A stretch of 63,344 bases of DNA from a virus (lineage: Duplodnaviria > Caudoviricetes): the IMG/VR virus record IMGVR_UViG_3300032328_000227, positions 1-63,344 of that record, one strand, 5' to 3'. The notes under the pieces are model-generated. The model was not told the origin of the DNA. It saw only the letters and a list, made by a program, of their open reading frames with translations, and ran no database searches. The first letter of the stretch is position 1, and each line of letters starts with the position of its first letter. Below, piece after piece: positions 1-63,344 of this stretch. The translations under genes were made by a program, and so were the position numbers.

Positions 1-123
1 ACGGCCTTGTGCGTATAACGCATTTTGTGACTCTGCATCTCTGTATGTTGACGTAATTAGTACATCAATATTGTGTTTGGCGCAAGACGCAATAAACTGC
101 TCGCACATTGTTTTGACTCTAGG
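1..123. repeat. Terminal direct repeat, copy 1 (circular assembly overlap)
   Basis: 1-123 is identical to 63222-63344 and lies inside the endolysin CDS. Confidence 0.97.
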
Positions 124-156
124 ATGTAAGTCTTCTAGTTTACGTGAGTTAACCAT
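1..156 (-). CDS. 5' part of the endolysin, continuing across the junction into 62964-63344
   Basis: ATG at 156 reads MVNSRKLEDLHPRVKTMCEQF..., in frame with ORF 62964..63329. Confidence 0.9.
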   Translation of the reverse strand, partial: MVNSRKLEDLHPRVKTMCEQFIASCAKHNIDVLITSTYRDAESQNALYAQGR

Positions 157-157
157 G

Positions 158-364
158 TTATTTTACAGCGTCTTTGAATGGGGTTAAATCTAAATTTCCG
201 TAGAAATCTTTACCTTTTGTAATTTGAATTTGTAAATGTTCTTTATTACGTTTAACAGCATCTGCCCAATCTTCATCAGATGTGTTTTTTGGTTTACCTG
301 CTCTAATAAGATTAACTGAATCCATAGCTGCATTATAGTGAAGTTGAATTTCTTCTTGTGTCAT
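158..364 (-). CDS. Small protein downstream of tail fibre (assembly-chaperone-like)
   Basis: 68-aa ORF with AAGGA RBS, directly after the fibre gene. Confidence 0.55.
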   Translation of the reverse strand: MTQEEIQLHYNAAMDSVNLIRAGKPKNTSDEDWADAVKRNKEHLQIQITKGKDFYGNLDLTPFKDAVK

Positions 365-378
365 TTTGTTTTCCTTAG

Positions 379-2067
379 TTAAGCAATTGCTACTGTTCTA
401 GCAGTTTCAATTAAGTTAGTCCCATCTGATACAAAAGTGATATTAAAGTATCGTGCCGTTACTGTACCTGTAACTAAAGTTCCTGTAGATTTAAACCCCG
501 ACCCAAATGTAATCGTATATGAAGTTGTGCCCGAAGTAAGAATACTTAATACGCATATTGCACCGGCACCAGGAACTGTAGTTGTATATGTAGCATCAGC
601 ATTAGGCGTTACTCTAACTACGTTATCTCCACCAAAAGCCATAGCGGTAGTACCAGCAGCAAGAGCACTATACCCTCCATTAATAACCCCACTAACGTTT
701 AGATTAGCTGCACCAGGGTCTGTAGTGTTACCAATTGATACACCACCACTTTGAGCAATCCTCATTCTAATATTACCTTGACCATCTGATAGGACAATGT
801 TGTTATTAGACGTACGAATATCTAAGCCACCACTATTACCGTCATAAGAACCTACAACGACGTTGTAAGAGCCAGTGGTAATTTCTTTTCCTGCCTGATA
901 TCCAAGGCCAATATTGTAATCACCTGCATTTGCGTAAAGTGCATTTACACCCAAAGCTGAATTATAATCGCCTGTAGTAAGTAATGGATTAACTCCTTTA
1001 GTATATGCGTAAAGTGCCCCACCACCCACTGCGGTGTTATTAATACCAGCACCGTTAAAGAGTAACGTACTTGGCCCTATAGCAGTATTATTTGAGCCTG
1101 TAATGCTCTGAGCCATAGCTGCATAACCTAAAGCTACGTTATAGCTGCCCGTAGTGTTTAAGTACATTGCTTGATAACCTAAGCCTACGTTATCACTACC
1201 CGTTGTGTTAGTACCCATGGTTAGGGTACCTAAAGATATGTTACGAGTACCTGTTGAATTGTTTAATAATGATGAAACACCTATTGCTATGCTTGAGAAG
1301 AAGCCAGTAGGTGAACCCGCTTTACCAACAGGTATCCCACTAACCGTAATGTTTGAAGAAAATGATGGGATTCCACCGTTTAGTACAACACTACCTGTAC
1401 CTGTTGACGTTGTAGTGCCTGTACCACCTCTAAGAACTGTTAATGTGCCAGTTGTGCCAGCTACAATAGGAAGCCCTGTTGCATTTGTAAGTGTGCCTGA
1501 TGAAGGGGTACCTAAAACACCACCATTAACAACTGGAGCACCTGCAGTACCTACGTTTATTCCTAAAGCAGTTGCAATACCTGTGCCAAAGCTAGTAATC
1601 CCCGTACCACCTGAAGTTACAGGAAGTGCTGCGCCTAAAGTTAAGTCAGGGATGTAATTTTCAGCAGCAACTACGTTAGTAGAATTGGCATAGACCATTG
1701 TTCTTTTGCCATTAGGTACTGTGATGCCAGTTCCAGCAGCGGTTTTTACTACAATACTTTGTCCACCCGAAGTGTTGTTCTCAATGATATACGGCTTGTT
1801 AATTGTAGGTACAATTAAGTTTCTTGATGCAGTAAGGGGTACACTCGACGTTACGTTAAGAATATAGTTACGTGCGACTTGGGTTGTATTTACATCTACT
1901 AGTGTAATGGTTAAATCGGCATCAGTAGTAAAGTTAGCTGTAGCTCGACCTACAATTGCCTCTTCAAGTGCTGTACCTAGGTTAATATTAGTAGTTCCAC
2001 CCCAAAGGCCTGACTGGTCCCCTGTGCCAATTAACTCAATTTTTAATACTGAATAGGTCGATGCCAT
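379..2067 (-). CDS. Tail fibre / adhesin-like protein
   Basis: G/T-rich, with ~14-aa NxAxGxxAL/NTTGSxN repeats of trimeric adhesin-head type; tail cluster context. Confidence 0.8.
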   Translation of the reverse strand: MASTYSVLKIELIGTGDQSGLWGGTTNINLGTALEEAIVGRATANFTTDADLTITLVDVNTTQVARNYILNVTSSVPLTASRNLIVPTINKPYIIENNTSGGQSIVVKTAAGTGITVPNGKRTMVYANSTNVVAAENYIPDLTLGAALPVTSGGTGITSFGTGIATALGINVGTAGAPVVNGGVLGTPSSGTLTNATGLPIVAGTTGTLTVLRGGTGTTTSTGTGSVVLNGGIPSFSSNITVSGIPVGKAGSPTGFFSSIAIGVSSLLNNSTGTRNISLGTLTMGTNTTGSDNVGLGYQAMYLNTTGSYNVALGYAAMAQSITGSNNTAIGPSTLLFNGAGINNTAVGGGALYAYTKGVNPLLTTGDYNSALGVNALYANAGDYNIGLGYQAGKEITTGSYNVVVGSYDGNSGGLDIRTSNNNIVLSDGQGNIRMRIAQSGGVSIGNTTDPGAANLNVSGVINGGYSALAAGTTAMAFGGDNVVRVTPNADATYTTTVPGAGAICVLSILTSGTTSYTITFGSGFKSTGTLVTGTVTARYFNITFVSDGTNLIETARTVAIA

Positions 2068-2068
2068 G

Positions 2069-2194
2069 TTATAACCCTTTAATTAATTCTATTTGAAACC
2101 CAGTCACTTCAACAACTACGTCTTGTTTATCTACAGGCTCAGTTGGCTCTGCAGGTTGCATGATTTCAGTTTCGGTTTGGTTTTCAATACTCAT
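2069..2194 (-). CDS. Small acidic hypothetical protein (41 aa, not in ORF track)
   Basis: MSIENQTETEIMQPAEP...IKGL*; TAATG coupling to upstream gene; fills the gap exactly. Confidence 0.55.
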   Translation of the reverse strand: MSIENQTETEIMQPAEPTEPVDKQDVVVEVTGFQIELIKGL

Positions 2195-2403
2195 TATGTT
2201 ATTACCTCCACCCATGTTACGGTTTGTTCATTGTCAATTGCAGTCCAATTTGGATTTTGACCATTTGAAATTAGGCCCCATATTAACACATTTCCTATAT
2301 ATCCAATAGCCTGAACACCTGTTGCGTTTACTACTTTAGGTAATGCTACTGCTCCCCCTAGGGATGCAAACGGTGCTTCAGCAAAGGAAGTAATGCCAAA
2401 CAT
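2194..2403 (-). CDS. Short tail-associated protein (MFGITSFAEAPFASL N-terminus)
   Basis: ORF coupled to both neighbours; N-terminus typical of phage tail-region proteins. Confidence 0.6.
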   Translation of the reverse strand: MFGITSFAEAPFASLGGAVALPKVVNATGVQAIGYIGNVLIWGLISNGQNPNWTAIDNEQTVTWVEVIT

Positions 2404-2669
2404 TAAGCATCCTCTGCATCAGCAAAGTCTTTTAGTTTTACAGCCAAATAGATTTTTGCTCGGTCTGCATCTGCAATATAGTCTTCACCATCTAGCGTAA
2501 TTGACTTAGATGTCACTGGAGATAAGTCTGCGTTGCGAGTTTCTTTTGAGATGTATCCTGCAATTACAACTTCCACTAACTTGTTTTTGTAATCTTCATT
2601 AATGGAATAAATGTTCCAATAAGATACATCTACACCCCAATTTGTTGATTCTGTTTTTAGTAATGCCAT
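2403..2669 (-). CDS. Putative fibre chaperone, paralog A
   Basis: Clear paralog of 10206..10472 (MALLK...YWNI...EVVIxGYISKE...YLAxKxKDFxDAxD). Confidence 0.6.
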   Translation of the reverse strand: MALLKTESTNWGVDVSYWNIYSINEDYKNKLVEVVIAGYISKETRNADLSPVTSKSITLDGEDYIADADRAKIYLAVKLKDFADAEDA

Positions 2670-2678
2670 AATTTTTCC

Positions 2679-3962
2679 TTAATATGAAGTAAAGCTATTC
2701 CACCAAGCTGATTGTGATATGTTAATTTGGTCTAACGCATATACTGTTGTATCGCCAATATCTTTAATTGCGTTCATTGCTGAGTTAATTTCAGGAATAT
2801 AATATGACAATGATGTTGCTACAGCTCCAGTAGATTGAGCACCTAAAAGCAGTGTTAATGGTGTTCCAGTTGCCGTTGTTAATCCTGTTGGTAAAAATGT
2901 AGGCGAGCCTGAATCTTCGATTATTATATTAGTATGCCAATTTGTATAAGGATACCTTACGTCATTTATATTAGTAATTGCAATGCTAAATATAAGCACC
3001 CCAGCACCACTATTATTAAGAGTTTTAGTATTTAAACTACCTGAAATATTATAATCAACCCCTAGTTGCACTTGGCGAATATAGTCACCTCCTCCAAACG
3101 GGGTTCTTTTTTTGACCGTAAATCCATATATACCTAAAGGTAATGTTCCGTAAGCCCCAGTATTTTCAGATGCTAAAGGTATTTTAGTTGTTGTTGTGGC
3201 ATTTGCTGGAAGCACAGAATATGGTGTAATCCCTGTCACGGCACTATCTAAATAACCAACCCAATTATCTCCAAAAACAAAAGCTTCATTTACAACTGTT
3301 CTAGTTTGAGCCACCCCATCTTTATCTCTAAATACAAGCGTAGCCCCTAAACCAATTGGAAAATGGCTTACACTAGTAACATGTCTTGGAGACACTAAAG
3401 TAACTGCCCTCCCACTCCCGTTTTCTGAAAAAGGACTTAAATCAATAATATTTTTAGTGTACTGGTCAGGGTTTTTTAAATTGCCAACTGAATACACATT
3501 CATAAAGGATGCTAAAGGAACTGGTCTACCGTTAACAGCTCCCACTACTAAATCATTAATTGTTTTTGTTAAAGAGCCGTTTGTATATCCTGATATATAT
3601 GAATTTGCAAAAGTTTCTGCTACTGAGCAAGTAAAAGTGCTTGCTAAAGCCCCATTATTTGTATTGAGCGTTACTTGTCCTGTTCCATTAGCTAACGTAA
3701 CAACATTAGGGAAAGTAGTCGTATCACAGATAGTAGGTGTGTTGTTTACAACGCTAGTGACAGGTTGACTACAGAACACCGTATTATTTACAAAAGCATT
3801 AAGCGTTGTTACTTCAGCCTTTGTTGCATCTTTAATGGTGGTCGTAGTAGTCGTACCGCCTGATGTGGTAGTGTACGGTACCGTATAGGCTGTAGGATTT
3901 TGAAATGAATCCCATCCTTTAAAATAGGTTGCGGTTGAACCGCCATTAATTGTGACTGGCAT
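2679..3962 (-). CDS. Tail-cluster protein with C-terminal trypsin-like serine protease domain
   Basis: TLVSPRHVTSVSH (His), GDNWVGYLD (Asp) and EDSGSP (Ser) motifs in chymotrypsin order. Confidence 0.65.
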   Translation of the reverse strand: MPVTINGGSTATYFKGWDSFQNPTAYTVPYTTTSGGTTTTTTIKDATKAEVTTLNAFVNNTVFCSQPVTSVVNNTPTICDTTTFPNVVTLANGTGQVTLNTNNGALASTFTCSVAETFANSYISGYTNGSLTKTINDLVVGAVNGRPVPLASFMNVYSVGNLKNPDQYTKNIIDLSPFSENGSGRAVTLVSPRHVTSVSHFPIGLGATLVFRDKDGVAQTRTVVNEAFVFGDNWVGYLDSAVTGITPYSVLPANATTTTKIPLASENTGAYGTLPLGIYGFTVKKRTPFGGGDYIRQVQLGVDYNISGSLNTKTLNNSGAGVLIFSIAITNINDVRYPYTNWHTNIIIEDSGSPTFLPTGLTTATGTPLTLLLGAQSTGAVATSLSYYIPEINSAMNAIKDIGDTTVYALDQINISQSAWWNSFTSY

Positions 3963-5386
3963 TATCCAATCCTAATAGCACGTTGATATATTCTTGCAGA
4001 TATTGTTCCTGCTGAAAATGTTGCTCTTACATTGCCATATCTTGTATTTGCGTTAGACCCGTTAGATGATGCATAAACAACTGGCGGAAGTGTTATTGTA
4101 AATGACCCTTCTGTCGGAAGATTTGCTGTCATTCTTATAGTAGATGATGCTGAATTAATAGTTGGTGATGATGAGCTTGTCGTTAGATTAATGCCTGCAA
4201 TCATTTCGGTAGCAATTAATGTTGAAGAAACTGTAAAATCAACATACCCAGTAATTAACCACATTCCTTGTGTAAGCACCATAGTGTTACTATTTTCCAA
4301 AACTCCTGATGTTAATGAAAGAAGAGTTCCACTACCATTTATTGTTGTTCCAATAGAAGCTGAACTACTATTGTTAAAATTATATGCACCCTCCCCAGCT
4401 AATGGCAATCTAGTCCAGTAAGAATTAGATGCAGTTCCTTGTATATTTGCTACAAAATTTATTTCTACAGCATTGTAATTGTTAAATGAAAACTTTGGCT
4501 TGTCAACAGAAGGGAGTGCTGGAAATGTAGGAAAATCTGCCGCAATTGGTTTATACCCAGTTAGTACAGTAGGGTCACCAGATTGATATGCCAATGTAAT
4601 TGTTACGGAACTTATACTCCAAAATCCAGAAAAATAAATACTTTGAATAAACACTTTAAATGATGGAATTGATGTGGGGTTAGGCAACTTTATATTTAAG
4701 TTAGTATAATTATTGCTTGTGCCTTGAATTGCTGGGTCTATCATTACATATAAATATGAAACATTATTACAATCAATATACACACCACTTGCAGGGTTGG
4801 TTAAGTTAGCAATATTAGAAGCGTTAAGTGTAAAAGTTAATGTGCCGCCATTACTATAAGCCCCTAATATTTGAGCCTGTCCTGCTGTGCCATTAAATCT
4901 TACTAAAGCATTTGCATCTGTAGCATACCCAACTTCAGAAGAGCCACCAGCTAATGGTAGTAAGTTAGCTAGTGTGTCAGAACGCAAGTTTACGTTAGCA
5001 GAAATATTGCCTGTTAGTGCTGGGCTGTCACTTAATACAACACTACCTGTGCCTGTAGATGAAACTGCGCTATTAGTGCCTAGAATTGCCTTTTCAGCAG
5101 GATAAGTACAAAATACGTCTTTAGCAGCAGAGCCAAAGTTGACCAAAGAGCCAGCGTTAGACGATTCTAAAACTGTGTCACGAGTTAATGTACCAGCACC
5201 TACTGTTCCTAAACCTACTTCAAAGTTTCCTGTGCCTGTTTCAGTAATGGTGTAATAAGTTGTGTTGCCATTACCAATAACACTAGAAAACGTTTGAAAA
5301 GCCTGTGGTGCGCCTGTAAGCGTTAGCGTTCCTGTGCCTGATGTGACACTATTCTCTCTTACCCTGTCTTTAATAATTAGAGCCAT
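3962..5386 (-). CDS. Tail fibre / receptor-binding protein
   Basis: Virion-attachment-type N-terminus (DRVRE...FEVGLGT...KDVFCTYPA) followed by a beta-rich C-terminus. Confidence 0.75.
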   Translation of the reverse strand: MALIIKDRVRENSVTSGTGTLTLTGAPQAFQTFSSVIGNGNTTYYTITETGTGNFEVGLGTVGAGTLTRDTVLESSNAGSLVNFGSAAKDVFCTYPAEKAILGTNSAVSSTGTGSVVLSDSPALTGNISANVNLRSDTLANLLPLAGGSSEVGYATDANALVRFNGTAGQAQILGAYSNGGTLTFTLNASNIANLTNPASGVYIDCNNVSYLYVMIDPAIQGTSNNYTNLNIKLPNPTSIPSFKVFIQSIYFSGFWSISSVTITLAYQSGDPTVLTGYKPIAADFPTFPALPSVDKPKFSFNNYNAVEINFVANIQGTASNSYWTRLPLAGEGAYNFNNSSSASIGTTINGSGTLLSLTSGVLENSNTMVLTQGMWLITGYVDFTVSSTLIATEMIAGINLTTSSSSPTINSASSTIRMTANLPTEGSFTITLPPVVYASSNGSNANTRYGNVRATFSAGTISARIYQRAIRIG

Positions 5387-5399
5387 TTAGAACTCCTAA

Positions 5400-5828
5400 T
5401 TAGGCGATACGTAAGATTGCGTTTGATGCATCAGCCGTTGGAAAAATAATAGTAAAGTCACCAGCTGATGATGTTTTGTCTGAACCAAAGTCTAGCACCG
5501 CAACCGCTGTGTTATCTGTGCTGTTATAAATTAAAGCGCCACGAGCAGTAATAGTTGATGATGCCCATGTTATATTTGCAAAGTCAATGAACGCTGTTGT
5601 ACCCGATGACGTAGGAATTTGAGATACTGTTAGTGTGTTACCACCCGCAGTGTACCCTGCACCCACTACTTCGTCTGTTGTTGAGTATGCTGTAGTTGTA
5701 GCACCTAGGGTAGCTGCTGATGTATACAACGCAATTTTATAAACCTTTGTTGTACCTGTATTAAAATTCTGCGCACCACTAAGTATTTGAACCTTAAAGC
5801 TTGTGCACATTGCTTGCGAAATCGGCAT
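5400..5828 (-). CDS. Structural tail protein
   Basis: Beta-rich 142-aa ORF (KIALYTS...GYTAGG...ARGALIYN) in the tail cluster. Confidence 0.6.
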   Translation of the reverse strand: MPISQAMCTSFKVQILSGAQNFNTGTTKVYKIALYTSAATLGATTTAYSTTDEVVGAGYTAGGNTLTVSQIPTSSGTTAFIDFANITWASSTITARGALIYNSTDNTAVAVLDFGSDKTSSAGDFTIIFPTADASNAILRIA

Positions 5829-5841
5829 TTGAAACTCCTAA

Positions 5842-6762
5842 TTATAAAGTGTTGTATTGCAGACTCGTTTGCCCTTTTCGGTACGAATCATTACGTTCTA
5901 GGCCATCACCTAAACGTTTAAGTTGAGCTATTGCGTCTTGAAACATTTTTTCGTAGTAGGTGACCATATCAGCTTCACCTTTCATAAATATAACTGCTTC
6001 GCGCATAGCACCGTAAAACAATACTGGGTCGTAGTTATCGCCTAGCCATGAGGTACCCGTAGCATTATTAATGGTACTTACTGGAATAGAAAAGCCACTA
6101 CCAGCTCCTCCAAGATAAGAATTACTAACACTAAGCACATCACCCACCACATATAGTGAACCTCCATTATTAATGGTTACAGAAGATACTGCTCCACTTG
6201 AGACTACGATAGTAGCTGTAGCATTTGCACCCATTCCGCCTGTTAACGGCACATTGTTATAGGACCCATTAACATAGCTTGAACCAGCAGTAATTGAACC
6301 TAGTGACGTAATTACACCTTGTACAATTGATACTGGGTAATAAAAGTAATGCAATTCGGTAACGTAATTAGCATTGGGGGTAGGTGCTATAATTGCGGTT
6401 AATTCATTTAAATTATTTGTAGTTGGTCCAAACAACGCGTAATATTTAGGTAATCCTGTCACCGATGGGTTTGGATATGACTCACGAAGAAAGTTAACGT
6501 CTTTGTTTAAGAGGTATGTGTATTTACCAGTAGCATCAATTACAGCTATTGAATATGTAGCAAGCCAGTCGGTTGGCAAGGAAAGGTACTGCAGCGCAGT
6601 AGTTAGACTCCCTGTTACATTTTTACGTAGTGAAGGTAATTGCACTGTATTATATATACGTCTTTCAGCCTCTTGCACAAACACAGGAATATTAGAAACA
6701 AATAATGCTTCTGTATTCTCAGAATAATCTTGAATTACCTGTGTTAGCTGGATGTAGTTCAT
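5842..6762 (-). CDS. Head-tail adaptor / tail tubular A-like protein with G/S-rich insert
   Basis: Helical N- and C-termini, PKYYA...IAPTP...ELHYF core, WL..NYD.VLFYG motif; central beta-rich insert. Confidence 0.6.
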   Translation of the reverse strand: MNYIQLTQVIQDYSENTEALFVSNIPVFVQEAERRIYNTVQLPSLRKNVTGSLTTALQYLSLPTDWLATYSIAVIDATGKYTYLLNKDVNFLRESYPNPSVTGLPKYYALFGPTTNNLNELTAIIAPTPNANYVTELHYFYYPVSIVQGVITSLGSITAGSSYVNGSYNNVPLTGGMGANATATIVVSSGAVSSVTINNGGSLYVVGDVLSVSNSYLGGAGSGFSIPVSTINNATGTSWLGDNYDPVLFYGAMREAVIFMKGEADMVTYYEKMFQDAIAQLKRLGDGLERNDSYRKGQTSLQYNTL

Positions 6763-7109
6763 TAGCCCATTTTTCCACTAATCTTACGACCTTTAGTAGC
6801 CGCGCCATAACCACGCATTTCACCAACACCGTATGGGTTATCACGATTAGCACCACGGTCACCGATACTTACATTCATAGCAACTGTTGAAGGGCCTACA
6901 TCTTTAGCCGCACGTGTGTTTGGATTTACACTAGACTTAATGTCTGAGCTATAAGTGTTGTTCATTGGTTGTTTGTACACACCAATATCATTGCCGCCAC
7001 CTGATGGGTATACAAAATCAGTATACGCACTTGCGTCTTTGTTTTCTTTAGCATGCCCTAGTGGATAGGAGTCAGCTGCAGTTGTTTTTACAGAATCATT
7101 TTTAGCCAT
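6762..7109 (-). CDS. Small protein with basic RGYGAATKG tail
   Basis: Coupled ORF; C-terminal motif related to the neighbouring basic mini-proteins. Confidence 0.65.
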   Translation of the reverse strand: MAKNDSVKTTAADSYPLGHAKENKDASAYTDFVYPSGGGNDIGVYKQPMNNTYSSDIKSSVNPNTRAAKDVGPSTVAMNVSIGDRGANRDNPYGVGEMRGYGAATKGRKISGKMG

Positions 7110-7113
7110 GATA

Positions 7114-7290
7114 TTATCCTTGGTTTTTTACACGAGCTAGGTTACGGCCTACTGATTTCATTGCATCAGATGATACGCCTTTTGAACCTTTGCCTGATTG
7201 AATGCCGACTTTTTTACCGTCGTCGCCTAAGTTCTTACCTTTTGTTTTGCCTGATTTAGTTACGCCATCAGCGCCTGATTTAAAAGCCAT
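7114..7290 (-). CDS. Small K/G-rich protein (58 aa, not in ORF track)
   Basis: MAFKSGADGVTKSGKTKGK...RNLARVKNQG*; AGGAG RBS; shares ADG...GKTKGK with 9129..9365. Confidence 0.8.
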   Translation of the reverse strand: MAFKSGADGVTKSGKTKGKNLGDDGKKVGIQSGKGSKGVSSDAMKSVGRNLARVKNQG

Positions 7291-7306
7291 TTTATTACTC
7301 CTAAAA

Positions 7307-7696
7307 TTAAGTTGTTGTTACTGAGACTATACCTACTTGACCCACTGCAATCAAGTCATTTGGTGTTAATGGTGTATCAAACCCACTGGCACCGCCAACA
7401 GGATTCCAACCCCATTGAAATACTCGACTACCCTCACTCGGATTACCCCCTGCATTTAATCCTGACACTGCATAACTATTATCTCTGCGAGGTTCTCTAA
7501 CCGCTTGTGGGTCATTCACTGGGTAAAGCCCTAGTTGTAGTTGCGGTTGGTCTGGTTCCCAGCATTCAAAACAAACTAGTATGCTGACCTGATGGGTCTT
7601 AATTGTTAGCTTTTTAAGCTCCTTTAATTTATATCTTTGTCCACATCTATCGCACTCAGCAATTGCGTGTTTACCACTAGCGTACTTGGTTGGCAT
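7307..7696 (-). CDS. Zn-ribbon protein of the virion module
   Basis: CDRCG...CFEC, with PQAVREPR motif. Confidence 0.7.
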   Translation of the reverse strand: MPTKYASGKHAIAECDRCGQRYKLKELKKLTIKTHQVSILVCFECWEPDQPQLQLGLYPVNDPQAVREPRRDNSYAVSGLNAGGNPSEGSRVFQWGWNPVGGASGFDTPLTPNDLIAVGQVGIVSVTTT

Positions 7697-8418
7697 TATC
7701 TTGTATAACTCATGTTACGTGGCACAAAACGGATACTTGCTTTTTCACGGTCTTCTTCTGCAGCAAGTTGGAACTGTTGTTCGTAATCTGTTTTAAGTGC
7801 CATTGAGCGGTTAGGGTCTACACCTGGAATCTTCATGCTTAAGTAATAAGCTAATCCCGCAACCATACACGGCAGAAATCGGAATGGAATATCCTGAGTA
7901 TTAACACCATCGCCAGCATCCTGTAGTCTACGTAAGCGCCAATAAACGAAAATATATTGCCCGTTAGGAGCATTAGGTGTAGGCCAGACATTGATTTGAG
8001 GGTTCTTAATTCCACTTGGTGTTGTAGCTCCCGACTGACGATTAATCCACACTTGGATTGGTTTACCTTGTGCTAACTTGTTTGGGATAGTTGAATAGGT
8101 AGACTCTGAAATACGGCTGATATTAATATCAGTTTGTTGTATCGTACCTGTCTGGGTTCTAATTACGTGGTCTAGTAAGTCAATGGTGTCAACAGGTAGG
8201 TCATATGTTCCCACTCCTGTAGAAAGAGTAATCTGACCTTGTTCAATAGTCCATAAATTAATTCCACGGTTTGCCCATTCTATTGTTAATAAGTTTAAAC
8301 TACGACGCGCTGTACGGAAATCATAACCTGTACGTAGCTCTGAACCACAACGCTCAAAAGCCTCTTCAACGAGGTCATTTAAATCTAAGTTAAACGCTGT
8401 AGTAGCTGTAGTTGTCAT
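7696..8418 (-). CDS. Head-tail connector / adaptor protein
   Basis: Adaptor-like layout (VEEAFERCG...LNLL..EWANRG...VWPTP...DIP.RF.PC); virion module context. Confidence 0.65.
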   Translation of the reverse strand: MTTTATTAFNLDLNDLVEEAFERCGSELRTGYDFRTARRSLNLLTIEWANRGINLWTIEQGQITLSTGVGTYDLPVDTIDLLDHVIRTQTGTIQQTDINISRISESTYSTIPNKLAQGKPIQVWINRQSGATTPSGIKNPQINVWPTPNAPNGQYIFVYWRLRRLQDAGDGVNTQDIPFRFLPCMVAGLAYYLSMKIPGVDPNRSMALKTDYEQQFQLAAEEDREKASIRFVPRNMSYTR

Positions 8419-8547
8419 TTATTTTTCCCACTCAAGCATAATCTGCACAATGAATAAATTAATAATTAAATAGTTGCTGTCTTCATGGTCAGCTAATTCA
8501 ACACCAACCATCATGCCCGTAATAAAACTCATGTAGCAAGCAAACAT
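8419..8547 (-). CDS. Small hydrophobic hypothetical protein (42 aa, not in ORF track)
   Basis: MFACYMSFITGMMVGVE...LEWEK*; fills the gap exactly. Confidence 0.6.
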   Translation of the reverse strand: MFACYMSFITGMMVGVELADHEDSNYLIINLFIVQIMLEWEK

Positions 8548-8548
8548 A

Positions 8549-8800
8549 TTATTTTACCTTTCTAAAGGGTTTAACTTTACTTTTAATCTTGTCTGGCTGT
8601 GCTACAAACTGTTTACCAGCTGCTTTACCTGCACGTTTTGCTTTAGTTGTTGCAGCATATTCTGCTGGGCTAAGTGCTTTAATCGCCTTTTCAGGTAGGT
8701 ATCGTTCACCTGTTTCAGATGATTTTTTACCCGACTTGGTAGTCCACTTCTGGTCACCCCAAGCTTTTAACGACTTTTGGCTTTTAGCTAACGCACTCAT
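8549..8800 (-). CDS. Small basic protein (DUF5872-like)
   Basis: W..QKW.TK...ERYLP..A...LS..EY.ATT.AKR motif; family call from memory. Confidence 0.6.
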   Translation of the reverse strand: MSALAKSQKSLKAWGDQKWTTKSGKKSSETGERYLPEKAIKALSPAEYAATTKAKRAGKAAGKQFVAQPDKIKSKVKPFRKVK

Positions 8801-9129
8801 TTATACCCACCACCTGCGGCTTTATAGCGTTTAGCAACTAACTGTGCTTTTCTAGCTGACCACTGACCTGCGCCTGTACCCTGTGTTGCTTCTGACTTTA
8901 CCGCTGATACAATACGTTTTCTAAGTTCAGGTTTTGTGTAGTTACCAGCAGCGTTAACATTACCGCCTTCAGCAAGTTTTTTACCTTTAGGAGCTTTAGG
9001 GGTACTTGGCATTTTTACCTTGCCCCCTTTTTTAAACTCAGTAAAGTCCGTGTCATCACGGCGTGGTGTCTTCTTGCCTGATGGCATTTTGCTAGGTTTA
9101 ATTGCACCCATACCACGAGAGGCTCTCAT
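8797..9129 (-). CDS. Small basic protein
   Basis: NYTKPELRKRI...GQWSARKAQL C-terminal block; FKKGG and LAEGG motifs. Confidence 0.7.
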   Translation of the reverse strand: MRASRGMGAIKPSKMPSGKKTPRRDDTDFTEFKKGGKVKMPSTPKAPKGKKLAEGGNVNAAGNYTKPELRKRIVSAVKSEATQGTGAGQWSARKAQLVAKRYKAAGGGYK

Positions 9130-9365
9130 TACATCATCTTCCCACGAGTCTTACCTTTAACGCAGCAACCATCAGCGCGAGATGAAGCTGAACCGCCTTT
9201 AGCCATTTTCTTCATAGCTTTACCACCGCCACACATACCGCCTTTAGCAAATGGACGTGGTTTAATTGGTTTGCCATCTGGTCCTGTTGGAGGACCATCA
9301 TCTTCCATTTCAGGTACAGGAGCAGGTTTCTTAGCTTTTTTCTTTTCTAACATATCATTCATCAT
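9129..9365 (-). CDS. Small K/G/M-rich protein
   Basis: FAKGG, MAKGG and ADG...KGKTRGK motifs. Confidence 0.7.
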   Translation of the reverse strand: MMNDMLEKKKAKKPAPVPEMEDDGPPTGPDGKPIKPRPFAKGGMCGGGKAMKKMAKGGSASSRADGCCVKGKTRGKMM

Positions 9366-9367
9366 AA

Positions 9368-9703
9368 TTAACAGACCTTTCCTTTAGTTTTACCACGGAC
9401 TTCAATGCCGCCGCCTTTAGCCATCTTCTTAACCTTACCACCTTTTTTAAGGGTTTCTAAGTCAGTCTTCTTGCCACCGTGCATTTGTTTGTCATGCATA
9501 CCAACAGCTTTTTTGACTGTCTTTTTGTCTTGCATCATATCCATTTTATCTTTAGCCATACCGCCTCCTTTAAATTTTTTACCTTTATCAGCGGCAGAGA
9601 ATTCTTGACCTACTGACTGTTTGATACCGACCTTCTTTGCAAACGATGGGTTGTGTGCAATTGCTTCCATAAAATTATGTTGTTTCTTAGATGTACTAGG
9701 CAT
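9368..9703 (-). CDS. Small K/G/M-rich protein
   Basis: MPSTSKKQHNFM N-terminus; FKGGG, LKKGG and MAKGG motifs. Confidence 0.7.
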   Translation of the reverse strand: MPSTSKKQHNFMEAIAHNPSFAKKVGIKQSVGQEFSAADKGKKFKGGGMAKDKMDMMQDKKTVKKAVGMHDKQMHGGKKTDLETLKKGGKVKKMAKGGGIEVRGKTKGKVC

Positions 9704-9908
9704 TCTTTTTACCTACTTTTTTAAGCCAGTTTTGTACTGTCTTAGTTTCGTAAATGCGGATTACTGTCCACAAGATTGACAAGGCTGCTGCTATTGATGG
9801 TAGTATCTGCAGTAAGGACCCGAAGGCAACACCAATTGAAGTCCAGTCAATTACGCTTTTAGTATGCTCGTTGACCGAATCCAGTTTTTCTAAGAGTTCT
9901 TTAATCAT
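9696..9908 (-). CDS. Small membrane protein (holin-like)
   Basis: Hydrophobic segment(s) followed by a basic C-terminus. Confidence 0.5.
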   Translation of the reverse strand: MIKELLEKLDSVNEHTKSVIDWTSIGVAFGSLLQILPSIAAALSILWTVIRIYETKTVQNWLKKVGKKNA

Positions 9909-10205
9909 TTAACACTTCCATCTTTTTAGTGAAGCTGCTTTGCGGGTAGGACGACCTTTTTCATCCTTCATTGGGCCTGGCATACCTGACATACGAGCGC
10001 AGAACGACTTCTTACGTGGTCCACCTTCTGGTTGTGGTGCCTTTAGGTTAGACCCTGTTGCTGCATTGTATTTTGCTCTACCTTTGGCTGTAAGTCCAGC
10101 ACCTTCTTTAGTAGGTAGTTTTTCACCACGACCCACTGCAAGAGTAGGTCCACCCTTTTTCATAGGTTTTGCTGCCTTAGCTGGTTTAGTTTCTTTAGCC
10201 ATCAT
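9909..10205 (-). CDS. Small basic protein (DUF6321-like)
   Basis: GLTAKGR...NLKAP...RKKSFCARM.GM...SLKRWKC motif; family call from memory. Confidence 0.6.
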   Translation of the reverse strand: MMAKETKPAKAAKPMKKGGPTLAVGRGEKLPTKEGAGLTAKGRAKYNAATGSNLKAPQPEGGPRKKSFCARMSGMPGPMKDEKGRPTRKAASLKRWKC

Positions 10206-10472
10206 TTAGCAATCTTTTGCGTCAACGAAGTCTTTGGTTTTTAGTGCCAAGTACACGGCTTTTCGAGTAGCATCTTTGATGTATTCATCGCCTGTAAATG
10301 TTAAGTTATTCCATGCGACTGGATTGTGATTCTCATCACGCACTTCTTTGCTAATGTAACCATTGATAACTACTTCAAGTGATTTATTTTTGAAATCTTC
10401 GCTAATGGAAAAGATGTTCCAATAAGTTGCATCAATGCCAAATGTTGTGTTTACTGCTTTTAATAGTGCCAT
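10206..10472 (-). CDS. Putative fibre chaperone, paralog B
   Basis: Paralog of 2403..2669; follows a fibre-like gene. Confidence 0.6.
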   Translation of the reverse strand: MALLKAVNTTFGIDATYWNIFSISEDFKNKSLEVVINGYISKEVRDENHNPVAWNNLTFTGDEYIKDATRKAVYLALKTKDFVDAKDC

Positions 10473-10484
10473 TTTGTTTTCCTT

Positions 10485-11420
10485 TTAACCACATCGCCAA
10501 TTAGTGCCATCATAAAATACTGGTGTTGCAAATCCACTGCCTTCACCATCTGTAACAATTGCGTTAAATACTGGTGTTAATAAATTGTCTGTTACAAAAG
10601 CCCTTGTACCTACTGGTTTGCTAGTTAAATTACCAACACCCAATGTCGTTTGGCTAGTAAATGAAGGAAGCGTAAGGGCGGCAGATAGCGTAACGCTTGC
10701 ATTAAAAGTTGTAGGGCTATAAACAACTACAGCGCTGCTTTCGTTTTCATTTCCAATTTCAACATTAGTAACTCCAGTATCTGCGCCTGTACCTATATTA
10801 GTTACTGCTGATGCCGTGCCAGATACAATTGTTCCTATATTAACTGTTTTAAAATATCCAGAACCACTTGTAATATTTCCTATATTAACTATTTGTTGCG
10901 ATGTGCTTCTTCCCAAACTAATCGTACCTGTTGCACTTGTTGTGCCACCAATGATAATTGCACCAGTTGTTTGACCAGAACCAATAGAAGTTGATTGCGT
11001 TGTTGCTGATGTTTGAAATGCACCATTAACTGTTGTAGTGCTTGTTCCTGTTGTAGAACCAATAGCAATATTAGTTGTTGATGTTGCATTACCTGCATTA
11101 CCAATGTTAATTGCTTTTGTTGTAGATGCCGCAGTTGTTCCTGTAGCAATATTGACTGTTTGTGCTGCTGTGCTTTGCCCTACTGTCAATGTAGCGGTAT
11201 CTGTTGTGCCACCTATGATTACTGCGCCTGTTAATGATGGTGCATCACTTAATACAACACTACCTGTGCCTGTGACTGCTTTCTCGCCTACTGTTCCAGC
11301 ATTGTCATATAGCACATTACCTGAAGTACCGCCAGTAATAGGAGTTGTATTTATTGTTACGTCTCCACCAGATGATGAAGCGTATGGATTGGCTACTTTT
11401 TGATTTACGGTTGTTGTCAT
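10485..11420 (-). CDS. Fibre-like structural protein (head or tail fibre)
   Basis: T/G-rich VNIG/INIG repeats; C-terminal G.RAFVTD...PVFYDGTNW domain. Confidence 0.65.
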   Translation of the reverse strand: MTTTVNQKVANPYASSSGGDVTINTTPITGGTSGNVLYDNAGTVGEKAVTGTGSVVLSDAPSLTGAVIIGGTTDTATLTVGQSTAAQTVNIATGTTAASTTKAINIGNAGNATSTTNIAIGSTTGTSTTTVNGAFQTSATTQSTSIGSGQTTGAIIIGGTTSATGTISLGRSTSQQIVNIGNITSGSGYFKTVNIGTIVSGTASAVTNIGTGADTGVTNVEIGNENESSAVVVYSPTTFNASVTLSAALTLPSFTSQTTLGVGNLTSKPVGTRAFVTDNLLTPVFNAIVTDGEGSGFATPVFYDGTNWRCG

Positions 11421-11421
11421 A

Positions 11422-11745
11422 TTATAGCCCCATGAATAGACTTACTGTAGCGCCAGTGCCTGAGATTGAAGATACTCTACCACGAACATATGTCCAATTA
11501 GCACTTGATACAAAGCCATCAGTAGTTGTTGTAGTACCTAGCGTTAATGAAATTGTACCCATTGTAATCCAGTTTGCATTGTCATTGCTGACCTCAACTA
11601 CAACTGCAGTGGCACCTGTGCTAGTGGATGTTCGTCCTGAAGCTTGGAATGTTTTGTTATCTACGGGAATGCGTAATGCTTGGACGTTTTGAGGCGTTCC
11701 TGTGACTGTAGTAGTCGCATTGTCTATTAATACCATTGTTGACAT
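11422..11745 (-). CDS. Structural protein, beta-rich
   Basis: VEVSND..NW...YVR motif; AGGAG RBS. Confidence 0.55.
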   Translation of the reverse strand: MSTMVLIDNATTTVTGTPQNVQALRIPVDNKTFQASGRTSTSTGATAVVVEVSNDNANWITMGTISLTLGTTTTTDGFVSSANWTYVRGRVSSISGTGATVSLFMGL

Positions 11746-11763
11746 AATTAATCTCCTTAGTTT

Positions 11764-11787
11764 TAAGAAGGGGCCGTAGCCCCGTTC
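11764..11787 (-). terminator. Weak hairpin / possible terminator
   Basis: GGGGC-TACG-GCCCC followed by TTCTT on the minus strand. Confidence 0.4.
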
Positions 11788-11794
11788 AGATTAA

Positions 11795-12286
11795 TTAAGC
11801 TGTGAACGCTGTTGGTTGGAATGTACCGTCAGAGTTGCGAACAGTGTAGGTACATGTAACTGTTGCCGCACCACCAGAAGCTGTACCAGCACAAGCATAA
11901 GTAGCTTGAATTAACACATCAGTAGTACCTACGTTTACATAAGTACCAATACTTGCACCAGTAATAGTGAATGTTGCACGGCCAACAGATAAAGGTGTAG
12001 TTGTTGCTCCACCAACAGTACCTAATGTAGTACCAGTAGAAGTTGCAAGAGTAATTGTATTACCTGTAGTACCTGCGTAAGCAGTAGTAATATCAACAGT
12101 AAAATCTAAAATTTGTGAGCCTGCTGGAAGTACAAATAAAGTAGTAGCTGAAGTATTAGAAACAGTTGTTACGCCAGTTTGAGTTACGGTTGTAGCGCCT
12201 GTATTTCTGATTGTACCAGCAGTAGTACCTGTGGTATTCTTAACTGTGCCCAATAACCATGGGCCTAAATGAGTAGCGATAGCCAT
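11795..12286 (-). CDS. Capsid decoration / minor structural protein
   Basis: T-rich beta-sandwich-like ORF downstream of the major capsid gene. Confidence 0.6.
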   Translation of the reverse strand: MAIATHLGPWLLGTVKNTTGTTAGTIRNTGATTVTQTGVTTVSNTSATTLFVLPAGSQILDFTVDITTAYAGTTGNTITLATSTGTTLGTVGGATTTPLSVGRATFTITGASIGTYVNVGTTDVLIQATYACAGTASGGAATVTCTYTVRNSDGTFQPTAFTA

Positions 12287-12290
12287 TATA

Positions 12291-12367
12291 AATTCCTTTA
12301 TGCAAAAGTTTTCTTACCATCTTTGCATCGTCTGCTGGGGCAGTTGGTAAGAATAATAAATCCCAGA
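12291..12367 (-). ncRNA. Candidate structured 5' leader with kissing-loop topology
   Basis: Pairings CTGGG/CCCAG, TTCTTACCA/TGGTAAGAA and ATGCAAA/TTTGCAT, abutting the SD. Confidence 0.5.
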
Positions 12368-12418
12368 TAACTGAATCATACACATATTATATAATTACGC
12401 AAGTATTTTGGAGAGTTT

Positions 12419-12784
12419 ATGCCTTATAAAGACCCTGCTAAAAAGAAAGAAAAGCAGAAAGAATATGCAAAAAAATATTATGAGGCCAATAAAGATAAGA
12501 TAATAGCCGCGTCAGGTAAGGCAAGGAAGTCTAAAAGGGCTGAATTTGCGGCGTTTAAGTCCCGTTTATCATGTACCCAATGCGGTGAAAATCACCCCGC
12601 CACTTTAGATTTTCATCATGTAATACCCAATCCAGCCAACAAAAAAATTACTGAACTTATCCGTGCAGGGCGTTTTAATTTTGCAATGGAAGAAATTATG
12701 GCTAAGTGTGTAGTGTTATGCAGTAATTGCCACCGTAAACACCACTACCACGAGGATAAAAAGAAAAGGGGCCTAAGCCCCTAG
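12419..12784 (+). CDS. HNH endonuclease, antisense to the structural arm
   Basis: CTQC...LDFHH...CSNCH motifs. Confidence 0.85.
   Translation: MPYKDPAKKKEKQKEYAKKYYEANKDKIIAASGKARKSKRAEFAAFKSRLSCTQCGENHPATLDFHHVIPNPANKKITELIRAGRFNFAMEEIMAKCVVLCSNCHRKHHYHEDKKKRGLSP
12758..12782 (-). terminator. Intrinsic terminator of pqqA
   Basis: AGGGGC-TTAG-GCCCCT followed by TTTCTTTTT on the minus strand. Confidence 0.75.
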
Positions 12785-12786
12785 TA

Positions 12787-12858
12787 CTACTTGTTCATTA
12801 CGTACATAGTAACTTCAAAGCCAAAACGCATTTCAGTAGCAGCTGGTTTAGTCCACAT
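12787..12858 (-). CDS. pqqA: Pyrroloquinoline quinone precursor peptide PqqA (23 aa, not in ORF track)
   Basis: MWTKPAATEMRFGFEVTMYVMNK with the diagnostic W..P...R.GFEVTMY (E-x3-Y) motif; AGGAG RBS. Confidence 0.95.
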   Translation of the reverse strand: MWTKPAATEMRFGFEVTMYVMNK

Positions 12859-12945
12859 AGTAATTCTCCTAAAATTTATACACGTCATTGTGTATACGTA
12901 TACATTCTGCTCTTTTCTATACACATCGCAATACGTAAAACCATT

Positions 12946-12970
12946 AAAAAAGGCCCACCGAAGTGAGCCT
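12946..12970 (-). terminator. Intrinsic terminator after the major capsid gene
   Basis: AGGCTCAC-TTCG-GTGGGCCT-TTTTT. Confidence 0.85.
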
Positions 12971-12988
12971 CTCTATTACCAAGCCTAA

Positions 12989-13897
12989 TTAAGCGCCTGG
13001 AGAACCATACATACCTAGTGGGTCTGAGAAACCAAAGCTGTAACGTTCACGAGATTTGTAACGGACATTACCAGTATCAAAGTCACCATCCATTGAGTTT
13101 TGCAATGGAGTACGTACAAAGTGTTTCATACCGTTAGGAACATCAGTAGTCAAGAACCAAGCGTTGTTGTCTGTCAAGAAGTGGTTAATTGTGTAACCTT
13201 CTGGAATAGAACCGTTGTTTTCAAGAGCGTTGATGTCGTTATCAGTTGTACCTACGCGAAGCTTAGTTTCCAACAAACGTGTTGCAACGAATTGCAATGC
13301 TGGTGGAACGATAAGTTTCTTAGGTTTAGCTGCAATCAATAGGTCACGTTCATCAGTCCAAGCTGCGATTTGAATCACTGCATTTTCCAATGAAGTTTCG
13401 TTCAAGTCAGCTGCAACTGCTGGACGGTTACTGTTTGTACCACCTGCAACTAACGGGTGAGCAGTAGAGAATAGTGAAACACCGTCGCCACCAGGGAAAG
13501 CGCTGTTGAAGCCGTTGTTTAATACTGCAGCTGCTTTAACTTGTTTTGTGTACGCCATAGCACGAGCCAATGCTTTAGTATAACGAGCAGACAATGAGTC
13601 ATACAAGTTATCTTCAATAGCTTCTTCAGTTAAGCTGAAGCCATAAGCAATAGTTTCGTGGTTGTAGCGAGCAGTCCATGCTTCTTGTGCATTGTCATAA
13701 GCGATGGCTTGGCCTTCGTTTTTAACTGGTGCAGCTGAGAAGCCAGACAATTTTGTTTCTTCTTCGAAAGAACGCTCTGAAGTCTCTGTATCGTAGATTT
13801 CATTGTGTTCTTCACCATATCGTGCATACTCCAAACCGAACAAAGCGTTCAAGCCTGGGAGTAACTCTTTTAATAATTGTGCGCGTGAAATAGCCAT
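12989..13897 (-). CDS. Major capsid protein
   Basis: 302 aa; MAISRAQLLKELLPGL N-terminus; PKKLIVPP.L and RERYSFG motifs; followed by a strong terminator. Confidence 0.85.
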   Translation of the reverse strand: MAISRAQLLKELLPGLNALFGLEYARYGEEHNEIYDTETSERSFEEETKLSGFSAAPVKNEGQAIAYDNAQEAWTARYNHETIAYGFSLTEEAIEDNLYDSLSARYTKALARAMAYTKQVKAAAVLNNGFNSAFPGGDGVSLFSTAHPLVAGGTNSNRPAVAADLNETSLENAVIQIAAWTDERDLLIAAKPKKLIVPPALQFVATRLLETKLRVGTTDNDINALENNGSIPEGYTINHFLTDNNAWFLTTDVPNGMKHFVRTPLQNSMDGDFDTGNVRYKSRERYSFGFSDPLGMYGSPGA

Positions 13898-13910
13898 TTA
13901 TAAATCTCCC

Positions 13911-14744
13911 TTAAGCGCCAGTGGCGGAATAGTAACCATGTAAAGCTTGGTTAAACTTAACCAAAACTTCAGGATACTGAGTAAAAATTACAGTCGAGGT
14001 GTACGGAGCAGTGCCTATTGTGAATGAAGCAGCTTGGTTAAGCACAACAGAAGTTGCGCCTGCGGAGGCTGCGGTATCAACAAAAGAACCTGTCTGTGCG
14101 ATTTGACCATTTGCGGTCAACACAGAAACGTCTGTACCAACTGGTAATGCAAAAGGCAAAGCACTGACGGTTAGAGTAGTTGTACCCGCACTCCAAGTAG
14201 CTGAACCTAAACTAACAGCTGTATCAGGCGAAACACCAACTACACGCAAAGGTAGCGTTGTGGTTACTGGTGTGTCAGAAGGTGCCAAAATAGCATTTGC
14301 TGAATTACCAGTGCTTGTGCTACCAGTGTTATTGATTGCTGATACGTTGCAACCAATCATTGCTAATGCGCCAGAGGCAATAGTAGTGCCAGAAGAACAA
14401 ACAACCGCTTCAAACACTGTATCTGGGTCATCACATACATAAGCTTGACAGTCACCAGCAGCAGTGCTAGCAGGCCAATATTGGCTAAACTGTTTCTGCT
14501 TGGTAACAGGATTGGTGAAAGTACAGCCTAAGAAAATACCTACAGTCTGGTTCAAAGTTGAACCAGTAGTTACTGAGGCGCGTGTTATGTTACCACGAGA
14601 TAAAACAACAAAATCGCCATAAAAAATATCGGTTGAATAAGCGTACTGGATTGGGTACATGCGGGTGGAACCTGCAAATACCTGACCTCCAATTAGATTT
14701 ATGGGTTTTAGCCCATAAGGTGCTGCTACGACAGGATATGCCAT
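13911..14744 (-). CDS. Capsid-associated protein (cement/decoration-like)
   Basis: PYGLKP...IFYGD...DDPD..F motifs; directly upstream of the capsid gene. Confidence 0.6.
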   Translation of the reverse strand: MAYPVVAAPYGLKPINLIGGQVFAGSTRMYPIQYAYSTDIFYGDFVVLSRGNITRASVTTGSTLNQTVGIFLGCTFTNPVTKQKQFSQYWPASTAAGDCQAYVCDDPDTVFEAVVCSSGTTIASGALAMIGCNVSAINNTGSTSTGNSANAILAPSDTPVTTTLPLRVVGVSPDTAVSLGSATWSAGTTTLTVSALPFALPVGTDVSVLTANGQIAQTGSFVDTAASAGATSVVLNQAASFTIGTAPYTSTVIFTQYPEVLVKFNQALHGYYSATGA

Positions 14745-14764
14745 AAAAATACTCCTTAATTAAA

Positions 14765-15217
14765 TTAATTACCTTTGCCAAAGCTAGTGCTCGATTTCCG
14801 TTCTTGGAAGATTGGCATACGAGGGTCACTTTGACGCATGATGTTATTATCTACAGACTCGGTTTGGGATTTTGATAGATTGTCGAAATGTGCATTCCGT
14901 TGTTCTACAAATTCTTTTGGAGTCTTACATAGTAATAACCCCCCAACTTCAATGTTATCTTTAAACCGACTATTAGGGTCGGCTAACATTGCTAGTTGTG
15001 GTTGTTCTTCACTCTTTACTGCTTCCCAACCTTCTCTGAGCTTGGCAGATAAATTACGGGGGTCAGCACTATTTAAAGTTGAAACACGAATCCAGCGATA
15101 AGCATATCCTTCTTGTCTATCGGGTTCTGGCAATAATTCTGGTTGTTGCCACTGTTTTGGACGCTCAGTTACTGCTCGAGTGTCGAGTTCACGAGTTAAT
15201 TTATTTATTTCAGCCAT
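14765..15217 (-). CDS. Head-module hypothetical protein
   Basis: YRWIR...REGWE.V...GGLLLCK motif; between scaffold and capsid genes. Confidence 0.6.
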   Translation of the reverse strand: MAEINKLTRELDTRAVTERPKQWQQPELLPEPDRQEGYAYRWIRVSTLNSADPRNLSAKLREGWEAVKSEEQPQLAMLADPNSRFKDNIEVGGLLLCKTPKEFVEQRNAHFDNLSKSQTESVDNNIMRQSDPRMPIFQERKSSTSFGKGN

Positions 15218-15218
15218 T

Positions 15219-16169
15219 TTATTTCTCCAATTTTAATACTGCTTGAGCATATTGTTCAGGGGTTAATCCAAGTTTTTTTGCTAACTGGACTTGACTTGTA
15301 CGTAGCTTAATCTTGTTAGATGAAGTACTACGAGTTGCCGGAGCTACTACATTACTCGGTTTTGTGGGAGCACGTTCACTCTTTTCCTGCGGAGGTTCAT
15401 ATTCGCCGAAATAGTCATCAAATCGTTTGCGCATTGTTTTGTCCAATGTGCTGTAATATTCGTCTGAGCCAACGACAACGCCGTTACGTTTAAGCTTTTC
15501 ATGTAAGCCTAATGCAGCAGCAGTCATCTCCTCGTCTTGACCAAACCAAGGGTTATTTTCTTGCCAATTTGAGGCTCGAGAGTCAGGACGATTTACAGGA
15601 GCCTGTTGGATTGGCTCTTGATATTGAGTTTGTACACCCTTTTCTCCTTCTTGTAAAGGGGGTAACTTAAAATTTTGTACTTGAGCAATTCGAATGTTTG
15701 CTTTTTGCATTGCTTGCTGTGCTTCAATTACAGCATCTGTATCGCCTGTATCATATGCGTCTTTGTATGCTCGCTTAGCGGCTGCTAACTCATAATTAGC
15801 GGCAATTTCCATTGCGGATTTATACTCAGACTCACCAGTATGAAGCATTTGTTTATAACGTCTGTTTTCTTCTACTACACGTTGAGCTAGATTAATAGCC
15901 TCTTGTTGCTCACGGTATGCAGATTCTTTAGCTCGGCGCTCATCATGCCAAACTTTGCGCATTTGTTTAAGCTTTTGTTTTACGTTATCATCGTATTGCT
16001 CTAGGTCATCTTTGTCTAATTCCTCAACAAGTTCTTTTGGCATAGGCTGACGATTGCGGTCTTCTGCAGGGGTATCATCTTCTATTTCAATCTCAAACTT
16101 ATCCTTACTAGTTTTTACTTCAGGCTGCTCATCGGGGAACGTATATTCTTCTTTCTCAAATTCAGGCAT
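15219..16169 (-). CDS. Capsid scaffolding protein (start likely ATG 16169)
   Basis: Acidic coiled coil; W...NPWF; C-terminal AKKLGLTPEQYA; AGGAG RBS before 16169. Confidence 0.7.
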   Translation of the reverse strand: MPEFEKEEYTFPDEQPEVKTSKDKFEIEIEDDTPAEDRNRQPMPKELVEELDKDDLEQYDDNVKQKLKQMRKVWHDERRAKESAYREQQEAINLAQRVVEENRRYKQMLHTGESEYKSAMEIAANYELAAAKRAYKDAYDTGDTDAVIEAQQAMQKANIRIAQVQNFKLPPLQEGEKGVQTQYQEPIQQAPVNRPDSRASNWQENNPWFGQDEEMTAAALGLHEKLKRNGVVVGSDEYYSTLDKTMRKRFDDYFGEYEPPQEKSERAPTKPSNVVAPATRSTSSNKIKLRTSQVQLAKKLGLTPEQYAQAVLKLEK

Positions 16170-16179
16170 CTTGTACTCC

Positions 16180-16638
16180 TTATTTGCGAATAATACCGCG
16201 TGGCTCATCAACTACAGCCTCGACAGTATCATCATTAATTAAACGGAACTCACGACCGTGAATTACCAATCTACTACCAGAGTGCGGACGCACTAAGATA
16301 AAGTCACCTTCTTTACACCATGGACCGCTAGGAAATCGTTTTTCATCCTTATAGCAATCAGGGCCTAACGCAACTACAAATAAAACCGTAGTCATGGTTT
16401 CTTCCATCTTAAGTGTCTCATCAGCTTTAACCAACCCACTGTCATACTCTTTTTCCTTTTCAGGAATTGCGCAAAGAATATGGTATCCGGAAGGTCTTGG
16501 TAATTGGGCTGCTTTCTCTACATCGGTTGCATCCCCTACGATTGCTCGTATTTCTGCTTCCTCTTGTGCTTCTTTTTTAGCTGTTTCTGCCAGCTTTGAT
16601 AAATCTAGTGCTTGTGCTAAATTTATATTAGTCATCAA
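16180..16638 (-). CDS. GroES-like co-chaperonin
   Basis: P.GY.IL...SGL...VVALGP...GD..L...G.EFRLIND..V.AVV, the Cpn10 pattern. Confidence 0.8.
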   Translation of the reverse strand: MMTNINLAQALDLSKLAETAKKEAQEEAEIRAIVGDATDVEKAAQLPRPSGYHILCAIPEKEKEYDSGLVKADETLKMEETMTTVLFVVALGPDCYKDEKRFPSGPWCKEGDFILVRPHSGSRLVIHGREFRLINDDTVEAVVDEPRGIIRK

Positions 16639-16825
16639 AATCTTCTTCCTGTTTTTGTTTGAGGTCTGTAATTATTAAACATGCGGCTTCAAGTCCTCGT
16701 AACTGACCACATATATACCGATATTCCTCTATTGTTGGACAATTACCACGTATTAATGCCTCTGAAAGCATATCCATGCGACTTTTGTACTCGCTAAGAA
16801 GAACATCAAATATTTTATACTCCAT
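16628..16825 (-). CDS. Small helical protein downstream of portal
   Basis: EYR..CG..RGL motif; coupled to the portal gene. Confidence 0.7.
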   Translation of the reverse strand: MEYKIFDVLLSEYKSRMDMLSEALIRGNCPTIEEYRYICGQLRGLEAACLIITDLKQKQEEDFDD

Positions 16826-19326
16826 TATTTTTCACCTTTTGTCGGTTTGTTTAGTAATTGTCTATCTCTATGGTTCTGTGTTGATAATTGTTTCAATACA
16901 TCTACACCTTTATCTATTACATGTTGTTTCTTGCTTGCTTCTAGTTGTGCTGCTGTTTTAATCATGTCATTCTTTTGTTGCTCGCTAGATGACTTATGCT
17001 GTGCTAACAGGCGCATGCCTTCTAGTTGTAACTGCTGTGCTTTAAACTCTGCATCCGTTTGGTCTTTTTGAACTTTACGTTGCTGTTCTTGTGCTTTAAG
17101 TTGTAACTCTTGCTGTTGCATTTGGATAATTGGGTCTTGCTGAGCTTGTTGTGCTTGCTCTTGTGATGCTTGTGCTTGGTTCTGTTGTAATAGTTGCTGT
17201 GAAGCTTGCGCCAACATTGGAGACAACTGCGCTTCTGTACGTGGGTCCATTGGTACATCATCGCCAGATTCATCTTGTTGTGGTGGTAATGCAAACCCTA
17301 ATTGCTGCTCAATCTGAATACGATACGCAAAGCCTAAATGCTCGTTAACATGCGCCATCATTGCCGCCTGTATTTGCTGCGCCAGTGGGTTGCCTTGCAT
17401 AAGTTTTTGTATCTTAGGGTCTTGAATTGCAGCCATATGGACCGTAATGTGAGCTTGATGGTCTTGTGTTAAAAATGCTTTAACAGGTTTCATTTTTAAT
17501 ACATTTTGGTTTTCAGTTACTGGGTCTGTTGGTTTTTGGTCTTCATCCATAGGGATTAGTTTACTTGCATTTTTTATACCCATGACGTCTAGCATCTGGC
17601 GGTGTAACAAAGGCATATTATAAATCTGTGGTGTTTGTTGCGCTAATTGGAGAACTGCTTGATATTGCACAATCTTCTGCGCCATTGTTGATGCATTAGG
17701 GTCAGATACTGGAATAACTGTGACTAAATCATAATCATCTTTTTTAGCCCTACGGTCACCCTCAACTGGGTCATAGCTATATTCTTCAGGGGTATATGCG
17801 GCAATAATTTGTTTTAATAAGCCTAATTCTTGCTTCATTGAGTAGTGAATACGCGCTTGTACTGCTGACATTACTTTTAACGTACGTTCTAAAATAGCTA
17901 ATGTAGTTCCTACGGGTGCTTGGCCTGACATATCAGAAATCTGTAAATCTGCTGTATTAGCAAAGCGACGACCTTCATCTACGATATTTTGTAGTAAGGA
18001 CATAAGAACTTGTGATGGCTCCTTATATGGTAGTGGCATAATGTTGTCGCGCATAGTACCACTTGGTACGTCTACATCACGGAACTCACCTGGAGCTATA
18101 GGGGTATCGTCACCCTTAACGCGTAAACCACGGGTTTTAAAACCGCCTGGTAAATTAGATAGGGTACCAGCATCAACAAGCTGGCGAATAAGACTAGTGC
18201 CAGACTTAGCAAAAGCACCGACAAGATGAATAAGGCCAAAATAATAAAACCCGAACCCAGGAACATATCCATAATGGACAAAGTGTTGGCGTTTTTGGAA
18301 TGTTTCATCATCTGGCTCCCAGTTACGGCGAATGGCTAAGACAGTATTAGTGCCTTTTTCAATTGTAATAATATATGGACGAGCAATACCTGTTTTATGG
18401 CCCTTATCATCTTTATGCTCATCTCCCGGCATTACATAGTCAACATGCATTTCAAGAATTTTGAAACGGTCATCCGATGACGCACGGAAACCCATCTTTT
18501 CAGCAATCTTCTTCTCTACTTCATCAAGGACGTTTGATGGCTCACCTAAATCAACATCACGATAGAATCCTGCCTGTTGCAAACGGATTAATTCGTTTTC
18601 AGTTTTACGCATGACGTGTGTTACACGCTCAGCTGATTGAAGGTCACTTGCACCATATGGAACAACAATATCTTCCGCTGGAACAAAAATTGATACTTGA
18701 CGGTTTAAATGTGGGTCAAAATAAACTTTTTTAAACGCATTACCGCTTAAGCCTAGGCCCCACAGCATACGCTCGTGTTCAGGGCGGTATTCTTGCATCA
18801 CGTCTGTAAGCTGGTAGTTCATATCATCTTGAACACGTTCTGCAGCGTCTTTCTTCTCTTGTGTCTCTTTACCAATAATCTGTGTTTTAACTGGACCCGC
18901 TGCTGGGAACATTGACATCATAGTCTCTGCTTGGAACTTAACTAGCGCTTCACTTAGTAGCGGGTGGTATACCCCACATGCGCCCTCCCATGGTTCACTA
19001 CGCTCCTCAATCTTCATACCAAGTAACTCTAGACCATCTACGTAGGTTTGAATCCAGTCTTTACGTGATGAACAATCATCTTCAAAATCAGCGGTAAGTT
19101 CCGATGCAATAGTTACAAGCTCGCGGTCATCCATGTCTTCAGCTAAGTTAACATTAAACTCATCTTCGTTTTCATCCGGCATGAACTCAAGTTCCATATC
19201 CCCAATGTTTAGCGTAACGCTTTCTGGGTCTTCAATCTCAATTTCAATGTCTGGTTCTTGGCTCTGCTGTGCGAGCATCTCGTCTAGACCTTGCGGCGCT
19301 GCGTATAAACTTTTATCAATTGCCAT
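16825..19326 (-). CDS. Portal protein with long C-terminal Q-rich coiled coil
   Basis: 833 aa, follows terminase; G.AFKKVY.D and helical barrel-like C-terminus. Confidence 0.85.
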   Translation of the reverse strand: MAIDKSLYAAPQGLDEMLAQQSQEPDIEIEIEDPESVTLNIGDMELEFMPDENEDEFNVNLAEDMDDRELVTIASELTADFEDDCSSRKDWIQTYVDGLELLGMKIEERSEPWEGACGVYHPLLSEALVKFQAETMMSMFPAAGPVKTQIIGKETQEKKDAAERVQDDMNYQLTDVMQEYRPEHERMLWGLGLSGNAFKKVYFDPHLNRQVSIFVPAEDIVVPYGASDLQSAERVTHVMRKTENELIRLQQAGFYRDVDLGEPSNVLDEVEKKIAEKMGFRASSDDRFKILEMHVDYVMPGDEHKDDKGHKTGIARPYIITIEKGTNTVLAIRRNWEPDDETFQKRQHFVHYGYVPGFGFYYFGLIHLVGAFAKSGTSLIRQLVDAGTLSNLPGGFKTRGLRVKGDDTPIAPGEFRDVDVPSGTMRDNIMPLPYKEPSQVLMSLLQNIVDEGRRFANTADLQISDMSGQAPVGTTLAILERTLKVMSAVQARIHYSMKQELGLLKQIIAAYTPEEYSYDPVEGDRRAKKDDYDLVTVIPVSDPNASTMAQKIVQYQAVLQLAQQTPQIYNMPLLHRQMLDVMGIKNASKLIPMDEDQKPTDPVTENQNVLKMKPVKAFLTQDHQAHITVHMAAIQDPKIQKLMQGNPLAQQIQAAMMAHVNEHLGFAYRIQIEQQLGFALPPQQDESGDDVPMDPRTEAQLSPMLAQASQQLLQQNQAQASQEQAQQAQQDPIIQMQQQELQLKAQEQQRKVQKDQTDAEFKAQQLQLEGMRLLAQHKSSSEQQKNDMIKTAAQLEASKKQHVIDKGVDVLKQLSTQNHRDRQLLNKPTKGEK

Positions 19327-19341
19327 TTACTAATCCTTTAA

Positions 19342-19884
19342 TTATCTAAATGCTGGCCCACTAAGCCACATAGTTGCTGAATATCTATTACCTGTTATAA
19401 CTGGGGTTACTGTATGTAATAAAAATGAAGGGAATGCAATAACATCGCCTTTATTTAATTTTGGTTCTATTAGTTCACCTTTTATATCTTTAATCTGCAA
19501 TTGCCCCCCTGTATACTCATCCATATCATTCATGGCGCATACTATAGTTACTTTTCTATCTGTTGAGTGCCCTTCCAGAACAGTAACATCACTATGCCAT
19601 TTATAATGTTGTCCTGGCTTATATTCGGCATATTGCATAGTTTCTAGCTGATGTATGTTAAAATTCCATCCTGTTTTAATATTGGCTTCTAATCCTAATT
19701 GCTGTAGTACCCCATTAAACCAATACCATTCAGGTGCAAACCAAACCGTTGTATCGCGTATTGCTGTATTAACTAACTTCCCATCTCTATGTAATGCGGC
19801 TGCTTGGCTTTTATTTTCTATAAGTTCAGATGATACAATATTACACACGTCAGCAGGGATTTTTCCAATAAAATAGTTATCCAT
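19342..19884 (-). CDS. 2OG-Fe(II) oxygenase (prolyl-hydroxylase-like)
   Basis: WHSD...RK.T...GG.L...FPS..LH.VTPV..G.RYS. Confidence 0.9.
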   Translation of the reverse strand: MDNYFIGKIPADVCNIVSSELIENKSQAAALHRDGKLVNTAIRDTTVWFAPEWYWFNGVLQQLGLEANIKTGWNFNIHQLETMQYAEYKPGQHYKWHSDVTVLEGHSTDRKVTIVCAMNDMDEYTGGQLQIKDIKGELIEPKLNKGDVIAFPSFLLHTVTPVITGNRYSATMWLSGPAFR

Positions 19885-21437
19885 TAGTAGTACGCTGCCT
19901 TTCTTCTTGGCATCATTTCATAATCTTTATGGTCAGACGGTAGGGATAAGAAGCCCCCTTTGCGGAAGCGCAGCATAGCCTGCGTCATCGAGTCAACCAA
20001 GTCATCATGCTCGCCTGATGGGAATGATGCAACCTCTTCCACGAGTTCATCAGCCCAACGGGTCTGCGGTACCCATACTCTACCAGATGCAAATATATCT
20101 GCAACAGCATTCATACGGGCAATCTTGTCGTTACCCTTACTTGGTACAAATTCTTGTACAGGTATCCCCATAGCGCGTAGCTCATATATTAGTGGTGCGC
20201 CTGAAGCCTTTGCCTCGACAATTAGCGCATCGGGGTCCCACTCTTTATAAGACTCATATGCTTTAGCTTTAAGTTCCGGGAACTCCATACGCTTTTTGAC
20301 CGCATTTAGTAAAATAATGTTTGCTTGGGATATACCGGTGTCATCGGGATGGTAAAATACCCCCCATGTTGTACATGCACTATAGTCGGCCCGTTCAGAT
20401 TTAGTAAATGCCGTATCCCATGACTGAATAATAAACTCACACCCTGGAGGGTGTTCTTCTTCCCATATCTGCCACCACTCGCGTTTAATAATAGCCGACA
20501 CATCTGACGTCGGGCTCTGCATATACTGCGCCATCCACTTGCCTACCGGCAATTCTGAGCGCAATGCCACTAGCTCTTCTACACTCCAGAACTCAGGCCA
20601 CAGGGGTTTGTCTCCCTCAAATAGCGCCGGGAACTCAATAACTTCCCATTCCTCACCTGACCGCTGTGCTGCAGCTTTTAACACCTGACCAGTCAAATCT
20701 TTCTTAGACCAGCGTGTCATAATGATAATAATTGCACCGCCTGGTTGTAACCGCTGACGAGGACCGGATGTATACCACTCGTATGTCTTGTCGTATATCT
20801 CTGGGTTAACCTCGCTTAGTGCTGCTTCCTGCTCGGAGTGAGGGTCATCAATAATAAGAATATCCGCGCCCTTCCCTGTAACAGCGCCTCCAACACCAAT
20901 CGCAAAGTAATCACCGCCGTGGTTTGTGGCCCATCGTCCAGCAGCTTTTGAGTCAGTTTGTAGCCCCACGCCTGGGAATATAGACTTGTAGACCTCTGAG
21001 TCGACAAGGTTTCTAACCTTACGTCCAAAGCCAACGGCAAGCTCAGCGGTATGCGATGTCTGGATGACCTTTTTCGCTGGAAATTTACCCAAGAACCAAG
21101 CAGGTAGTAGATAGGAGCCAAACTCAGATTTAGTATGCCGCGGAGGCATGTTGATAATAAGCCTCTTAACCTCGCCGCTAGCCACTCTTTCAAACGCACT
21201 TGCCATTTTATCATGATGCCGCCCTCCAATGAACGTAGGCCACACTTTTTTCACAAATGACATGAATTTGTGCTGTGCCATCTCCTTATTCTTTAAATTC
21301 TCAAGTATTCCAAGCTCTTCAAGGATGCGAGCCTGCTCTTCTTTTGTAAATAGATGCAGTAGACTGGGTATATCCTTAAGATTTACATCTTTTATCGGAC
21401 TATTCTTCGTCAACCACGTCTCCTTCCTCAGTTTCAC
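19884..21437 (-). CDS. terL: Terminase large subunit
   Basis: MPPRHTKS Walker A, IIDDP Walker B, SWDTA and HDDLVD nuclease motifs. Confidence 0.95.
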   Translation of the reverse strand: MKLRKETWLTKNSPIKDVNLKDIPSLLHLFTKEEQARILEELGILENLKNKEMAQHKFMSFVKKVWPTFIGGRHHDKMASAFERVASGEVKRLIINMPPRHTKSEFGSYLLPAWFLGKFPAKKVIQTSHTAELAVGFGRKVRNLVDSEVYKSIFPGVGLQTDSKAAGRWATNHGGDYFAIGVGGAVTGKGADILIIDDPHSEQEAALSEVNPEIYDKTYEWYTSGPRQRLQPGGAIIIIMTRWSKKDLTGQVLKAAAQRSGEEWEVIEFPALFEGDKPLWPEFWSVEELVALRSELPVGKWMAQYMQSPTSDVSAIIKREWWQIWEEEHPPGCEFIIQSWDTAFTKSERADYSACTTWGVFYHPDDTGISQANIILLNAVKKRMEFPELKAKAYESYKEWDPDALIVEAKASGAPLIYELRAMGIPVQEFVPSKGNDKIARMNAVADIFASGRVWVPQTRWADELVEEVASFPSGEHDDLVDSMTQAMLRFRKGGFLSLPSDHKDYEMMPRRKAAYY

Positions 21438-22005
21438 GTGGTTTTACTACCGCAACACCTAGCATATCATCTAGTGAGGCACTATCCAGAGGGGTTACAT
21501 CTACAATATCTGCGTTAAGTAGGCGTTTTATACGCTCTTTGATTGCATTTTCTAGGTCAGATGAGGTTTTATAGTTGACTGTGACCTCAGAACGCTCGGT
21601 AAATAGGGCAATATCGCTATGTTTACCCAATAACTCAATGGCTTTTAGCTCAAATCTAGCATCCCCACAGTTTGCAAGCTCTAATAACTTCTGTGTAAGC
21701 GCGGTTCGCACGTCATTCATATCGAATGCAAGCCGTTTACTGTATGCCTGGAGGAATCCTTTTGCACCATATGCCACCGCTTCGGTGCCTAGGGCCTTTT
21801 TATCGTGAGTTTTTAGGGACTGCTCAAGTAGTTTGGCGGATTTAACTGCTGTCTCGGTGTCCATTTCGGGTGGGCCGTTAAGCTGTTCTAGCAAATCTTG
21901 GGTGTTGGCAACGACTTTTAGCTCGTCAATGTACGTTTCCGTCTCATCATCTTGGATGTCGTAGGGGATTTTGTGGTCTTTTGTTGGTTCTACTTTAACA
22001 ATCAT
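21400..22005 (-). CDS. Probable terminase small subunit
   Basis: Immediately upstream of terL; LKAIELLGKH..LF motif. Confidence 0.7.
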   Translation of the reverse strand: MIVKVEPTKDHKIPYDIQDDETETYIDELKVVANTQDLLEQLNGPPEMDTETAVKSAKLLEQSLKTHDKKALGTEAVAYGAKGFLQAYSKRLAFDMNDVRTALTQKLLELANCGDARFELKAIELLGKHSDIALFTERSEVTVNYKTSSDLENAIKERIKRLLNADIVDVTPLDSASLDDMLGVAVVKPRETEEGDVVDEE

Positions 22006-22088
22006 ATTCCATGCTTCTTGTCAGCAAAGGGGTGATATCGCGAATATAGCATACAAATATAAAGTGTCAAAGTATATTTTTAAAAAAT

Positions 22089-22190
22089 ATACCCCCCGGG
22101 GGTATGTCAAATATATTTGATAGGGGGGTGTTTCCAAAATATATAGGGGTGGGGGGTGTTGTAACACAAACATGACCGGGGGGTGTTTTC
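22089..22190. repeat. G-tract repeats and palindromes (candidate pac/terminus region)
   Basis: ATACCCCCCGGGGGTAT 22089-22105; TCAAATATATTTGA 22107-22120; GGGGGGTGTT at 22123, 22151 and 22178. Confidence 0.6.
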
Positions 22191-22286
22191 AAAAATGCTC
22201 ATCTAATGTGCAAAACACAGATTAAGAAGGTAATGGGACTCCTCTTTGCCTGTTTGGGGGGTACGGCTACCGCCTAGCCCTGTATT

Positions 22287-22301
22287 CCTAACAATGTTAG
22301 G
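22287..22301. promoter_or_regulatory. Palindrome CCTAACAWTGTTAGG, perfect copy
   Basis: CCTAACAATGTTAGG, just upstream of promoter PE1. Confidence 0.8.
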
Positions 22302-22319
22302 CTATTGCGACCAAAGTTG

Positions 22320-22348
22320 TTGACTGTATTACAAAGTTCATCTACAAT
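22320..22348 (+). promoter_or_regulatory. sigma70-type early promoter PE1
   Basis: TTGACT-N17-TACAAT, preceded by GACCAAA. Confidence 0.8.
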
Positions 22349-22412
22349 GTACTTAAGTTGACGGCGGGCACATTGCATACCCAACGAGTACACTTTGAAA
22401 GGTTACATTATC

Positions 22413-22958
22413 ATGACTAAGAAAACAACAGCAACAGCAACAACCGAACCAACAGTATCATTGTTAGAAAGCGCGTTATCAACGGCGCGTAATGAGGTGG
22501 CGAATAGTTTGGTTCGCGGATACGGCGCAATGCGTGAATACTCAGTATTGCTTAACGGCGCGTTCGGTATTGATTGGTTTGATATTGAGCACTCAGACCA
22601 AAGCGATGAGGCAAAGCCTGTACTCGCGGAAAAGAAAGCATTTTATAAAGTATTGAACGAGGCGAACCACACGAACCCAAGCGTGGTTTGGAAAAGGGTT
22701 TGTAACTTTGGTAAGGTTGAGCGTTACGGCGAACCCGAAAAATCAGAGGGCGATACAGGCGAGGGCGAGGGCGAGGGCGATACAGGCGAGGCAACAAGCC
22801 CAGCACGTGGCGCAATGTTGCGCAATGTTGAGGAATTAACCACGCTTTGGAAATTCAATTCCAAACAGGAAAACCTTGACACCAAAATTGTTGAGGCGCA
22901 AAAACATATTACCCAAGCGTTGGCGTGTTTGGGTGTCAATGTGACAATGCTAGGATAA
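22413..22958 (+). CDS. First early gene, hypothetical, monocistronic
   Basis: ATG 22413 with GAAAGG RBS; acidic GEGEGEGDTGE linker; own promoter and terminator. Confidence 0.8.
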   Translation: MTKKTTATATTEPTVSLLESALSTARNEVANSLVRGYGAMREYSVLLNGAFGIDWFDIEHSDQSDEAKPVLAEKKAFYKVLNEANHTNPSVVWKRVCNFGKVERYGEPEKSEGDTGEGEGEGDTGEATSPARGAMLRNVEELTTLWKFNSKQENLDTKIVEAQKHITQALACLGVNVTMLG

Positions 22959-22974
22959 TCCCCCTCACCAAACC

Positions 22975-22997
22975 AAACCCGCTTCGGCGGGTTTTTT
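22975..22997 (+). terminator. Intrinsic terminator
   Basis: AAACCCGC-TTCG-GCGGGTTT-TTT. Confidence 0.9.
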
Positions 22998-23001
22998 ATT
23001 G

Positions 23002-23016
23002 CCTAACATTGTTAGG
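23002..23016. promoter_or_regulatory. Palindrome, perfect copy
   Basis: GCCTAACATTGTTAGGC, right after the terminator. Confidence 0.8.
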
Positions 23017-23031
23017 CTTTTCTCATTTTGG

Positions 23032-23127
23032 ATTTTGCCAAAATGATAGTTCTTACAGACGCGAGGGGATTTTGTTTAAGGCGTTTCATCATTTTGCCAA
23101 AATGATAGTTTTCACAGACGCGAGGGG
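23032..23127. repeat. Two 37-bp direct repeats
   Basis: ATTTTGCCAAAATGATAGTTyTyACAGACGCGAGGGG at 23032 and 23091 (35/37 identical). Confidence 0.85.
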
Positions 23128-23129
23128 CT

Positions 23130-23530
23130 TTTTTGTATTGTAAGACTTTTATTTTGTATTGTAAGAAAACTGAAAAAATCTTACGTAACATAATCAATGA
23201 CTTAGCTTGTATTGTAAGAAAACCTGTTTTTGAAATCTTACACATTAAATCAATGACTTAACGAATTTTCAATGGGTTTGCGGGCTATTGTAAGAAAACT
23301 TATAATTTTGAAAGCGCATAAAATTATTAGCACGTAATACGAGCAATACGGCAAGAAAAAGAACGCTACATAGATATACTCTTTTTTCTCTCTTACATTC
23401 TTACATTACACTTAAAAACTTAATCTTAACCTAGAGCCACGCGGTTTTATATTGTAAGAACTAATGTAAGAAAACCAAAATAAAATTCTTACAATACACT
23501 TTTTCCTTACAACGTATTACAACGTAAGAT
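23130..23530. repeat. AT-rich iteron-like array (TGTAAGA / TCTTAC), candidate origin
   Basis: Many TATTGTAAGA copies with inverted TCTTAC(A) copies; AATCAATGACTTA twice; no credible ORF. Confidence 0.55.
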
Positions 23531-23534
23531 TATA

Positions 23535-23676
23535 TTTAGTCACTTACATTGTATTACACGACCAAAACCCCTTGTAGTTTATTTTTTTCTTTCTTTCTAC
23601 ACTATTAGTTTAGTTTTACGCTAAAAAATAAACTCGCAATCTTTAGTCACTTACATTGTATTACACGACCAAAACC
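23535..23676. repeat. Two exact 35-bp direct repeats (duplicated promoter upstream region)
   Basis: TTTAGTCACTTACATTGTATTACACGACCAAAACC at 23535 and 23642. Confidence 0.9.
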
Positions 23677-23678
23677 AC

Positions 23679-23707
23679 TTGCATTTATTCTAACATTGTA
23701 ATACAAT
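23679..23707 (+). promoter_or_regulatory. sigma70-type early promoter PE2
   Basis: TTGCAT-N17-TACAAT, preceded by GACCAAAA. Confidence 0.75.
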
Positions 23708-23768
23708 AGAACCATAGTATGAAATCAAGCAAGCAACATACTATAAAACAAAACGTAACACTAACCCG

Positions 23769-23783
23769 CCTAACAATGTTAGG
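23769..23783. promoter_or_regulatory. Palindrome, perfect copy
   Basis: GCCTAACAATGTTAGGC, in the 5' UTR of ORF 23808. Confidence 0.8.
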
Positions 23784-23807
23784 CAACATACGAAAGGTAA
23801 AAATATC

Positions 23808-24143
23808 ATGAGTGCAACAACATTAAGCAATGCAAGAAAAGAAGTAAATGGGCGTAGACAATTTTTTGTACGCAATCCACAGACACGGAACGGCTCAGTA
23901 TTTAGTGAAGCAAGAGAAAATATGTACGTGGTTTATTCATACGGCTATCACTTCCCAATGTATGTGTATGACTATGCAATCGGTAAATGGATAGGCAACA
24001 ACGATAAGTATTCAGTTACGACAACAAGGCAACAAAGTAAGACACGCCCCGATGATGTTAGTTTTTGGATGGGAACGCAAGAGATGAAAGACATGATACG
24101 CAAGGGCGGGTTCGTAGAATACAAACTAAGAGAGGTGGAATAA
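23808..24143 (+). CDS. Early hypothetical protein
   Basis: YVVYSYG.HFP...KYS.TT.RQ motif; GAAAGG RBS. Confidence 0.8.
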   Translation: MSATTLSNARKEVNGRRQFFVRNPQTRNGSVFSEARENMYVVYSYGYHFPMYVYDYAIGKWIGNNDKYSVTTTRQQSKTRPDDVSFWMGTQEMKDMIRKGGFVEYKLREVE

Positions 24144-24145
24144 TC

Positions 24146-24256
24146 ATGAACGCTGATAAATGGGATGCGCTAATAGCGTGGGTATGTGCAATTGGTTTGT
24201 TTGTTTATTTTATTTTTGTTGTATGTGGAGGATTGAGCAATGAATACATCTATTGA
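24146..24256 (+). CDS. Small membrane protein
   Basis: MNADKWDALIAWVCAIGLFVYFIFVVC; single hydrophobic segment. Confidence 0.55.
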   Translation: MNADKWDALIAWVCAIGLFVYFIFVVCGGLSNEYIY

Positions 24257-24419
24257 ACGTGATGAGTACGACCTATGGGCAGAGAGTAGCGAGGAAGCTA
24301 CACGCAAGGCGTTAGAGTGCAAGAACCTAACAATGTTAGTCAACCTTGATAAGTGGATAGAGGATGCGTTTAACTTTATTGATACAGAGATGCAAGACAT
24401 GGAGGTACAGGATGAATAA
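24240..24419 (+). CDS. Small acidic hypothetical protein (59 aa, not in ORF track)
   Basis: MNTSIERDEYDLW...EVQDE*; GGAGG RBS. Confidence 0.6.
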   Translation: MNTSIERDEYDLWAESSEEATRKALECKNLTMLVNLDKWIEDAFNFIDTEMQDMEVQDE

Positions 24420-24567
24420 GAACGAGGTGATGTTAGACGATGTTATTAGTGATGCAGATAATGAGCTGATTAACGACATCAAGAAAGCATTGTACGTACT
24501 GATGCTAGGTGACAATCCAAATCAAGAAGCAATTGAGTTATTAAAAAAAGGGTTAAGAGATGAGTGA
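24412..24567 (+). CDS. Hypothetical protein
   Basis: MNKNEV start with GGAGG RBS. Confidence 0.6.
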   Translation: MNKNEVMLDDVISDADNELINDIKKALYVLMLGDNPNQEAIELLKKGLRDE

Positions 24568-24814
24568 AGCAAACAACAAGACAATTCATAAGAGCGTGAC
24601 ATTCAATGGTGAGTATCTCGCGTTTACTAACAAGACTGTATTCATGGTGCAGATAGGCAAAGACCGAAGCAGTTACAAAACCAAGTGGACTTTTACAGGT
24701 GACTTTGCGAACGCCCTATTCTATTACAAGAGCCTAAACATTGGGCGTGGCTATAAGAAGCGACTTTATGCGCCTTCACTAAACAAGGCGTTACTTGCTA
24801 GGAGTATGAGCTAA
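24560..24814 (+). CDS. Hypothetical protein
   Basis: Coupled ORF in the early operon. Confidence 0.7.
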   Translation: MSEANNKTIHKSVTFNGEYLAFTNKTVFMVQIGKDRSSYKTKWTFTGDFANALFYYKSLNIGRGYKKRLYAPSLNKALLARSMS

Positions 24815-24815
24815 C

Positions 24816-25103
24816 ATGGCAGAGATTAAGCGAAAGCGAAAAGCAACATTAGCCCCAGAACCTAAAATGCAAGTGGTACAGGTACAACCTAGCGTAAAGC
24901 AACGGATACTCATTGCGTGGATGAACTATGCAAGCGCAATGGCGTTAGTGCCTAGCCAAAAGAAATACAAAGAAGCGCAGTTGGCTTTCGTAGCTAACCT
25001 TGCTGAAAAGATGGGTGCACAATTCCCGCAAGAGGTATTGGCTTGCGCTATCGCTAAGAAAGACATAGCTAAGTTACTAAGGGGCGGTGATGAAAACAAA
25101 TAA
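24816..25103 (+). CDS. Hypothetical protein
   Basis: Coupled ORF with AGGAG RBS. Confidence 0.65.
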   Translation: MAEIKRKRKATLAPEPKMQVVQVQPSVKQRILIAWMNYASAMALVPSQKKYKEAQLAFVANLAEKMGAQFPQEVLACAIAKKDIAKLLRGGDENK

Positions 25104-25311
25104 GCCTAACATTGTTAGGGTAGAACGTGATGGGAAAGCGATGTTTGGGGGCAACAGGCATTTTTACTATGTAACGTTTGACAGACCGACAGATGATGAT
25201 TTTGTAATAGTAAGAAAAGACCGAAGCTATACACACATACTTGCTGATGATGAACTTAGTGCATGGGCAACAACGCAGAGAATGTTGGATGTGCAATATG
25301 GCAAAGATTGA
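25087..25311 (+). CDS. Hypothetical protein (paralog-like to next gene)
   Basis: FYYV...ILADDELSAW; contains a perfect palindrome at 25105-25119. Confidence 0.6.
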   Translation: MMKTNKPNIVRVERDGKAMFGGNRHFYYVTFDRPTDDDFVIVRKDRSYTHILADDELSAWATTQRMLDVQYGKD

Positions 25312-25483
25312 AAAGATATGGCGCAGAAGTAGCACTTCATTTTATGTAATGTTAGACCAAGAGATATGGGATAGCTTTGCAAAAACTGAAAGGCAGACAT
25401 ATGCAATATTCGCAAAGGATGAAGTAGAAGCATACAACCAAGTGATGAAAGGAATATGGCATGAGCAAAGCAGAACGCGGTAG
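25298..25483 (+). CDS. Hypothetical protein
   Basis: FYV...IFAKDEVEAY. Confidence 0.6.
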   Translation: MAKIEKIWRRSSTSFYVMLDQEIWDSFAKTERQTYAIFAKDEVEAYNQVMKGIWHEQSRTR

Positions 25484-25592
25484 GGTATTTATTAAATGGA
25501 TTAAGGCATACATTGAGTGCTTATCAGAGGGCAGGGCGATGGAGTTATTAACAGTAAGACACAGAGCAAGACAATTAAAACTTTTTCATTAA
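25461..25592 (+). CDS. Small basic hypothetical protein (43 aa, not in ORF track)
   Basis: MSKAERGRVF...KLFH*; AAGGA RBS. Confidence 0.45.
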   Translation: MSKAERGRVFIKWIKAYIECLSEGRAMELLTVRHRARQLKLFH

Positions 25593-25602
25593 GGAAAATA
25601 TC

Positions 25603-26538
25603 ATGCCATATGGACACAGTAGAAATTCGGGTATCAATAAGATTAACAATTATGCTGAAGCACTAAAGCAATGGGAGGAAACTAAACCTATTCGCAGACG
25701 GGCAACCGATGATAGACCGCTAGGGCATAGACGCAATACGTGGTACATGATTAAAAAGCGCGATGCTGATGATGCTATTGAGTGCATTATGTACGCACAA
25801 CCTGTTGTTACCTTTTATAAAGATGGGCGGGTAGAGGTTAAGAATTATTCATATAACACTACTTCAACGGCAAACTTTATATGGGATGTGCTACGCAGAG
25901 AGGTGAACGCATATATCTTTGACCATAGCTTAATCATTGGCATAGGTGGCGTAGACCAACGACTTAGGCGTAGCGAGAGTTTATTTATTAAGCGCGGGGA
26001 TGATGGAAACTATCACTTTTTAGATAGCAAGCCCGAAGTCACGCATACAATCAACCGCGAAAACACAAAAGCAATCCGCGCAAGGCATAGCGACTTCATG
26101 CAATACATGGATGGTATGGCTAAGTTACGTGGGGCAGAGGCTTTTACTCGCGAGGAACTGACTAACCAATTAGGCAGAGAACTATACAACGTGGACTTTG
26201 GGCGTATTAGGCACTTTAATCACTTACACGATGATGGAAAAGAATTTATAAATAACATAGCAAAATTTAAGGAATACATATCCGACAAAAGCGAGGATAG
26301 ATTTGATGGGTATTACAAAGCAATGTTGATAATGGTGCATAGCTTTGGCAAGTACGATTGGAATACAAGCGGGTTTATTATCCGCGCGGATAGTTTAATA
26401 CGTGATTTTGATAGGGTGCTTATGGGCTTATACCGCGATGAGTATTTTAATGCGAACGTAACGGATAATGGCAGAGCCAAGCGCGATACCTATGGTGCGT
26501 ATTTTAGTGGTTTGTGGGATTTTTATAATAAAGCCTAA
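25603..26538 (+). CDS. Early hypothetical protein (311 aa)
   Basis: Long ORF with AAGGA RBS; KPIR.R...RPLG.RR motif. Confidence 0.8.
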   Translation: MPYGHSRNSGINKINNYAEALKQWEETKPIRRRATDDRPLGHRRNTWYMIKKRDADDAIECIMYAQPVVTFYKDGRVEVKNYSYNTTSTANFIWDVLRREVNAYIFDHSLIIGIGGVDQRLRRSESLFIKRGDDGNYHFLDSKPEVTHTINRENTKAIRARHSDFMQYMDGMAKLRGAEAFTREELTNQLGRELYNVDFGRIRHFNHLHDDGKEFINNIAKFKEYISDKSEDRFDGYYKAMLIMVHSFGKYDWNTSGFIIRADSLIRDFDRVLMGLYRDEYFNANVTDNGRAKRDTYGAYFSGLWDFYNKA

Positions 26539-26596
26539 CATTGTTAGGCAATGACCAAAGCAGTTGACTTATTTATAACATTGTAATACAATGTTA
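26534..26596 (+). promoter_or_regulatory. Perfect palindrome plus early promoter PE3
   Basis: CCTAACATTGTTAGG 26534-48; GACCAAA; TTGACT(26564)-N17-TACAAT(26587); the -10 lies inside palindrome TAACATTGTA-A-TACAATGTTA. Confidence 0.8.
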
Positions 26597-26643
26597 AACA
26601 GTAGCAAGCAGTATCATTTTAACTTTACTTTAAGGAACGTATC

Positions 26644-27711
26644 ATGGCTGAATTAAATTTTGGTAAGACAGTAACACTAGCGCAAGCGGCACAATTGATT
26701 TTAGCAACACCGATGAATAGATACCTGTTGCAAGGTGAAGCGGGTATAGGCAAATCATCATTACTTAAAACATTATCGGCACAATTGCCAAATCATGAAG
26801 TGGCATACCTTGATGTGCCTAACATGGACTTAGGTGACATTGCAATGCCTGTTATCAATCATGAGAATAAGACAACGGCATACTATCCGAACTCACGCTT
26901 TAAGGTACATACAGGCAACCCTGTTATAACAATGTTAGATGAGTTTACCAAAGGTGCTGAACCTGTAAAAAATATGTTGCACCCCTTACTTGAGGTAGCT
27001 AACCCGCGCTTGGGTGATATATCAGTCAACCCTAAGAGCATTATCTTTTTAACAGGTAACTTAGGAAGTGATGGACTAGGTGACAACCTTAAAGCGCATA
27101 GTAGAAATCGTATCATCCCGCTAACAGTACGCAAGCCGAACGCGGAGGAGTGGATTGAGTGGGCAATGAATAATGGTATCGCGCCCGAAGTGTTAGCTTG
27201 GGTACGACAATTCCCTCATGCGTTAGCGAGTTACCTAGAGGGTGACCAACAAGAAAATCCGTATATCTACAATCCAAAAAAGGTACAGACCGCGTTCGTA
27301 TCCCCACGTAGCTTAGAGCGTGTAAGTGAGATTGTTAAGGTACGCAGTAAGATTGATATGGACACATTGATATGTGCTATGAGTGGCGCAATCGGTGAGA
27401 GTGCATCACGTGATATGCAAGCGTACATTGACTATTCAGACCAATTAGAGCCGTTCGAGAATGTGGTTAAGAACCCTAAAACCGCGCGTGTACCCGATAG
27501 CGCAGGGGCTAGTGCAATTATGATTTTTGGTGCAATCGCTAGTGTTACTAAAGAAAGCATTGGTAACTTTATGGACTACCTAGAACGCTTTGAACCCGAA
27601 TGGCAAGCGTGTTTTGCAATCAACATTGCCAAGAACCCGACCAAGCAATCAATTGCATTTAGCAGTAGCAAATTTGCTGATTGGGTACAAAAGAACGAGG
27701 ACTTACTTTAA
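26644..27711 (+). CDS. MoxR-like AAA+ ATPase
   Basis: GEAGIGKS Walker A, MLDEF Walker B, TGN sensor-1, SPRS sensor-2. Confidence 0.9.
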   Translation: MAELNFGKTVTLAQAAQLILATPMNRYLLQGEAGIGKSSLLKTLSAQLPNHEVAYLDVPNMDLGDIAMPVINHENKTTAYYPNSRFKVHTGNPVITMLDEFTKGAEPVKNMLHPLLEVANPRLGDISVNPKSIIFLTGNLGSDGLGDNLKAHSRNRIIPLTVRKPNAEEWIEWAMNNGIAPEVLAWVRQFPHALASYLEGDQQENPYIYNPKKVQTAFVSPRSLERVSEIVKVRSKIDMDTLICAMSGAIGESASRDMQAYIDYSDQLEPFENVVKNPKTARVPDSAGASAIMIFGAIASVTKESIGNFMDYLERFEPEWQACFAINIAKNPTKQSIAFSSSKFADWVQKNEDLL

Positions 27712-27723
27712 GGAGAACTAACA

Positions 27724-28965
27724 ATGTTAGCTGAACAAACAGAAATAGTAGTACGTGACAAAGAAGAACGTAGGCTTAGTAAGATTAAGATTAGCATTAT
27801 GCGTAACCCGAAGTTTGCATTGTGGAGTGGCTTGATGACAGTGGGTAAGACCGCTATTACAGACAATCCGAATGTACCAACGGCATCTACCAATGGGCGT
27901 GATGAGCTTTATGGGCGCAAGTTTGTGCAGGGTATGGATGATAAAGAGTTTACGTTCGTAGTATTACATGAAACTTTGCATAAAGCATACAGGCATATCA
28001 CTACATGGCGTAAGTTAGCCGAGCAAGACAGACAGCTATGCAACCTAGCGAATGACTTTGTGATTAACTTGCAATTGAAAGATTTAGACTCGAACGAGAG
28101 TTTCATGGCAATGCCAACGAAAGATGGTAAGGCTCTTGGATATGTTGATGAGAAGTATCGCGGGATGAATACCAAACAAGTGTTTGACTTACTTAAAGAG
28201 GACAAAGAGAACCGCGAGGGTATCTTTGCTGATAGCGATGATGAGCCTAACAGTATGGATGACCATGATTGGGATGGTGGTAAAAATCTTACTGAGGCAG
28301 AAAAGACCGCACTTGCTAAAGAGATTGACCAAGCTATACGACAGGGCATCATTGCACATAACAAGGTAGCAGGTAGTGGGCGGGGTGGGCTAGACCGCGC
28401 ATTGGAGGAGATGGTAGAACCCGAAGTTGATTGGCGCGAGGTACTACGTGAGTTTGTTAAAGCTACGTGCAATGCTAAAGATGCAAGCAGTTGGCGTAGG
28501 GTAAATCGCCGTTACTTATCAACCGATACGTATATGCCTAGCATGGTAGGTGAGAGTGTAGGGCATTTAGTTATCGGCATTGATACGAGTGGCTCTATTC
28601 AAGGTAGGGAACTATCAGAATTTTTGGCAGAGGTGCAAGCTATCGCAACCGAAGTGCATCCCGAAAAAGTAGATTTGTTTTATTGGGATAGTGAAGTTGC
28701 AGGGCATGAGGAATATGACATGGCTACATTGCCTAACATTGTTAGCTCAACAAAGCCAAAAGGTGGTGGTGGTACAAACCCGACTTGTATGATTGACTAT
28801 ATGCAAGAGAAAGGTATTAAGCCCGAAGCAATCATTATCTTAACTGACGGCTATATTGACAGATGGGGGGACAATTGGAACGCGCCTGTATTATGGACTA
28901 TCGTGCGTAACAAGAAAACATATGCACCAATAGGTAAAACAATTCATGTGAGAGAGGAATACTAA
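27724..28965 (+). CDS. Metallopeptidase-like + vWA domain protein (DUF2201-type)
   Basis: HETLH (HExxH), DTSGS MIDAS, GGGGT, LTDG. Confidence 0.9.
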   Translation: MLAEQTEIVVRDKEERRLSKIKISIMRNPKFALWSGLMTVGKTAITDNPNVPTASTNGRDELYGRKFVQGMDDKEFTFVVLHETLHKAYRHITTWRKLAEQDRQLCNLANDFVINLQLKDLDSNESFMAMPTKDGKALGYVDEKYRGMNTKQVFDLLKEDKENREGIFADSDDEPNSMDDHDWDGGKNLTEAEKTALAKEIDQAIRQGIIAHNKVAGSGRGGLDRALEEMVEPEVDWREVLREFVKATCNAKDASSWRRVNRRYLSTDTYMPSMVGESVGHLVIGIDTSGSIQGRELSEFLAEVQAIATEVHPEKVDLFYWDSEVAGHEEYDMATLPNIVSSTKPKGGGGTNPTCMIDYMQEKGIKPEAIIILTDGYIDRWGDNWNAPVLWTIVRNKKTYAPIGKTIHVREEY

Positions 28966-28966
28966 G

Positions 28967-29146
28967 ATGGCGTACTTTAAGGTTTTAATTACAGAAAAGT
29001 TTGTGTACGAAATATTGGTTAGAGCTAATGATGAAGCCGATGCAATCAAACAAGCAAATACCTTTGATGGCTCATGGGGTGAGCCAATACACACTTCAAC
29101 AGATACGTATGATGTAACAGAATTGGAGATTAAAAATGTTAGCTAA
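28967..29146 (+). CDS. Small hypothetical protein (59 aa, not in ORF track)
   Basis: MAYFKVLITE...VRANDEADAI...*; GAGGA RBS. Confidence 0.6.
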   Translation: MAYFKVLITEKFVYEILVRANDEADAIKQANTFDGSWGEPIHTSTDTYDVTELEIKNVS

Positions 29147-30038
29147 TATCAAATTACATAGCGAGGAAATAGAGTTACGCGATGGCAGTAGGGTAACGTT
29201 ACAAGTGCAGGGTAAACCTAGCGCAATGATGTTTGTAGAGGAACTTGCCAAGAGGCATCCAACGTGGACATTCACACCAAACAGCGTTAGCCGTGACTAT
29301 AAGAACGTAGATTATAACGGCAGAACATATAGTGAAGTAGATTCACTATGGGCATACGAGTTTACTGTAACGCAAGGTAAAGATATATTAGGTAGGCTAG
29401 GTGCAGAGTATTGGGGTGGGAATAGGTTTTTTGTAACTAATGACCGCATCATGAAAGAGCGACAACGTGGTAGCGTTACGCGCACAAAAGACTTAAAGAA
29501 AGCTCTTAAGCTAGTATCAAAAATGTTTTTCCCTAAGACTGACAAGGAATTAGTTAAAGAAATAACTATTAGGGGTAAAGATATATTAGGTAATTATAGG
29601 TACAGAAAGCAACAAAACTTTCATGACATATGGCGCAACATGAATAAAGGTATGTTACTTTATATCAGAGAAAACCTTGCCGAGTTTAGGGCGTTTACGG
29701 CGGGTGCAGGAATGAGTATTGATGGACTTGAAAACTTTGAAACCGCATGGCAAGAAAAAGACAAATCAAGTGAACTAGAGAAAGCATACGCAGAGGGTAG
29801 AGCTAGTATGGTGACATTGATGGGCGATGTGTTTTACTTTACATTCAAAGATACACCCGCAGTTTCATTCCATCGTGATGAGGTAACGCCCGAAATCAAA
29901 ACTAAAGTGGGTATGCTTAAATTAGTAGCCAATGGTGAAGCAATAGATAACGTGGGTTTCAAATGCGAGGAGGATGTGTTTGTTATCAATATGCTACCTA
30001 ACATTGTTAGGCAAGGAGGACAGAGTGAAGCTAGTTAA
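29136..30038 (+). CDS. Hypothetical protein (300 aa)
   Basis: Long ORF, GGAG RBS; contains a perfect palindrome at 29997-30011. Confidence 0.8.
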   Translation: MLANIKLHSEEIELRDGSRVTLQVQGKPSAMMFVEELAKRHPTWTFTPNSVSRDYKNVDYNGRTYSEVDSLWAYEFTVTQGKDILGRLGAEYWGGNRFFVTNDRIMKERQRGSVTRTKDLKKALKLVSKMFFPKTDKELVKEITIRGKDILGNYRYRKQQNFHDIWRNMNKGMLLYIRENLAEFRAFTAGAGMSIDGLENFETAWQEKDKSSELEKAYAEGRASMVTLMGDVFYFTFKDTPAVSFHRDEVTPEIKTKVGMLKLVANGEAIDNVGFKCEEDVFVINMLPNIVRQGGQSEAS

Positions 30039-30198
30039 GAAAGAAAAAATAATGACACCACCTAAAACACCATCTGTTTTTGATAAAGATTTTAAGTATG
30101 TAAAAGCCGAGCATACTGATGTTGCGCGAACATGGCGCAAACATGGGTGGACACCACCATCGGAAAATCGTAATAAAACTAAGGAGAAAGGATTGTGA
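30025..30198 (+). CDS. Hypothetical protein
   Basis: GTG start after GGAGG; F.YV.A..TDV..TWRK.GW.PP motif. Confidence 0.6.
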   Translation: MKLVKKEKIMTPPKTPSVFDKDFKYVKAEHTDVARTWRKHGWTPPSENRNKTKEKGL

Positions 30199-30377
30199 GA
30201 GGTAAAAAAGCAAACCATGTATCACTAAAACTAATTAGCTTGCGACTTGATAAGGATGTGTATGACTACCTAGTTAAACACTACCCGACTAAAATCCAAG
30301 CGACAATCAGAGCTGTATTAAAAGATTTTACAAACCTAAATGGAGAACGAAATGACAACGACACAACCAACATTTAA
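30195..30377 (+). CDS. Ribbon-helix-helix (BrnA-like) DNA-binding protein
   Basis: ISLRLDKDVYDYL...IRAVL pattern; AGGAG RBS. Confidence 0.65.
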   Translation: MRGKKANHVSLKLISLRLDKDVYDYLVKHYPTKIQATIRAVLKDFTNLNGERNDNDTTNI

Positions 30378-30807
30378 GAAACAAAAGATTAACAGAACGG
30401 CGCGAGTAAGACAGATGTTAGCTACCCGCCCCGACTTATCGCCTAAGACAATTGCTGAACGCGCTAAGGTAAACGTAACAATAGTATATGAGCAACGCAA
30501 ACTAATGCGTGACGCGCAAAGTACAGGTGCTAAGTTACCCGAAGTAGCAACACGCATTGCAGTAGGTAAATCAACAGAAGCTAAAGCAGAAGTTAAAGCA
30601 GATGTTAAGCCACAAGTCAAGGAAGAAATTATGCCTAAGTATTCGGAAAAATACACAAAGGCAGTTGATTTAATAGCCGACTATAAGCTAAACTTCAATC
30701 TAGGTAGCGCAGTAGCTCATATCTTTAGAGCCAATAGCGACAACAAACGTGCAGACATTAAAGCCGCAATATGGTATTTAACTAATGAGTTGCTGACTAC
30801 CGACTAA
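30352..30807 (+). CDS. HTH + DUF3310-like protein
   Basis: N-terminal LSPKTIAERAKV..TIVY HTH; C-terminal NFNLG.A...RA...DIKAAIWYL. Confidence 0.6.
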   Translation: MTTTQPTFKKQKINRTARVRQMLATRPDLSPKTIAERAKVNVTIVYEQRKLMRDAQSTGAKLPEVATRIAVGKSTEAKAEVKADVKPQVKEEIMPKYSEKYTKAVDLIADYKLNFNLGSAVAHIFRANSDNKRADIKAAIWYLTNELLTTD

Positions 30808-30815
30808 TAAAATTA

Positions 30816-30960
30816 AAGGGGTTACGATACAACCCGATTTGCTAGTAGCCTTGTAGATGCGAAAACAAATCGGGGTTAGCTAATTACCCCAAACGTTTTC
30901 AATTAGCTAATTCCTTTCACGCCTTGAGGTGGGCAAGTAATCTACATATCCCACCACCCT
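30816..30960 (+). ncRNA. Candidate structured RNA with three stems and a loop-loop pseudoknot
   Basis: Stems CCCGATTTG/CAAATCGGG, TTAGCTAATT/AATTAGCTAA and GGTGGG/CCCACC; complementary loops TGTAGAT/ATCTACA. Confidence 0.55.
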
Positions 30961-30991
30961 CCCCCCTCTCAAAAATAAATCTATTCTCCCC

Positions 30992-31019
30992 TTGACTTTG
31001 TCCAACCATGTGTTATCAT
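30992..31019 (+). promoter_or_regulatory. Promoter (class 2), probably driving a leaderless mRNA
   Basis: TTGACT-N16-TATCAT with TG extension; ATG at 31025. Confidence 0.55.
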
Positions 31020-31024
31020 GGGCT

Positions 31025-31345
31025 ATGGCACTTACCCCTGAAAAGAAAGTTAAAGACCGAGCCGTTAAGCTACTTAAGGCTCATGGCATATATTACTTTT
31101 TCCCCGCAACACATGGGTATGGGCGTAGTGGTGTGCCTGACATTATATGTTGCGCCAACGGATTATTCTTAGGCATAGAGTGTAAAGCAGGTGACAACAA
31201 GCCAACCGCCTTGCAAGAAAAAGAGATGCAGAGCATCCGAGATGCAGGTGGCAGGACAATCGTAATCAACGAAAATAACCTAACATTGTTAGGTGAGCTA
31301 ATAGAGGAATTATCAAATGAACAAAGGCGTACAAATATTACTTGA
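31025..31345 (+). CDS. VRR-NUC nuclease
   Basis: GVPDII.C..G.F.GIECKA...PT.LQ; contains a 17-bp palindrome at 31278-31294. Confidence 0.88.
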   Translation: MALTPEKKVKDRAVKLLKAHGIYYFFPATHGYGRSGVPDIICCANGLFLGIECKAGDNKPTALQEKEMQSIRDAGGRTIVINENNLTLLGELIEELSNEQRRTNIT

Positions 31346-31778
31346 ACGGATGGAAAGTAATCCCGATGAGTTTTATGTGAATAGCAAGACAGCCGTAAAG
31401 TGGCGCGACATAGTAGAGCAAATCTATCAACGTGTTGACGCACACTTCAAAAACCCCAATGCTAAACCGCATTGGGAACACCAATTACATTTTTTAAGCA
31501 TGGCAGAAATAATAGAGCTGCGCGATAAAATGCAACAGATACGTGCAGAAGAGTTTACCCAAGATGTTATGGCTAGACTTCTTGCTGATGCAGATGATGG
31601 GAACTATCATGCTTCCGCCCAATACCAAAGCAATACGCCCAAAACAATTTCGGTTCCTAATTCGCAGATAGACATAATGCGTGGATACTTAGAGCAACAA
31701 TCTAAAACAGAAAAACAAGAGTTATATGATGCTTTAACTAAACTTGAAACTAGACGTGCGTTTGGTAAAGGCAAATGA
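31317..31778 (+). CDS. Hypothetical protein
   Basis: MN.GV.ILL.RMESNP.EF N-terminus; GAGGA RBS. Confidence 0.75.
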   Translation: MNKGVQILLERMESNPDEFYVNSKTAVKWRDIVEQIYQRVDAHFKNPNAKPHWEHQLHFLSMAEIIELRDKMQQIRAEEFTQDVMARLLADADDGNYHASAQYQSNTPKTISVPNSQIDIMRGYLEQQSKTEKQELYDALTKLETRRAFGKGK

Positions 31779-33598
31779 AAATCATCACGTTAGATTTTGA
31801 AACATATTACTCCCAAACATTTTCATTGAGCAAAATGACTACGGAAGAATACATACGCTCACCCGAATTTGAGGTGATTGGCGTAGCTGTGGGTGTTGAT
31901 GATGCTGACCCTGTATGGTTTAGTGGTACTAAGACACAGATGCAAGGGTTCTTAGATGGCTTGAGTATGCACGAGCATATGGTAGTTGCACATAACGCTG
32001 TGTTTGATATGGCTATATTAAGTTGGCATTTTGGCATCTTCCCTAAAGCAATCATTGATACCTTATCTATGGCACGTGCTATTCATGGTACAGAAGTTGG
32101 TGGGAGTTTAGCTAAGTTGGCTGAACATTATGGTGCTGGTGTTAAAGGTACGGAAGTTGTTAATGCACTTGGAAAGCGGAGGATAGATTTTGATGCGGAA
32201 AGCCTTCTTTGTTATGGTGAATATTGTATTAATGATGTGGCTCTTACACAACGTATCTTTGCTGAGATGAGTAAAGACTTCCCATTAGTTGAGTATAAAT
32301 TGATTGACTTAACTATACGGATGTTTACAGAACCAAGCCTTGAGCTAGATGAAACTGTATTGCGTGGGCATCTTGAAGTAGTCAAAAAAGAGAAAGAAGC
32401 ATTACTTGATATTGTTGATATAGATAAAAAGCAATTGATGAGCAATGAAATGTTTGCTAACGCTTTATATGAACTAGGTGTAGCGCCACCACGTAAGATT
32501 AGCCCGACTACAGGCAAAGAAACATGGGCATTTGCTAAGACTGATGAGGAGTTTAAAGCATTAGCAGAACACCCGAAGCCTATGGTGCAAGCGTTAGTTG
32601 CGGCTCGTCTTGGTACTAAGTCAACACTTGAAGAAACGCGCACCGAAAGATTTATTGGGATTGCCAATCGGGGCAAGCTACCTATCCCGCTTAGATATTA
32701 CGCGGCTCATACGGGTAGATGGGGTGGCGATGACAAAGTAAACCTGCAAAACTTACCTCGTGCATCCGTTTTGAAACATGCAATTTTAGCCCCGGGTGGT
32801 TATTTGATGGTTGATGCAGATAGCTCGCAAATTGAAGCGCGAACACTAGCGTGGTTGGCAGAACAGAACGACCTTGTTGATGCGTTTGCTAGAAACGAGG
32901 ATGTTTATAAAATTATGGCAAGCAGTATTTACGGAAAGCCAGTCAATGAAATCACAAAACCCGAACGATTTATGGGTAAGACGACAATTTTGGGTGCAGG
33001 GTATGGGATGGGTTCAGTTAAGTTCCAAGCCCAGTTGCTCCGTGACAATGTTGAACTTACAGCCGATGAAACAAAGCGCATCATTGATGTGTACCGAAGT
33101 ACCTATGAGTGGATACCTATTCTTTGGCGACAAGCAGGGCTTGCACTAGAAGCAATTTTGAATGACCAAACCGCCCCGCTTGGGCGCAAGGGTGTGCTAT
33201 CAGTTGAAGGGCGTAAAGGTATCAGACTGCCTAATGGTATGTATATTAAGTACCCAAACTTACGTAAACAATTAAATGAAAAAGGTAAAGACGAGTTTGT
33301 TTACGACACGAAGAAAGGGAAAGCCACCATCCCGAACCGCATCTATGGTGGCAAAGTAGTTGAGAATGTATGTCAAGCACTTGCGCGTATTGCTATTGGC
33401 GAACAGATGTTGCAAGTAAATAAGAAGTATAAAGTAGTAATGACTGTGCATGATGCTATTGCTTGTATCGTACCCGAAGCAGAAGTAAGTACCGCAGTTG
33501 AGTATGTTGAGATGTGCATGAGGATGCGACCTAAGTGGGGTATGGACTTACCATTAAATTGTGAATCGGGCTATGGAAAATCATATGGAAATTGTTGA
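31775..33598 (+). CDS. polA: DNA polymerase family A with 3'-5' exonuclease
   Basis: DFET exoI, HNA.FD, TGRW, DSSQIEAR motif A, KTTILGAGYG motif B, VHD motif C. Confidence 0.95.
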   Translation: MKIITLDFETYYSQTFSLSKMTTEEYIRSPEFEVIGVAVGVDDADPVWFSGTKTQMQGFLDGLSMHEHMVVAHNAVFDMAILSWHFGIFPKAIIDTLSMARAIHGTEVGGSLAKLAEHYGAGVKGTEVVNALGKRRIDFDAESLLCYGEYCINDVALTQRIFAEMSKDFPLVEYKLIDLTIRMFTEPSLELDETVLRGHLEVVKKEKEALLDIVDIDKKQLMSNEMFANALYELGVAPPRKISPTTGKETWAFAKTDEEFKALAEHPKPMVQALVAARLGTKSTLEETRTERFIGIANRGKLPIPLRYYAAHTGRWGGDDKVNLQNLPRASVLKHAILAPGGYLMVDADSSQIEARTLAWLAEQNDLVDAFARNEDVYKIMASSIYGKPVNEITKPERFMGKTTILGAGYGMGSVKFQAQLLRDNVELTADETKRIIDVYRSTYEWIPILWRQAGLALEAILNDQTAPLGRKGVLSVEGRKGIRLPNGMYIKYPNLRKQLNEKGKDEFVYDTKKGKATIPNRIYGGKVVENVCQALARIAIGEQMLQVNKKYKVVMTVHDAIACIVPEAEVSTAVEYVEMCMRMRPKWGMDLPLNCESGYGKSYGNC

Positions 33599-33818
33599 GG
33601 AAGAGATACGCCCCCTTATACGGCGTAAATTAACCCCAAACCAATTAAAAACCGCAAGGATGATTGGAGGGATTAATAATCAAACCCATCAAGATGAGGG
33701 GTTTGATGACATAAATATAAACATTATTGTGGAGGAATGTATGCGGAACGTAGACCAACAAAGTGGGTTTGCATTTAGTGATGTAGTTTCGCATAGAAAT
33801 TCGTGGACGCAGTATTAA
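33585..33818 (+). CDS. Hypothetical protein
   Basis: ORF overlapping the end of polA. Confidence 0.5.
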   Translation: MEIVEEEIRPLIRRKLTPNQLKTARMIGGINNQTHQDEGFDDININIIVEECMRNVDQQSGFAFSDVVSHRNSWTQY

Positions 33819-33834
33819 TGAAAGGAGAAGCGTA

Positions 33835-34266
33835 ATGCAAGTAAAAGCATCAGTTGAAGGTGAGAAAATTCGTATACGGATACTAGACTACATGGTAGGT
33901 AAAGAAGTAACTAGCGGTGAACTACAAGACGCTTTAAGTCTATCCAAGTGCCAAGTAGACCACTTTATAAAAGTTTTACGTAACTCTAGGCATATCTATA
34001 GAGAGCGTTTAAGTGGTTGCTCATACAAGTATGGGCGAACAAGTGCGGTATATGTACCAAAAGACTATTCTAAATTGTTAGATAAAGCTACTGATGAAGA
34101 ACTGATGGAAGAAAATGAGGAAGAGAAAGTTGAAATAAAACCTACAGTACCTCACGCTCGCATCGTTCGATTACTAAAAACGCCAATAGCTCCTCCGCCA
34201 AGACGTAAGGGTGGGCATATGTTTAGTGGTATTCAGAGTGGATTGGGGATGTTTGATGGACATTAA
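33835..34266 (+). CDS. Winged-HTH-like protein
   Basis: ILDYM...TSGELQDALSLSK.QV..F...L pattern; AGGAG RBS. Confidence 0.6.
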   Translation: MQVKASVEGEKIRIRILDYMVGKEVTSGELQDALSLSKCQVDHFIKVLRNSRHIYRERLSGCSYKYGRTSAVYVPKDYSKLLDKATDEELMEENEEEKVEIKPTVPHARIVRLLKTPIAPPPRRKGGHMFSGIQSGLGMFDGH

Positions 34267-34627
34267 AGTTAGTTATGACAAATGGACGAATGGAGTAAAA
34301 GTTATGGGAAGCGGAGCAGATAAAGAATGGGTAGACCCAATGGATGCATATAAACGAAGTACAGAATATGAAGCAACACCAAAGGGGTGGGTACCAACAA
34401 AAGAAAAATCAGACGGGGCAACGGCTAGTTATTATGAGTTACCTGATGGCGCAACCGAGTTGCAAGATTTAATTAGCGATAGGAATATGAACGCACAGAT
34501 TGGTGAGATATTCCGAGAGTGCTATCGGTATGGCAGGGCATCGCATAGTGATGAAGTACGGGGAATTAAAAAGATTTTGTTTTATGCAAAAGCTGAACTT
34601 GAACGGTTACAACGGTTAAATAAATAA
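34256..34627 (+). CDS. DUF3310-like protein
   Basis: DG.TASYY...LQDLI...M...GEIF...YRYG...KKI.FYA. Confidence 0.65.
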   Translation: MDIKVSYDKWTNGVKVMGSGADKEWVDPMDAYKRSTEYEATPKGWVPTKEKSDGATASYYELPDGATELQDLISDRNMNAQIGEIFRECYRYGRASHSDEVRGIKKILFYAKAELERLQRLNK

Positions 34628-34761
34628 TGTGGGTGCTACTTGACGAAGAAGGCGAAGCCGTTAGGTATTTTGATTATGCCCATGAAGGTGCAGTAGAAAT
34701 AGTAGAGAAGAAGTTATCGTACATGGAATTATTAGATGCGGTAGGTGATTGTTTGTTTTAG
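34627..34761 (+). CDS. Small acidic protein (44 aa, not in ORF track)
   Basis: MWVLLDEEGEAVRYF...GDCLF*; TAATG coupling. Confidence 0.6.
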   Translation: MWVLLDEEGEAVRYFDYAHEGAVEIVEKKLSYMELLDAVGDCLF

Positions 34762-34764
34762 CTA

Positions 34765-34825
34765 TGGGGGAAAGCGCACGATATATTGTGCCCACTTTTA
34801 TAATCGTAATTACGTGAGTACCCCA
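34765..34825 (+). ncRNA. Candidate structured element with a loop-E (GAA/AGUA) motif
   Basis: TGGGG-GAA...AGTA-CCCCA closing stem; inner GCACGAT/ATTGTGC hairpin. Confidence 0.35.
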
Positions 34826-34846
34826 CCAATTTTTAGGAGAATTAGA

Positions 34847-35050
34847 ATGAGTGAACCACAAGGAGCGGGAGTACCACTTACAGATGCACAGTTGCGTGAG
34901 GCTTTAACCAAGATGCACGTAGGTTTAGTTAACATGCAAGAACGACTTGATGACCACGAAAAGGTGTTAGAGAAGTTACTACTTGTCATGCAAGAACTAA
35001 CCGCTGGGCAAGTGCCTAACGGCTTTAGACAACCACCAAAGGAGCATTAA
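34847..35050 (+). CDS. Coiled-coil hypothetical protein (start MSEPQ)
   Basis: AGGAG RBS before ATG 34847. Confidence 0.65.
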   Translation: MSEPQGAGVPLTDAQLREALTKMHVGLVNMQERLDDHEKVLEKLLLVMQELTAGQVPNGFRQPPKEH

Positions 35051-35051
35051 T

Positions 35052-35285
35052 ATGGAAACTCAAGAACTTATGGATTCAGATGAAATTCTTAGTCGCGCAT
35101 ATGCTGTTATGCAGTATATAGAATCAATGGAAGTACAATTTAGTGAAGCTTTGGCAATCTTATCAATTGCTAGTGCAATTACAGCAAAAATGGGGGAGGT
35201 ACCTAGAGAAATTTATATGAAAGGTATGGAACATGATTTTGATGGGGTACCCAACATGTCAGATACAGAAGAGGTTATGCAGTAA
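35052..35285 (+). CDS. Hypothetical protein
   Basis: GGAG RBS; coupled ORF. Confidence 0.65.
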   Translation: METQELMDSDEILSRAYAVMQYIESMEVQFSEALAILSIASAITAKMGEVPREIYMKGMEHDFDGVPNMSDTEEVMQ

Positions 35286-35644
35286 TGATGCGAAACCCCA
35301 ATGCAGTGCATATAGATTTTAAAGATTTGAATGGCTTGATGGGCAAGATTGTGCCGTCAAACATTGATATGGTAATGGAAAGAAATGGATACTTTCTGGT
35401 AGGTGAATGGAAACGAGAAGGCGAAGCAATTAGCGTGGGGCAAAACATACTACTTAAACAGCTAGCTAGAATATCAGATAAGTTTACAGTATTAATTATT
35501 CAAGGACATACCGACACAGGTTCAATGGTGGTGGAAGAGTTCTACCATATGGATACGGATGGCATACTTGTGCCAATTGGTGCAGGAGTAGAACGGTTCA
35601 AAGAATTTTTAGTTCATTGGAAAAATGGTGTGGAGGAACTATGA
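35285..35644 (+). CDS. PD-(D/E)XK-fold-like hypothetical protein
   Basis: NIDM...FLVGEWK...GQ motif. Confidence 0.55.
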   Translation: MMRNPNAVHIDFKDLNGLMGKIVPSNIDMVMERNGYFLVGEWKREGEAISVGQNILLKQLARISDKFTVLIIQGHTDTGSMVVEEFYHMDTDGILVPIGAGVERFKEFLVHWKNGVEEL

Positions 35645-35808
35645 GGGATAAAAAATTGTGGTTACATAGGTGGATGTGGTGGACTAAAGGCGAGTGTGTC
35701 GTTGAAGTATTAAAAGCAGGACACTTCCCTACATCCGCAATGGTTAAGTTACCTAGCGATAGAGAAATTGAAGTTGATATTAACGAACTAGAGATGCCAA
35801 ATGATTGA
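35641..35808 (+). CDS. Hypothetical protein
   Basis: GGAGG RBS; ATGA coupling. Confidence 0.55.
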   Translation: MRDKKLWLHRWMWWTKGECVVEVLKAGHFPTSAMVKLPSDREIEVDINELEMPND

Positions 35809-35971
35809 AAAGATGATTGAATATATGTTGTGTTATTTCTTGTCGTTCTTTTTAGGCTTCTTGGTGTGCATGTTATGTACTATGTATGTGGTGTATATGT
35901 ATGGGCAAAAGTTAAAAACTAAAACAGTGATGGCAGTACGTGCTAAGCATACTCGGAGAGATAGACGATGA
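35801..35971 (+). CDS. Small membrane protein (56 aa, not in ORF track)
   Basis: Long hydrophobic segment then basic tail; ATGA-coupled to the next gene. Confidence 0.5.
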   Translation: MIEKMIEYMLCYFLSFFLGFLVCMLCTMYVVYMYGQKLKTKTVMAVRAKHTRRDRR

Positions 35972-36477
35972 ATCCATTTTATGAAATAAAAACTAAATCA
36001 AATATAACGCAAGCTGTAATAAATGAAGCCATGCGACCTAATGCTGAGTGGGTTAAGTATTTTAACTTTGATGCAACACGCATTCCTAATGACATATTAG
36101 CGCAAGACCCTGTAATTGCGGATATTGGTAGCAGGCATCCGTTGATGGGTGGCGTTGTGATGCTACCACCGAATACTTTTTACAATTGGCACACAGATAC
36201 TCGTAGGGGTGTAAGTATTAATATGGTGCTGAACCCTTATGATGGTATGAGTCATTGTGTATTTACCCATGATAAAGATGTTGTAGTTGGTGAGTTTATT
36301 GAGCTACAGTACCAGCCCGATACGTATTATATATTTAATACACAGGTTAACCATATGGTGCTGAACTTTGAAGAGCCTAGGTTGTTGCTAACAATTGAAT
36401 TTGGTGAAGACAAAAACTTATTAAGTTATGATGACTTATTATTAGAAATACTTGGAGCCGACAATGTGGAACTATAG
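35968..36477 (+). CDS. Cupin / 2OG-Fe(II) oxygenase-like protein
   Basis: YNWHTD...FNTQVNH.V.N...R. Confidence 0.7.
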   Translation: MNPFYEIKTKSNITQAVINEAMRPNAEWVKYFNFDATRIPNDILAQDPVIADIGSRHPLMGGVVMLPPNTFYNWHTDTRRGVSINMVLNPYDGMSHCVFTHDKDVVVGEFIELQYQPDTYYIFNTQVNHMVLNFEEPRLLLTIEFGEDKNLLSYDDLLLEILGADNVEL

Positions 36478-36727
36478 AGTAATGGAATTTGAAGATGAAA
36501 TCGAAGGTAAGTATTATGAAATTAAAGAAGTTTATTACAATCGTGATGGCACACTTATGGGTTATTGTGACGCTAGTGTCAGTGGTGGGTCTTTTAGTGA
36601 CATTATTGGTACCCTAGATGCAATGAAAACAGATGCACATAAAGCTGTGCTGAAGCCTAGTGACTTTAAAGGAGAGAGTGATGAGGTAACATCCAATACA
36701 ACATCCACCGAAATGGATGATATGTAG
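36464..36727 (+). CDS. Hypothetical protein (MWNYRV type)
   Basis: WNYRV...EI.EVYY..DG motif. Confidence 0.7.
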   Translation: MWNYRVMEFEDEIEGKYYEIKEVYYNRDGTLMGYCDASVSGGSFSDIIGTLDAMKTDAHKAVLKPSDFKGESDEVTSNTTSTEMDDM

Positions 36728-36766
36728 GTAAAAGCTAACATTATGTCCAGTATAAAGGAGAATTTC

Positions 36767-37093
36767 ATGACTAAAGACGAAGCATTAAAGATTGCGATTG
36801 AAGCGTTGAAAAATACAAAGTTTCCTGTTGGGGATAAACGTAACGAAGCAATCAACGCTTGCAAAGAGGCACTAGAACAACCATTAACAAGGGATTGGAA
36901 AGACACAATAGATGAACGCATTGCTAGGGATAGTGAATTTAAAGAAGCACTAGAACAACCAGCGCAAGAATGTAAATGGTGCAAATCAAGAGAAGTAAAC
37001 TTTGATGATTGGGGTGATGAAGCTTCAGAAAAAAGGCAAGATGTAGTAGGACAAAATGGCAATGTGGGGTATGGGGAGAGTGTAGATGGATGA
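36767..37093 (+). CDS. Hypothetical protein with duplicated KEALEQP
   Basis: AGGAG RBS; 21-bp near-repeat at ~36863 and ~36941. Confidence 0.6.
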   Translation: MTKDEALKIAIEALKNTKFPVGDKRNEAINACKEALEQPLTRDWKDTIDERIARDSEFKEALEQPAQECKWCKSREVNFDDWGDEASEKRQDVVGQNGNVGYGESVDG

Positions 37094-37271
37094 GTTTGAC
37101 ATGCGTGACCTGTTTGCTGGGTTAGCTATGGTGGGGTTACTTGTTAAGAATGGATACAATATGTCTATCTCAACACAAGCATACGTATTAGCTGACGAAA
37201 TGCTATTAGAACGTAGTAAAGACCCGCAAGAAGAAATAGGTATAGCGGCAATAACTAAAAGGAAGAAATAA
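37086..37271 (+). CDS. Hypothetical protein (RD.FA..AM...AY..AD.ML..R family)
   Basis: Motif common in phage early genes. Confidence 0.7.
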   Translation: MDEFDMRDLFAGLAMVGLLVKNGYNMSISTQAYVLADEMLLERSKDPQEEIGIAAITKRKK

Positions 37272-37936
37272 TGGTAGCTTGGTCTTATAGTAGCCTGAAA
37301 ACGTTTCAGCAATGCCCAAAGAAGTATTATCACACTCGGGTTGCTAAAGACTTTAAGGATGAGGATAGCACTGCGACTATTTATGGTAAGGAAGTGCATA
37401 GAGTAGCAGAAGAATTTATTCGTGATGGTACGCCTATTCCTGAGAAGTATGCGTTTGTTAAGCCCGTGCTTGAGTCGTTAAATAAGATTCCAGGTACTAA
37501 ACATTGCGAGATACAGTTTGGGTTAACCGAAGATTTAAAGCCGTGTGGGTTCTTTGATGAGAATGTATGGTGGCGTGGCGTTGCTGACTTAGTAGTAATT
37601 AACGGTGAGGAAGCATACCTAGTTGACTACAAGACAAGCAAAAACGCTAAGTATGCAGATACTAAACAGCTAGACTTACTAGCCGCCGCTACGTTTGCAC
37701 ACTATCCCGAAGTTAAACGAATCAAGTCAGCATTGATATTTGTGGTATGTAATGACTTTGTTAAGAAAAATCACGTGATAGAAGACGCGAGTAAATACGT
37801 AGCACCGTTTAAATTTGATTTAGAACGATTAGATAATGCGATGGTAACGGGTACTTGGAACGCGAACTCAAGCGCCCTATGTCCATACTGCCCTGTTAAA
37901 ACATGTCAACATTGGAAAGAAAAGAGAACAAGATAA
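37271..37936 (+). CDS. PD-(D/E)XK (Cas4/RecB-like) exonuclease
   Basis: SYSSL..F.QCP, G..VH, RG.AD, DYKT and C.YCP...C motifs. Confidence 0.88.
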   Translation: MVAWSYSSLKTFQQCPKKYYHTRVAKDFKDEDSTATIYGKEVHRVAEEFIRDGTPIPEKYAFVKPVLESLNKIPGTKHCEIQFGLTEDLKPCGFFDENVWWRGVADLVVINGEEAYLVDYKTSKNAKYADTKQLDLLAAATFAHYPEVKRIKSALIFVVCNDFVKKNHVIEDASKYVAPFKFDLERLDNAMVTGTWNANSSALCPYCPVKTCQHWKEKRTR

Positions 37937-38322
37937 TGGGATTTTCAAAAGCAACAGATTTAAACGGTATTGGTGACCCGTACAGAAGTTTTGAGGAAAC
38001 ATTAACTTGTGCGTACCCAAGTTGCCACCACAAACAGATAAAGAATACTGATGATGTTGTTATATGGGACGGTGTTGCTTTAAATGCAGATGACTTTAAT
38101 ACTAGAAATTTAACTTCATTAGCTAAACTAGCAGTAACATCAAACCCTGATAAGTACGTTGCAAAATATAATCATTACGCTGTTAGACTTGCATTTCATC
38201 CTGAATGTGCGGCTGAATTTGGGATGCACTTGATTAAAGATACATTAGTGGGCGATAATGTCGTAGGTAGAAAACTTAGAGGAACCAGAAATGCCTTACG
38301 TAAACAAGAAACGCCCGTATAA
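37936..38322 (+). CDS. Hypothetical protein, possibly Zn-binding
   Basis: CAYPSC...HPEC; TAATG coupling. Confidence 0.55.
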   Translation: MGFSKATDLNGIGDPYRSFEETLTCAYPSCHHKQIKNTDDVVIWDGVALNADDFNTRNLTSLAKLAVTSNPDKYVAKYNHYAVRLAFHPECAAEFGMHLIKDTLVGDNVVGRKLRGTRNALRKQETPV

Positions 38323-38575
38323 ACATGAATACGAAGAATATCAGGGTAAGCCTGACCAAATTAAAAAGCGAGCGCAGCGTAATGCTGCTCGCACGGAGCT
38401 AATGAAAGATGGAAAAGTCAGCAAAGGTGACGGCAAAGACGTCGACCACATCAAGCCGCTTAGCAAAGGTGGCGGAAGCAGCAAAAAGAATCTTAGGGTC
38501 GAATCCGCCAGCGACAACAGGTCGTTTAGCAGAAACTCAGACCACAGCGTCAAAAAGAACCGCCCAAAAAAATAG
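38291..38575 (+). CDS. Small HNH endonuclease
   Basis: DVDHIKPLSKGG...NL......N motif. Confidence 0.8.
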   Translation: MPYVNKKRPYKHEYEEYQGKPDQIKKRAQRNAARTELMKDGKVSKGDGKDVDHIKPLSKGGGSSKKNLRVESASDNRSFSRNSDHSVKKNRPKK

Positions 38576-39953
38576 CATACTGACTGATTACAATTGGCCC
38601 GGTAAGTTTAAGCCTTTTGCACATCAGAAACAAACAGCAGAGTTTTTAACGCTTAACCGTAAAGCGTTCTGTTTTAACGAGCAGGGTACAGGCAAGACAG
38701 CTAGTGTAATATGGGCAACCGACTACCTCATGAACCTTGGGGTAATTAAACGTGTGTTAGTTATTTGCCCACTATCCATCATGAAGTCAGCATGGCAAGC
38801 TGACTTGTTTAAATTCGCCATGCACCGCACCTGTGATGTAGCATACGGTGATTCTAAAGTACGTAGAAAAATTATTAATCAGGGCGCAGAGTTCGTCATC
38901 ATTAACTTTGATGGAGTTGAAATTGTTAAAAAAGATATTATGGACGGCGGTTTTGATATTATTGTTATTGATGAAGCGAGTGCCTATAAGAACCCACAAA
39001 CTACTCGCTGGAAAACTTTAAAAGAAGTATCCGCTAAGTCTAAAGGCATGTGGATGCTGACAGGTACACCAGCCGCACAATCTCCACTTGATGCTTTTGG
39101 TTTAGCTAAGATGATTAACCCAACAGGCACACCCAAGTTTTTTGGCGCGTTCCGTGACCAAGTGATGTACCAAGTAAGTCAATATAGATGGGTACCAAAA
39201 CCTAACGCTCAGGATGTAGTGCATAAAGTATTGCAACCCGCAATTCGTTTTGAAAAGAATCAGTGCCTTGATTTGCCCGATGTTACTTATGTTGACCGAG
39301 ATGCACCGCTGACAGCACAGCAAATTAAATACTACACCATGCTTAAAAAGCAAATGACTATGGAAGCTGGCGGTGAACAAGTAACAGCAGTCAATGCCGC
39401 AACAAGTATTAATAAGCTTTTACAAATCTCGGGTGGTGCGGTCTATACGGATACTAGAGAAGTTGTTGAGTTTGATGTAAGCAATAGACTACGTGCCATC
39501 CTTGAAGTGATTGAAGAAGCAAGTCACAAGGTATTAGTGTTTGTGCCGTTTACGCATACCATTCAATTATTGTCAGAATACCTATCGAAAAACAATATAA
39601 CTTCAGATATAATCAACGGTCAGGTACCAGTTAACCGGCGCCACGATATTATTAATAAGTTTCAACAACAAGAAGAACCTAGAGTTCTCATTATCCAGCC
39701 CCAAGCCGCATCGCACGGGCTAACCCTCACTGCTGCAAACGTGATTATTTGGTATGCACCTGTTACCAGCGTGGAAACTTATCTACAAGCAAATGCGCGG
39801 ATTAACCGCCCGGGGCAAAAGAACCCCATGACGATTGTACATATTAAAGGTAGTGAAGTAGAAAGCAAGTTGTACTCGATGCTTAGAAGTAACATAACAA
39901 GCCACAACAAGATAATTGAATTATATCGACAAGAAATTGAAGATGTAGCTTGA
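38409..39953 (+). CDS. SNF2-family helicase (start uncertain)
   Basis: EQGTGKT, DEAS, LTGTP, HGLTLT and QA.ARI.R.GQ motifs. Confidence 0.92.
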   Translation: MEKSAKVTAKTSTTSSRLAKVAEAAKRILGSNPPATTGRLAETQTTASKRTAQKNSILTDYNWPGKFKPFAHQKQTAEFLTLNRKAFCFNEQGTGKTASVIWATDYLMNLGVIKRVLVICPLSIMKSAWQADLFKFAMHRTCDVAYGDSKVRRKIINQGAEFVIINFDGVEIVKKDIMDGGFDIIVIDEASAYKNPQTTRWKTLKEVSAKSKGMWMLTGTPAAQSPLDAFGLAKMINPTGTPKFFGAFRDQVMYQVSQYRWVPKPNAQDVVHKVLQPAIRFEKNQCLDLPDVTYVDRDAPLTAQQIKYYTMLKKQMTMEAGGEQVTAVNAATSINKLLQISGGAVYTDTREVVEFDVSNRLRAILEVIEEASHKVLVFVPFTHTIQLLSEYLSKNNITSDIINGQVPVNRRHDIINKFQQQEEPRVLIIQPQAASHGLTLTAANVIIWYAPVTSVETYLQANARINRPGQKNPMTIVHIKGSEVESKLYSMLRSNITSHNKIIELYRQEIEDVA

Positions 39954-39977
39954 CATTGTCAAAGTAAGTGGTAGACT
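39950..39977 (+). promoter_or_regulatory. Promoter (class 2) for the replication operon
   Basis: TTGACA-N16-TAGACT; the -35 is part of palindrome TTGACATTGTCAA. Confidence 0.65.
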
Positions 39978-40007
39978 GTAGTTGTAGTAAAACATTAAGG
40001 AGCTAAT

Positions 40008-40442
40008 ATGGAAATTGAGGACGTAGTCCAAACCGTTGCCCATGTTGAACCTGACGTTCCAGCCGATACCCTAGCAGAGATTTATATTAAGATTAGGGGC
40101 AAACGCGCTGAGATTAAGGAACAGTACGAGCAACAAGATGCAGCATTAAAAGAACAGCAAGATTTGTTAGCAGAACAAATGCTAACCATCTGCCACGACC
40201 AAAATGCGGACAGCATCAAAACACAAGCAGGAACTATCATTCGTAAAGTTGACACGCGGTATTGGACTAGCGATTGGGAGCAAATGTACGATTTCATTGC
40301 AGAGCATGACGTATATGGGCTACTAGAAAAACGCATACACCAAACTAATATGCGTCAGTTTTTGGAAGAGAATCCTAATTTATTACCCGCTGGGCTTATG
40401 TCAGACAGCAAATATTCAATCGTAGTTAGAAGGAGCAAATAA
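40008..40442 (+). CDS. Replication-module coiled-coil protein
   Basis: YIKIR...DW..MY.FI...LLEKRI...PAGL motif; upstream of SSB. Confidence 0.7.
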   Translation: MEIEDVVQTVAHVEPDVPADTLAEIYIKIRGKRAEIKEQYEQQDAALKEQQDLLAEQMLTICHDQNADSIKTQAGTIIRKVDTRYWTSDWEQMYDFIAEHDVYGLLEKRIHQTNMRQFLEENPNLLPAGLMSDSKYSIVVRRSK

Positions 40443-41356
40443 TGAGTAATTTAACAATTTTTAAAAATGATATCCCTGCTGAGTTCCGTGCTCAAGGCGT
40501 TAGTGAATTAACTAAATCTTTGGCTGGTGCAGGTCGTTCAACCAATCGCCGTATTGCAGTTAAAAACGGTGCATTTCGTAAGTTAGTTAACGGTGAAGAA
40601 GTAGGTAAACTAAAAGGAGAACTTAACGTAGTTGTTATTAATGCCCTGCCATCAGTATCTCGTACATACTATGCAGAAGAGTATGACCCAAACGGTACTC
40701 CTACATTACCTGATTGCTGGTCTAATTTAGGCGACAAACCGGAAGCTAACTCAGCTAACCCACAAGCATCTAATTGCCAATCATGCCCACAAAACGTAGC
40801 TGGTTCAGGTGGTGGTACTCGCCGTGCTTGTGCATATCAACGCCGTATTGCAGTTGTACTAGCAGGTATTGATTCTAATGCTCCGATTGATTTAAATGGT
40901 GATGTATACCAAATGAATCTTTCATCTACTACCATCTTCGGTAAGGGTGAAGGTAATGTGCATCCGTTTGAAAGCTATTCTCGTTTCTTAGCGGCAAATA
41001 ATGAAAGTATTGATGGCATTGTAACTACTATTTCTATTGATGAAGATGCAGACAATACTAAATTACTTTTCTCACCAGCTCGTCATTTAACAAATGAAGA
41101 ACAAGAAGTAGTTTATTCAGCAGCAGCTACTCCTGAAGCTAAAAATGCAGTACGTCTAACAGTTGCACAACAAGACGGCGTTAAAAAATTACCGGCAGCG
41201 GCTAAAGAAGAGTTTGCACCTACGACTCCTAAAGCAGCGCCAGTAGTTGAAGACCCAATTGAAGAGCCAGTTAAACGTGCGTCAACAAAACCCGCAGCTC
41301 CAGTTGCTAAAGCTAATTTAGCGGATGTAGTAAACGCATGGAGCGATGACGAATAA
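40442..41356 (+). CDS. Probable single-stranded DNA-binding protein
   Basis: R.YY...P.CWS...C.SCP.N..GS...RAC; acidic C-terminus WSDDE. Confidence 0.65.
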   Translation: MSNLTIFKNDIPAEFRAQGVSELTKSLAGAGRSTNRRIAVKNGAFRKLVNGEEVGKLKGELNVVVINALPSVSRTYYAEEYDPNGTPTLPDCWSNLGDKPEANSANPQASNCQSCPQNVAGSGGGTRRACAYQRRIAVVLAGIDSNAPIDLNGDVYQMNLSSTTIFGKGEGNVHPFESYSRFLAANNESIDGIVTTISIDEDADNTKLLFSPARHLTNEEQEVVYSAAATPEAKNAVRLTVAQQDGVKKLPAAAKEEFAPTTPKAAPVVEDPIEEPVKRASTKPAAPVAKANLADVVNAWSDDE

Positions 41357-41598
41357 TGAGCTACGGATATAGTGCAAGAATTATAGGACTCAATGCTGTT
41401 GCCAGCAAAGAACGCTTAGGTGTTGCTTTAGGTAGAGTTTGTATCGCACTAGACATCCCTGTTAGCGCTATTGCTCGACAAGCAGGTGTAAGTAAACAAA
41501 CTATTTATAACTGGTTCATTGGAAGTTACGACCCACGAGCTGGTTATAAAGCAGTTGTTGAACGCATCATCCAAGATTTAGAAACCAAAAAACAGTAA
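41356..41598 (+). CDS. Cro-like HTH protein
   Basis: IARQAGVSKQTIYNWF. Confidence 0.85.
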   Translation: MSYGYSARIIGLNAVASKERLGVALGRVCIALDIPVSAIARQAGVSKQTIYNWFIGSYDPRAGYKAVVERIIQDLETKKQ

Positions 41599-41606
41599 GA
41601 CGGGAA

Positions 41607-41626
41607 CACCCTCATTCGTGAGGGTG
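41607..41626 (+). other. Hairpin upstream of the primase gene, no U-tract
   Basis: CACCCTCA-TTCG-TGAGGGTG. Confidence 0.5.
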
Positions 41627-41660
41627 CATACCCTTATTGCCTCCAAAAATTGAGAACTAT

Positions 41661-44495
41661 ATGGACAACGTAGATTTACTAAGCAGAGTATTAGCGCCCG
41701 AAGGGTGGTTTGCTGTTATCGGCTTGAAGGGTAAATCTCCTGTGCAGAAACTCGTTCAGACTAGGGAAGAGGTAGATAAGATATCTGCGGAGTTTGTAGC
41801 CGCTGGTCGTGATGCTTACTTTGGTTGTTCTAAATATGAAACAGAAGCTAACCGCACTAAAGAAAATGTATTAAGCATTAAAGCTTTTTGGATTGATTTA
41901 GATTGTGGGGAAGCTAAAGCGGTAGTTAATGAAAAGACAGGCCGCCCTGATGGATATGTTGACCAAGCTACAGGACTAGATGAACTAGAGAGATTTCGCA
42001 AACTAATCGGATTACCTAAACCACTGCTTGTTAATTCAGGTAGAGGTATCCATGCGTATTGGCCTTTAGAACGTGCAGTTACTAGGCACGAATGGGAGCC
42101 AGTTGCAGCAAGACTTAACGAACTATGCGTTATTCACAAACTATACGTAGATGCCAGTGTGTTTGAGGCAGCACGTGTATTGCGAGTACCAGGAACACTT
42201 AACTTTAAAGACACCCCGCCAAAACCAGTAGAAATTATTAGTGACGGTGAGGATGTTAGCTACGAGGTATTTAAAAATACTCTTGGTGTTAAGGATTCAG
42301 CATTTCAAGTAAAACCAACACAGGAATTAAGCGAGCTTGCTAAAGCATTAGCAGCTAACACAATTTCTAAATTTAGTAAGATTATGATGCGAAGTGTAAA
42401 GGGTGAGGGTTGTAACCAGCTCCTGTATGCATTTCAAAATCAAGAAAATATTTCTGAACCGTTATGGTTTAGCGCCCTATCAATTGCACATCGTTGTGCT
42501 GATAGGCAATCAGCAATACACAAGATATCAGACCAGTATCCGGGTTATGACCCAGTGGATACTGAAGAAAAGGCAAGTCATACCGAGTTTGCCCATAGTT
42601 GTGCAACATTCGAAAAACATAACGCTGGTGGTTGTGAAGGCTGTCCGTGGAAGGGTCGCATTAAATCGCCCATTACATTAGGTAGAGAAATTGTTAAGGC
42701 AGAAAGCACAGAAGTAACTGCTGCTAAAGGCACTAAAGAAGAGTTTGTCATCCCACCATATCCGCATCCATATTTTAGGGGTAAGAACGGTGGGGTTTAC
42801 ATGATGGGTGAAGACGAAGATGAAGGCGAACCCATATGTATTTATGAACACGATTTATATGTAGTTAAGCGTATGAAAGACCCTGATGAATCTGTTGGTG
42901 TCCTTATCCTCTTGCGGTTGCATTTACCGCTTGATGGTGTACGTGAGTTTACTGTGCCGTTATCTACGGTTGCAGTAAAAGAAAAATTAAGAGAAATATT
43001 GGCTAATAACGGCGTTGCTGGTATGCCATTTCAAATGAAAGAATTAGCTAACTTTATTATGAAGTTTGTTAAAGAATCACAGTTTACAAGGAGAGAAGAA
43101 GCAATGAGAACTCAATTTGGATGGGCTGATAAAGACAGTAAGTTTATTATCGGCAACAGAGAAATTACTAAAGATGGCACATTCCATAGCCCACCATCAG
43201 CTCAAACCCGTTACTTTGCGGATAGTATGGTGCCGCGTGGTACGCTAGAACAATGGAAAGAAGTATTTAATTTGTATGGTCAGCCAGGGTTAGAGCCTAA
43301 TGCGTTCGCAGCGCTTAGTGCCTTTGGTGCACCCCTACTTAAGTTTACGGGCCATAAGGGTGCAATCATTAACTTGATTCACAAAGATTCAGGCACAGGT
43401 AAGTCAACATCACTATATATGTGTAACAGCGTATATGGGCACCCCGATAACTTAGCGGCTATTGCTAAAGATACGTTTGCAGCTAAGATGATTCAGTTAG
43501 GCGTGATGAACAATATCCCGTTTACCATTGATGAAATTACTAACATGTCCCCTATAGATTTCTCTAACTTGGCATACAGCATGTCACAAGGACGTGGAGC
43601 AAACCGTGCAAAAGCTTCAGCAAATGAACTACGTGTTAACACAACAACATGGCAAACTATATCAGTTGCAAGTTCTAACGCTAGCTTCTATGAAAAGTTG
43701 GGCATTCAAAAGAGTAGCCCTGATGGGGAGATGATGCGTCTGCTTGAGTATCAAATCCATCCTACTGATATTATTCCTACAGCACAAGCTAAGCATATGT
43801 TTGATATTCAGCTTAAAGAAAACTATGGTCATGCAGGTGATATTTATGTAACTCACTTGGTTGGTAACTTAGAAGAAGCAATTAATACTATGCGTACCGT
43901 GCAAGAAAAGCTAGATAAGGAACTTAACCTTACTAACCGCGAGCGCTTTTGGTCAGCAGTTGTTGCATGTAATATTGCTGGCGGTTTGATTGCTAAGAAT
44001 TTAGGTTTAGTAGATTGGGATATGCGTAACATTTATCAGTGGGCATGCACGATGATTCAAAGCCTACGTGAAGATGTAAAGCCTCCAGTGAATGACTCAG
44101 CAGCAGTGGTAGGTGACTTTATTAACCGCCACATGCAAAACATCTTGGTGGTAAATGATGAAGTAGATGCTCGTACTAACATGCACTCGGCCCCGACACT
44201 AGAACCAAGAGGGGAACTGATTATCCGTTTTGAGCCTGATACTAAGAAGATGTATATAACTGCCAGCGCATTTAGAACTGACTGTGTGCAGTCACAGATT
44301 CACTATAAGGATGCGCTTAGCCAATTGAAAAAGAAAGGTATCTATTTAGGCGCCGCTACTAAACGCTTATCTAAAGGTATGAAAATCCAATCTCCTGGCG
44401 TACATGCATTAATGTTTGATTGCTCAGGTAGTGAGTTTATTGATATCGAACATTTGGTATCTGCTGAACTAGATAATGTTAATAGAGCGGATTAG
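41661..44495 (+). CDS. AEP primase fused to DUF927-type helicase
   Basis: WIDLD, SGRGIHAYW and RVLRVPGT primase motifs; Cys cluster; SGTGKST Walker A; IDE Walker B. Confidence 0.88.
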   Translation: MDNVDLLSRVLAPEGWFAVIGLKGKSPVQKLVQTREEVDKISAEFVAAGRDAYFGCSKYETEANRTKENVLSIKAFWIDLDCGEAKAVVNEKTGRPDGYVDQATGLDELERFRKLIGLPKPLLVNSGRGIHAYWPLERAVTRHEWEPVAARLNELCVIHKLYVDASVFEAARVLRVPGTLNFKDTPPKPVEIISDGEDVSYEVFKNTLGVKDSAFQVKPTQELSELAKALAANTISKFSKIMMRSVKGEGCNQLLYAFQNQENISEPLWFSALSIAHRCADRQSAIHKISDQYPGYDPVDTEEKASHTEFAHSCATFEKHNAGGCEGCPWKGRIKSPITLGREIVKAESTEVTAAKGTKEEFVIPPYPHPYFRGKNGGVYMMGEDEDEGEPICIYEHDLYVVKRMKDPDESVGVLILLRLHLPLDGVREFTVPLSTVAVKEKLREILANNGVAGMPFQMKELANFIMKFVKESQFTRREEAMRTQFGWADKDSKFIIGNREITKDGTFHSPPSAQTRYFADSMVPRGTLEQWKEVFNLYGQPGLEPNAFAALSAFGAPLLKFTGHKGAIINLIHKDSGTGKSTSLYMCNSVYGHPDNLAAIAKDTFAAKMIQLGVMNNIPFTIDEITNMSPIDFSNLAYSMSQGRGANRAKASANELRVNTTTWQTISVASSNASFYEKLGIQKSSPDGEMMRLLEYQIHPTDIIPTAQAKHMFDIQLKENYGHAGDIYVTHLVGNLEEAINTMRTVQEKLDKELNLTNRERFWSAVVACNIAGGLIAKNLGLVDWDMRNIYQWACTMIQSLREDVKPPVNDSAAVVGDFINRHMQNILVVNDEVDARTNMHSAPTLEPRGELIIRFEPDTKKMYITASAFRTDCVQSQIHYKDALSQLKKKGIYLGAATKRLSKGMKIQSPGVHALMFDCSGSEFIDIEHLVSAELDNVNRAD

Positions 44496-44670
44496 TTACG
44501 ACATTAATTGGAAGAAATTCAGGCGGGGTACGTCATTTTTTATACCCTGTTTGGATTGCACAACGGCAAAAAATGAAGTACTAAAGGTAACTAAGCGGCT
44601 AAAGATAGATGTGATAATTAAAATATCTATTGAAGACAGTATAAAAGGCTTGCGAGTGTGGAGAATTTGA
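44476..44670 (+). CDS. Small hypothetical protein (last gene of the plus arm)
   Basis: W..F..G.SFFIPC...GLRVWR motif. Confidence 0.7.
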   Translation: MLIERISYDINWKKFRRGTSFFIPCLDCTTAKNEVLKVTKRLKIDVIIKISIEDSIKGLRVWRI

Positions 44671-44683
44671 GCTATATTTCGTT

Positions 44684-44763
44684 TGACGGGTTCTCCATTC
44701 GTCATCCTCTAGGAAGTTAGCTCCTTCCAAACTTTGAAAACCCCGCTCCGGCGGGGCTTTTTT
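44684..44763 (+). ncRNA. Candidate sRNA with CUCC (anti-SD-like) loops
   Basis: TTGCGA-N17-TATATT at 44650-78; hairpins GACGGGT-TCTCC-ATTCGTC and GGAAG-TTAGCTC-CTTCC; ends in a terminator. Confidence 0.4.
44737..44763. terminator. Bidirectional terminator at the convergence of the two arms
   Basis: AAAA-CCCCGC-TCCG-GCGGGG-CTTTTTT. Confidence 0.85.
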
Positions 44764-47700
44764 ATTCTTCTTCAGGCACGTCTTCTGCTACTTCAGCCGC
44801 TTTCATCCTAGCATCAAACTTACGTTGAGTTTCTTCTGTACTTTCTTTAGGGCGTGAATGTTTAACTAATTCATAAAGTCTAGGCATTAATTTAGGTGGA
44901 ACAAGTAGCCCACGGTCAGCCATTGCGCGTAACTTAGCACGTTCAACAGCAGAGTTAGCAATACTAGTACCTAAGATTGCCATTTCAGGATTTGCAATTG
45001 TAAAGCGTACTGCGTCTTGAAGCGCTCTTTCAAACCCAGCGTCATCTTCACGCGCTAATTCTAAATTAAGGCGGTTCATAATTGATTTTTTCTCTTCTTG
45101 CGCACGTTGTACTAGCTCCATTGCTGGGTAGTTTGCTTCTTGAATTTGAGTAAGTCTTGTTGGGTTAAATCCAAATGCTTTCCAAAACCGTTCGGTTTTA
45201 GTGACTTCATCTTTATCAAAAATAACGGCTTGAGACCCCTTAACTTTAATACCCTCCTGCCCCCATACATATTGGGTATATGCACCTTTGGCAAATGCAG
45301 GTAGCAATTTTATTACGCCTTCATTAAAGTGGCCTGTTCTAAAATCGTCATATGCTTTCAAAGTATCTTGAACTAACCCTGCACCTGGACCAGCCGCATT
45401 GATTATAAAATCATTAAATTGATTAGCCATAGAGGGGTCAAACTTAGTATCTCTAAACCATAAGTTATTTAATGACGTGCTAGAGGCAATATCCATATTT
45501 GTAAGCGCAGATACAGGGCCTTTTTCAATATATGAAGCAGCAGCGCCAAAGTTTTCTCCTAGCCAGTTGCGGAACCATAAATCAAGGTCACGTTCTTCAA
45601 TAGGGATTGGGTCATCTTCATCATCTCTTAGTGCTTTACGTAGTCCTTGAATAACTCCAATAATTACACTGTATAACGGCATGCCTACAATACCTGCAAA
45701 CACACCTGTCATCATTAAAGTACCAAAAAATTGGGTAGCTGCTTCACGCCTTGCACGCGGGTTAAGTTTAGAGCCCTTAAGCATAGTCAAGAAATTGCGC
45801 ACTAAATAAGCTGTAACCTGTTGAGGGAATAGTTTAAATTGAAATACTATTCTACCTGCAGGGCTACGCATAATACGCGGGCGGTTATATTTAGAATAGT
45901 TAAACATTGAGTCATAGGTATTTTTTACTGCTTCATCAATAGCACGATTAAACGCTTCTCCGTTTACGCCGCCACTTAGCCCTTCTTTGGTTGCTTTATC
46001 ATATGCAAGCTCAAAGGATGCCATAAACATAATTTCACGGTTTAAACGCTCTGAGTGGTGGAATAGAATACCAGCTAAATTAATACCTGCACGAACACCA
46101 CGACTAACCATATTTTGATGAGTCATAGATGGAGTACGCGCCATACCAACAAGGTCGTAAGTGCGAGTTATCTCGGTAATACCCCGTTCAGAAGCTTCAT
46201 CAAATGCTGCAGCTAATACTCTATTTGATTGCACGTGCTTAGATAACCCAACAGATAGCGGAGTATATTTGCCATCAGGGTCTAAAAATGTAGTGTGGTT
46301 AAATACGTTTCCGTAACGGGCTAACATAGCTGCTGCTTTTATTTCACCGTAGCGAGACGCAAGAACAGGTAAGCCAAAGATAGGAATTGCAGTCATGTTG
46401 GCAAACGCTGACTTAGGTGAAGTTAATCTCCATAAAAACGCCGCTTGGTTTACGCCATTAGCTAAACGTATTAGGGCTTGGTCTTCGATTTCTGGTGATA
46501 GTTCTTCTCCCACACGCATACCAACTTCATTTAAGAAAAGGCCAAGTTTAATTTTTTCTTTTGGTGGCATACCTTCAAGAGCTGCATGAGCCGCATCCAT
46601 CTCTAATGTAATATCAGGGCCAAACTTAAGTCTTGATAGCTGCCCAGCAGTTGCATAGCCCGACCGTACAAAGTTACGTAGTGCGTCCCCGCTAAAACCA
46701 GCAGTGCCCTTACGATGGATAAACTGTTTGCGGAAGCTTTGCTCTGGCATAGTCATCAAGTACATTTGATAAACTGCATCTTTGAGTTCTTCTTTGTTGC
46801 TTAAATTCTGAGTATCAATAATTTTAAAGATACCTTGCAACATTTCGCTAGATTCAGCAGTTAAATTGCGTAGTTTAGTTAAGTCATTACCTGCATCAAA
46901 CTCACCTGATTCCATAATTTCGTTGTACGTACGTGAGTCACCAGCTTTTTGTAGTTGCGCTACACGCTTGTTAAGGAATAGGTTACGCTGTGTTTCGCTT
47001 TCAAACATGTAGAACTCTTTATTTACGCCTGAACCTAAACTCATCCAATAGTTACCATAGCGCATTAATGGGAAGTAAACACCAATCTGTTTAGCATCTT
47101 CATATGTTTGACGAATAGCCGCCATCAATCTACCTTTAGGGGTAGATGCATCGTTAATGTCACCAGGTACACTAGATTTTTGAATGCGCTCATCTAAGAT
47201 TGCACGGTGCAAGTTAAATGTAGTTCTGTAGTGGTCACGAACCCGTTCAAATATACTACGACCTTCAGCAGGTGTTTCACTCCACATTTTATATGCTTGA
47301 GTTAGTCTACTTTGGCGTGTAGTTATTTGGCCTTTATACGCAGCTTTTTCTCTAGGCATTGTAGCTGCATCCATTTTCTTACGGAGTGCAACTAGTTGAG
47401 GGTCTTTTAAAAGTGCTTCAGCAATGTTGTTATATATGCTTGGGTCAACTTCAGATAACGTTGAATAGTGCATCATGCGGGAAAGCTCTTTAGCTTTATC
47501 AATACTAGCCTTAGCGTAATCCGCCCATGGGTCAACAACATCGGTAATAGCCGCAAGCATTTTACTGCGCATCACAGACATTTTTTCTGTGTATCTAGTA
47601 ACTTGGGTTAGATGCGGTATTCTACTTCCAACCCAATCAGTAATCTGAGATGTAGTTAATCCAGGTAGTAGGGTGTATATCCCTTTGCTGGTAAGCGCTT

Positions 47701-50700
47701 CCCATTGAGCGTTAAGAACTCGTTTCTTATCTTCCCATGTTTCAGCTTCTATTAGCTCGCCGATTGAACCGCCCATATCCTCCGCAGATTCAGAACGTGC
47801 AATCTTAAGAAGAATTTTATCTACTTTTACAGACCCGCTCTTTTTAGGTCCTGTAGGTACTCCTGTAATGTTTTGGCCTTGTCCAGTAGTTCCAGCCCCT
47901 TGCTGATTTGGTTGGCTATTTCCTCCCTGCCCTCCTGTTGTACCAGCTCCAGTTTTGTTTGTAGCACGGCCTTTAGCCTTTGCTTCGTCTTTAAATATTT
48001 CATTTGTGTCACTACCCAATCCGACATCCGTACTTTGTTGGGCATCTTCAAGTTGTTTTCCAATATTTTTTGCGCCTGGGTCATTGTATACGCTCCGTAA
48101 GTATTCTAATAAAATTTTATTTTTAGTTAATAAAGCTCTTAATTTATGAGTTGCTATAGTTTCAACCCCTAGTGCTCTAAGTTCAATAGCTAATTGGTTA
48201 TCTTCCGCCCAGAAGCTAGCATTGTGGCCCCCTATTTGATAATGGGATGCTTCATGTACCATTGTATAGTACAGACTATCTGCTTGTCGTTGGATGTCGT
48301 CATAAGTTAATGACGCAGGGTTAACAAACATCGCTTGAAATGGAACTCTTACGTGCACCCCATGATATTCTTGGTCAAAGCTAACCCCAATACCTAATTT
48401 AGATAATGGAATCCTACCTGCTTCATACCTTGACGGATTGTTTTGGGCAATTTCATTTCTAATATCAATAAATATCTTGCCTAAGTCATGTACAAATAAA
48501 TCAAACTTGCTACCAAATCTATCTCGTGCAAGCTCAGTAATAGGTATAATTGGGCCATCAGGAATTTTATCAGTAGAAGCTTCTAATTCATTAATTTTAG
48601 TTTGTACAGCGCGTATTTTTTCGTCCAAAGCTGTATATTCTGCAATATTAACCTTTTTACCTAATGCGGAATCTTCTTGTAGTTGATAACTTTGGCCTTC
48701 TATATTATAAAGTTCTGTTTTTAATCTTTCTAGCTCATTAGGCTGTTGAACCCCCAAGTTAGTGTGCAACATTGGCGTATTTGGGTTGATATCATCTTGG
48801 TCAATTTTAAATTTAGCTATATCTACTCGTGTATTTTCAAGAGTATCTGCGGTTAGTTCTGGTATTTCTCGACCATTAACAATTAATCTTCCGTCAACTA
48901 CTTCAATATTATCACCTTCATTAATAAGCATTAATGAGTCAGCGGAATTTGAAATTGGTGGTGCTAATTTTTGAGGGCCAGAAGATTTTCCATCTGCGCT
49001 AATGTACTCAATATCCCCAAATCCTTGAGCTACTAACGCTGCTTCATTGCCCCGATATAATACATTTAAGTAGTTAAATATCTTATCAAAATCATCTTTT
49101 ACGTTCTTTGAAAATCCTTGACGACTTAATTCAAACGGATATCCTGGCTCTTCAGGTTTAACTTTAGGTTCAACGTTGACAAAAAACTGTCTAGGAATAT
49201 TTTCACTACTGTAGTCTTTTGGGTTTTTCTTAAGTCTAAGGCTAAATTGCAATAGCCCATTAGATAATACGGTAACATTGTCTTTCCATTTACTAGGTTT
49301 TTCTTGTTTAGATACTACAATACGTGCATTACCCCATTCAAATTTAATATTTGCAAATGGAACATAGTCATTAAATGGAAATGATTTCCCAATATTTAAA
49401 ACATCGCCGTTGTATGTAACTGTAATAGGTTCAAATAACGGGCTATCAATAAGGCTATTTGGGGCATCATACGTAGGTACAAAATCAATAGATTTATCTT
49501 CCCCACTAGATGGGTCTTTAAATGTTTCTGGAATAGTTACAGTAATAGTTGTGCCACTAGGCTCATCGGTTGCTTCTGTATTAATACTAGGAGATTGTGA
49601 TTCATCGTCCAATGCTGCTTTTAATTGCTTGCCAGAAGTATCTAGTACGCTTTTAATGCCATTACGTACAGTAGATAGGTGTAATCGTTCGCTACCAAAC
49701 AAAAATTGCATCTTAGCAATACCAAACCCGCCTGAGCTACGTTCAGTATCTTTATTAGTTCCAGCTAATGTTAAAAACGCCTTTTGAATAATCTCAGGAG
49801 TCATACCATTACCATTATCTTTAATAGTAATAGTGCGAGCAGAGGAGTCAGTAATAATTTCAATACGCCCGTCAGTTTTTCCTTCTCGTTCAATCATTGC
49901 TTTAATAGCATCAAATGAATTTTGAAATAATTCTTTAACGGAAATACTTGCCATACTTGATAGGTCACCATAAAGCTGTGGACCAAGAAGTTCAGCCAAA
50001 CGGCCTACGTTTGCAGAAGGTTTAACTTTTATTGATTGGTTAGGTGCTGTAGATTGAGCAGACATATACGCTTCTTCAGCTTGAGCATCATCCGCCGCAA
50101 TAGCTTGCTTTGAAATAAAGTCTTGTTTCTCTTGACGCGCAGGGTATTGCAATTTAGATGCTGCTTCTAGTTCTTCTTTTTTAACTGAAGGGTGGGCTAA
50201 CAGCTCTTGTGCAGCACTAGCCACGTACGTATCAGCATACTGCGGGTCGTTGACTAAATCTTGCAACCCGGCAATAGTTTGCACACGGGTATTTTTATGC
50301 TCTTGTAGTTTTTGTTTTAACTCTTTAATATCTTCATAAGTGCTAGGGTCAAACACATCATTTAAATTAGCTTGTGCATTTCTAACTTGAATATCAGGAG
50401 ATGGATATACTGGAGGAGGTTCAACCGCTATTTCAGGCTCTTTACGCAGTTCCTCTATTTCAATTTTAGCCGCTGCAATATCTTCAGGAGTTACGTTAAG
50501 CTCATCCCGTAAAAACGGAATCATTGGGTGTTTTGGGTCAATAGTGCTTAACTTACGTGCAAGTTCTTTACCCTCTATAACGTGGTCAGGCATTGGTTCT
50601 TCTGGGGTAACTTCAGGCGTTTCTTGCACTGCCTCTTCAGGTTGCACTTTAGGCGTTTCTTGTGATACAGGTTTACCATTTATAGTGCTTAGATATTGTT

Positions 50701-53383
50701 TAGCTGCGCTAGGGTTAAGTACAATTTCGCCTTCACTTACATTACCGAGCGTAGCCTGTCCATTTTCAAACATTGAAATTAAATCTTGAGCAGGAATAGA
50801 AAACTGTGCAACTACATTATTAGCATTTTGTTTTCGATAGGATTCACCCCATTGTGCTAATCCACTTGTAGGTATCCCTTGCCCACCAGCTTGTGATAGC
50901 GAAGTTTCTATGAGCTCCTGAACACCATTAGTAACTGCATTCCAACCCTTTGACAAATGGTCCATATCAGTTGCAACGCGAGTTAACACTACATTCCCTT
51001 GCTCATCCATTTGTAATTCGCCAAGACCTGCAAAAGTACCATCTGCAGTACTTAAATCAGGTAAATTTGGATGATTGCCACCAAACTGTTGTTGTGAAAG
51101 TTGTGCTAATGTTCGTAGCAAATCCTGTGGATTATACTGTACTTCAGGCGCAGGTTGTACCTCTGGAGCTGGTTGTACCTCTGGAGCTGGTTGTACCTCT
51201 GGAGCTGGTTGTACCTCTGGAGCTGGTTGTACCTCTGGAGCTGGTACGGTTTTCCATTGCTCTAATAACTCTTTATAGATATTAGGATTTTCTTTTGCAA
51301 GCTCAGCTACTTCAGGTATTGCGTAAGTTAATATTTTTTTAACTTGAGATGGATTTTTAAATTGAATCCCTGAGTTATGCATTGCTTCAAGTAATGGTGC
51401 ATGTAGCGCTTCTACAGGAGCGGGTTGTACTTCTGGAGCGGGTTGTACCTCTGGAACGGGTTGTACTTCAGGCGTAGGTGGTATTTGCCCCTCTTCTATT
51501 GGCGTTTCTAATGGAGTTGGCTGTTGAACCGTTCCGTCCTCAACTGTTCCAGCAATGTTTCCAACCCCAGCCATTGGAGCTCCGACAGGCTCATTAATTC
51601 CTCCGGTAGGTTCGATAGGTGTGGGTCTTCCAGGAACTTGAACGCTTTCTCCAGTAGTTCCACTGATAGTTCTTCCTGCATCTTCAACCTCCTTACGGTC
51701 CGCGATGTCTTGGTCAGCTAATAGTTTAGCATTCTCTTTAGTTTGCCCTTGAGCAATATATTGTTTAACTAAATCTTTATGTGCTACTGGAGCTGCGGCT
51801 GGGGTACCGCCTGGCTGTGTAAATAATTGGCCTTGGTCTGCAGCGGCAGCTTCAGGTGAAATAGTAGGTAAGTTAATTTTTTGTGTGAGACCTTTGGTCT
51901 TCCACTTGTCTAACGCTTCTTTTTGTGCTTTATCTGCATTTTGCTCTGACTCGTAATATTTCTTAGCATCAGCACGGCTCATGCCTTGAGTTTTCATTAA
52001 CAAGTCTTGCACTGCTTGTGACGTTAGAGTAGTGCCACCCCCCATCACAGCACCAATAAAGGCCGCATCTAATGCTTCCATTGTATTTGCACGGTTAAAT
52101 ACTGGGTCGCCGTTTACAAAAGATACACCGCCTTTCTCAATAAACGTTTGGAAGAACTCGGTTGCACCCTCTACACCCATAGACTTAAGTGCTTCAACAC
52201 CGTATCGCTGAGCAATAGTTTTACCTAGGGCATCAATCATTTCTTTGCGAGCTACAGTATTAATGGTAGTAGCTGCTTTTATGGGGATAATTGCGTCTAA
52301 AGCACCAGCTAAAGTACCAAATGCTGTGGCTACACCAGGGCGTAGTTCGCCAGTTTTAGTGTATATGTCTTGATAGATTGAGCCTGCTTCTAAGCCAGTA
52401 GATGTAGCTAGAGCGCCTGATGCAACCCCATATTTAGCGGCTTTATCTAATAGTTCTTCGGATGCTTTTCTACCATACTTAGCAGCGTAGGCTTCAACTC
52501 CTTTGGTTGCAAGTAGCCTTGCACCTGATGCACCGCCAATAGAAGCTAACATAGATGGGGCGTTTTCAATTGAACCTTCTAGGGCTCGCATTGCCATGTT
52601 CTTAGCTTTGTCTTCAAGCGTATCGCCTTTAGCTAGCGCTTCTTCTGAAGATGCAAACTGTCCTGGGTATTGCTCTGCAATATTAGAAAGCTGTTGTGAC
52701 TTACCTAGTAGTTCACGTGAGGTAGTATCCGCACCAACTGCACCTGCACCCAAAGCAGCAATGTTAGCTACATCCCTACCAAATCCTAGACCACCACGAG
52801 TAATTGCGTTTTTAACTGATTGCATAGTTGAATCAGGGTAGCGCATGGTGCCATTACTAGATGCGGAAGCTACAGCTTGTAGTTTATTAGCAAATATATC
52901 CGCGGCTTGTTCTTTTGTTGCCCCTGAGCGTAATGCCTTTTGTGCTTCTGTACTTGCAAAATCGTAGTTTTTATTAGCTTCATCGTAAAGTTTTTGGTTT
53001 ACTTTACCGTTTGTAGTTTTAAGTGGGCCAACAAGTTGATTTAATACATCTTCTTTAGAAGATATGCCAGTATCAAAACCCATGTCACGTAAAGTTGTAT
53101 TGCCTACAGCTGTAGGTGCAGATTGACCATCGGCTGCTTTAAGATATTCTGCTACTGATTTTTCATTTACTGGACGAGCAGTTGCTTTAGCTTCAACAGT
53201 AGGAGCTTGGATAGATGTTTCTTTTGCAACAGGCGCTATTGCTTCTTCAAATGAAAAAGTTTTAGGAGTGGCAGCTGCTACATTAGGTTTAGCAATAGCT
53301 TCTTCAAATGAAAAAGTTTTAGGTGCAACAGATTCAGAAGCTACAGGTTTTGTAGCCTCTTCAAACGAGAAAGTTTTAGCCAT
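44762..53383 (-). CDS. Giant internal virion / ejection polyvalent protein (ART-like, GHKL ATPase, zincin, LPD-type C-terminus)
   Basis: 2873 aa; ELFQNSFDA, DNGNGM, GGFGIA and GTTI GHKL boxes; HEASH-x5-H; R..S..ExE; last of the ejection genes. Confidence 0.75.
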   Translation of the reverse strand: MAKTFSFEEATKPVASESVAPKTFSFEEAIAKPNVAAATPKTFSFEEAIAPVAKETSIQAPTVEAKATARPVNEKSVAEYLKAADGQSAPTAVGNTTLRDMGFDTGISSKEDVLNQLVGPLKTTNGKVNQKLYDEANKNYDFASTEAQKALRSGATKEQAADIFANKLQAVASASSNGTMRYPDSTMQSVKNAITRGGLGFGRDVANIAALGAGAVGADTTSRELLGKSQQLSNIAEQYPGQFASSEEALAKGDTLEDKAKNMAMRALEGSIENAPSMLASIGGASGARLLATKGVEAYAAKYGRKASEELLDKAAKYGVASGALATSTGLEAGSIYQDIYTKTGELRPGVATAFGTLAGALDAIIPIKAATTINTVARKEMIDALGKTIAQRYGVEALKSMGVEGATEFFQTFIEKGGVSFVNGDPVFNRANTMEALDAAFIGAVMGGGTTLTSQAVQDLLMKTQGMSRADAKKYYESEQNADKAQKEALDKWKTKGLTQKINLPTISPEAAAADQGQLFTQPGGTPAAAPVAHKDLVKQYIAQGQTKENAKLLADQDIADRKEVEDAGRTISGTTGESVQVPGRPTPIEPTGGINEPVGAPMAGVGNIAGTVEDGTVQQPTPLETPIEEGQIPPTPEVQPVPEVQPAPEVQPAPVEALHAPLLEAMHNSGIQFKNPSQVKKILTYAIPEVAELAKENPNIYKELLEQWKTVPAPEVQPAPEVQPAPEVQPAPEVQPAPEVQPAPEVQYNPQDLLRTLAQLSQQQFGGNHPNLPDLSTADGTFAGLGELQMDEQGNVVLTRVATDMDHLSKGWNAVTNGVQELIETSLSQAGGQGIPTSGLAQWGESYRKQNANNVVAQFSIPAQDLISMFENGQATLGNVSEGEIVLNPSAAKQYLSTINGKPVSQETPKVQPEEAVQETPEVTPEEPMPDHVIEGKELARKLSTIDPKHPMIPFLRDELNVTPEDIAAAKIEIEELRKEPEIAVEPPPVYPSPDIQVRNAQANLNDVFDPSTYEDIKELKQKLQEHKNTRVQTIAGLQDLVNDPQYADTYVASAAQELLAHPSVKKEELEAASKLQYPARQEKQDFISKQAIAADDAQAEEAYMSAQSTAPNQSIKVKPSANVGRLAELLGPQLYGDLSSMASISVKELFQNSFDAIKAMIEREGKTDGRIEIITDSSARTITIKDNGNGMTPEIIQKAFLTLAGTNKDTERSSGGFGIAKMQFLFGSERLHLSTVRNGIKSVLDTSGKQLKAALDDESQSPSINTEATDEPSGTTITVTIPETFKDPSSGEDKSIDFVPTYDAPNSLIDSPLFEPITVTYNGDVLNIGKSFPFNDYVPFANIKFEWGNARIVVSKQEKPSKWKDNVTVLSNGLLQFSLRLKKNPKDYSSENIPRQFFVNVEPKVKPEEPGYPFELSRQGFSKNVKDDFDKIFNYLNVLYRGNEAALVAQGFGDIEYISADGKSSGPQKLAPPISNSADSLMLINEGDNIEVVDGRLIVNGREIPELTADTLENTRVDIAKFKIDQDDINPNTPMLHTNLGVQQPNELERLKTELYNIEGQSYQLQEDSALGKKVNIAEYTALDEKIRAVQTKINELEASTDKIPDGPIIPITELARDRFGSKFDLFVHDLGKIFIDIRNEIAQNNPSRYEAGRIPLSKLGIGVSFDQEYHGVHVRVPFQAMFVNPASLTYDDIQRQADSLYYTMVHEASHYQIGGHNASFWAEDNQLAIELRALGVETIATHKLRALLTKNKILLEYLRSVYNDPGAKNIGKQLEDAQQSTDVGLGSDTNEIFKDEAKAKGRATNKTGAGTTGGQGGNSQPNQQGAGTTGQGQNITGVPTGPKKSGSVKVDKILLKIARSESAEDMGGSIGELIEAETWEDKKRVLNAQWEALTSKGIYTLLPGLTTSQITDWVGSRIPHLTQVTRYTEKMSVMRSKMLAAITDVVDPWADYAKASIDKAKELSRMMHYSTLSEVDPSIYNNIAEALLKDPQLVALRKKMDAATMPREKAAYKGQITTRQSRLTQAYKMWSETPAEGRSIFERVRDHYRTTFNLHRAILDERIQKSSVPGDINDASTPKGRLMAAIRQTYEDAKQIGVYFPLMRYGNYWMSLGSGVNKEFYMFESETQRNLFLNKRVAQLQKAGDSRTYNEIMESGEFDAGNDLTKLRNLTAESSEMLQGIFKIIDTQNLSNKEELKDAVYQMYLMTMPEQSFRKQFIHRKGTAGFSGDALRNFVRSGYATAGQLSRLKFGPDITLEMDAAHAALEGMPPKEKIKLGLFLNEVGMRVGEELSPEIEDQALIRLANGVNQAAFLWRLTSPKSAFANMTAIPIFGLPVLASRYGEIKAAAMLARYGNVFNHTTFLDPDGKYTPLSVGLSKHVQSNRVLAAAFDEASERGITEITRTYDLVGMARTPSMTHQNMVSRGVRAGINLAGILFHHSERLNREIMFMASFELAYDKATKEGLSGGVNGEAFNRAIDEAVKNTYDSMFNYSKYNRPRIMRSPAGRIVFQFKLFPQQVTAYLVRNFLTMLKGSKLNPRARREAATQFFGTLMMTGVFAGIVGMPLYSVIIGVIQGLRKALRDDEDDPIPIEERDLDLWFRNWLGENFGAAASYIEKGPVSALTNMDIASSTSLNNLWFRDTKFDPSMANQFNDFIINAAGPGAGLVQDTLKAYDDFRTGHFNEGVIKLLPAFAKGAYTQYVWGQEGIKVKGSQAVIFDKDEVTKTERFWKAFGFNPTRLTQIQEANYPAMELVQRAQEEKKSIMNRLNLELAREDDAGFERALQDAVRFTIANPEMAILGTSIANSAVERAKLRAMADRGLLVPPKLMPRLYELVKHSRPKESTEETQRKFDARMKAAEVAEDVPEEE
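51135..51473 (-). repeat. 18-bp tandem repeats encoding PEVQPA linkers
   Basis: GGTTGTACCTCTGGAGCT x5 exact at 51153-51242; degenerate cluster at ~51417-51473. Confidence 0.95.
53235..53380 (-). repeat. Three KTFSFEEA repeats at the giant protein N-terminus
   Basis: Visible at both protein and DNA level. Confidence 0.85.
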
Positions 53384-53386
53384 ATA

Positions 53387-56300
53387 TTATTGCGCCACAA
53401 ATTGTTTACCATCCCAAACTGCAGGGCCCTGTACCGTATTATATAGCGTTCCTTTAACCATTGCACTCTTATCTGCAGGTACAGGTTTAGCTACTGGCGC
53501 AGGTTTAGCTTCTGGTGCAGGGGTAACCTCTGAAGCACCTGCATTACCACCCATTGCTCCTTGTAAATGTTTAAGTTCTAAATCATCAATTTGTTGTTTA
53601 ACTGCAGCATAGTTAGGATTATCAGGTTTCATTACCGCCATCTTAGTTTTTAAGAGTTGAAACTCAGGGTCTTTAGCTTTTGCATCATTGAAATTTCTCA
53701 TCTGAGCGGCATTAAGTTTACCTGCACCGAGTTCTTTTGCAAGCAATAGTTTTTCTAGCGACATACCTGATTGTTCTTGGTATTGTTTTAATGCAAATGC
53801 TTTAGCTTGTGGACCTGCAGCCATTTTTGGTGGTTCCCCGTTAGGGCCTGGTTGAGTTAAGCTATTGTAGATAATATCAATACCGTTACGCATATCAGTA
53901 AGTTTTTGGTTATTTGCTTTCATGCCTTCTACTGAAACATCTTTATAGTAATCAGCAGTTTTTTCAGCTTTCTTAAGGTTACCTGTGTCCACTGTTTTAG
54001 CGTAGTCTTCCTCAAGTTTCTGTCTATTTTGTTGTGCAGAAATAATATTAGCTTTGGCTTTATCCATGCGTGTAGTGTCGTTATTAAGCGCAGCTTCTTT
54101 GTATGCATTTTGTGCCAACATAATGTTATTATTTTGCTGGTTGTAGTTTTCTTTAAGTGCATCAAGTTTTTCCACAGCAGGAGCGTAAGATGCTACGCCT
54201 GATTCTATACCTGCACCAATACCTTCAAGTCCTGGTTTATGAGCATTTTTAAATATAGCGCCCGATGCCTGAAGTAATGCTAACCCCTGTGCTCTATCTT
54301 GTTTACTTGATAATTTTGCTTCTTTAGCTTTAAGGTCTTCTAACATTGAGGCATAAGTATCTTTAATGCCACGTTTACCTTCTTGTATTTCTCGGGCTTT
54401 TGCAATATCTTCGATTGTGTGTGGAGCTTCTTTAGCAGCAGTAATCATTGCATCTGCTTGTGTATAGTCAGGAGCTGACGCTACATAGTCCCAATGTAAT
54501 GGGTCTTTTGCTACAACCGCGCCTTTAGATGCAAAACGTTCTACTTCTCCACCGCCATCAAATGCGATAATCCCACCCTGTGCCGCTGTTGCTACTGGTA
54601 GATTAGATGGAAGTCCTGTCACGCCGGGGTTTGGTTGAGCTGCTTGTTGAGCCATTGCTTGTGCAGCTTGGCTTTGTTGTGCACGGGCAGACATATTTGC
54701 ATAGTCTTGTGATAGCACACTTCCAATACCTTGAGGTAATACCCCACGTTGCACTGACTGCTGTATTTGCTGTGGGTTATAATTTTCTGCGATACGTTGA
54801 CGGTTTTCCAAGCTAGTAACGCCACCACCCGCATAAGACTTAACAGTGCCGCCTTTGGCTCTTAGTAATGAAGCCGCGCCAGCAATACCAGTCCCTAAAC
54901 CAGCTAGAGTGTTTAGCGTAGATGGCTGTGCCTGATAGCTTTGTGTTGTTGTGGACTGCATTGGTAAGCCGCGTAGTAAGTTACTCATGTTACCTAGTTG
55001 CATCATTGGGTATTGCTGTGCAGTAGCGTAATTCTGAATTGCTTGATTAATCTTTTGTTGTTCCGCAGCTTGTTGTTGTGCGCCGTATGCATTTTGCATG
55101 CCAATAATGCCCTGCTGCGCTGCAAGTTGACTTGTGCCTAGATTACCTAACGCACCAGCGGCTTGACCTAACTGATTATACCCAGTAAGAGCGCCTTGTA
55201 AACCTTGAAGTCCTAGGTTAGCACCAAACTGTTGTTGGTTTGCAGCAAGTTGTTGCGCTTGACCATATGCTCCTTGGTTTGCCAACTGTGACTGTAAGTT
55301 TTGCCCAGAACCCAATTGCTGAATTCCAAGTTGAGCCGCTAAGTTTTGAGCGTTAGTATTGTAGCCCATTTGCTGATTAGCTAATGCAGCTTGCTGTGCC
55401 GTTTGTTGATTAGCCAAATTAGTCTGTTGGTTCATAGTACCTTGTTGCATACCATACTGACCTAAGATACCTTGATTAGCCAAGTTAGCCTGTTGTTGCA
55501 TTTGCGCATTTTGCAAACCAGTGTTGTAACCCATTTGTTGATTAGCTAATCCTGCTTGCAACCCTGCTTGCTGGTTAAGTTGTTGTGCTTGCATCCCTGC
55601 TTGTTGATTAGCTAAACCTGCTTGCAATCCAGATTGCTGGTTAAGTTGTTGTGCTTGTAAGTTTTGACCTGCACCTAGTTGTTGTACACCTAAGTTAGCG
55701 GCCAAGTTCTGCTGTTGGGTAGATTGCTGTGCTTGTTGGTTAGCCAATGCAGCTTGTAACGCTTGTTGCGCATTCATTCCGTTAGCTTGGAATTGCGTTG
55801 CTTGGTTATTAACAGCAGCTTGTTGTTGATTAGATAGGTTTGCTAATTGCGCTTGAAGTCCTGATTGAGTACCAAGTTGTTGCACTCCTAAAGCGGCATT
55901 TAAATTTTGTGCCCCAGTTTGTAATCCAGCACTTTGATTGGCTTGTTGTGCAGCTAAACTGGCTTGTTGTTGCGTATTAAATTGCTGTTGTGCATTATTA
56001 AATGCGGTGTTATACCCTTGGGTAATTGCTTGATTCATCCCTGTATTCATATTACGTTGATTTTCAGCCGCCATTAACGCTTCGCGTGACCCACCAAATG
56101 CACCTTGTTTAGTAGCATTACTCATTTGGTTTGTTTGGTTTATTCCATACTGACGACGAATTTCATCAAGCTGCGGAGACAATGACGCGCTTAAGTACGG
56201 GTTCATATAAGACTGCGCTGTACCTGGCTGATTAAAGCTTTGTGTACTTACTTGACTGGCTGGACCCATCTGATATTGGGTTAAATTTGGGTTAAAATTT

Positions 56301-56995
56301 GTTTGCGCACCCTGCATAGTAGGTGCATTTACGTTTTGGGCACTTACGTTACTCGGTCCTTGCATTTGGTAATTTTGTAAATTAGGAGCGTTTACATTTT
56401 GAGATGATACATTTTGAGCATTTACGTTTTGCGCACTTACGTTACTCGGTCCTTGGAATCCCGCCGCTTGCGCTAAAGGTACAATCCCTAATTGAGCTGC
56501 TTGTGCGGACGCACCTTGTACATCCCTTGGACCTTGCATTTGATAGCTCTGTAAATTAGGTGCTTGAGAGCTTAAATAAGTCGATGGTAATGCAGAATAG
56601 TTTTCACCCGCTTGGCTAAGTTGCCCCGCTGTTTGTAGTGAACCTAAACCAGCCTGACCAAGCATCTGTGACGCTTGATTAAACTGACCTGGGGTTTGTA
56701 AGCCTTGTGCATTAGTAAATGAAGCTTGTTGCATAGGACTAAACCCAGCAACGTAGTTATTCATATTCGTACTATACGGGGTATAACCTTTAAATCCGCT
56801 TATTGAACCATTAGGGTTAAAGTTATAAACTTGCTTTTGGGCAGCGCCAAGCATTGACTCTACATATGGCTGTACGTACTCAGGTAAGTTTGAGTTTTGA
56901 ACTGTGGTATTAGTTGGAGGTGCAGGGTCACTACCGCCAAAATAAAAAGTAAATTGGTCAATTAAAAACCAATTAATAAACTTTAAAAATCTCAT
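53387..56995 (-). CDS. DNA ejection / internal virion protein, Q/A/N-rich
   Basis: GAFGGSR motif, LANQQ repeats, C-terminal coiled coil; ejection gene position. Confidence 0.7.
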   Translation of the reverse strand: MRFLKFINWFLIDQFTFYFGGSDPAPPTNTTVQNSNLPEYVQPYVESMLGAAQKQVYNFNPNGSISGFKGYTPYSTNMNNYVAGFSPMQQASFTNAQGLQTPGQFNQASQMLGQAGLGSLQTAGQLSQAGENYSALPSTYLSSQAPNLQSYQMQGPRDVQGASAQAAQLGIVPLAQAAGFQGPSNVSAQNVNAQNVSSQNVNAPNLQNYQMQGPSNVSAQNVNAPTMQGAQTNFNPNLTQYQMGPASQVSTQSFNQPGTAQSYMNPYLSASLSPQLDEIRRQYGINQTNQMSNATKQGAFGGSREALMAAENQRNMNTGMNQAITQGYNTAFNNAQQQFNTQQQASLAAQQANQSAGLQTGAQNLNAALGVQQLGTQSGLQAQLANLSNQQQAAVNNQATQFQANGMNAQQALQAALANQQAQQSTQQQNLAANLGVQQLGAGQNLQAQQLNQQSGLQAGLANQQAGMQAQQLNQQAGLQAGLANQQMGYNTGLQNAQMQQQANLANQGILGQYGMQQGTMNQQTNLANQQTAQQAALANQQMGYNTNAQNLAAQLGIQQLGSGQNLQSQLANQGAYGQAQQLAANQQQFGANLGLQGLQGALTGYNQLGQAAGALGNLGTSQLAAQQGIIGMQNAYGAQQQAAEQQKINQAIQNYATAQQYPMMQLGNMSNLLRGLPMQSTTTQSYQAQPSTLNTLAGLGTGIAGAASLLRAKGGTVKSYAGGGVTSLENRQRIAENYNPQQIQQSVQRGVLPQGIGSVLSQDYANMSARAQQSQAAQAMAQQAAQPNPGVTGLPSNLPVATAAQGGIIAFDGGGEVERFASKGAVVAKDPLHWDYVASAPDYTQADAMITAAKEAPHTIEDIAKAREIQEGKRGIKDTYASMLEDLKAKEAKLSSKQDRAQGLALLQASGAIFKNAHKPGLEGIGAGIESGVASYAPAVEKLDALKENYNQQNNNIMLAQNAYKEAALNNDTTRMDKAKANIISAQQNRQKLEEDYAKTVDTGNLKKAEKTADYYKDVSVEGMKANNQKLTDMRNGIDIIYNSLTQPGPNGEPPKMAAGPQAKAFALKQYQEQSGMSLEKLLLAKELGAGKLNAAQMRNFNDAKAKDPEFQLLKTKMAVMKPDNPNYAAVKQQIDDLELKHLQGAMGGNAGASEVTPAPEAKPAPVAKPVPADKSAMVKGTLYNTVQGPAVWDGKQFVAQ

Positions 56996-57402
56996 ATTGT
57001 TTTCTCCACAACAAGCATTGTTGTATTTAAGTTCATGCGTTGTCTATATAATCTAGCTTGAGGTTCTTTTGCCCAAGCTCTAATCTTAGTAGCACCTTGT
57101 AATTTAGCCCATGCTTCCACTTGAGTAATTATTTCACTTTCAACTACCCCTTTACCACCTATTATTGTAAGATGCGCTACTCGATGATTTGGCTCATTGT
57201 GTACATGAACAGTTAAGGCACCGATTAACTCATTATTATCAGTAAACACCAATAAATCTTGTTCACCTTTAGCCAACGCATTACGTAATTGGTCTATCGT
57301 ATAATAATCAGTACTATCACCAATAGCTGCTTCAAAAAAGTGTTTAACTGAGTCCCATACTTGGTGAACGTGTTGCGGAGAAACTGTCTGTACTTGTTTC
57401 AT
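56992..57402 (-). CDS. GNAT-fold-like protein, paralog 2
   Basis: VHQVWD...IGA.T...GG.G...WAK.QGATKIRA...RLYRQ. Confidence 0.6.
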   Translation of the reverse strand: MKQVQTVSPQHVHQVWDSVKHFFEAAIGDSTDYYTIDQLRNALAKGEQDLLVFTDNNELIGALTVHVHNEPNHRVAHLTIIGGKGVVESEIITQVEAWAKLQGATKIRAWAKEPQARLYRQRMNLNTTMLVVEKTI

Positions 57403-57815
57403 ATTAATTTCTCCACTACTGTCTCAGCAGCAATAAGTCCAACTTTTTGTCTATATAATCTAACTCGCGCTCCAGAAGCATACGCTCTAATTTTAGTAGC
57501 ACCTTGAGTTTTAGCCCATGCAATTACTTGGTTAAATGTTTCATCATCCACAACACATCTACCGCCTACAGTAGTCATCGTTGCAACCCTGTGATTGGGG
57601 AATGAGCTTACTTGGATTGTTGCTGCCCCTATAATTTTTTCATCTTCTACTGCTACTAATAACGTTTGTAAGCCACTAACTAATTGCACTTTTAATTGGT
57701 CAACCGTACAATCAGCACTGCCTAACGCTACGTCAATTGCTGACTTAATAAACGGCCCTACTACATCCCACATTTGATGTACATGAATCGGGCTTACTGA
57801 TTGAATTAGAATCAT
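57399..57815 (-). CDS. GNAT-fold-like protein, paralog 1
   Basis: Tandem paralog of 56992..57402. Confidence 0.6.
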   Translation of the reverse strand: MILIQSVSPIHVHQMWDVVGPFIKSAIDVALGSADCTVDQLKVQLVSGLQTLLVAVEDEKIIGAATIQVSSFPNHRVATMTTVGGRCVVDDETFNQVIAWAKTQGATKIRAYASGARVRLYRQKVGLIAAETVVEKLI

Positions 57816-59749
57816 GCTGGTAAGTATTTCTGAGGTTTAATTTGTTTACCTTGCGCCTTTTTACCTGTTCTAGCTGTACGAACTTTGTCCATCATTTTAT
57901 ATAAGTGTTTAGCACCTGCATCTGTTGAGCCATTACCTAAATGAGATACTACATCAGCTGGCACTACAAACTCACCATCAGCAAGTCTAGCAGGTTGTCT
58001 ATCCCCAATAGTAGCAGGTATATTATCAGACATACCGTCACCAGGACCATTAAGCAATCTTGGGTTACCCCCAGCAGCATACCCACCTAAACTATACCCT
58101 GCCATACCACCACTTGCCATTTGTTGTTCTTGAGGGGCTTGGCCTGATACTTGGTTAAACACACGGTTAAAATCTTGTGGGGCTACACCTTGCATCATTG
58201 CATCATATGATTGTGTAGCTACTGGCGCATTAGGGTTGTATTGTGCCATAGGCGCTTGTTGAGGTTGTTGGTATACATCAGGTCTATTTTGTACTGTTTG
58301 GAAGTTTGAATTTATGTTACCCCCACCGCCATATTTACCACCACCTGCTTCCATTTGACTTGCTATGTCAGCACCCATTTTACCACCAGGTACACCTGCT
58401 GTATTAGGTGCTGGTTGAGTTTGATTTGTATTCTCCATACCCGTTTTACCACCAGGCGCACCTGCTACATTAAGCGATGGTTGAGTTGGTTGAGTTGGTT
58501 GAGTTGGTTGAGTCTCGTATGGTTGGTATATATTAGGTGTAGCTTGAGTTACTTGGAAGTTGTCACTTACAAGTGGTGGTGGTGTCGGTGTCGGCGTATA
58601 ATACGGATTATAACTCAAGTTATTTAAATTATTATAAGGGTTAATGTAAACCCCTCCAATTGAAGACCTACCCATATTACCCGTAGGTGACCCATCCCCA
58701 TACGGGAGCTGAGAAAAACTAGTTGCATACCCGCCTACAGCCATTTTTAGTGGAGAGCCCATGTATGGGTCGGTTGGTACTTCGTAGTCTGCGTTAACTA
58801 CCTGTGCACTTGTTGGCATTTGGCTTGGTGTCGCATACTGCGTTGTATCTAGTCTGCCTTGTGGATAGCCCATGTTACCACCCATACCGCCTTGTGCAAG
58901 CGATGCAATACCACCTTCAGCATATTGAGCACTGTAGTATGGGTTAGGTTGTTCAGGGATGTATGGAGTAAAGTTATCAGGGTCATAGCCGTGAAGTTTA
59001 CTTTTTTCTTTTTTAGGTAGTTCGGGAAGTGGTCTAGGTTGTAATGAACCCATACCATAGCCAGCTGCACCTGCAATTGCCGCTTTACCTAAGTCACCTT
59101 GTCCAGCATAAAAATCTAAGCCCTTACGAACCAATGACCCTTCAGGCGCTAATGCTGTTGTTCTTAAATCCAAACCTGGTCTATTAAGGAATTCTTGGAA
59201 GCCGCCGCTACCACTTGTCAATTGCGCTGCTTCTGGTAACCCTGCTTGTAGACCTCCAGATATAGCCCTTTCATTAACCATTTGATTTGCTAAAATATCA
59301 TCTGCACTATTAAGACCCGCAATCCCTGCGTTTGCTGTTTGTGCTAGTGGGGCTCCAGTTGCGGTGTTAAACGTATTTGCCATACCAATTTGAGCTGACT
59401 GTGAAGGTAGCATGTTTGTTGTTTGTGCTAAAATATCATCACCAAGGTTAACCCCCGCATTAACAGCATTTGTAACAGCTGGTGTTACCGCAGCTTGAGC
59501 AGCTTGACTTGTTGCTTGACCTGCCGCCGCAGTACCTGCCGCTTTACCAATACCTAAAGCACTACCAAGTCCGCTCATCGCGCCACCTGAAAGACCACCA
59601 AGCAAGGCACCTTCTAATATGTCTTGTCCTGTTGCTAGAGATGTTCCGCCACCAATCGCTGCTCCAATAAGCGCAGCTTCACCGATACCCCCACCGACGT
59701 TATATCCTGGGTGCTTTAGAATGCCTATATTAAATTTGGAGCTAAACAT
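57812..59749 (-). CDS. DNA ejection / pilot-like protein
   Basis: G/A-rich hydrophobic N-terminus; multiple xAxGG motifs; C-terminal GPGDGMSD.IPA...LADGEFV domain. Confidence 0.7.
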   Translation of the reverse strand: MFSSKFNIGILKHPGYNVGGGIGEAALIGAAIGGGTSLATGQDILEGALLGGLSGGAMSGLGSALGIGKAAGTAAAGQATSQAAQAAVTPAVTNAVNAGVNLGDDILAQTTNMLPSQSAQIGMANTFNTATGAPLAQTANAGIAGLNSADDILANQMVNERAISGGLQAGLPEAAQLTSGSGGFQEFLNRPGLDLRTTALAPEGSLVRKGLDFYAGQGDLGKAAIAGAAGYGMGSLQPRPLPELPKKEKSKLHGYDPDNFTPYIPEQPNPYYSAQYAEGGIASLAQGGMGGNMGYPQGRLDTTQYATPSQMPTSAQVVNADYEVPTDPYMGSPLKMAVGGYATSFSQLPYGDGSPTGNMGRSSIGGVYINPYNNLNNLSYNPYYTPTPTPPPLVSDNFQVTQATPNIYQPYETQPTQPTQPTQPSLNVAGAPGGKTGMENTNQTQPAPNTAGVPGGKMGADIASQMEAGGGKYGGGGNINSNFQTVQNRPDVYQQPQQAPMAQYNPNAPVATQSYDAMMQGVAPQDFNRVFNQVSGQAPQEQQMASGGMAGYSLGGYAAGGNPRLLNGPGDGMSDNIPATIGDRQPARLADGEFVVPADVVSHLGNGSTDAGAKHLYKMMDKVRTARTGKKAQGKQIKPQKYLPA

Positions 59750-59788
59750 AATTTAAACCTTTATTAATTTAGTTGTATATTATCATTA

Positions 59789-60655
59789 TTATGGTGCTGA
59801 TACAAACGTTGCAGTTAGAATAATAGATGGAGCTGCAGGATGTATCGGGCTTGTACCAGGAGGGTATGTGCCAATAACTGTATCTCCAGACTCTGAGTGA
59901 AACATCAATTGCATATTGTCCCCAGCATTTATAGAAAGCACTATATTCCAAGCAGCTATGGTAGCGCCTAACTTAGCACCAGGCCCTGTTGGAATTGTAG
60001 CAACGCCAGCACTATATGCAACATCAGTACCATTTTGCCTAAACCAAAAAACTACGTTATCTATTGAACTTTTAGGATTTAAAAGTTGGGCGCTAAACTG
60101 TATGTTGTAAATTCCGCCCAAGCCAAAGTTAATTTTACTATTATCTACTGTATCTATACTTACTTGATTGCTAGTATCTGTTGAGTCAAATGGAATAGCC
60201 AATGCCGTTGTTGCATTTGGCACTGCTTGCGCTTCGGTTACATAAACTCCAGCTGCATGAGAAGCTCCTGAAGAGCCATATTGAGAGCGAGTAATTCCAG
60301 TAAATGTGGTTGCTGTTTTTCCTGTGTAACTAATTAATTCTTTTCCAATTATAAGCGTACCAGCAGATGAAAACAAAGCGGTAGAAGCTACAACAATAGT
60401 TGCCGTTGAACTTGAATTTGGTATAGCATTAGTTAAAGTTGTATAGCCATCTTGATGGAATGCACCATTAGGAAACTGTAAAAAACTACCACCGCTAGTC
60501 CCTGATAAACCACCATTAAAGTTATCTATCTGCGCAAAGTATTGACGTAACGCATTATTCATTTGGTCTTGGTATTGTTGGTTATACTCAACTGGACCAA
60601 TAGGTAAGTTAGGTGCCTTAGAAGCACGAAGCGGGATGTTCTTTTCGCCTGCCAT
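59789..60655 (-). CDS. Tail needle / spike-like structural protein
   Basis: N-terminal APNLP..P.EY...LR.YF helix; C-terminal G.YN.QFS.Q beta domain. Confidence 0.55.
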   Translation of the reverse strand: MAGEKNIPLRASKAPNLPIGPVEYNQQYQDQMNNALRQYFAQIDNFNGGLSGTSGGSFLQFPNGAFHQDGYTTLTNAIPNSSSTATIVVASTALFSSAGTLIIGKELISYTGKTATTFTGITRSQYGSSGASHAAGVYVTEAQAVPNATTALAIPFDSTDTSNQVSIDTVDNSKINFGLGGIYNIQFSAQLLNPKSSIDNVVFWFRQNGTDVAYSAGVATIPTGPGAKLGATIAAWNIVLSINAGDNMQLMFHSESGDTVIGTYPPGTSPIHPAAPSIILTATFVSAP

Positions 60656-62580
60656 TATCTGCGCCCATCAGGTTTAATATCAATTCTTGGCATGCCTAAC
60701 TGCCAAGCTACCCCAAGTTCCGTAGATTCAATACGGAAGGATAACTGACGACCACGAAGCCTTGTATACACTTGCCCTGTAAATTCTTGAACATTATAGA
60801 CCTGTAAAACACCATAATTATTTGCACTTGTTACTGTTGGGTTATTAGCTGCACCATATGGAGCACCTGAGTTTACTCTTGGTCTAACCGTCATCGTCAC
60901 TTCTGGGTTATTTACTGTTGAGCCATTAAAGTTTATATCAGGAAGAATACGCCAAACAAAACCAAAATTGTGCCCGTCACCAATATCAAAATCAGAGGAT
61001 TGAATATAAGCATTAATAGGTAAAGGAGTAGACGTAGCATTGTCATCTACTGAAGCCTCATGGAATAAAATACGACTATTGTAATCTGCCGCCATAGGAT
61101 ATTGACGAAGACTTGAATCAAGCCAAGCAGTGCGAGCCATAGTGCCATAATACCAAACGCGGTCTACATAGTTATAAATAACATATCTATCAACATCTAC
61201 ACCATTACCTGAATTACTTACATAGAACCACCAAACTTCATTGTACCCTTCATTACTACCTGCAAATACTTGGAACGACTGAGTAAGATTAATATCATTA
61301 AACACATATTGACGTAATGCACACGGCAAAGTTTCTACTCGACCTGAATACATATAGAACTTGTCAGTACCCATCCAATAAGTGACGTTGTTTACAGTAA
61401 TCATGGCATTTGGGGATATGATAGAGATATTATCCATCATGATGTTAAACCCCCAGACATAAGGTGCACCTAGGTACTGCATAGAATAAAGCGCTGAGTC
61501 TGTCCAGATTAGAATTTCTTGGCGAGATGCTCTAGCCCCCATAATAAAAGACCCATTAGTTAGCGCAAATTCACCAGCTTGGTTTGTTACATCTGGCACC
61601 CACTGATATGGATTAATTTGGTCCGACCAACGGACAAGCATTGGGTTAAATGGGGTATTAGGCGTACCACTTAAATACGAGTTTGCACCCATTGCAATTA
61701 CAAATTTTTGAATTGCTGAAGCTACTATTTGGTTAGTAGTGTTAGGTACGTATGTGCCATTAAATCCTTCGTTTGTAGATAGTGTATTTAAACTAACTGC
61801 TCTAGTAGTAACGCCGTTTGCATCTTTCCAATAGTAGATACCCCCTCCACGCGGGGCAATTATTAAGTCAGCTCCAAAGTTATCGTTAGACCAAAGTCGT
61901 AGTTGGTTTCCTAATGATGATACAAATGCACTACCCCATGTGCCTCGCCCCCAAGGGCCTGAACTCCAACCTGTACCTAGTGTATATACGTTTGGTCCAA
62001 TTGGCACTTGGTATGAAACTGTAACTGTTGCTCCGCCATTCCCTGTATCACTTGCATTAGCTAGTACGGGTGTGCCTGTAGTCGGGTTTTTTGCTTGAAT
62101 AGTGTAGGTAGTGGCTGTGGGTACTGATACAACTACGTATTCTTGGTTTATCACTAAAGCTGTAATATTACCGCCAAGCGTAACTGCTCCTGAAATTACA
62201 ATATAATCCCCTACACTTGGATTATATAATGCATCGGTGATGGTTAATGTACTTGACCCAGAAGTTGCAGTGATTGGATTGTTTAATACTCTAACTGTAC
62301 TAAAGGGAGTAATATCGTAGTACCCGCCGCCTAGCTCAATATAATACTTAAGATTAGTGCCAACACCTAAATAATTAAATCCAGAAAAATTAACCCAATT
62401 CCATAAAGACCGTGCAGTGCCTAAAAACTGAAGGGTAGATAATCTAATCCAGCCGCCTATCTTTTCAGGAAAGCCAGAACGAAATCGAACTTTGTCGCCG
62501 TCATACCACCCGCCCTCATTGGCATAGTCAGTACCTTCACGGTTAAGTCCTGGTCTAAACTCTAGTTTTTGTAATGGCAT
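60655..62580 (-). CDS. Tail nozzle / tail tubular B-like (stabilisation) protein
   Basis: 641 aa, beta-propeller-like (VRWSDQ, WMG...FY.Y.G.V..LPC, EVWWFY). Confidence 0.7.
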   Translation of the reverse strand: MPLQKLEFRPGLNREGTDYANEGGWYDGDKVRFRSGFPEKIGGWIRLSTLQFLGTARSLWNWVNFSGFNYLGVGTNLKYYIELGGGYYDITPFSTVRVLNNPITATSGSSTLTITDALYNPSVGDYIVISGAVTLGGNITALVINQEYVVVSVPTATTYTIQAKNPTTGTPVLANASDTGNGGATVTVSYQVPIGPNVYTLGTGWSSGPWGRGTWGSAFVSSLGNQLRLWSNDNFGADLIIAPRGGGIYYWKDANGVTTRAVSLNTLSTNEGFNGTYVPNTTNQIVASAIQKFVIAMGANSYLSGTPNTPFNPMLVRWSDQINPYQWVPDVTNQAGEFALTNGSFIMGARASRQEILIWTDSALYSMQYLGAPYVWGFNIMMDNISIISPNAMITVNNVTYWMGTDKFYMYSGRVETLPCALRQYVFNDINLTQSFQVFAGSNEGYNEVWWFYVSNSGNGVDVDRYVIYNYVDRVWYYGTMARTAWLDSSLRQYPMAADYNSRILFHEASVDDNATSTPLPINAYIQSSDFDIGDGHNFGFVWRILPDINFNGSTVNNPEVTMTVRPRVNSGAPYGAANNPTVTSANNYGVLQVYNVQEFTGQVYTRLRGRQLSFRIESTELGVAWQLGMPRIDIKPDGRR

Positions 62581-62589
62581 AGCTACTTT

Positions 62590-62964
62590 CTACTTTTGTT
62601 TTTTTACATAGAATAGACTGCGCTCACCGAATAAGTAAAACCCAATTACAGACGCAAAGTTAGATACTTGTTCGTTTACTTCACCACTACCAATAATTGC
62701 AAGGTAGGCCCAAGTACTTAATACAATTATACCAATCAAAGGACGCATTAAGCGTATGATTGCTTCAACCCAAGGATAACTAGCGTTACCGCCGCCAGCT
62801 TCGTTCATAGTTTTAAATAGCTCTAGGTCAATCTCTTTCATCTTTGCATACTGCTCAATAGTTGCAGGTTTAAATTGGTCCGGTGCAATAAAGCGATTGA
62901 TAAGGGATTTGCCTAAGTCTACTGCTACTGGGCCTAAAGCCGCTAAGATTGTAATCGGGTCCAT
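62590..62964 (-). CDS. Holin-like membrane protein
   Basis: W...RP plus TM segments and GFYLFGERS; adjacent to the endolysin. Confidence 0.7.
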   Translation of the reverse strand: MDPITILAALGPVAVDLGKSLINRFIAPDQFKPATIEQYAKMKEIDLELFKTMNEAGGGNASYPWVEAIIRLMRPLIGIIVLSTWAYLAIIGSGEVNEQVSNFASVIGFYLFGERSLFYVKKQK

Positions 62965-63344
62965 TATAAAGTCTTCTCTTCTTGAAAGTCAGCAAGTGTT
63001 AATCCGCCTGTATATTGGCAGTGTGCTAGTTCTTTAAACTTTACCCAGCGTCCAGCCCATTCAAGTCCTACGCTTTCTGCAATCTCGCCACATTGTGTAA
63101 ATAACGCAGTATCATTCCACATCGCTTTACCGTTAACTAGGGGCACAAAATCAAACGCAACCCTCCAATTATGAAAGCTTTTGCCTGCCGATGCGTTAGT
63201 TACCTTTTTTCCAGGCAAAGAACGGCCTTGTGCGTATAACGCATTTTGTGACTCTGCATCTCTGTATGTTGACGTAATTAGTACATCAATATTGTGTTTG
63301 GCGCAAGACGCAATAAACTGCTCGCACATTGTTTTGACTCTAGG
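62964..63344 (-). CDS. Endolysin, M15-family (L-Ala-D-Glu-type) peptidase; true start at 156
   Basis: R...Q.ALYAQGR...S.HN...AFD...W.G.W..E..H motifs. Confidence 0.9.
   Translation of the reverse strand, partial: PRVKTMCEQFIASCAKHNIDVLITSTYRDAESQNALYAQGRSLPGKKVTNASAGKSFHNWRVAFDFVPLVNGKAMWNDTALFTQCGEIAESVGLEWAGRWVKFKELAHCQYTGGLTLADFQEEKTL
63222..63344. repeat. Terminal direct repeat, copy 2
   Basis: Identical to 1-123. Confidence 0.97.

What the first reader, a model, noticed from the sequence alone, without database searches (positions are those of the whole stretch)
22287..31294. Dispersed 15-bp palindrome CCTAACAWTGTTAGG marks the 9-kb early region, even inside genes
Seen: seven perfect copies (22287, 23002, 23769, 25105, 26534, 29997, 31279). 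Near copies lie at 24326 and 28732 (14/15), 27717 (13/15, over the vWA start codon), 26925 and ~22940. Spacing is about one per kb, and I saw none in the other ~54 kb. Copies inside CDSs are read in two frames (PNIVR/PNIVS versus LTLLG/LTMLV), so selection acts on the DNA, not the protein. Only some copies sit at promoters; others follow a terminator or lie mid-gene, which is atypical of a simple repressor operator. Inference: a dimeric protein coats the segment next to the putative packaging terminus, possibly the first DNA to enter. It could silence the early region as a domain, protect or condense entering DNA, act as a centromere-like array, or titrate a host factor. Candidate binders: the RHH protein (30195), the Cro-like protein (41356), the early gene 22413 (bracketed by two copies), or an injected virion protein.
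Basis: partly seen in the sequence, partly recalled or inferred. Interest (0 to 1): 0.88.

Follow-up and report, generated by a model that had tools for sequence, protein, structure and literature searches.

The report
Lineage-specific palindrome array marking phage early genes
A 13-15 bp DNA palindrome is repeated about once per gene across the early region of this uncultured freshwater phage, and its relatives carry the same or their own palindrome at the same places, which looks like a set of binding sites for a still unidentified phage regulator of early genes.

Summary
The window, a complete 63.3-kb phage record, has 7 perfect 15-mers. Its 13-bp core CTAACAWTGTTAG occurs 10 times, plus one variant at 26925. 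All lie in 22287-31293, and shuffles expect none.

The array is conserved. 105 of 120 IMG/VR stretches with the motif are relatives. In complete relatives it is again confined to the block between the small terminase gene and the DNA polymerase gene. Other sub-lineages carry different inverted repeats in the same block, with at least 10 kinds seen.

Selection acts on double-stranded DNA:
- There is no flank conservation and no consistent strand bias.
- Variants are mirror-symmetric (C->A 39, G->T 36) and do not preserve pairing.
- Four consecutive codons are invariant at synonymous sites inside the ATPase gene.

Sites lie 24-73 bp downstream of strong sigma70-like early promoters, at gene junctions, and upstream of the ATPase gene in 17 of 17 genomes.

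Best reading (0.5): an operator or roadblock array for a phage-encoded symmetric DNA-binding protein that is inherited with the early module, resembling mycobacteriophage stoperators. The binder is unresolved. The Cro-like HTH (41356), the RHH (30195) and the small terminase subunit (TerS) all fail the covariation test. The bracketed first early gene (22413) tracks the palindrome class but shows no known DNA-binding fold.

The parts
22287..22301 (.). Site 1, a perfect 15-mer. It lies in non-coding DNA, with its centre about 61 bp upstream of the predicted start of promoter P22320.
23002..23016 (.). Site 2, a perfect 15-mer directly after the terminator-like hairpin at 22975-22994 that ends the first early gene.
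23769..23783 (.). Site 3, a perfect 15-mer in the leader of gene 23808-24143, 24 nt before its ATG. It lies about +62 from an inferred promoter at 23679-23707.
   Evidence: promoter read by eye, not in the scan
24326..24340 (.). Site 4, with a perfect core and one outer mismatch, inside the small ORF 24240-24419 (read as LTMLV).
25105..25119 (.). Site 5, a perfect 15-mer 1 nt after the stop of 24816-25103. It lies within the first codons of ORF 25087-25311 (read as PNIVR).
26534..26548 (.). Site 6, a perfect 15-mer whose TAA is the stop codon of 25603-26538. Its centre is about 58 bp upstream of the predicted start of promoter P26564 and 103 bp before the ATPase start.
26925..26939 (.). Probable variant site inside the ATPase gene. 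The core ATAACAATGTTAG carries one C->A change.
27717..27731 (.). Site 7, with a perfect core and both outer bases changed. The ATG of the vWA gene (27724) is the centre of the palindrome.
28732..28746 (.). Site 8, with a perfect core, inside the vWA gene at codon about 338 (read as PNIVS). 8 of 11 class-1 genomes, the window included, have a site at codons 320-364.
29997..30011 (.). Site 9, a perfect 15-mer at the 3' end of 29136-30038. The RBS AAGGAGG starts 1 nt after it and the next GTG start about 12 nt after it.
31279..31293 (.). Site 10, a perfect 15-mer at the 3' end of the nuclease gene, 23 nt before the ATG at 31317. It is the last site before the DNA polymerase. The same position is occupied in 5 of 11 class-1 genomes, the window included, and, by the other palindrome, in G005.
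22320..22348 (+). Sigma70-like early promoter TTGACT-17-TACAAT.
26564..26592 (+). Sigma70-like promoter TTGACT-17-TACAAT before the ATPase gene.
30992..31019 (+). Sigma70-like promoter TTGACT-16-TATCAT (extended -10 TG) at the start of the nuclease and DNA polymerase block.
22413..22958 (+). First early gene (181 aa), bracketed by sites 1 and 2. It has two helical domains joined by an acidic Gly/Glu linker. It is a candidate binder by position and by class-tracking only.
25603..26538 (+). 311-aa protein of unknown function. It is one of four early-module families found in 8 of 8 genomes of 5 palindrome classes.
26644..27711 (+). AAA+ ATPase (phrog_1297). A site lies 10-103 bp before its start in 17 of 17 genomes.
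27724..28965 (+). 413-aa partner protein (phrog_1314). The name and an HExxH motif are my reading and were not tested by Pfam.
29136..30038 (+). 300-aa protein of unknown function, found in every early module compared.
30195..30377 (+). Small protein that looks RHH-like by eye and has no Pfam hit. It is rejected as the specificity determinant.
41356..41598 (+). Cro/CI-type HTH protein (80 aa) in the replication module. It is rejected as the specificity determinant.

Best explanation
The palindromes are binding sites on double-stranded DNA for a sequence-specific, two-fold symmetric (dimeric) phage protein. That protein is encoded in, and inherited together with, the early gene module. Host RNA polymerase starts at a few strong sigma70-type early promoters. 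A site sits in the transcribed leader about 45 bp downstream of these promoters and again at most gene junctions. When the binder accumulates, it would block elongating polymerase at many points, acting as roadblock operators like mycobacteriophage stoperators. This would shut the early region off as a unit, and it could do the same to an incoming genome of the same kind. Each sub-lineage has its own site, so site and binder appear to co-evolve.

Shown here: the sites exist, are confined to the early region, are conserved in position across lineages, are under selection at the DNA level, and are strand-symmetric.

Inferred: that a protein binds them, that binding blocks transcription, and the timing. 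The binder is not identified.
For: Reality and restriction:
- 7 exact and 10 core copies lie in 14% of the genome, where shuffles expect none.
- In complete relatives the array is again confined to one block. G001 has 22 copies (up to 1 mismatch) in 57424-65223 plus 1-4078 and none elsewhere in its 65 kb.
- G004 to G008 carry 5 to 14 copies of another palindrome within blocks of 4-18 kb.

DNA-level, symmetric selection:
- No flank position in 228 unique contexts has information content above 0.25 bit, and the centre base is A 131 against T 97.
- Of 108 single-mismatch core variants, 92 are at the outermost core positions. C->A occurs 39 times and its mirror G->T 36 times. Changes compatible with a G.U pair number 1 on the sense strand and 5 on the antisense strand.
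- In the ATPase gene, 142 columns have the same amino acid in 9 genomes and only 13 have the same codon. Four of those 13 are the consecutive codons TCT AAC ATT GTT of the site.

Tie to early transcription units:
- 57 strict sigma70-like promoters lie on the early strand and 0 on the other strand in class-1 loci. The nearest site centre lies at +30 to +79 in 38 of the 57.
- In 12 of 15 genomes of three palindrome classes, one or two of the one to four strict promoters found genome-wide have a site at +24 to +73.
- 95 of 498 unique copies have an RBS plus start codon 5-29 nt downstream on the early strand, against 6 on the reverse strand.
- A site lies 10-103 bp before the ATPase start in 17 of 17 genomes of three classes.

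Lineage-specific sites:
- At least 10 kinds of inverted repeat occupy the same block in terminase-related contigs.

Co-inheritance with the early module:
- The class-8 genomes G038 and G039 have a replication module as close to the window as distant class-1 genomes (DNA polymerase 65-66% identity). G038 also carries a comparably close small terminase (53%).
- Their ATPase and vWA proteins are only 36-38% identical, against 58-81% within class 1.

Precedent: passages of PMC6550527 read describe 20 to 30 repressor sites per genome, most not at promoters, which block elongation and have lineage-specific consensus sequences.
Against: No binder has been identified.
- The only universal protein with a clear DNA-binding fold is the Cro-like HTH 41356. 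It has the same recognition helix (VSRQTIYNWF) in class 1 and class 8, whose palindromes differ.
- The RHH family has the same strand residues in classes 1, 7 and 8 and differing ones within class 1.
- The first early gene has no recognised DNA-binding fold and an acidic pI of 5.2. Its most HTH-like helix varies within class 1 although the site does not.

Half-site spacing varies within single genomes: G011 has spacer 1 four times and spacer 2 eight times, and G014 has spacer 0 fifteen times and spacer 1 twice. That is awkward for a rigid dimer.

Operators centred near +45 are an unusual place for a repressor.

In the window itself the two strict promoters have their sites at -61 and -58, not downstream.

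Promoters and transcription starts are predicted from consensus only. No transcript or binding data exist for this phage.
Confidence: 0.5

Rival explanations
1. The element works as a hairpin in early mRNA, or in the exposed non-template strand. It could be a leader and intercistronic stem-loop bound by a phage-specific RNA-binding protein or endoribonuclease. Such a protein could act as a translational operator, a processing or stabilising site, or a nut/boxB-like antitermination signal.
For: Sites lie in transcribed leaders at +24 to +73 from early promoters. They often lie 5-29 nt before an RBS and start codon. The spacer between arms varies from 0 to 2 nt within single genomes and up to 7 nt between classes, which a loop tolerates easily. 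From memory, lambdoid boxB hairpins are also phage-specific and lie just downstream of early promoters.
Against: Variation is not constrained by pairing. Of 108 single-mismatch variants, only 1 gives a G.U pair on the sense strand and 5 on the antisense strand. The dominant change C->A breaks a pair and occurs as often in its mirror form, 39 against 36. The arms are invariant in sequence while the would-be loop varies, which is the opposite of usual RNA hairpin recognition. The centre base shows no consistent sense-strand bias: A 131 against T 97 overall, and opposite biases in G004 and G007. Two window copies lie upstream of promoters. Rfam has no match in 21900-31900.
Confidence: 0.15
2. The repeats are recombination sites or microhomologies that shuffle early gene cassettes between co-infecting relatives. 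This would resemble the promoter-early stem-loop (PeSL) cassettes of T4-type phages or integron attC sites.
For: Sites sit at gene junctions. Early gene content and order differ between relatives: the 25603-like gene lies before the ATPase in the window and G001 but after the vWA gene in G003, L152 and L182. The first early gene is duplicated with its flanking sites in G001, G002 and several loci. BLASTN alignment ends are 1.4-1.7 times enriched within 20-50 bp of a site.
Against: The enrichment of alignment ends is weak and not sharp: 3.6% against 2.7% within 10 bp. Any element lying between genes would show the same. No tyrosine recombinase is present. Intragenic sites at fixed codons of conserved genes do not bound cassettes. 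Recombination alone does not explain why each lineage keeps one uniform sequence or why promoters are followed by a site.
Confidence: 0.1
3. The array binds a protein for a purpose other than transcription. Possibilities are protecting or compacting the first DNA to enter, a centromere-like partition array, loading of the replication machinery, or marking the DNA as self against a phage nuclease.
For: The dispersed symmetric sites, about one per 0.5-1 kb and confined to one block next to the terminase genes, resemble dispersed parS or centromere arrays (resemblance recalled). The block adjoins a repeat-rich non-coding region and three GGGGGGTGT repeats that may be packaging or origin signals.
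Against: No ParA or ParB-like gene turned up in the Pfam or PHROG scans of the ORFs I submitted, which did not cover all ORFs. The fixed relation to promoters, RBSs and gene junctions is not expected for a structural array. The physical termini are unknown.
Confidence: 0.12
4. The sites bind or titrate a host regulator.
For: In one high-GC bacterial genome locus (L888), two copies of the same core flank a promoter between a TetR-family gene and its divergent neighbour. One Dinoroseobacter genome assembled from a metagenome (MAG) holds 4 copies. Cellular regulators can therefore plausibly use this sequence.
Against: Closely related phages use at least 10 different palindromes, which fits a phage-encoded partner better than a host one. 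The genome scan gave mostly single, taxonomically scattered hits at about chance level, and none of the 120 loci resembles the phage. The host is unknown.
Confidence: 0.05
5. The palindromes are N4-type hairpin promoters read by a virion-borne RNA polymerase.
For: The 6-bp stem with a 3-nt loop, the early region and the giant virion protein gene recall N4 (resemblance recalled).
Against: The 2873-aa protein matches LPD39, GHKL ATPase and DarB-like families, not an RNA polymerase. Early genes have strong sigma70-type promoters. The sites have no conserved flanks or orientation.
Confidence: 0.03

Closest known systems
Stoperators of Cluster A mycobacteriophages (L5 gp71 type). I read passages of PMC6550527 and saw only the search listing and abstract start of PMC9283540.
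   Same: Both have many copies of one short site per genome. Most copies are not in promoters but in transcribed or intergenic DNA. Related lineages have distinct consensus sequences.
   Different: Stoperators are asymmetric, oriented with transcription, spread over the whole genome, and bound by a monomeric immunity repressor of temperate phages. Here the sites are palindromic with no orientation and are confined to the early block. The phage has no detectable integrase and the binder is unknown.
Conserved inverted repeats (CIRs) of Streptomyces phage phiC31, bound by its repressor. This is recalled; I found no paper on it in the library.
   Same: Both are a highly conserved inverted repeat in many copies in the early region, mostly between genes and near early promoters.
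   Different: phiC31 is a temperate siphovirus with a known repressor gene. Lineage-specific diversification of the repeat across relatives is not something I can cite for it.
Lambdoid nut/boxB elements (recalled).
   Same: Both are phage-specific, 15-nt dyad elements shortly downstream of early promoters.
   Different: boxB acts as RNA, with a conserved loop and one or two copies per genome. Here there are 10-25 copies, the arms are invariant and the centre varies, and no pairing-driven variation is seen.
Promoter-early stem-loop (PeSL) cassettes of T4-type phages (recalled).
   Same: Both are repeated elements flanking small, variable early genes in a plastic region.
   Different: PeSLs are longer and include a promoter and a terminator-like stem-loop, and they are proposed to act through homologous recombination. 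Here the repeat is only 13-15 bp and homology breakpoints are only weakly enriched near it.

Membership tests
Stoperator-type operator array (Cluster A mycobacteriophages) | Tens of copies of one short site per genome | tested here: met
   The window has 10-11 copies. Complete or near-complete relatives have 5 to about 25.
Stoperator-type operator array (Cluster A mycobacteriophages) | [quoted passage not shown] | tested here: not met
   The site is a perfect palindrome. The centre base is A 131 against T 97, and mirror-image variants occur 39 against 36 times.
Stoperator-type operator array (Cluster A mycobacteriophages) | Sites spread through the whole genome | tested here: not met
   Sites are confined to the early block, 14% of the window, and to blocks of 4-18 kb in relatives.
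Stoperator-type operator array (Cluster A mycobacteriophages) | Most sites not in promoters but within transcribed or intergenic DNA | tested here: met
   Sites lie at +24 to +73 from predicted promoters, at gene junctions and at fixed intragenic codons. Promoters are predicted only.
Stoperator-type operator array (Cluster A mycobacteriophages) | Lineage-specific consensus that co-varies with a cognate repressor | tested here: inconclusive
   At least 10 site classes were found. No protein with a DNA-binding fold co-varies with them: the HTH and RHH proteins fail.
Stoperator-type operator array (Cluster A mycobacteriophages) | Binder blocks transcription elongation and confers immunity | not testable with these tools
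   This needs binding and transcription assays. No RNA run was listed for this phage.
boxB/nut-type RNA hairpin | Stem kept by pairing (compensatory or wobble changes), with the loop carrying the specificity | tested here: not met
   Among 108 variants, wobble-compatible changes number 1 on the sense strand and 5 on the antisense strand. The arms are invariant and the centre varies.
N4-type hairpin promoter | Genome encodes a virion RNA polymerase, and sites have conserved flanks and a fixed orientation | tested here: not met
   No RNA polymerase family was found in the 2873-aa or 1202-aa proteins. No flank is conserved.
Integron attC array | A tyrosine recombinase IntI, and long imperfect attC sites at cassette ends | tested here: not met
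   PF00589 is absent from the genome. The sites are 13-15 bp perfect palindromes. The likeness of GCCTAAC/GTTAGGC to the attC core motifs (recalled) is not shared by the other classes.
Cro/CI (XRE) helix-turn-helix proteins, for ORF 41356-41598 only | Five-helix lambda-repressor-like fold with an HTH | tested here: met
   The AlphaFold2 model has pLDDT 89. The top Foldseek hits are the P22 c2 repressor, 434 Cro and other XRE proteins, with probability up to 0.99, TM 0.6 and weak E-values near 0.4. Pfam gives a weak TetR_N hit over the HTH.

The most novel reading that the evidence does not exclude
The array and a fast-evolving early gene product form a self-recognition system in a virulent phage group. 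Each lineage would silence the whole early block of genomes that carry its own palindrome, both for early shut-off and to exclude superinfecting kin. An arms race among co-occurring freshwater phages would then have produced at least 10 mutually orthogonal 'immunity' classes without lysogeny. The position-conserved first early gene, which is bracketed by sites and belongs to unrelated families in different classes, would be a new kind of DNA-binding specificity factor. Its flexible acidic linker would explain the tolerance of 0-2 bp spacer changes.
Probability: 0.2. Interest if true: 0.85.

Novelty: new variant of a known kind. Interest (0 to 1): 0.66.

Why it matters
Early-gene control in uncultured aquatic phages is essentially unknown. 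This group offers a clear, testable regulatory code. It consists of one short palindrome per lineage, placed at conserved positions: after early promoters, before the ATPase gene, and at fixed codons. There are at least ten natural specificity variants.

If a cognate binder is found, the system would give a set of orthogonal operator-repressor pairs. It would also provide a way to sort metagenomic phage contigs into regulatory or exclusion groups. And it would be a case of stoperator-like silencing outside temperate actinophages.

The synonymous-site constraint inside conserved genes also shows that such arrays shape protein-coding sequence.

Tried and rejected
N4-like reading. I first suspected hairpin promoters for a virion RNA polymerase. 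I dropped this when the 2873-aa ORF matched LPD39, GHKL-ATPase, WLM and DarB-like families and the early genes showed sigma70-type promoters.

First early gene as binder.
- The AlphaFold2 model (pLDDT 81) is all-helical, and Foldseek found no match at E <= 0.001 in the PDB or BFVD libraries.
- Its C-terminal domain looks RHH-like by eye (RSLTLRLVEELTTLYK). A profile search of PDB sequences and Pfam scans of 36 members gave nothing relevant.
- hhalign found no homology between the first-gene families of class 1, classes 5/6 and class 8 (probability below 1%).
- Pfam and PHROG scans gave no hits.

Cro-like HTH as binder. A position in the recognition helix at first seemed to track three classes: N in class 1, S/A in class 5 and L/M in class 6. 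Classes 7 and 8 then showed a class-1-like helix with different palindromes. The homodimer prediction gave no verdict, so it counts neither way.

Small terminase as binder. It is 53% identical in the class-8 genome G038, which falls within the class-1 range of 40-66%.

Cassette junctions. BLASTN alignment ends are only 1.4-1.7 times enriched near sites.

Protein Atlas look-ups for 25603 and 29136 gave only 'hypothetical protein' clusters or no usable hit.

Sequencing runs. No RNA holder was listed. I did not use read laying, because contigs cannot show RNA ends.

Literature. Searches for palindromic repeats in phage early regions, for HTVC023P or OM43 phages and for phiC31 conserved inverted repeats found no description of this array. 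PMC9599517 has no occurrence of palindrom, inverted repeat, promoter or operator. Supplements were not seen.

Two pattern scans were unproductive. TTCCG-N7-CGGATTTGT returned only the known contig with more than one copy. TCTYAACTGGTTGAGA gave 103 single-copy stretches of unknown meaning.

Full report
**1. What the window is**

The window is a complete virus record of 63,344 bp with direct terminal repeats as IMG/VR classes them.
- Genes on the minus strand (1-22173 and 44762-63344) are structural and packaging genes. They include the large terminase 19884-21437 (phrog_38) and a 2873-aa polyvalent protein with LPD39, GHKL-ATPase and WLM matches.
- Genes on the plus strand (22395-44670) are an early block followed by a replication block. 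The replication block holds DNA polymerase A, an exonuclease, a helicase and a DUF927 primase-helicase.
- The closest named phages, by terminase (54-57% identity), are Pelagibacter phages HTVC027P and HTVC023P, phage 023Pt_psg01 and Phage DSL-LC04. For the two records I fetched (HTVC027P and 023Pt_psg01), only structural genes are clearly shared.
- No tyrosine integrase is present.
- Runs that hold parts of the sequence are labelled freshwater or lake metagenomes. The shares were small, I did not lay them on the sequence, and I draw no habitat claim from them.

**2.

- There are seven exact 15-mers and three more at up to 2 mismatches, all between 22287 and 31293. Shuffles expect 0.00 and 0.14 respectively.
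- The three imperfect copies differ only at the outermost bases, so the 13-bp core CTAACAWTGTTAG is perfect ten times.
- The copy at 26925 carries the commonest core variant and is probably an eleventh site. The copy at 22940 is not convincing.
- Nothing outside the block comes closer than 3 mismatches.

**3. The array is a family trait**

54 of the 120 hold two or more copies.
- 105 of the 120 share proteins with the window at roughly 25-90% identity.
- In the complete relative G001, all 22 copies (up to 1 mismatch) lie in one block of about 12 kb, between the small terminase gene and the DNA polymerase gene. G002 and G003 behave alike.
- HTVC027P and 023Pt_psg01 have none. They also lack the window's early and replication genes.

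**4. Each sub-lineage has its own inverted repeat in the same block**

Among 80 contigs with a terminase 66-80% identical to the window's, and in follow-up scans, the region upstream of the terminase genes carries these repeats:
- CCTAACA-W-TGTTAGG, the window's own kind.
- The same arms with no spacer: L175 and G014, the latter with 15 of 17 copies.
- The same arms with a 2-nt spacer: L198 and G011, the latter with 8 of 12 copies.
- The same arms with any centre base: G009 and L186.
- TACTGTC-W-GACAGTA: G004 to G008, with 5 to 14 copies.
- TTCATAC-W-GTATGAA: G026 and G027.
- AACCTACA-N3-TGTAGGTT: G033 and G036.
- AGGGTTAC-N5-GTAACCCT: G038 and G039.
- TAACAYTTCCG-N7-CGGATTTGTTA: L154.
- GGACAWTTCCG-N7-CGGATTTGTCC: L168.
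- TATCTYAAC-TG-GTTGAGATA: L183.

In every complete genome the array is confined to one block.

**5. The selection is on duplex DNA**

- In 228 unique contexts no flank position reaches 0.25 bit, and the centre base is A 131 against T 97 relative to the direction of the early genes.
- Single genomes can be skewed. G004 has A 11 and T 1. G007 has A 9 and T 0 on the contig strand, which is the opposite sense relative to its early genes. So there is no common strand rule.
- Of 108 single-mismatch core variants, 92 hit the outermost core positions. C->A occurs 39 times and the mirror G->T 36 times. Only 1 (sense strand) and 5 (antisense strand) would keep a G.U pair.
- This pattern fits a base preference read symmetrically on both half-sites, not maintenance of a stem.
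- Inside the ATPase gene, 9 of 11 class-1 genomes carry a site at codon about 229. In those nine, 142 alignment columns have an identical amino acid but only 13 an identical codon. Four of the 13 are the consecutive site codons TCT AAC ATT GTT. The Arg codon that follows is the rare AGG, while flanking Arg codons are CGN.
- The window has lost this site: its codons read AGT GAG ATT GTT AAG.

**6. Where the sites sit**

- In class-1 loci, strict sigma70-like promoters (TTGACN, 16-18 nt, TANAAT) occur 57 times on the early strand and never on the other strand. The nearest site centre is at +30 to +79 from the predicted start in 38 of the 57.
- In 12 of 15 genomes of three palindrome classes, one or two of the one to four strict promoters found genome-wide are followed by a site at +24 to +73.
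- The window is an exception. Its two strict promoters have the site about 60 bp upstream. A weaker promoter that I read at 23679-23707 has site 3 at about +62.
- Of 498 unique core copies, 95 have an RBS plus start codon 5-29 nt downstream on the early strand, with a peak at 10-14 nt (36 copies). The reverse strand has 6.
- Positions are conserved across classes. A site lies 10-103 bp before the ATPase start in 17 of 17 genomes. The vWA start codon lies inside a site in 6 of 11 class-1 genomes. A site lies at vWA codons 320-364 in 8 of 11. A site lies at the 3' end of the nuclease gene in 5 of 11 class-1 genomes, and in G005 with the other palindrome.

**7. Who binds? I tested five leads**

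(a) Cro-like HTH 41356-41598.
- It is found in 18 of 24 records searched.
- Its model (pLDDT 89) resembles P22 c2 and 434 Cro.
- Its recognition helix is S[KR][QAMT]T[IV]YNWF in class 1, SR[VMT][TA]VY[SA]WF in class 5 and SRQAVY[LM]WF in class 6. Compared from memory with the 434 repressor helix, the class-specific positions would be base-reading ones. That comparison is recalled and untested.
- However, the helix is SRQAVYNWF in class 7 and SRQTIYNWF in class 8, the latter identical to class 1, although the palindromes differ.
- I therefore reject it as the specificity determinant.

(b) RHH-like 30195.
- I judge the relatives in G001, G009, G033 and G038 to belong to its family by eye and by synteny. 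An HMM built from them did not retrieve the window's own protein.
- These relatives have the strand residues H-N-R in G009 (class 1), G033 (class 7) and G038 (class 8), but other residues in G001 and the window.
- Rejected.

(c) Small terminase 21400-22005.
- It is 27-33% identical in classes 5 and 6, but 53% in the class-8 genome G038, inside the class-1 range of 40-66%.
- Three GGGGGGTGT repeats at 22123, 22151 and 22178 are a more likely target for it.
- Rejected.

(d) What does track the class is the early module.
- In class 8 the replication genes are as close to the window as in distant class-1 genomes. The ATPase and vWA proteins are only 36-38% identical, against 58-81% within class 1.
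- Four early families occur in 8 of 8 genomes of five classes: the 25603-like protein, the ATPase, the vWA protein and the 29136-like protein.
- None has a known DNA-binding domain.

(e) The first early gene.
- In every class the first sizeable ORF (about 160-212 aa) is bracketed by sites.
- Its family changes with class: A1 in the CTAACA classes (55 unique members, often two paralogues per genome), fam9 in classes 5 and 6, and fam46 in class 8. No homology between these families is detectable.
- The A1 protein has two helical domains joined by a low-confidence acidic linker. A flexible tether of this kind could explain tolerance of 0-2 bp spacer changes.
- Against it, no DNA-binding fold or family is recognised.
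- A variable first gene could equally be an anti-defence gene that is simply the first to be transcribed.

**8. Reading**

- The sites are operators on duplex DNA for a symmetric, phage-encoded binder that travels with the early module.
- They sit in leaders and at gene junctions, they are absent from late genes, and lineages have diversified their sequence. Together this points to control of early transcription units by blocking elongation. The nearest known analogue is the stoperator system, as described in the passages of PMC6550527 read.
- I put this reading at 0.5, because neither a binder nor any expression data is in hand.
- The RNA-hairpin, recombination, structural and host-factor readings remain possible at lower odds, for the reasons given under the rival explanations.

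**9. Limits**

- Promoters, terminators, starts and gene calls are predictions from consensus patterns and ORFs.
- Loci were oriented by BLAST votes.
- Many metagenomic contigs are fragments.
- The classes are not phylogenetically independent, so covariation arguments are weak except where modules have been exchanged, as between class 8 and class 1.
- I saw no paper supplements.

Noticed in passing
window 22086-22194: The intergenic DNA between the small terminase gene and the early genes holds three exact GGGGGGTGT repeats at 22123, 22151 and 22178, spaced 27-28 bp apart. It also holds the palindrome ATACCCCCGGGGGGTAT at 22089-22105. These may be a packaging (pac) signal or another protein-binding array.
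   Followed up: partly
window 23020-23800: This is about 780 bp of non-coding DNA inside the array. It carries a second repeat family (TATTGTAAGAAAAC and its inverse, about 8-10 copies), a 47-nt direct repeat (23032 and 23091) and a 48-nt direct repeat (23532 and 23639). The 48-nt repeat ends in promoter-like TTGTAG/TTGCAT ... TACAAT sequences. The region could be an origin, a set of promoters or small RNA genes. Rfam has no match.
   Followed up: partly
window 22320-22348, 26564-26592, 23560-23707: The early promoters share an upstream GACCAAAG or GACCAAAACC box between the palindrome and the -35 element.
   Followed up: no
window 44762-53383 (-): A 2873-aa polyvalent protein matches LPD39, GHKL-type ATPase and weakly WLM peptidase. 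Its C-terminal 800 aa resemble DarB-like PHROGs. It is probably an injected anti-defence protein.
   Followed up: partly
window 38291-38575 (+): A 94-aa basic HNH-motif ORF overlaps the 5' part of the annotated helicase ORF in another frame. It is conserved in all relatives at 38-87% identity, so the helicase probably starts later.
   Followed up: no
G001 60328-60531 and its counterparts in G004, G006, G009, G026, G033 and G038: A small four-cysteine protein looks TraR/DksA-like by eye. It occurs in 7 of 8 early modules compared and is absent from the window.
   Followed up: no
L888 1807-1874: In a bacterial contig with 69% GC, two copies of the same 13-bp core lie 55 bp apart. They flank a promoter-like TTGAC between a TetR-family gene and a divergent MDMPI_N gene. 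This looks like an ordinary TetR operator pair that happens to use the phage's palindrome.
   Followed up: partly
L798, L828, L835 (one Dinoroseobacter genome assembled from a metagenome): Four exact copies of the 15-mer occur in GC-rich intergenic DNA of one genome. One copy sits inside a 31-bp perfect palindrome beside an Lrp/AsnC-family gene. That is far more than chance for a single genome, and I have no explanation for it.
   Followed up: partly
G014 44058-47198: A second inverted-repeat family, GGCACC-N3-GGTGCC, occurs 12-13 times within 3 kb outside the early block. It may be a repetitive coding region.
   Followed up: no
IMG/VR stretches L911-L990 and beyond: The 16-mer TCTYAACTGGTTGAGA occurs exactly once in each of 103 viral contigs, far above chance for 15 specified bases. 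It is probably part of a conserved gene or RNA unrelated to this finding.
   Followed up: no
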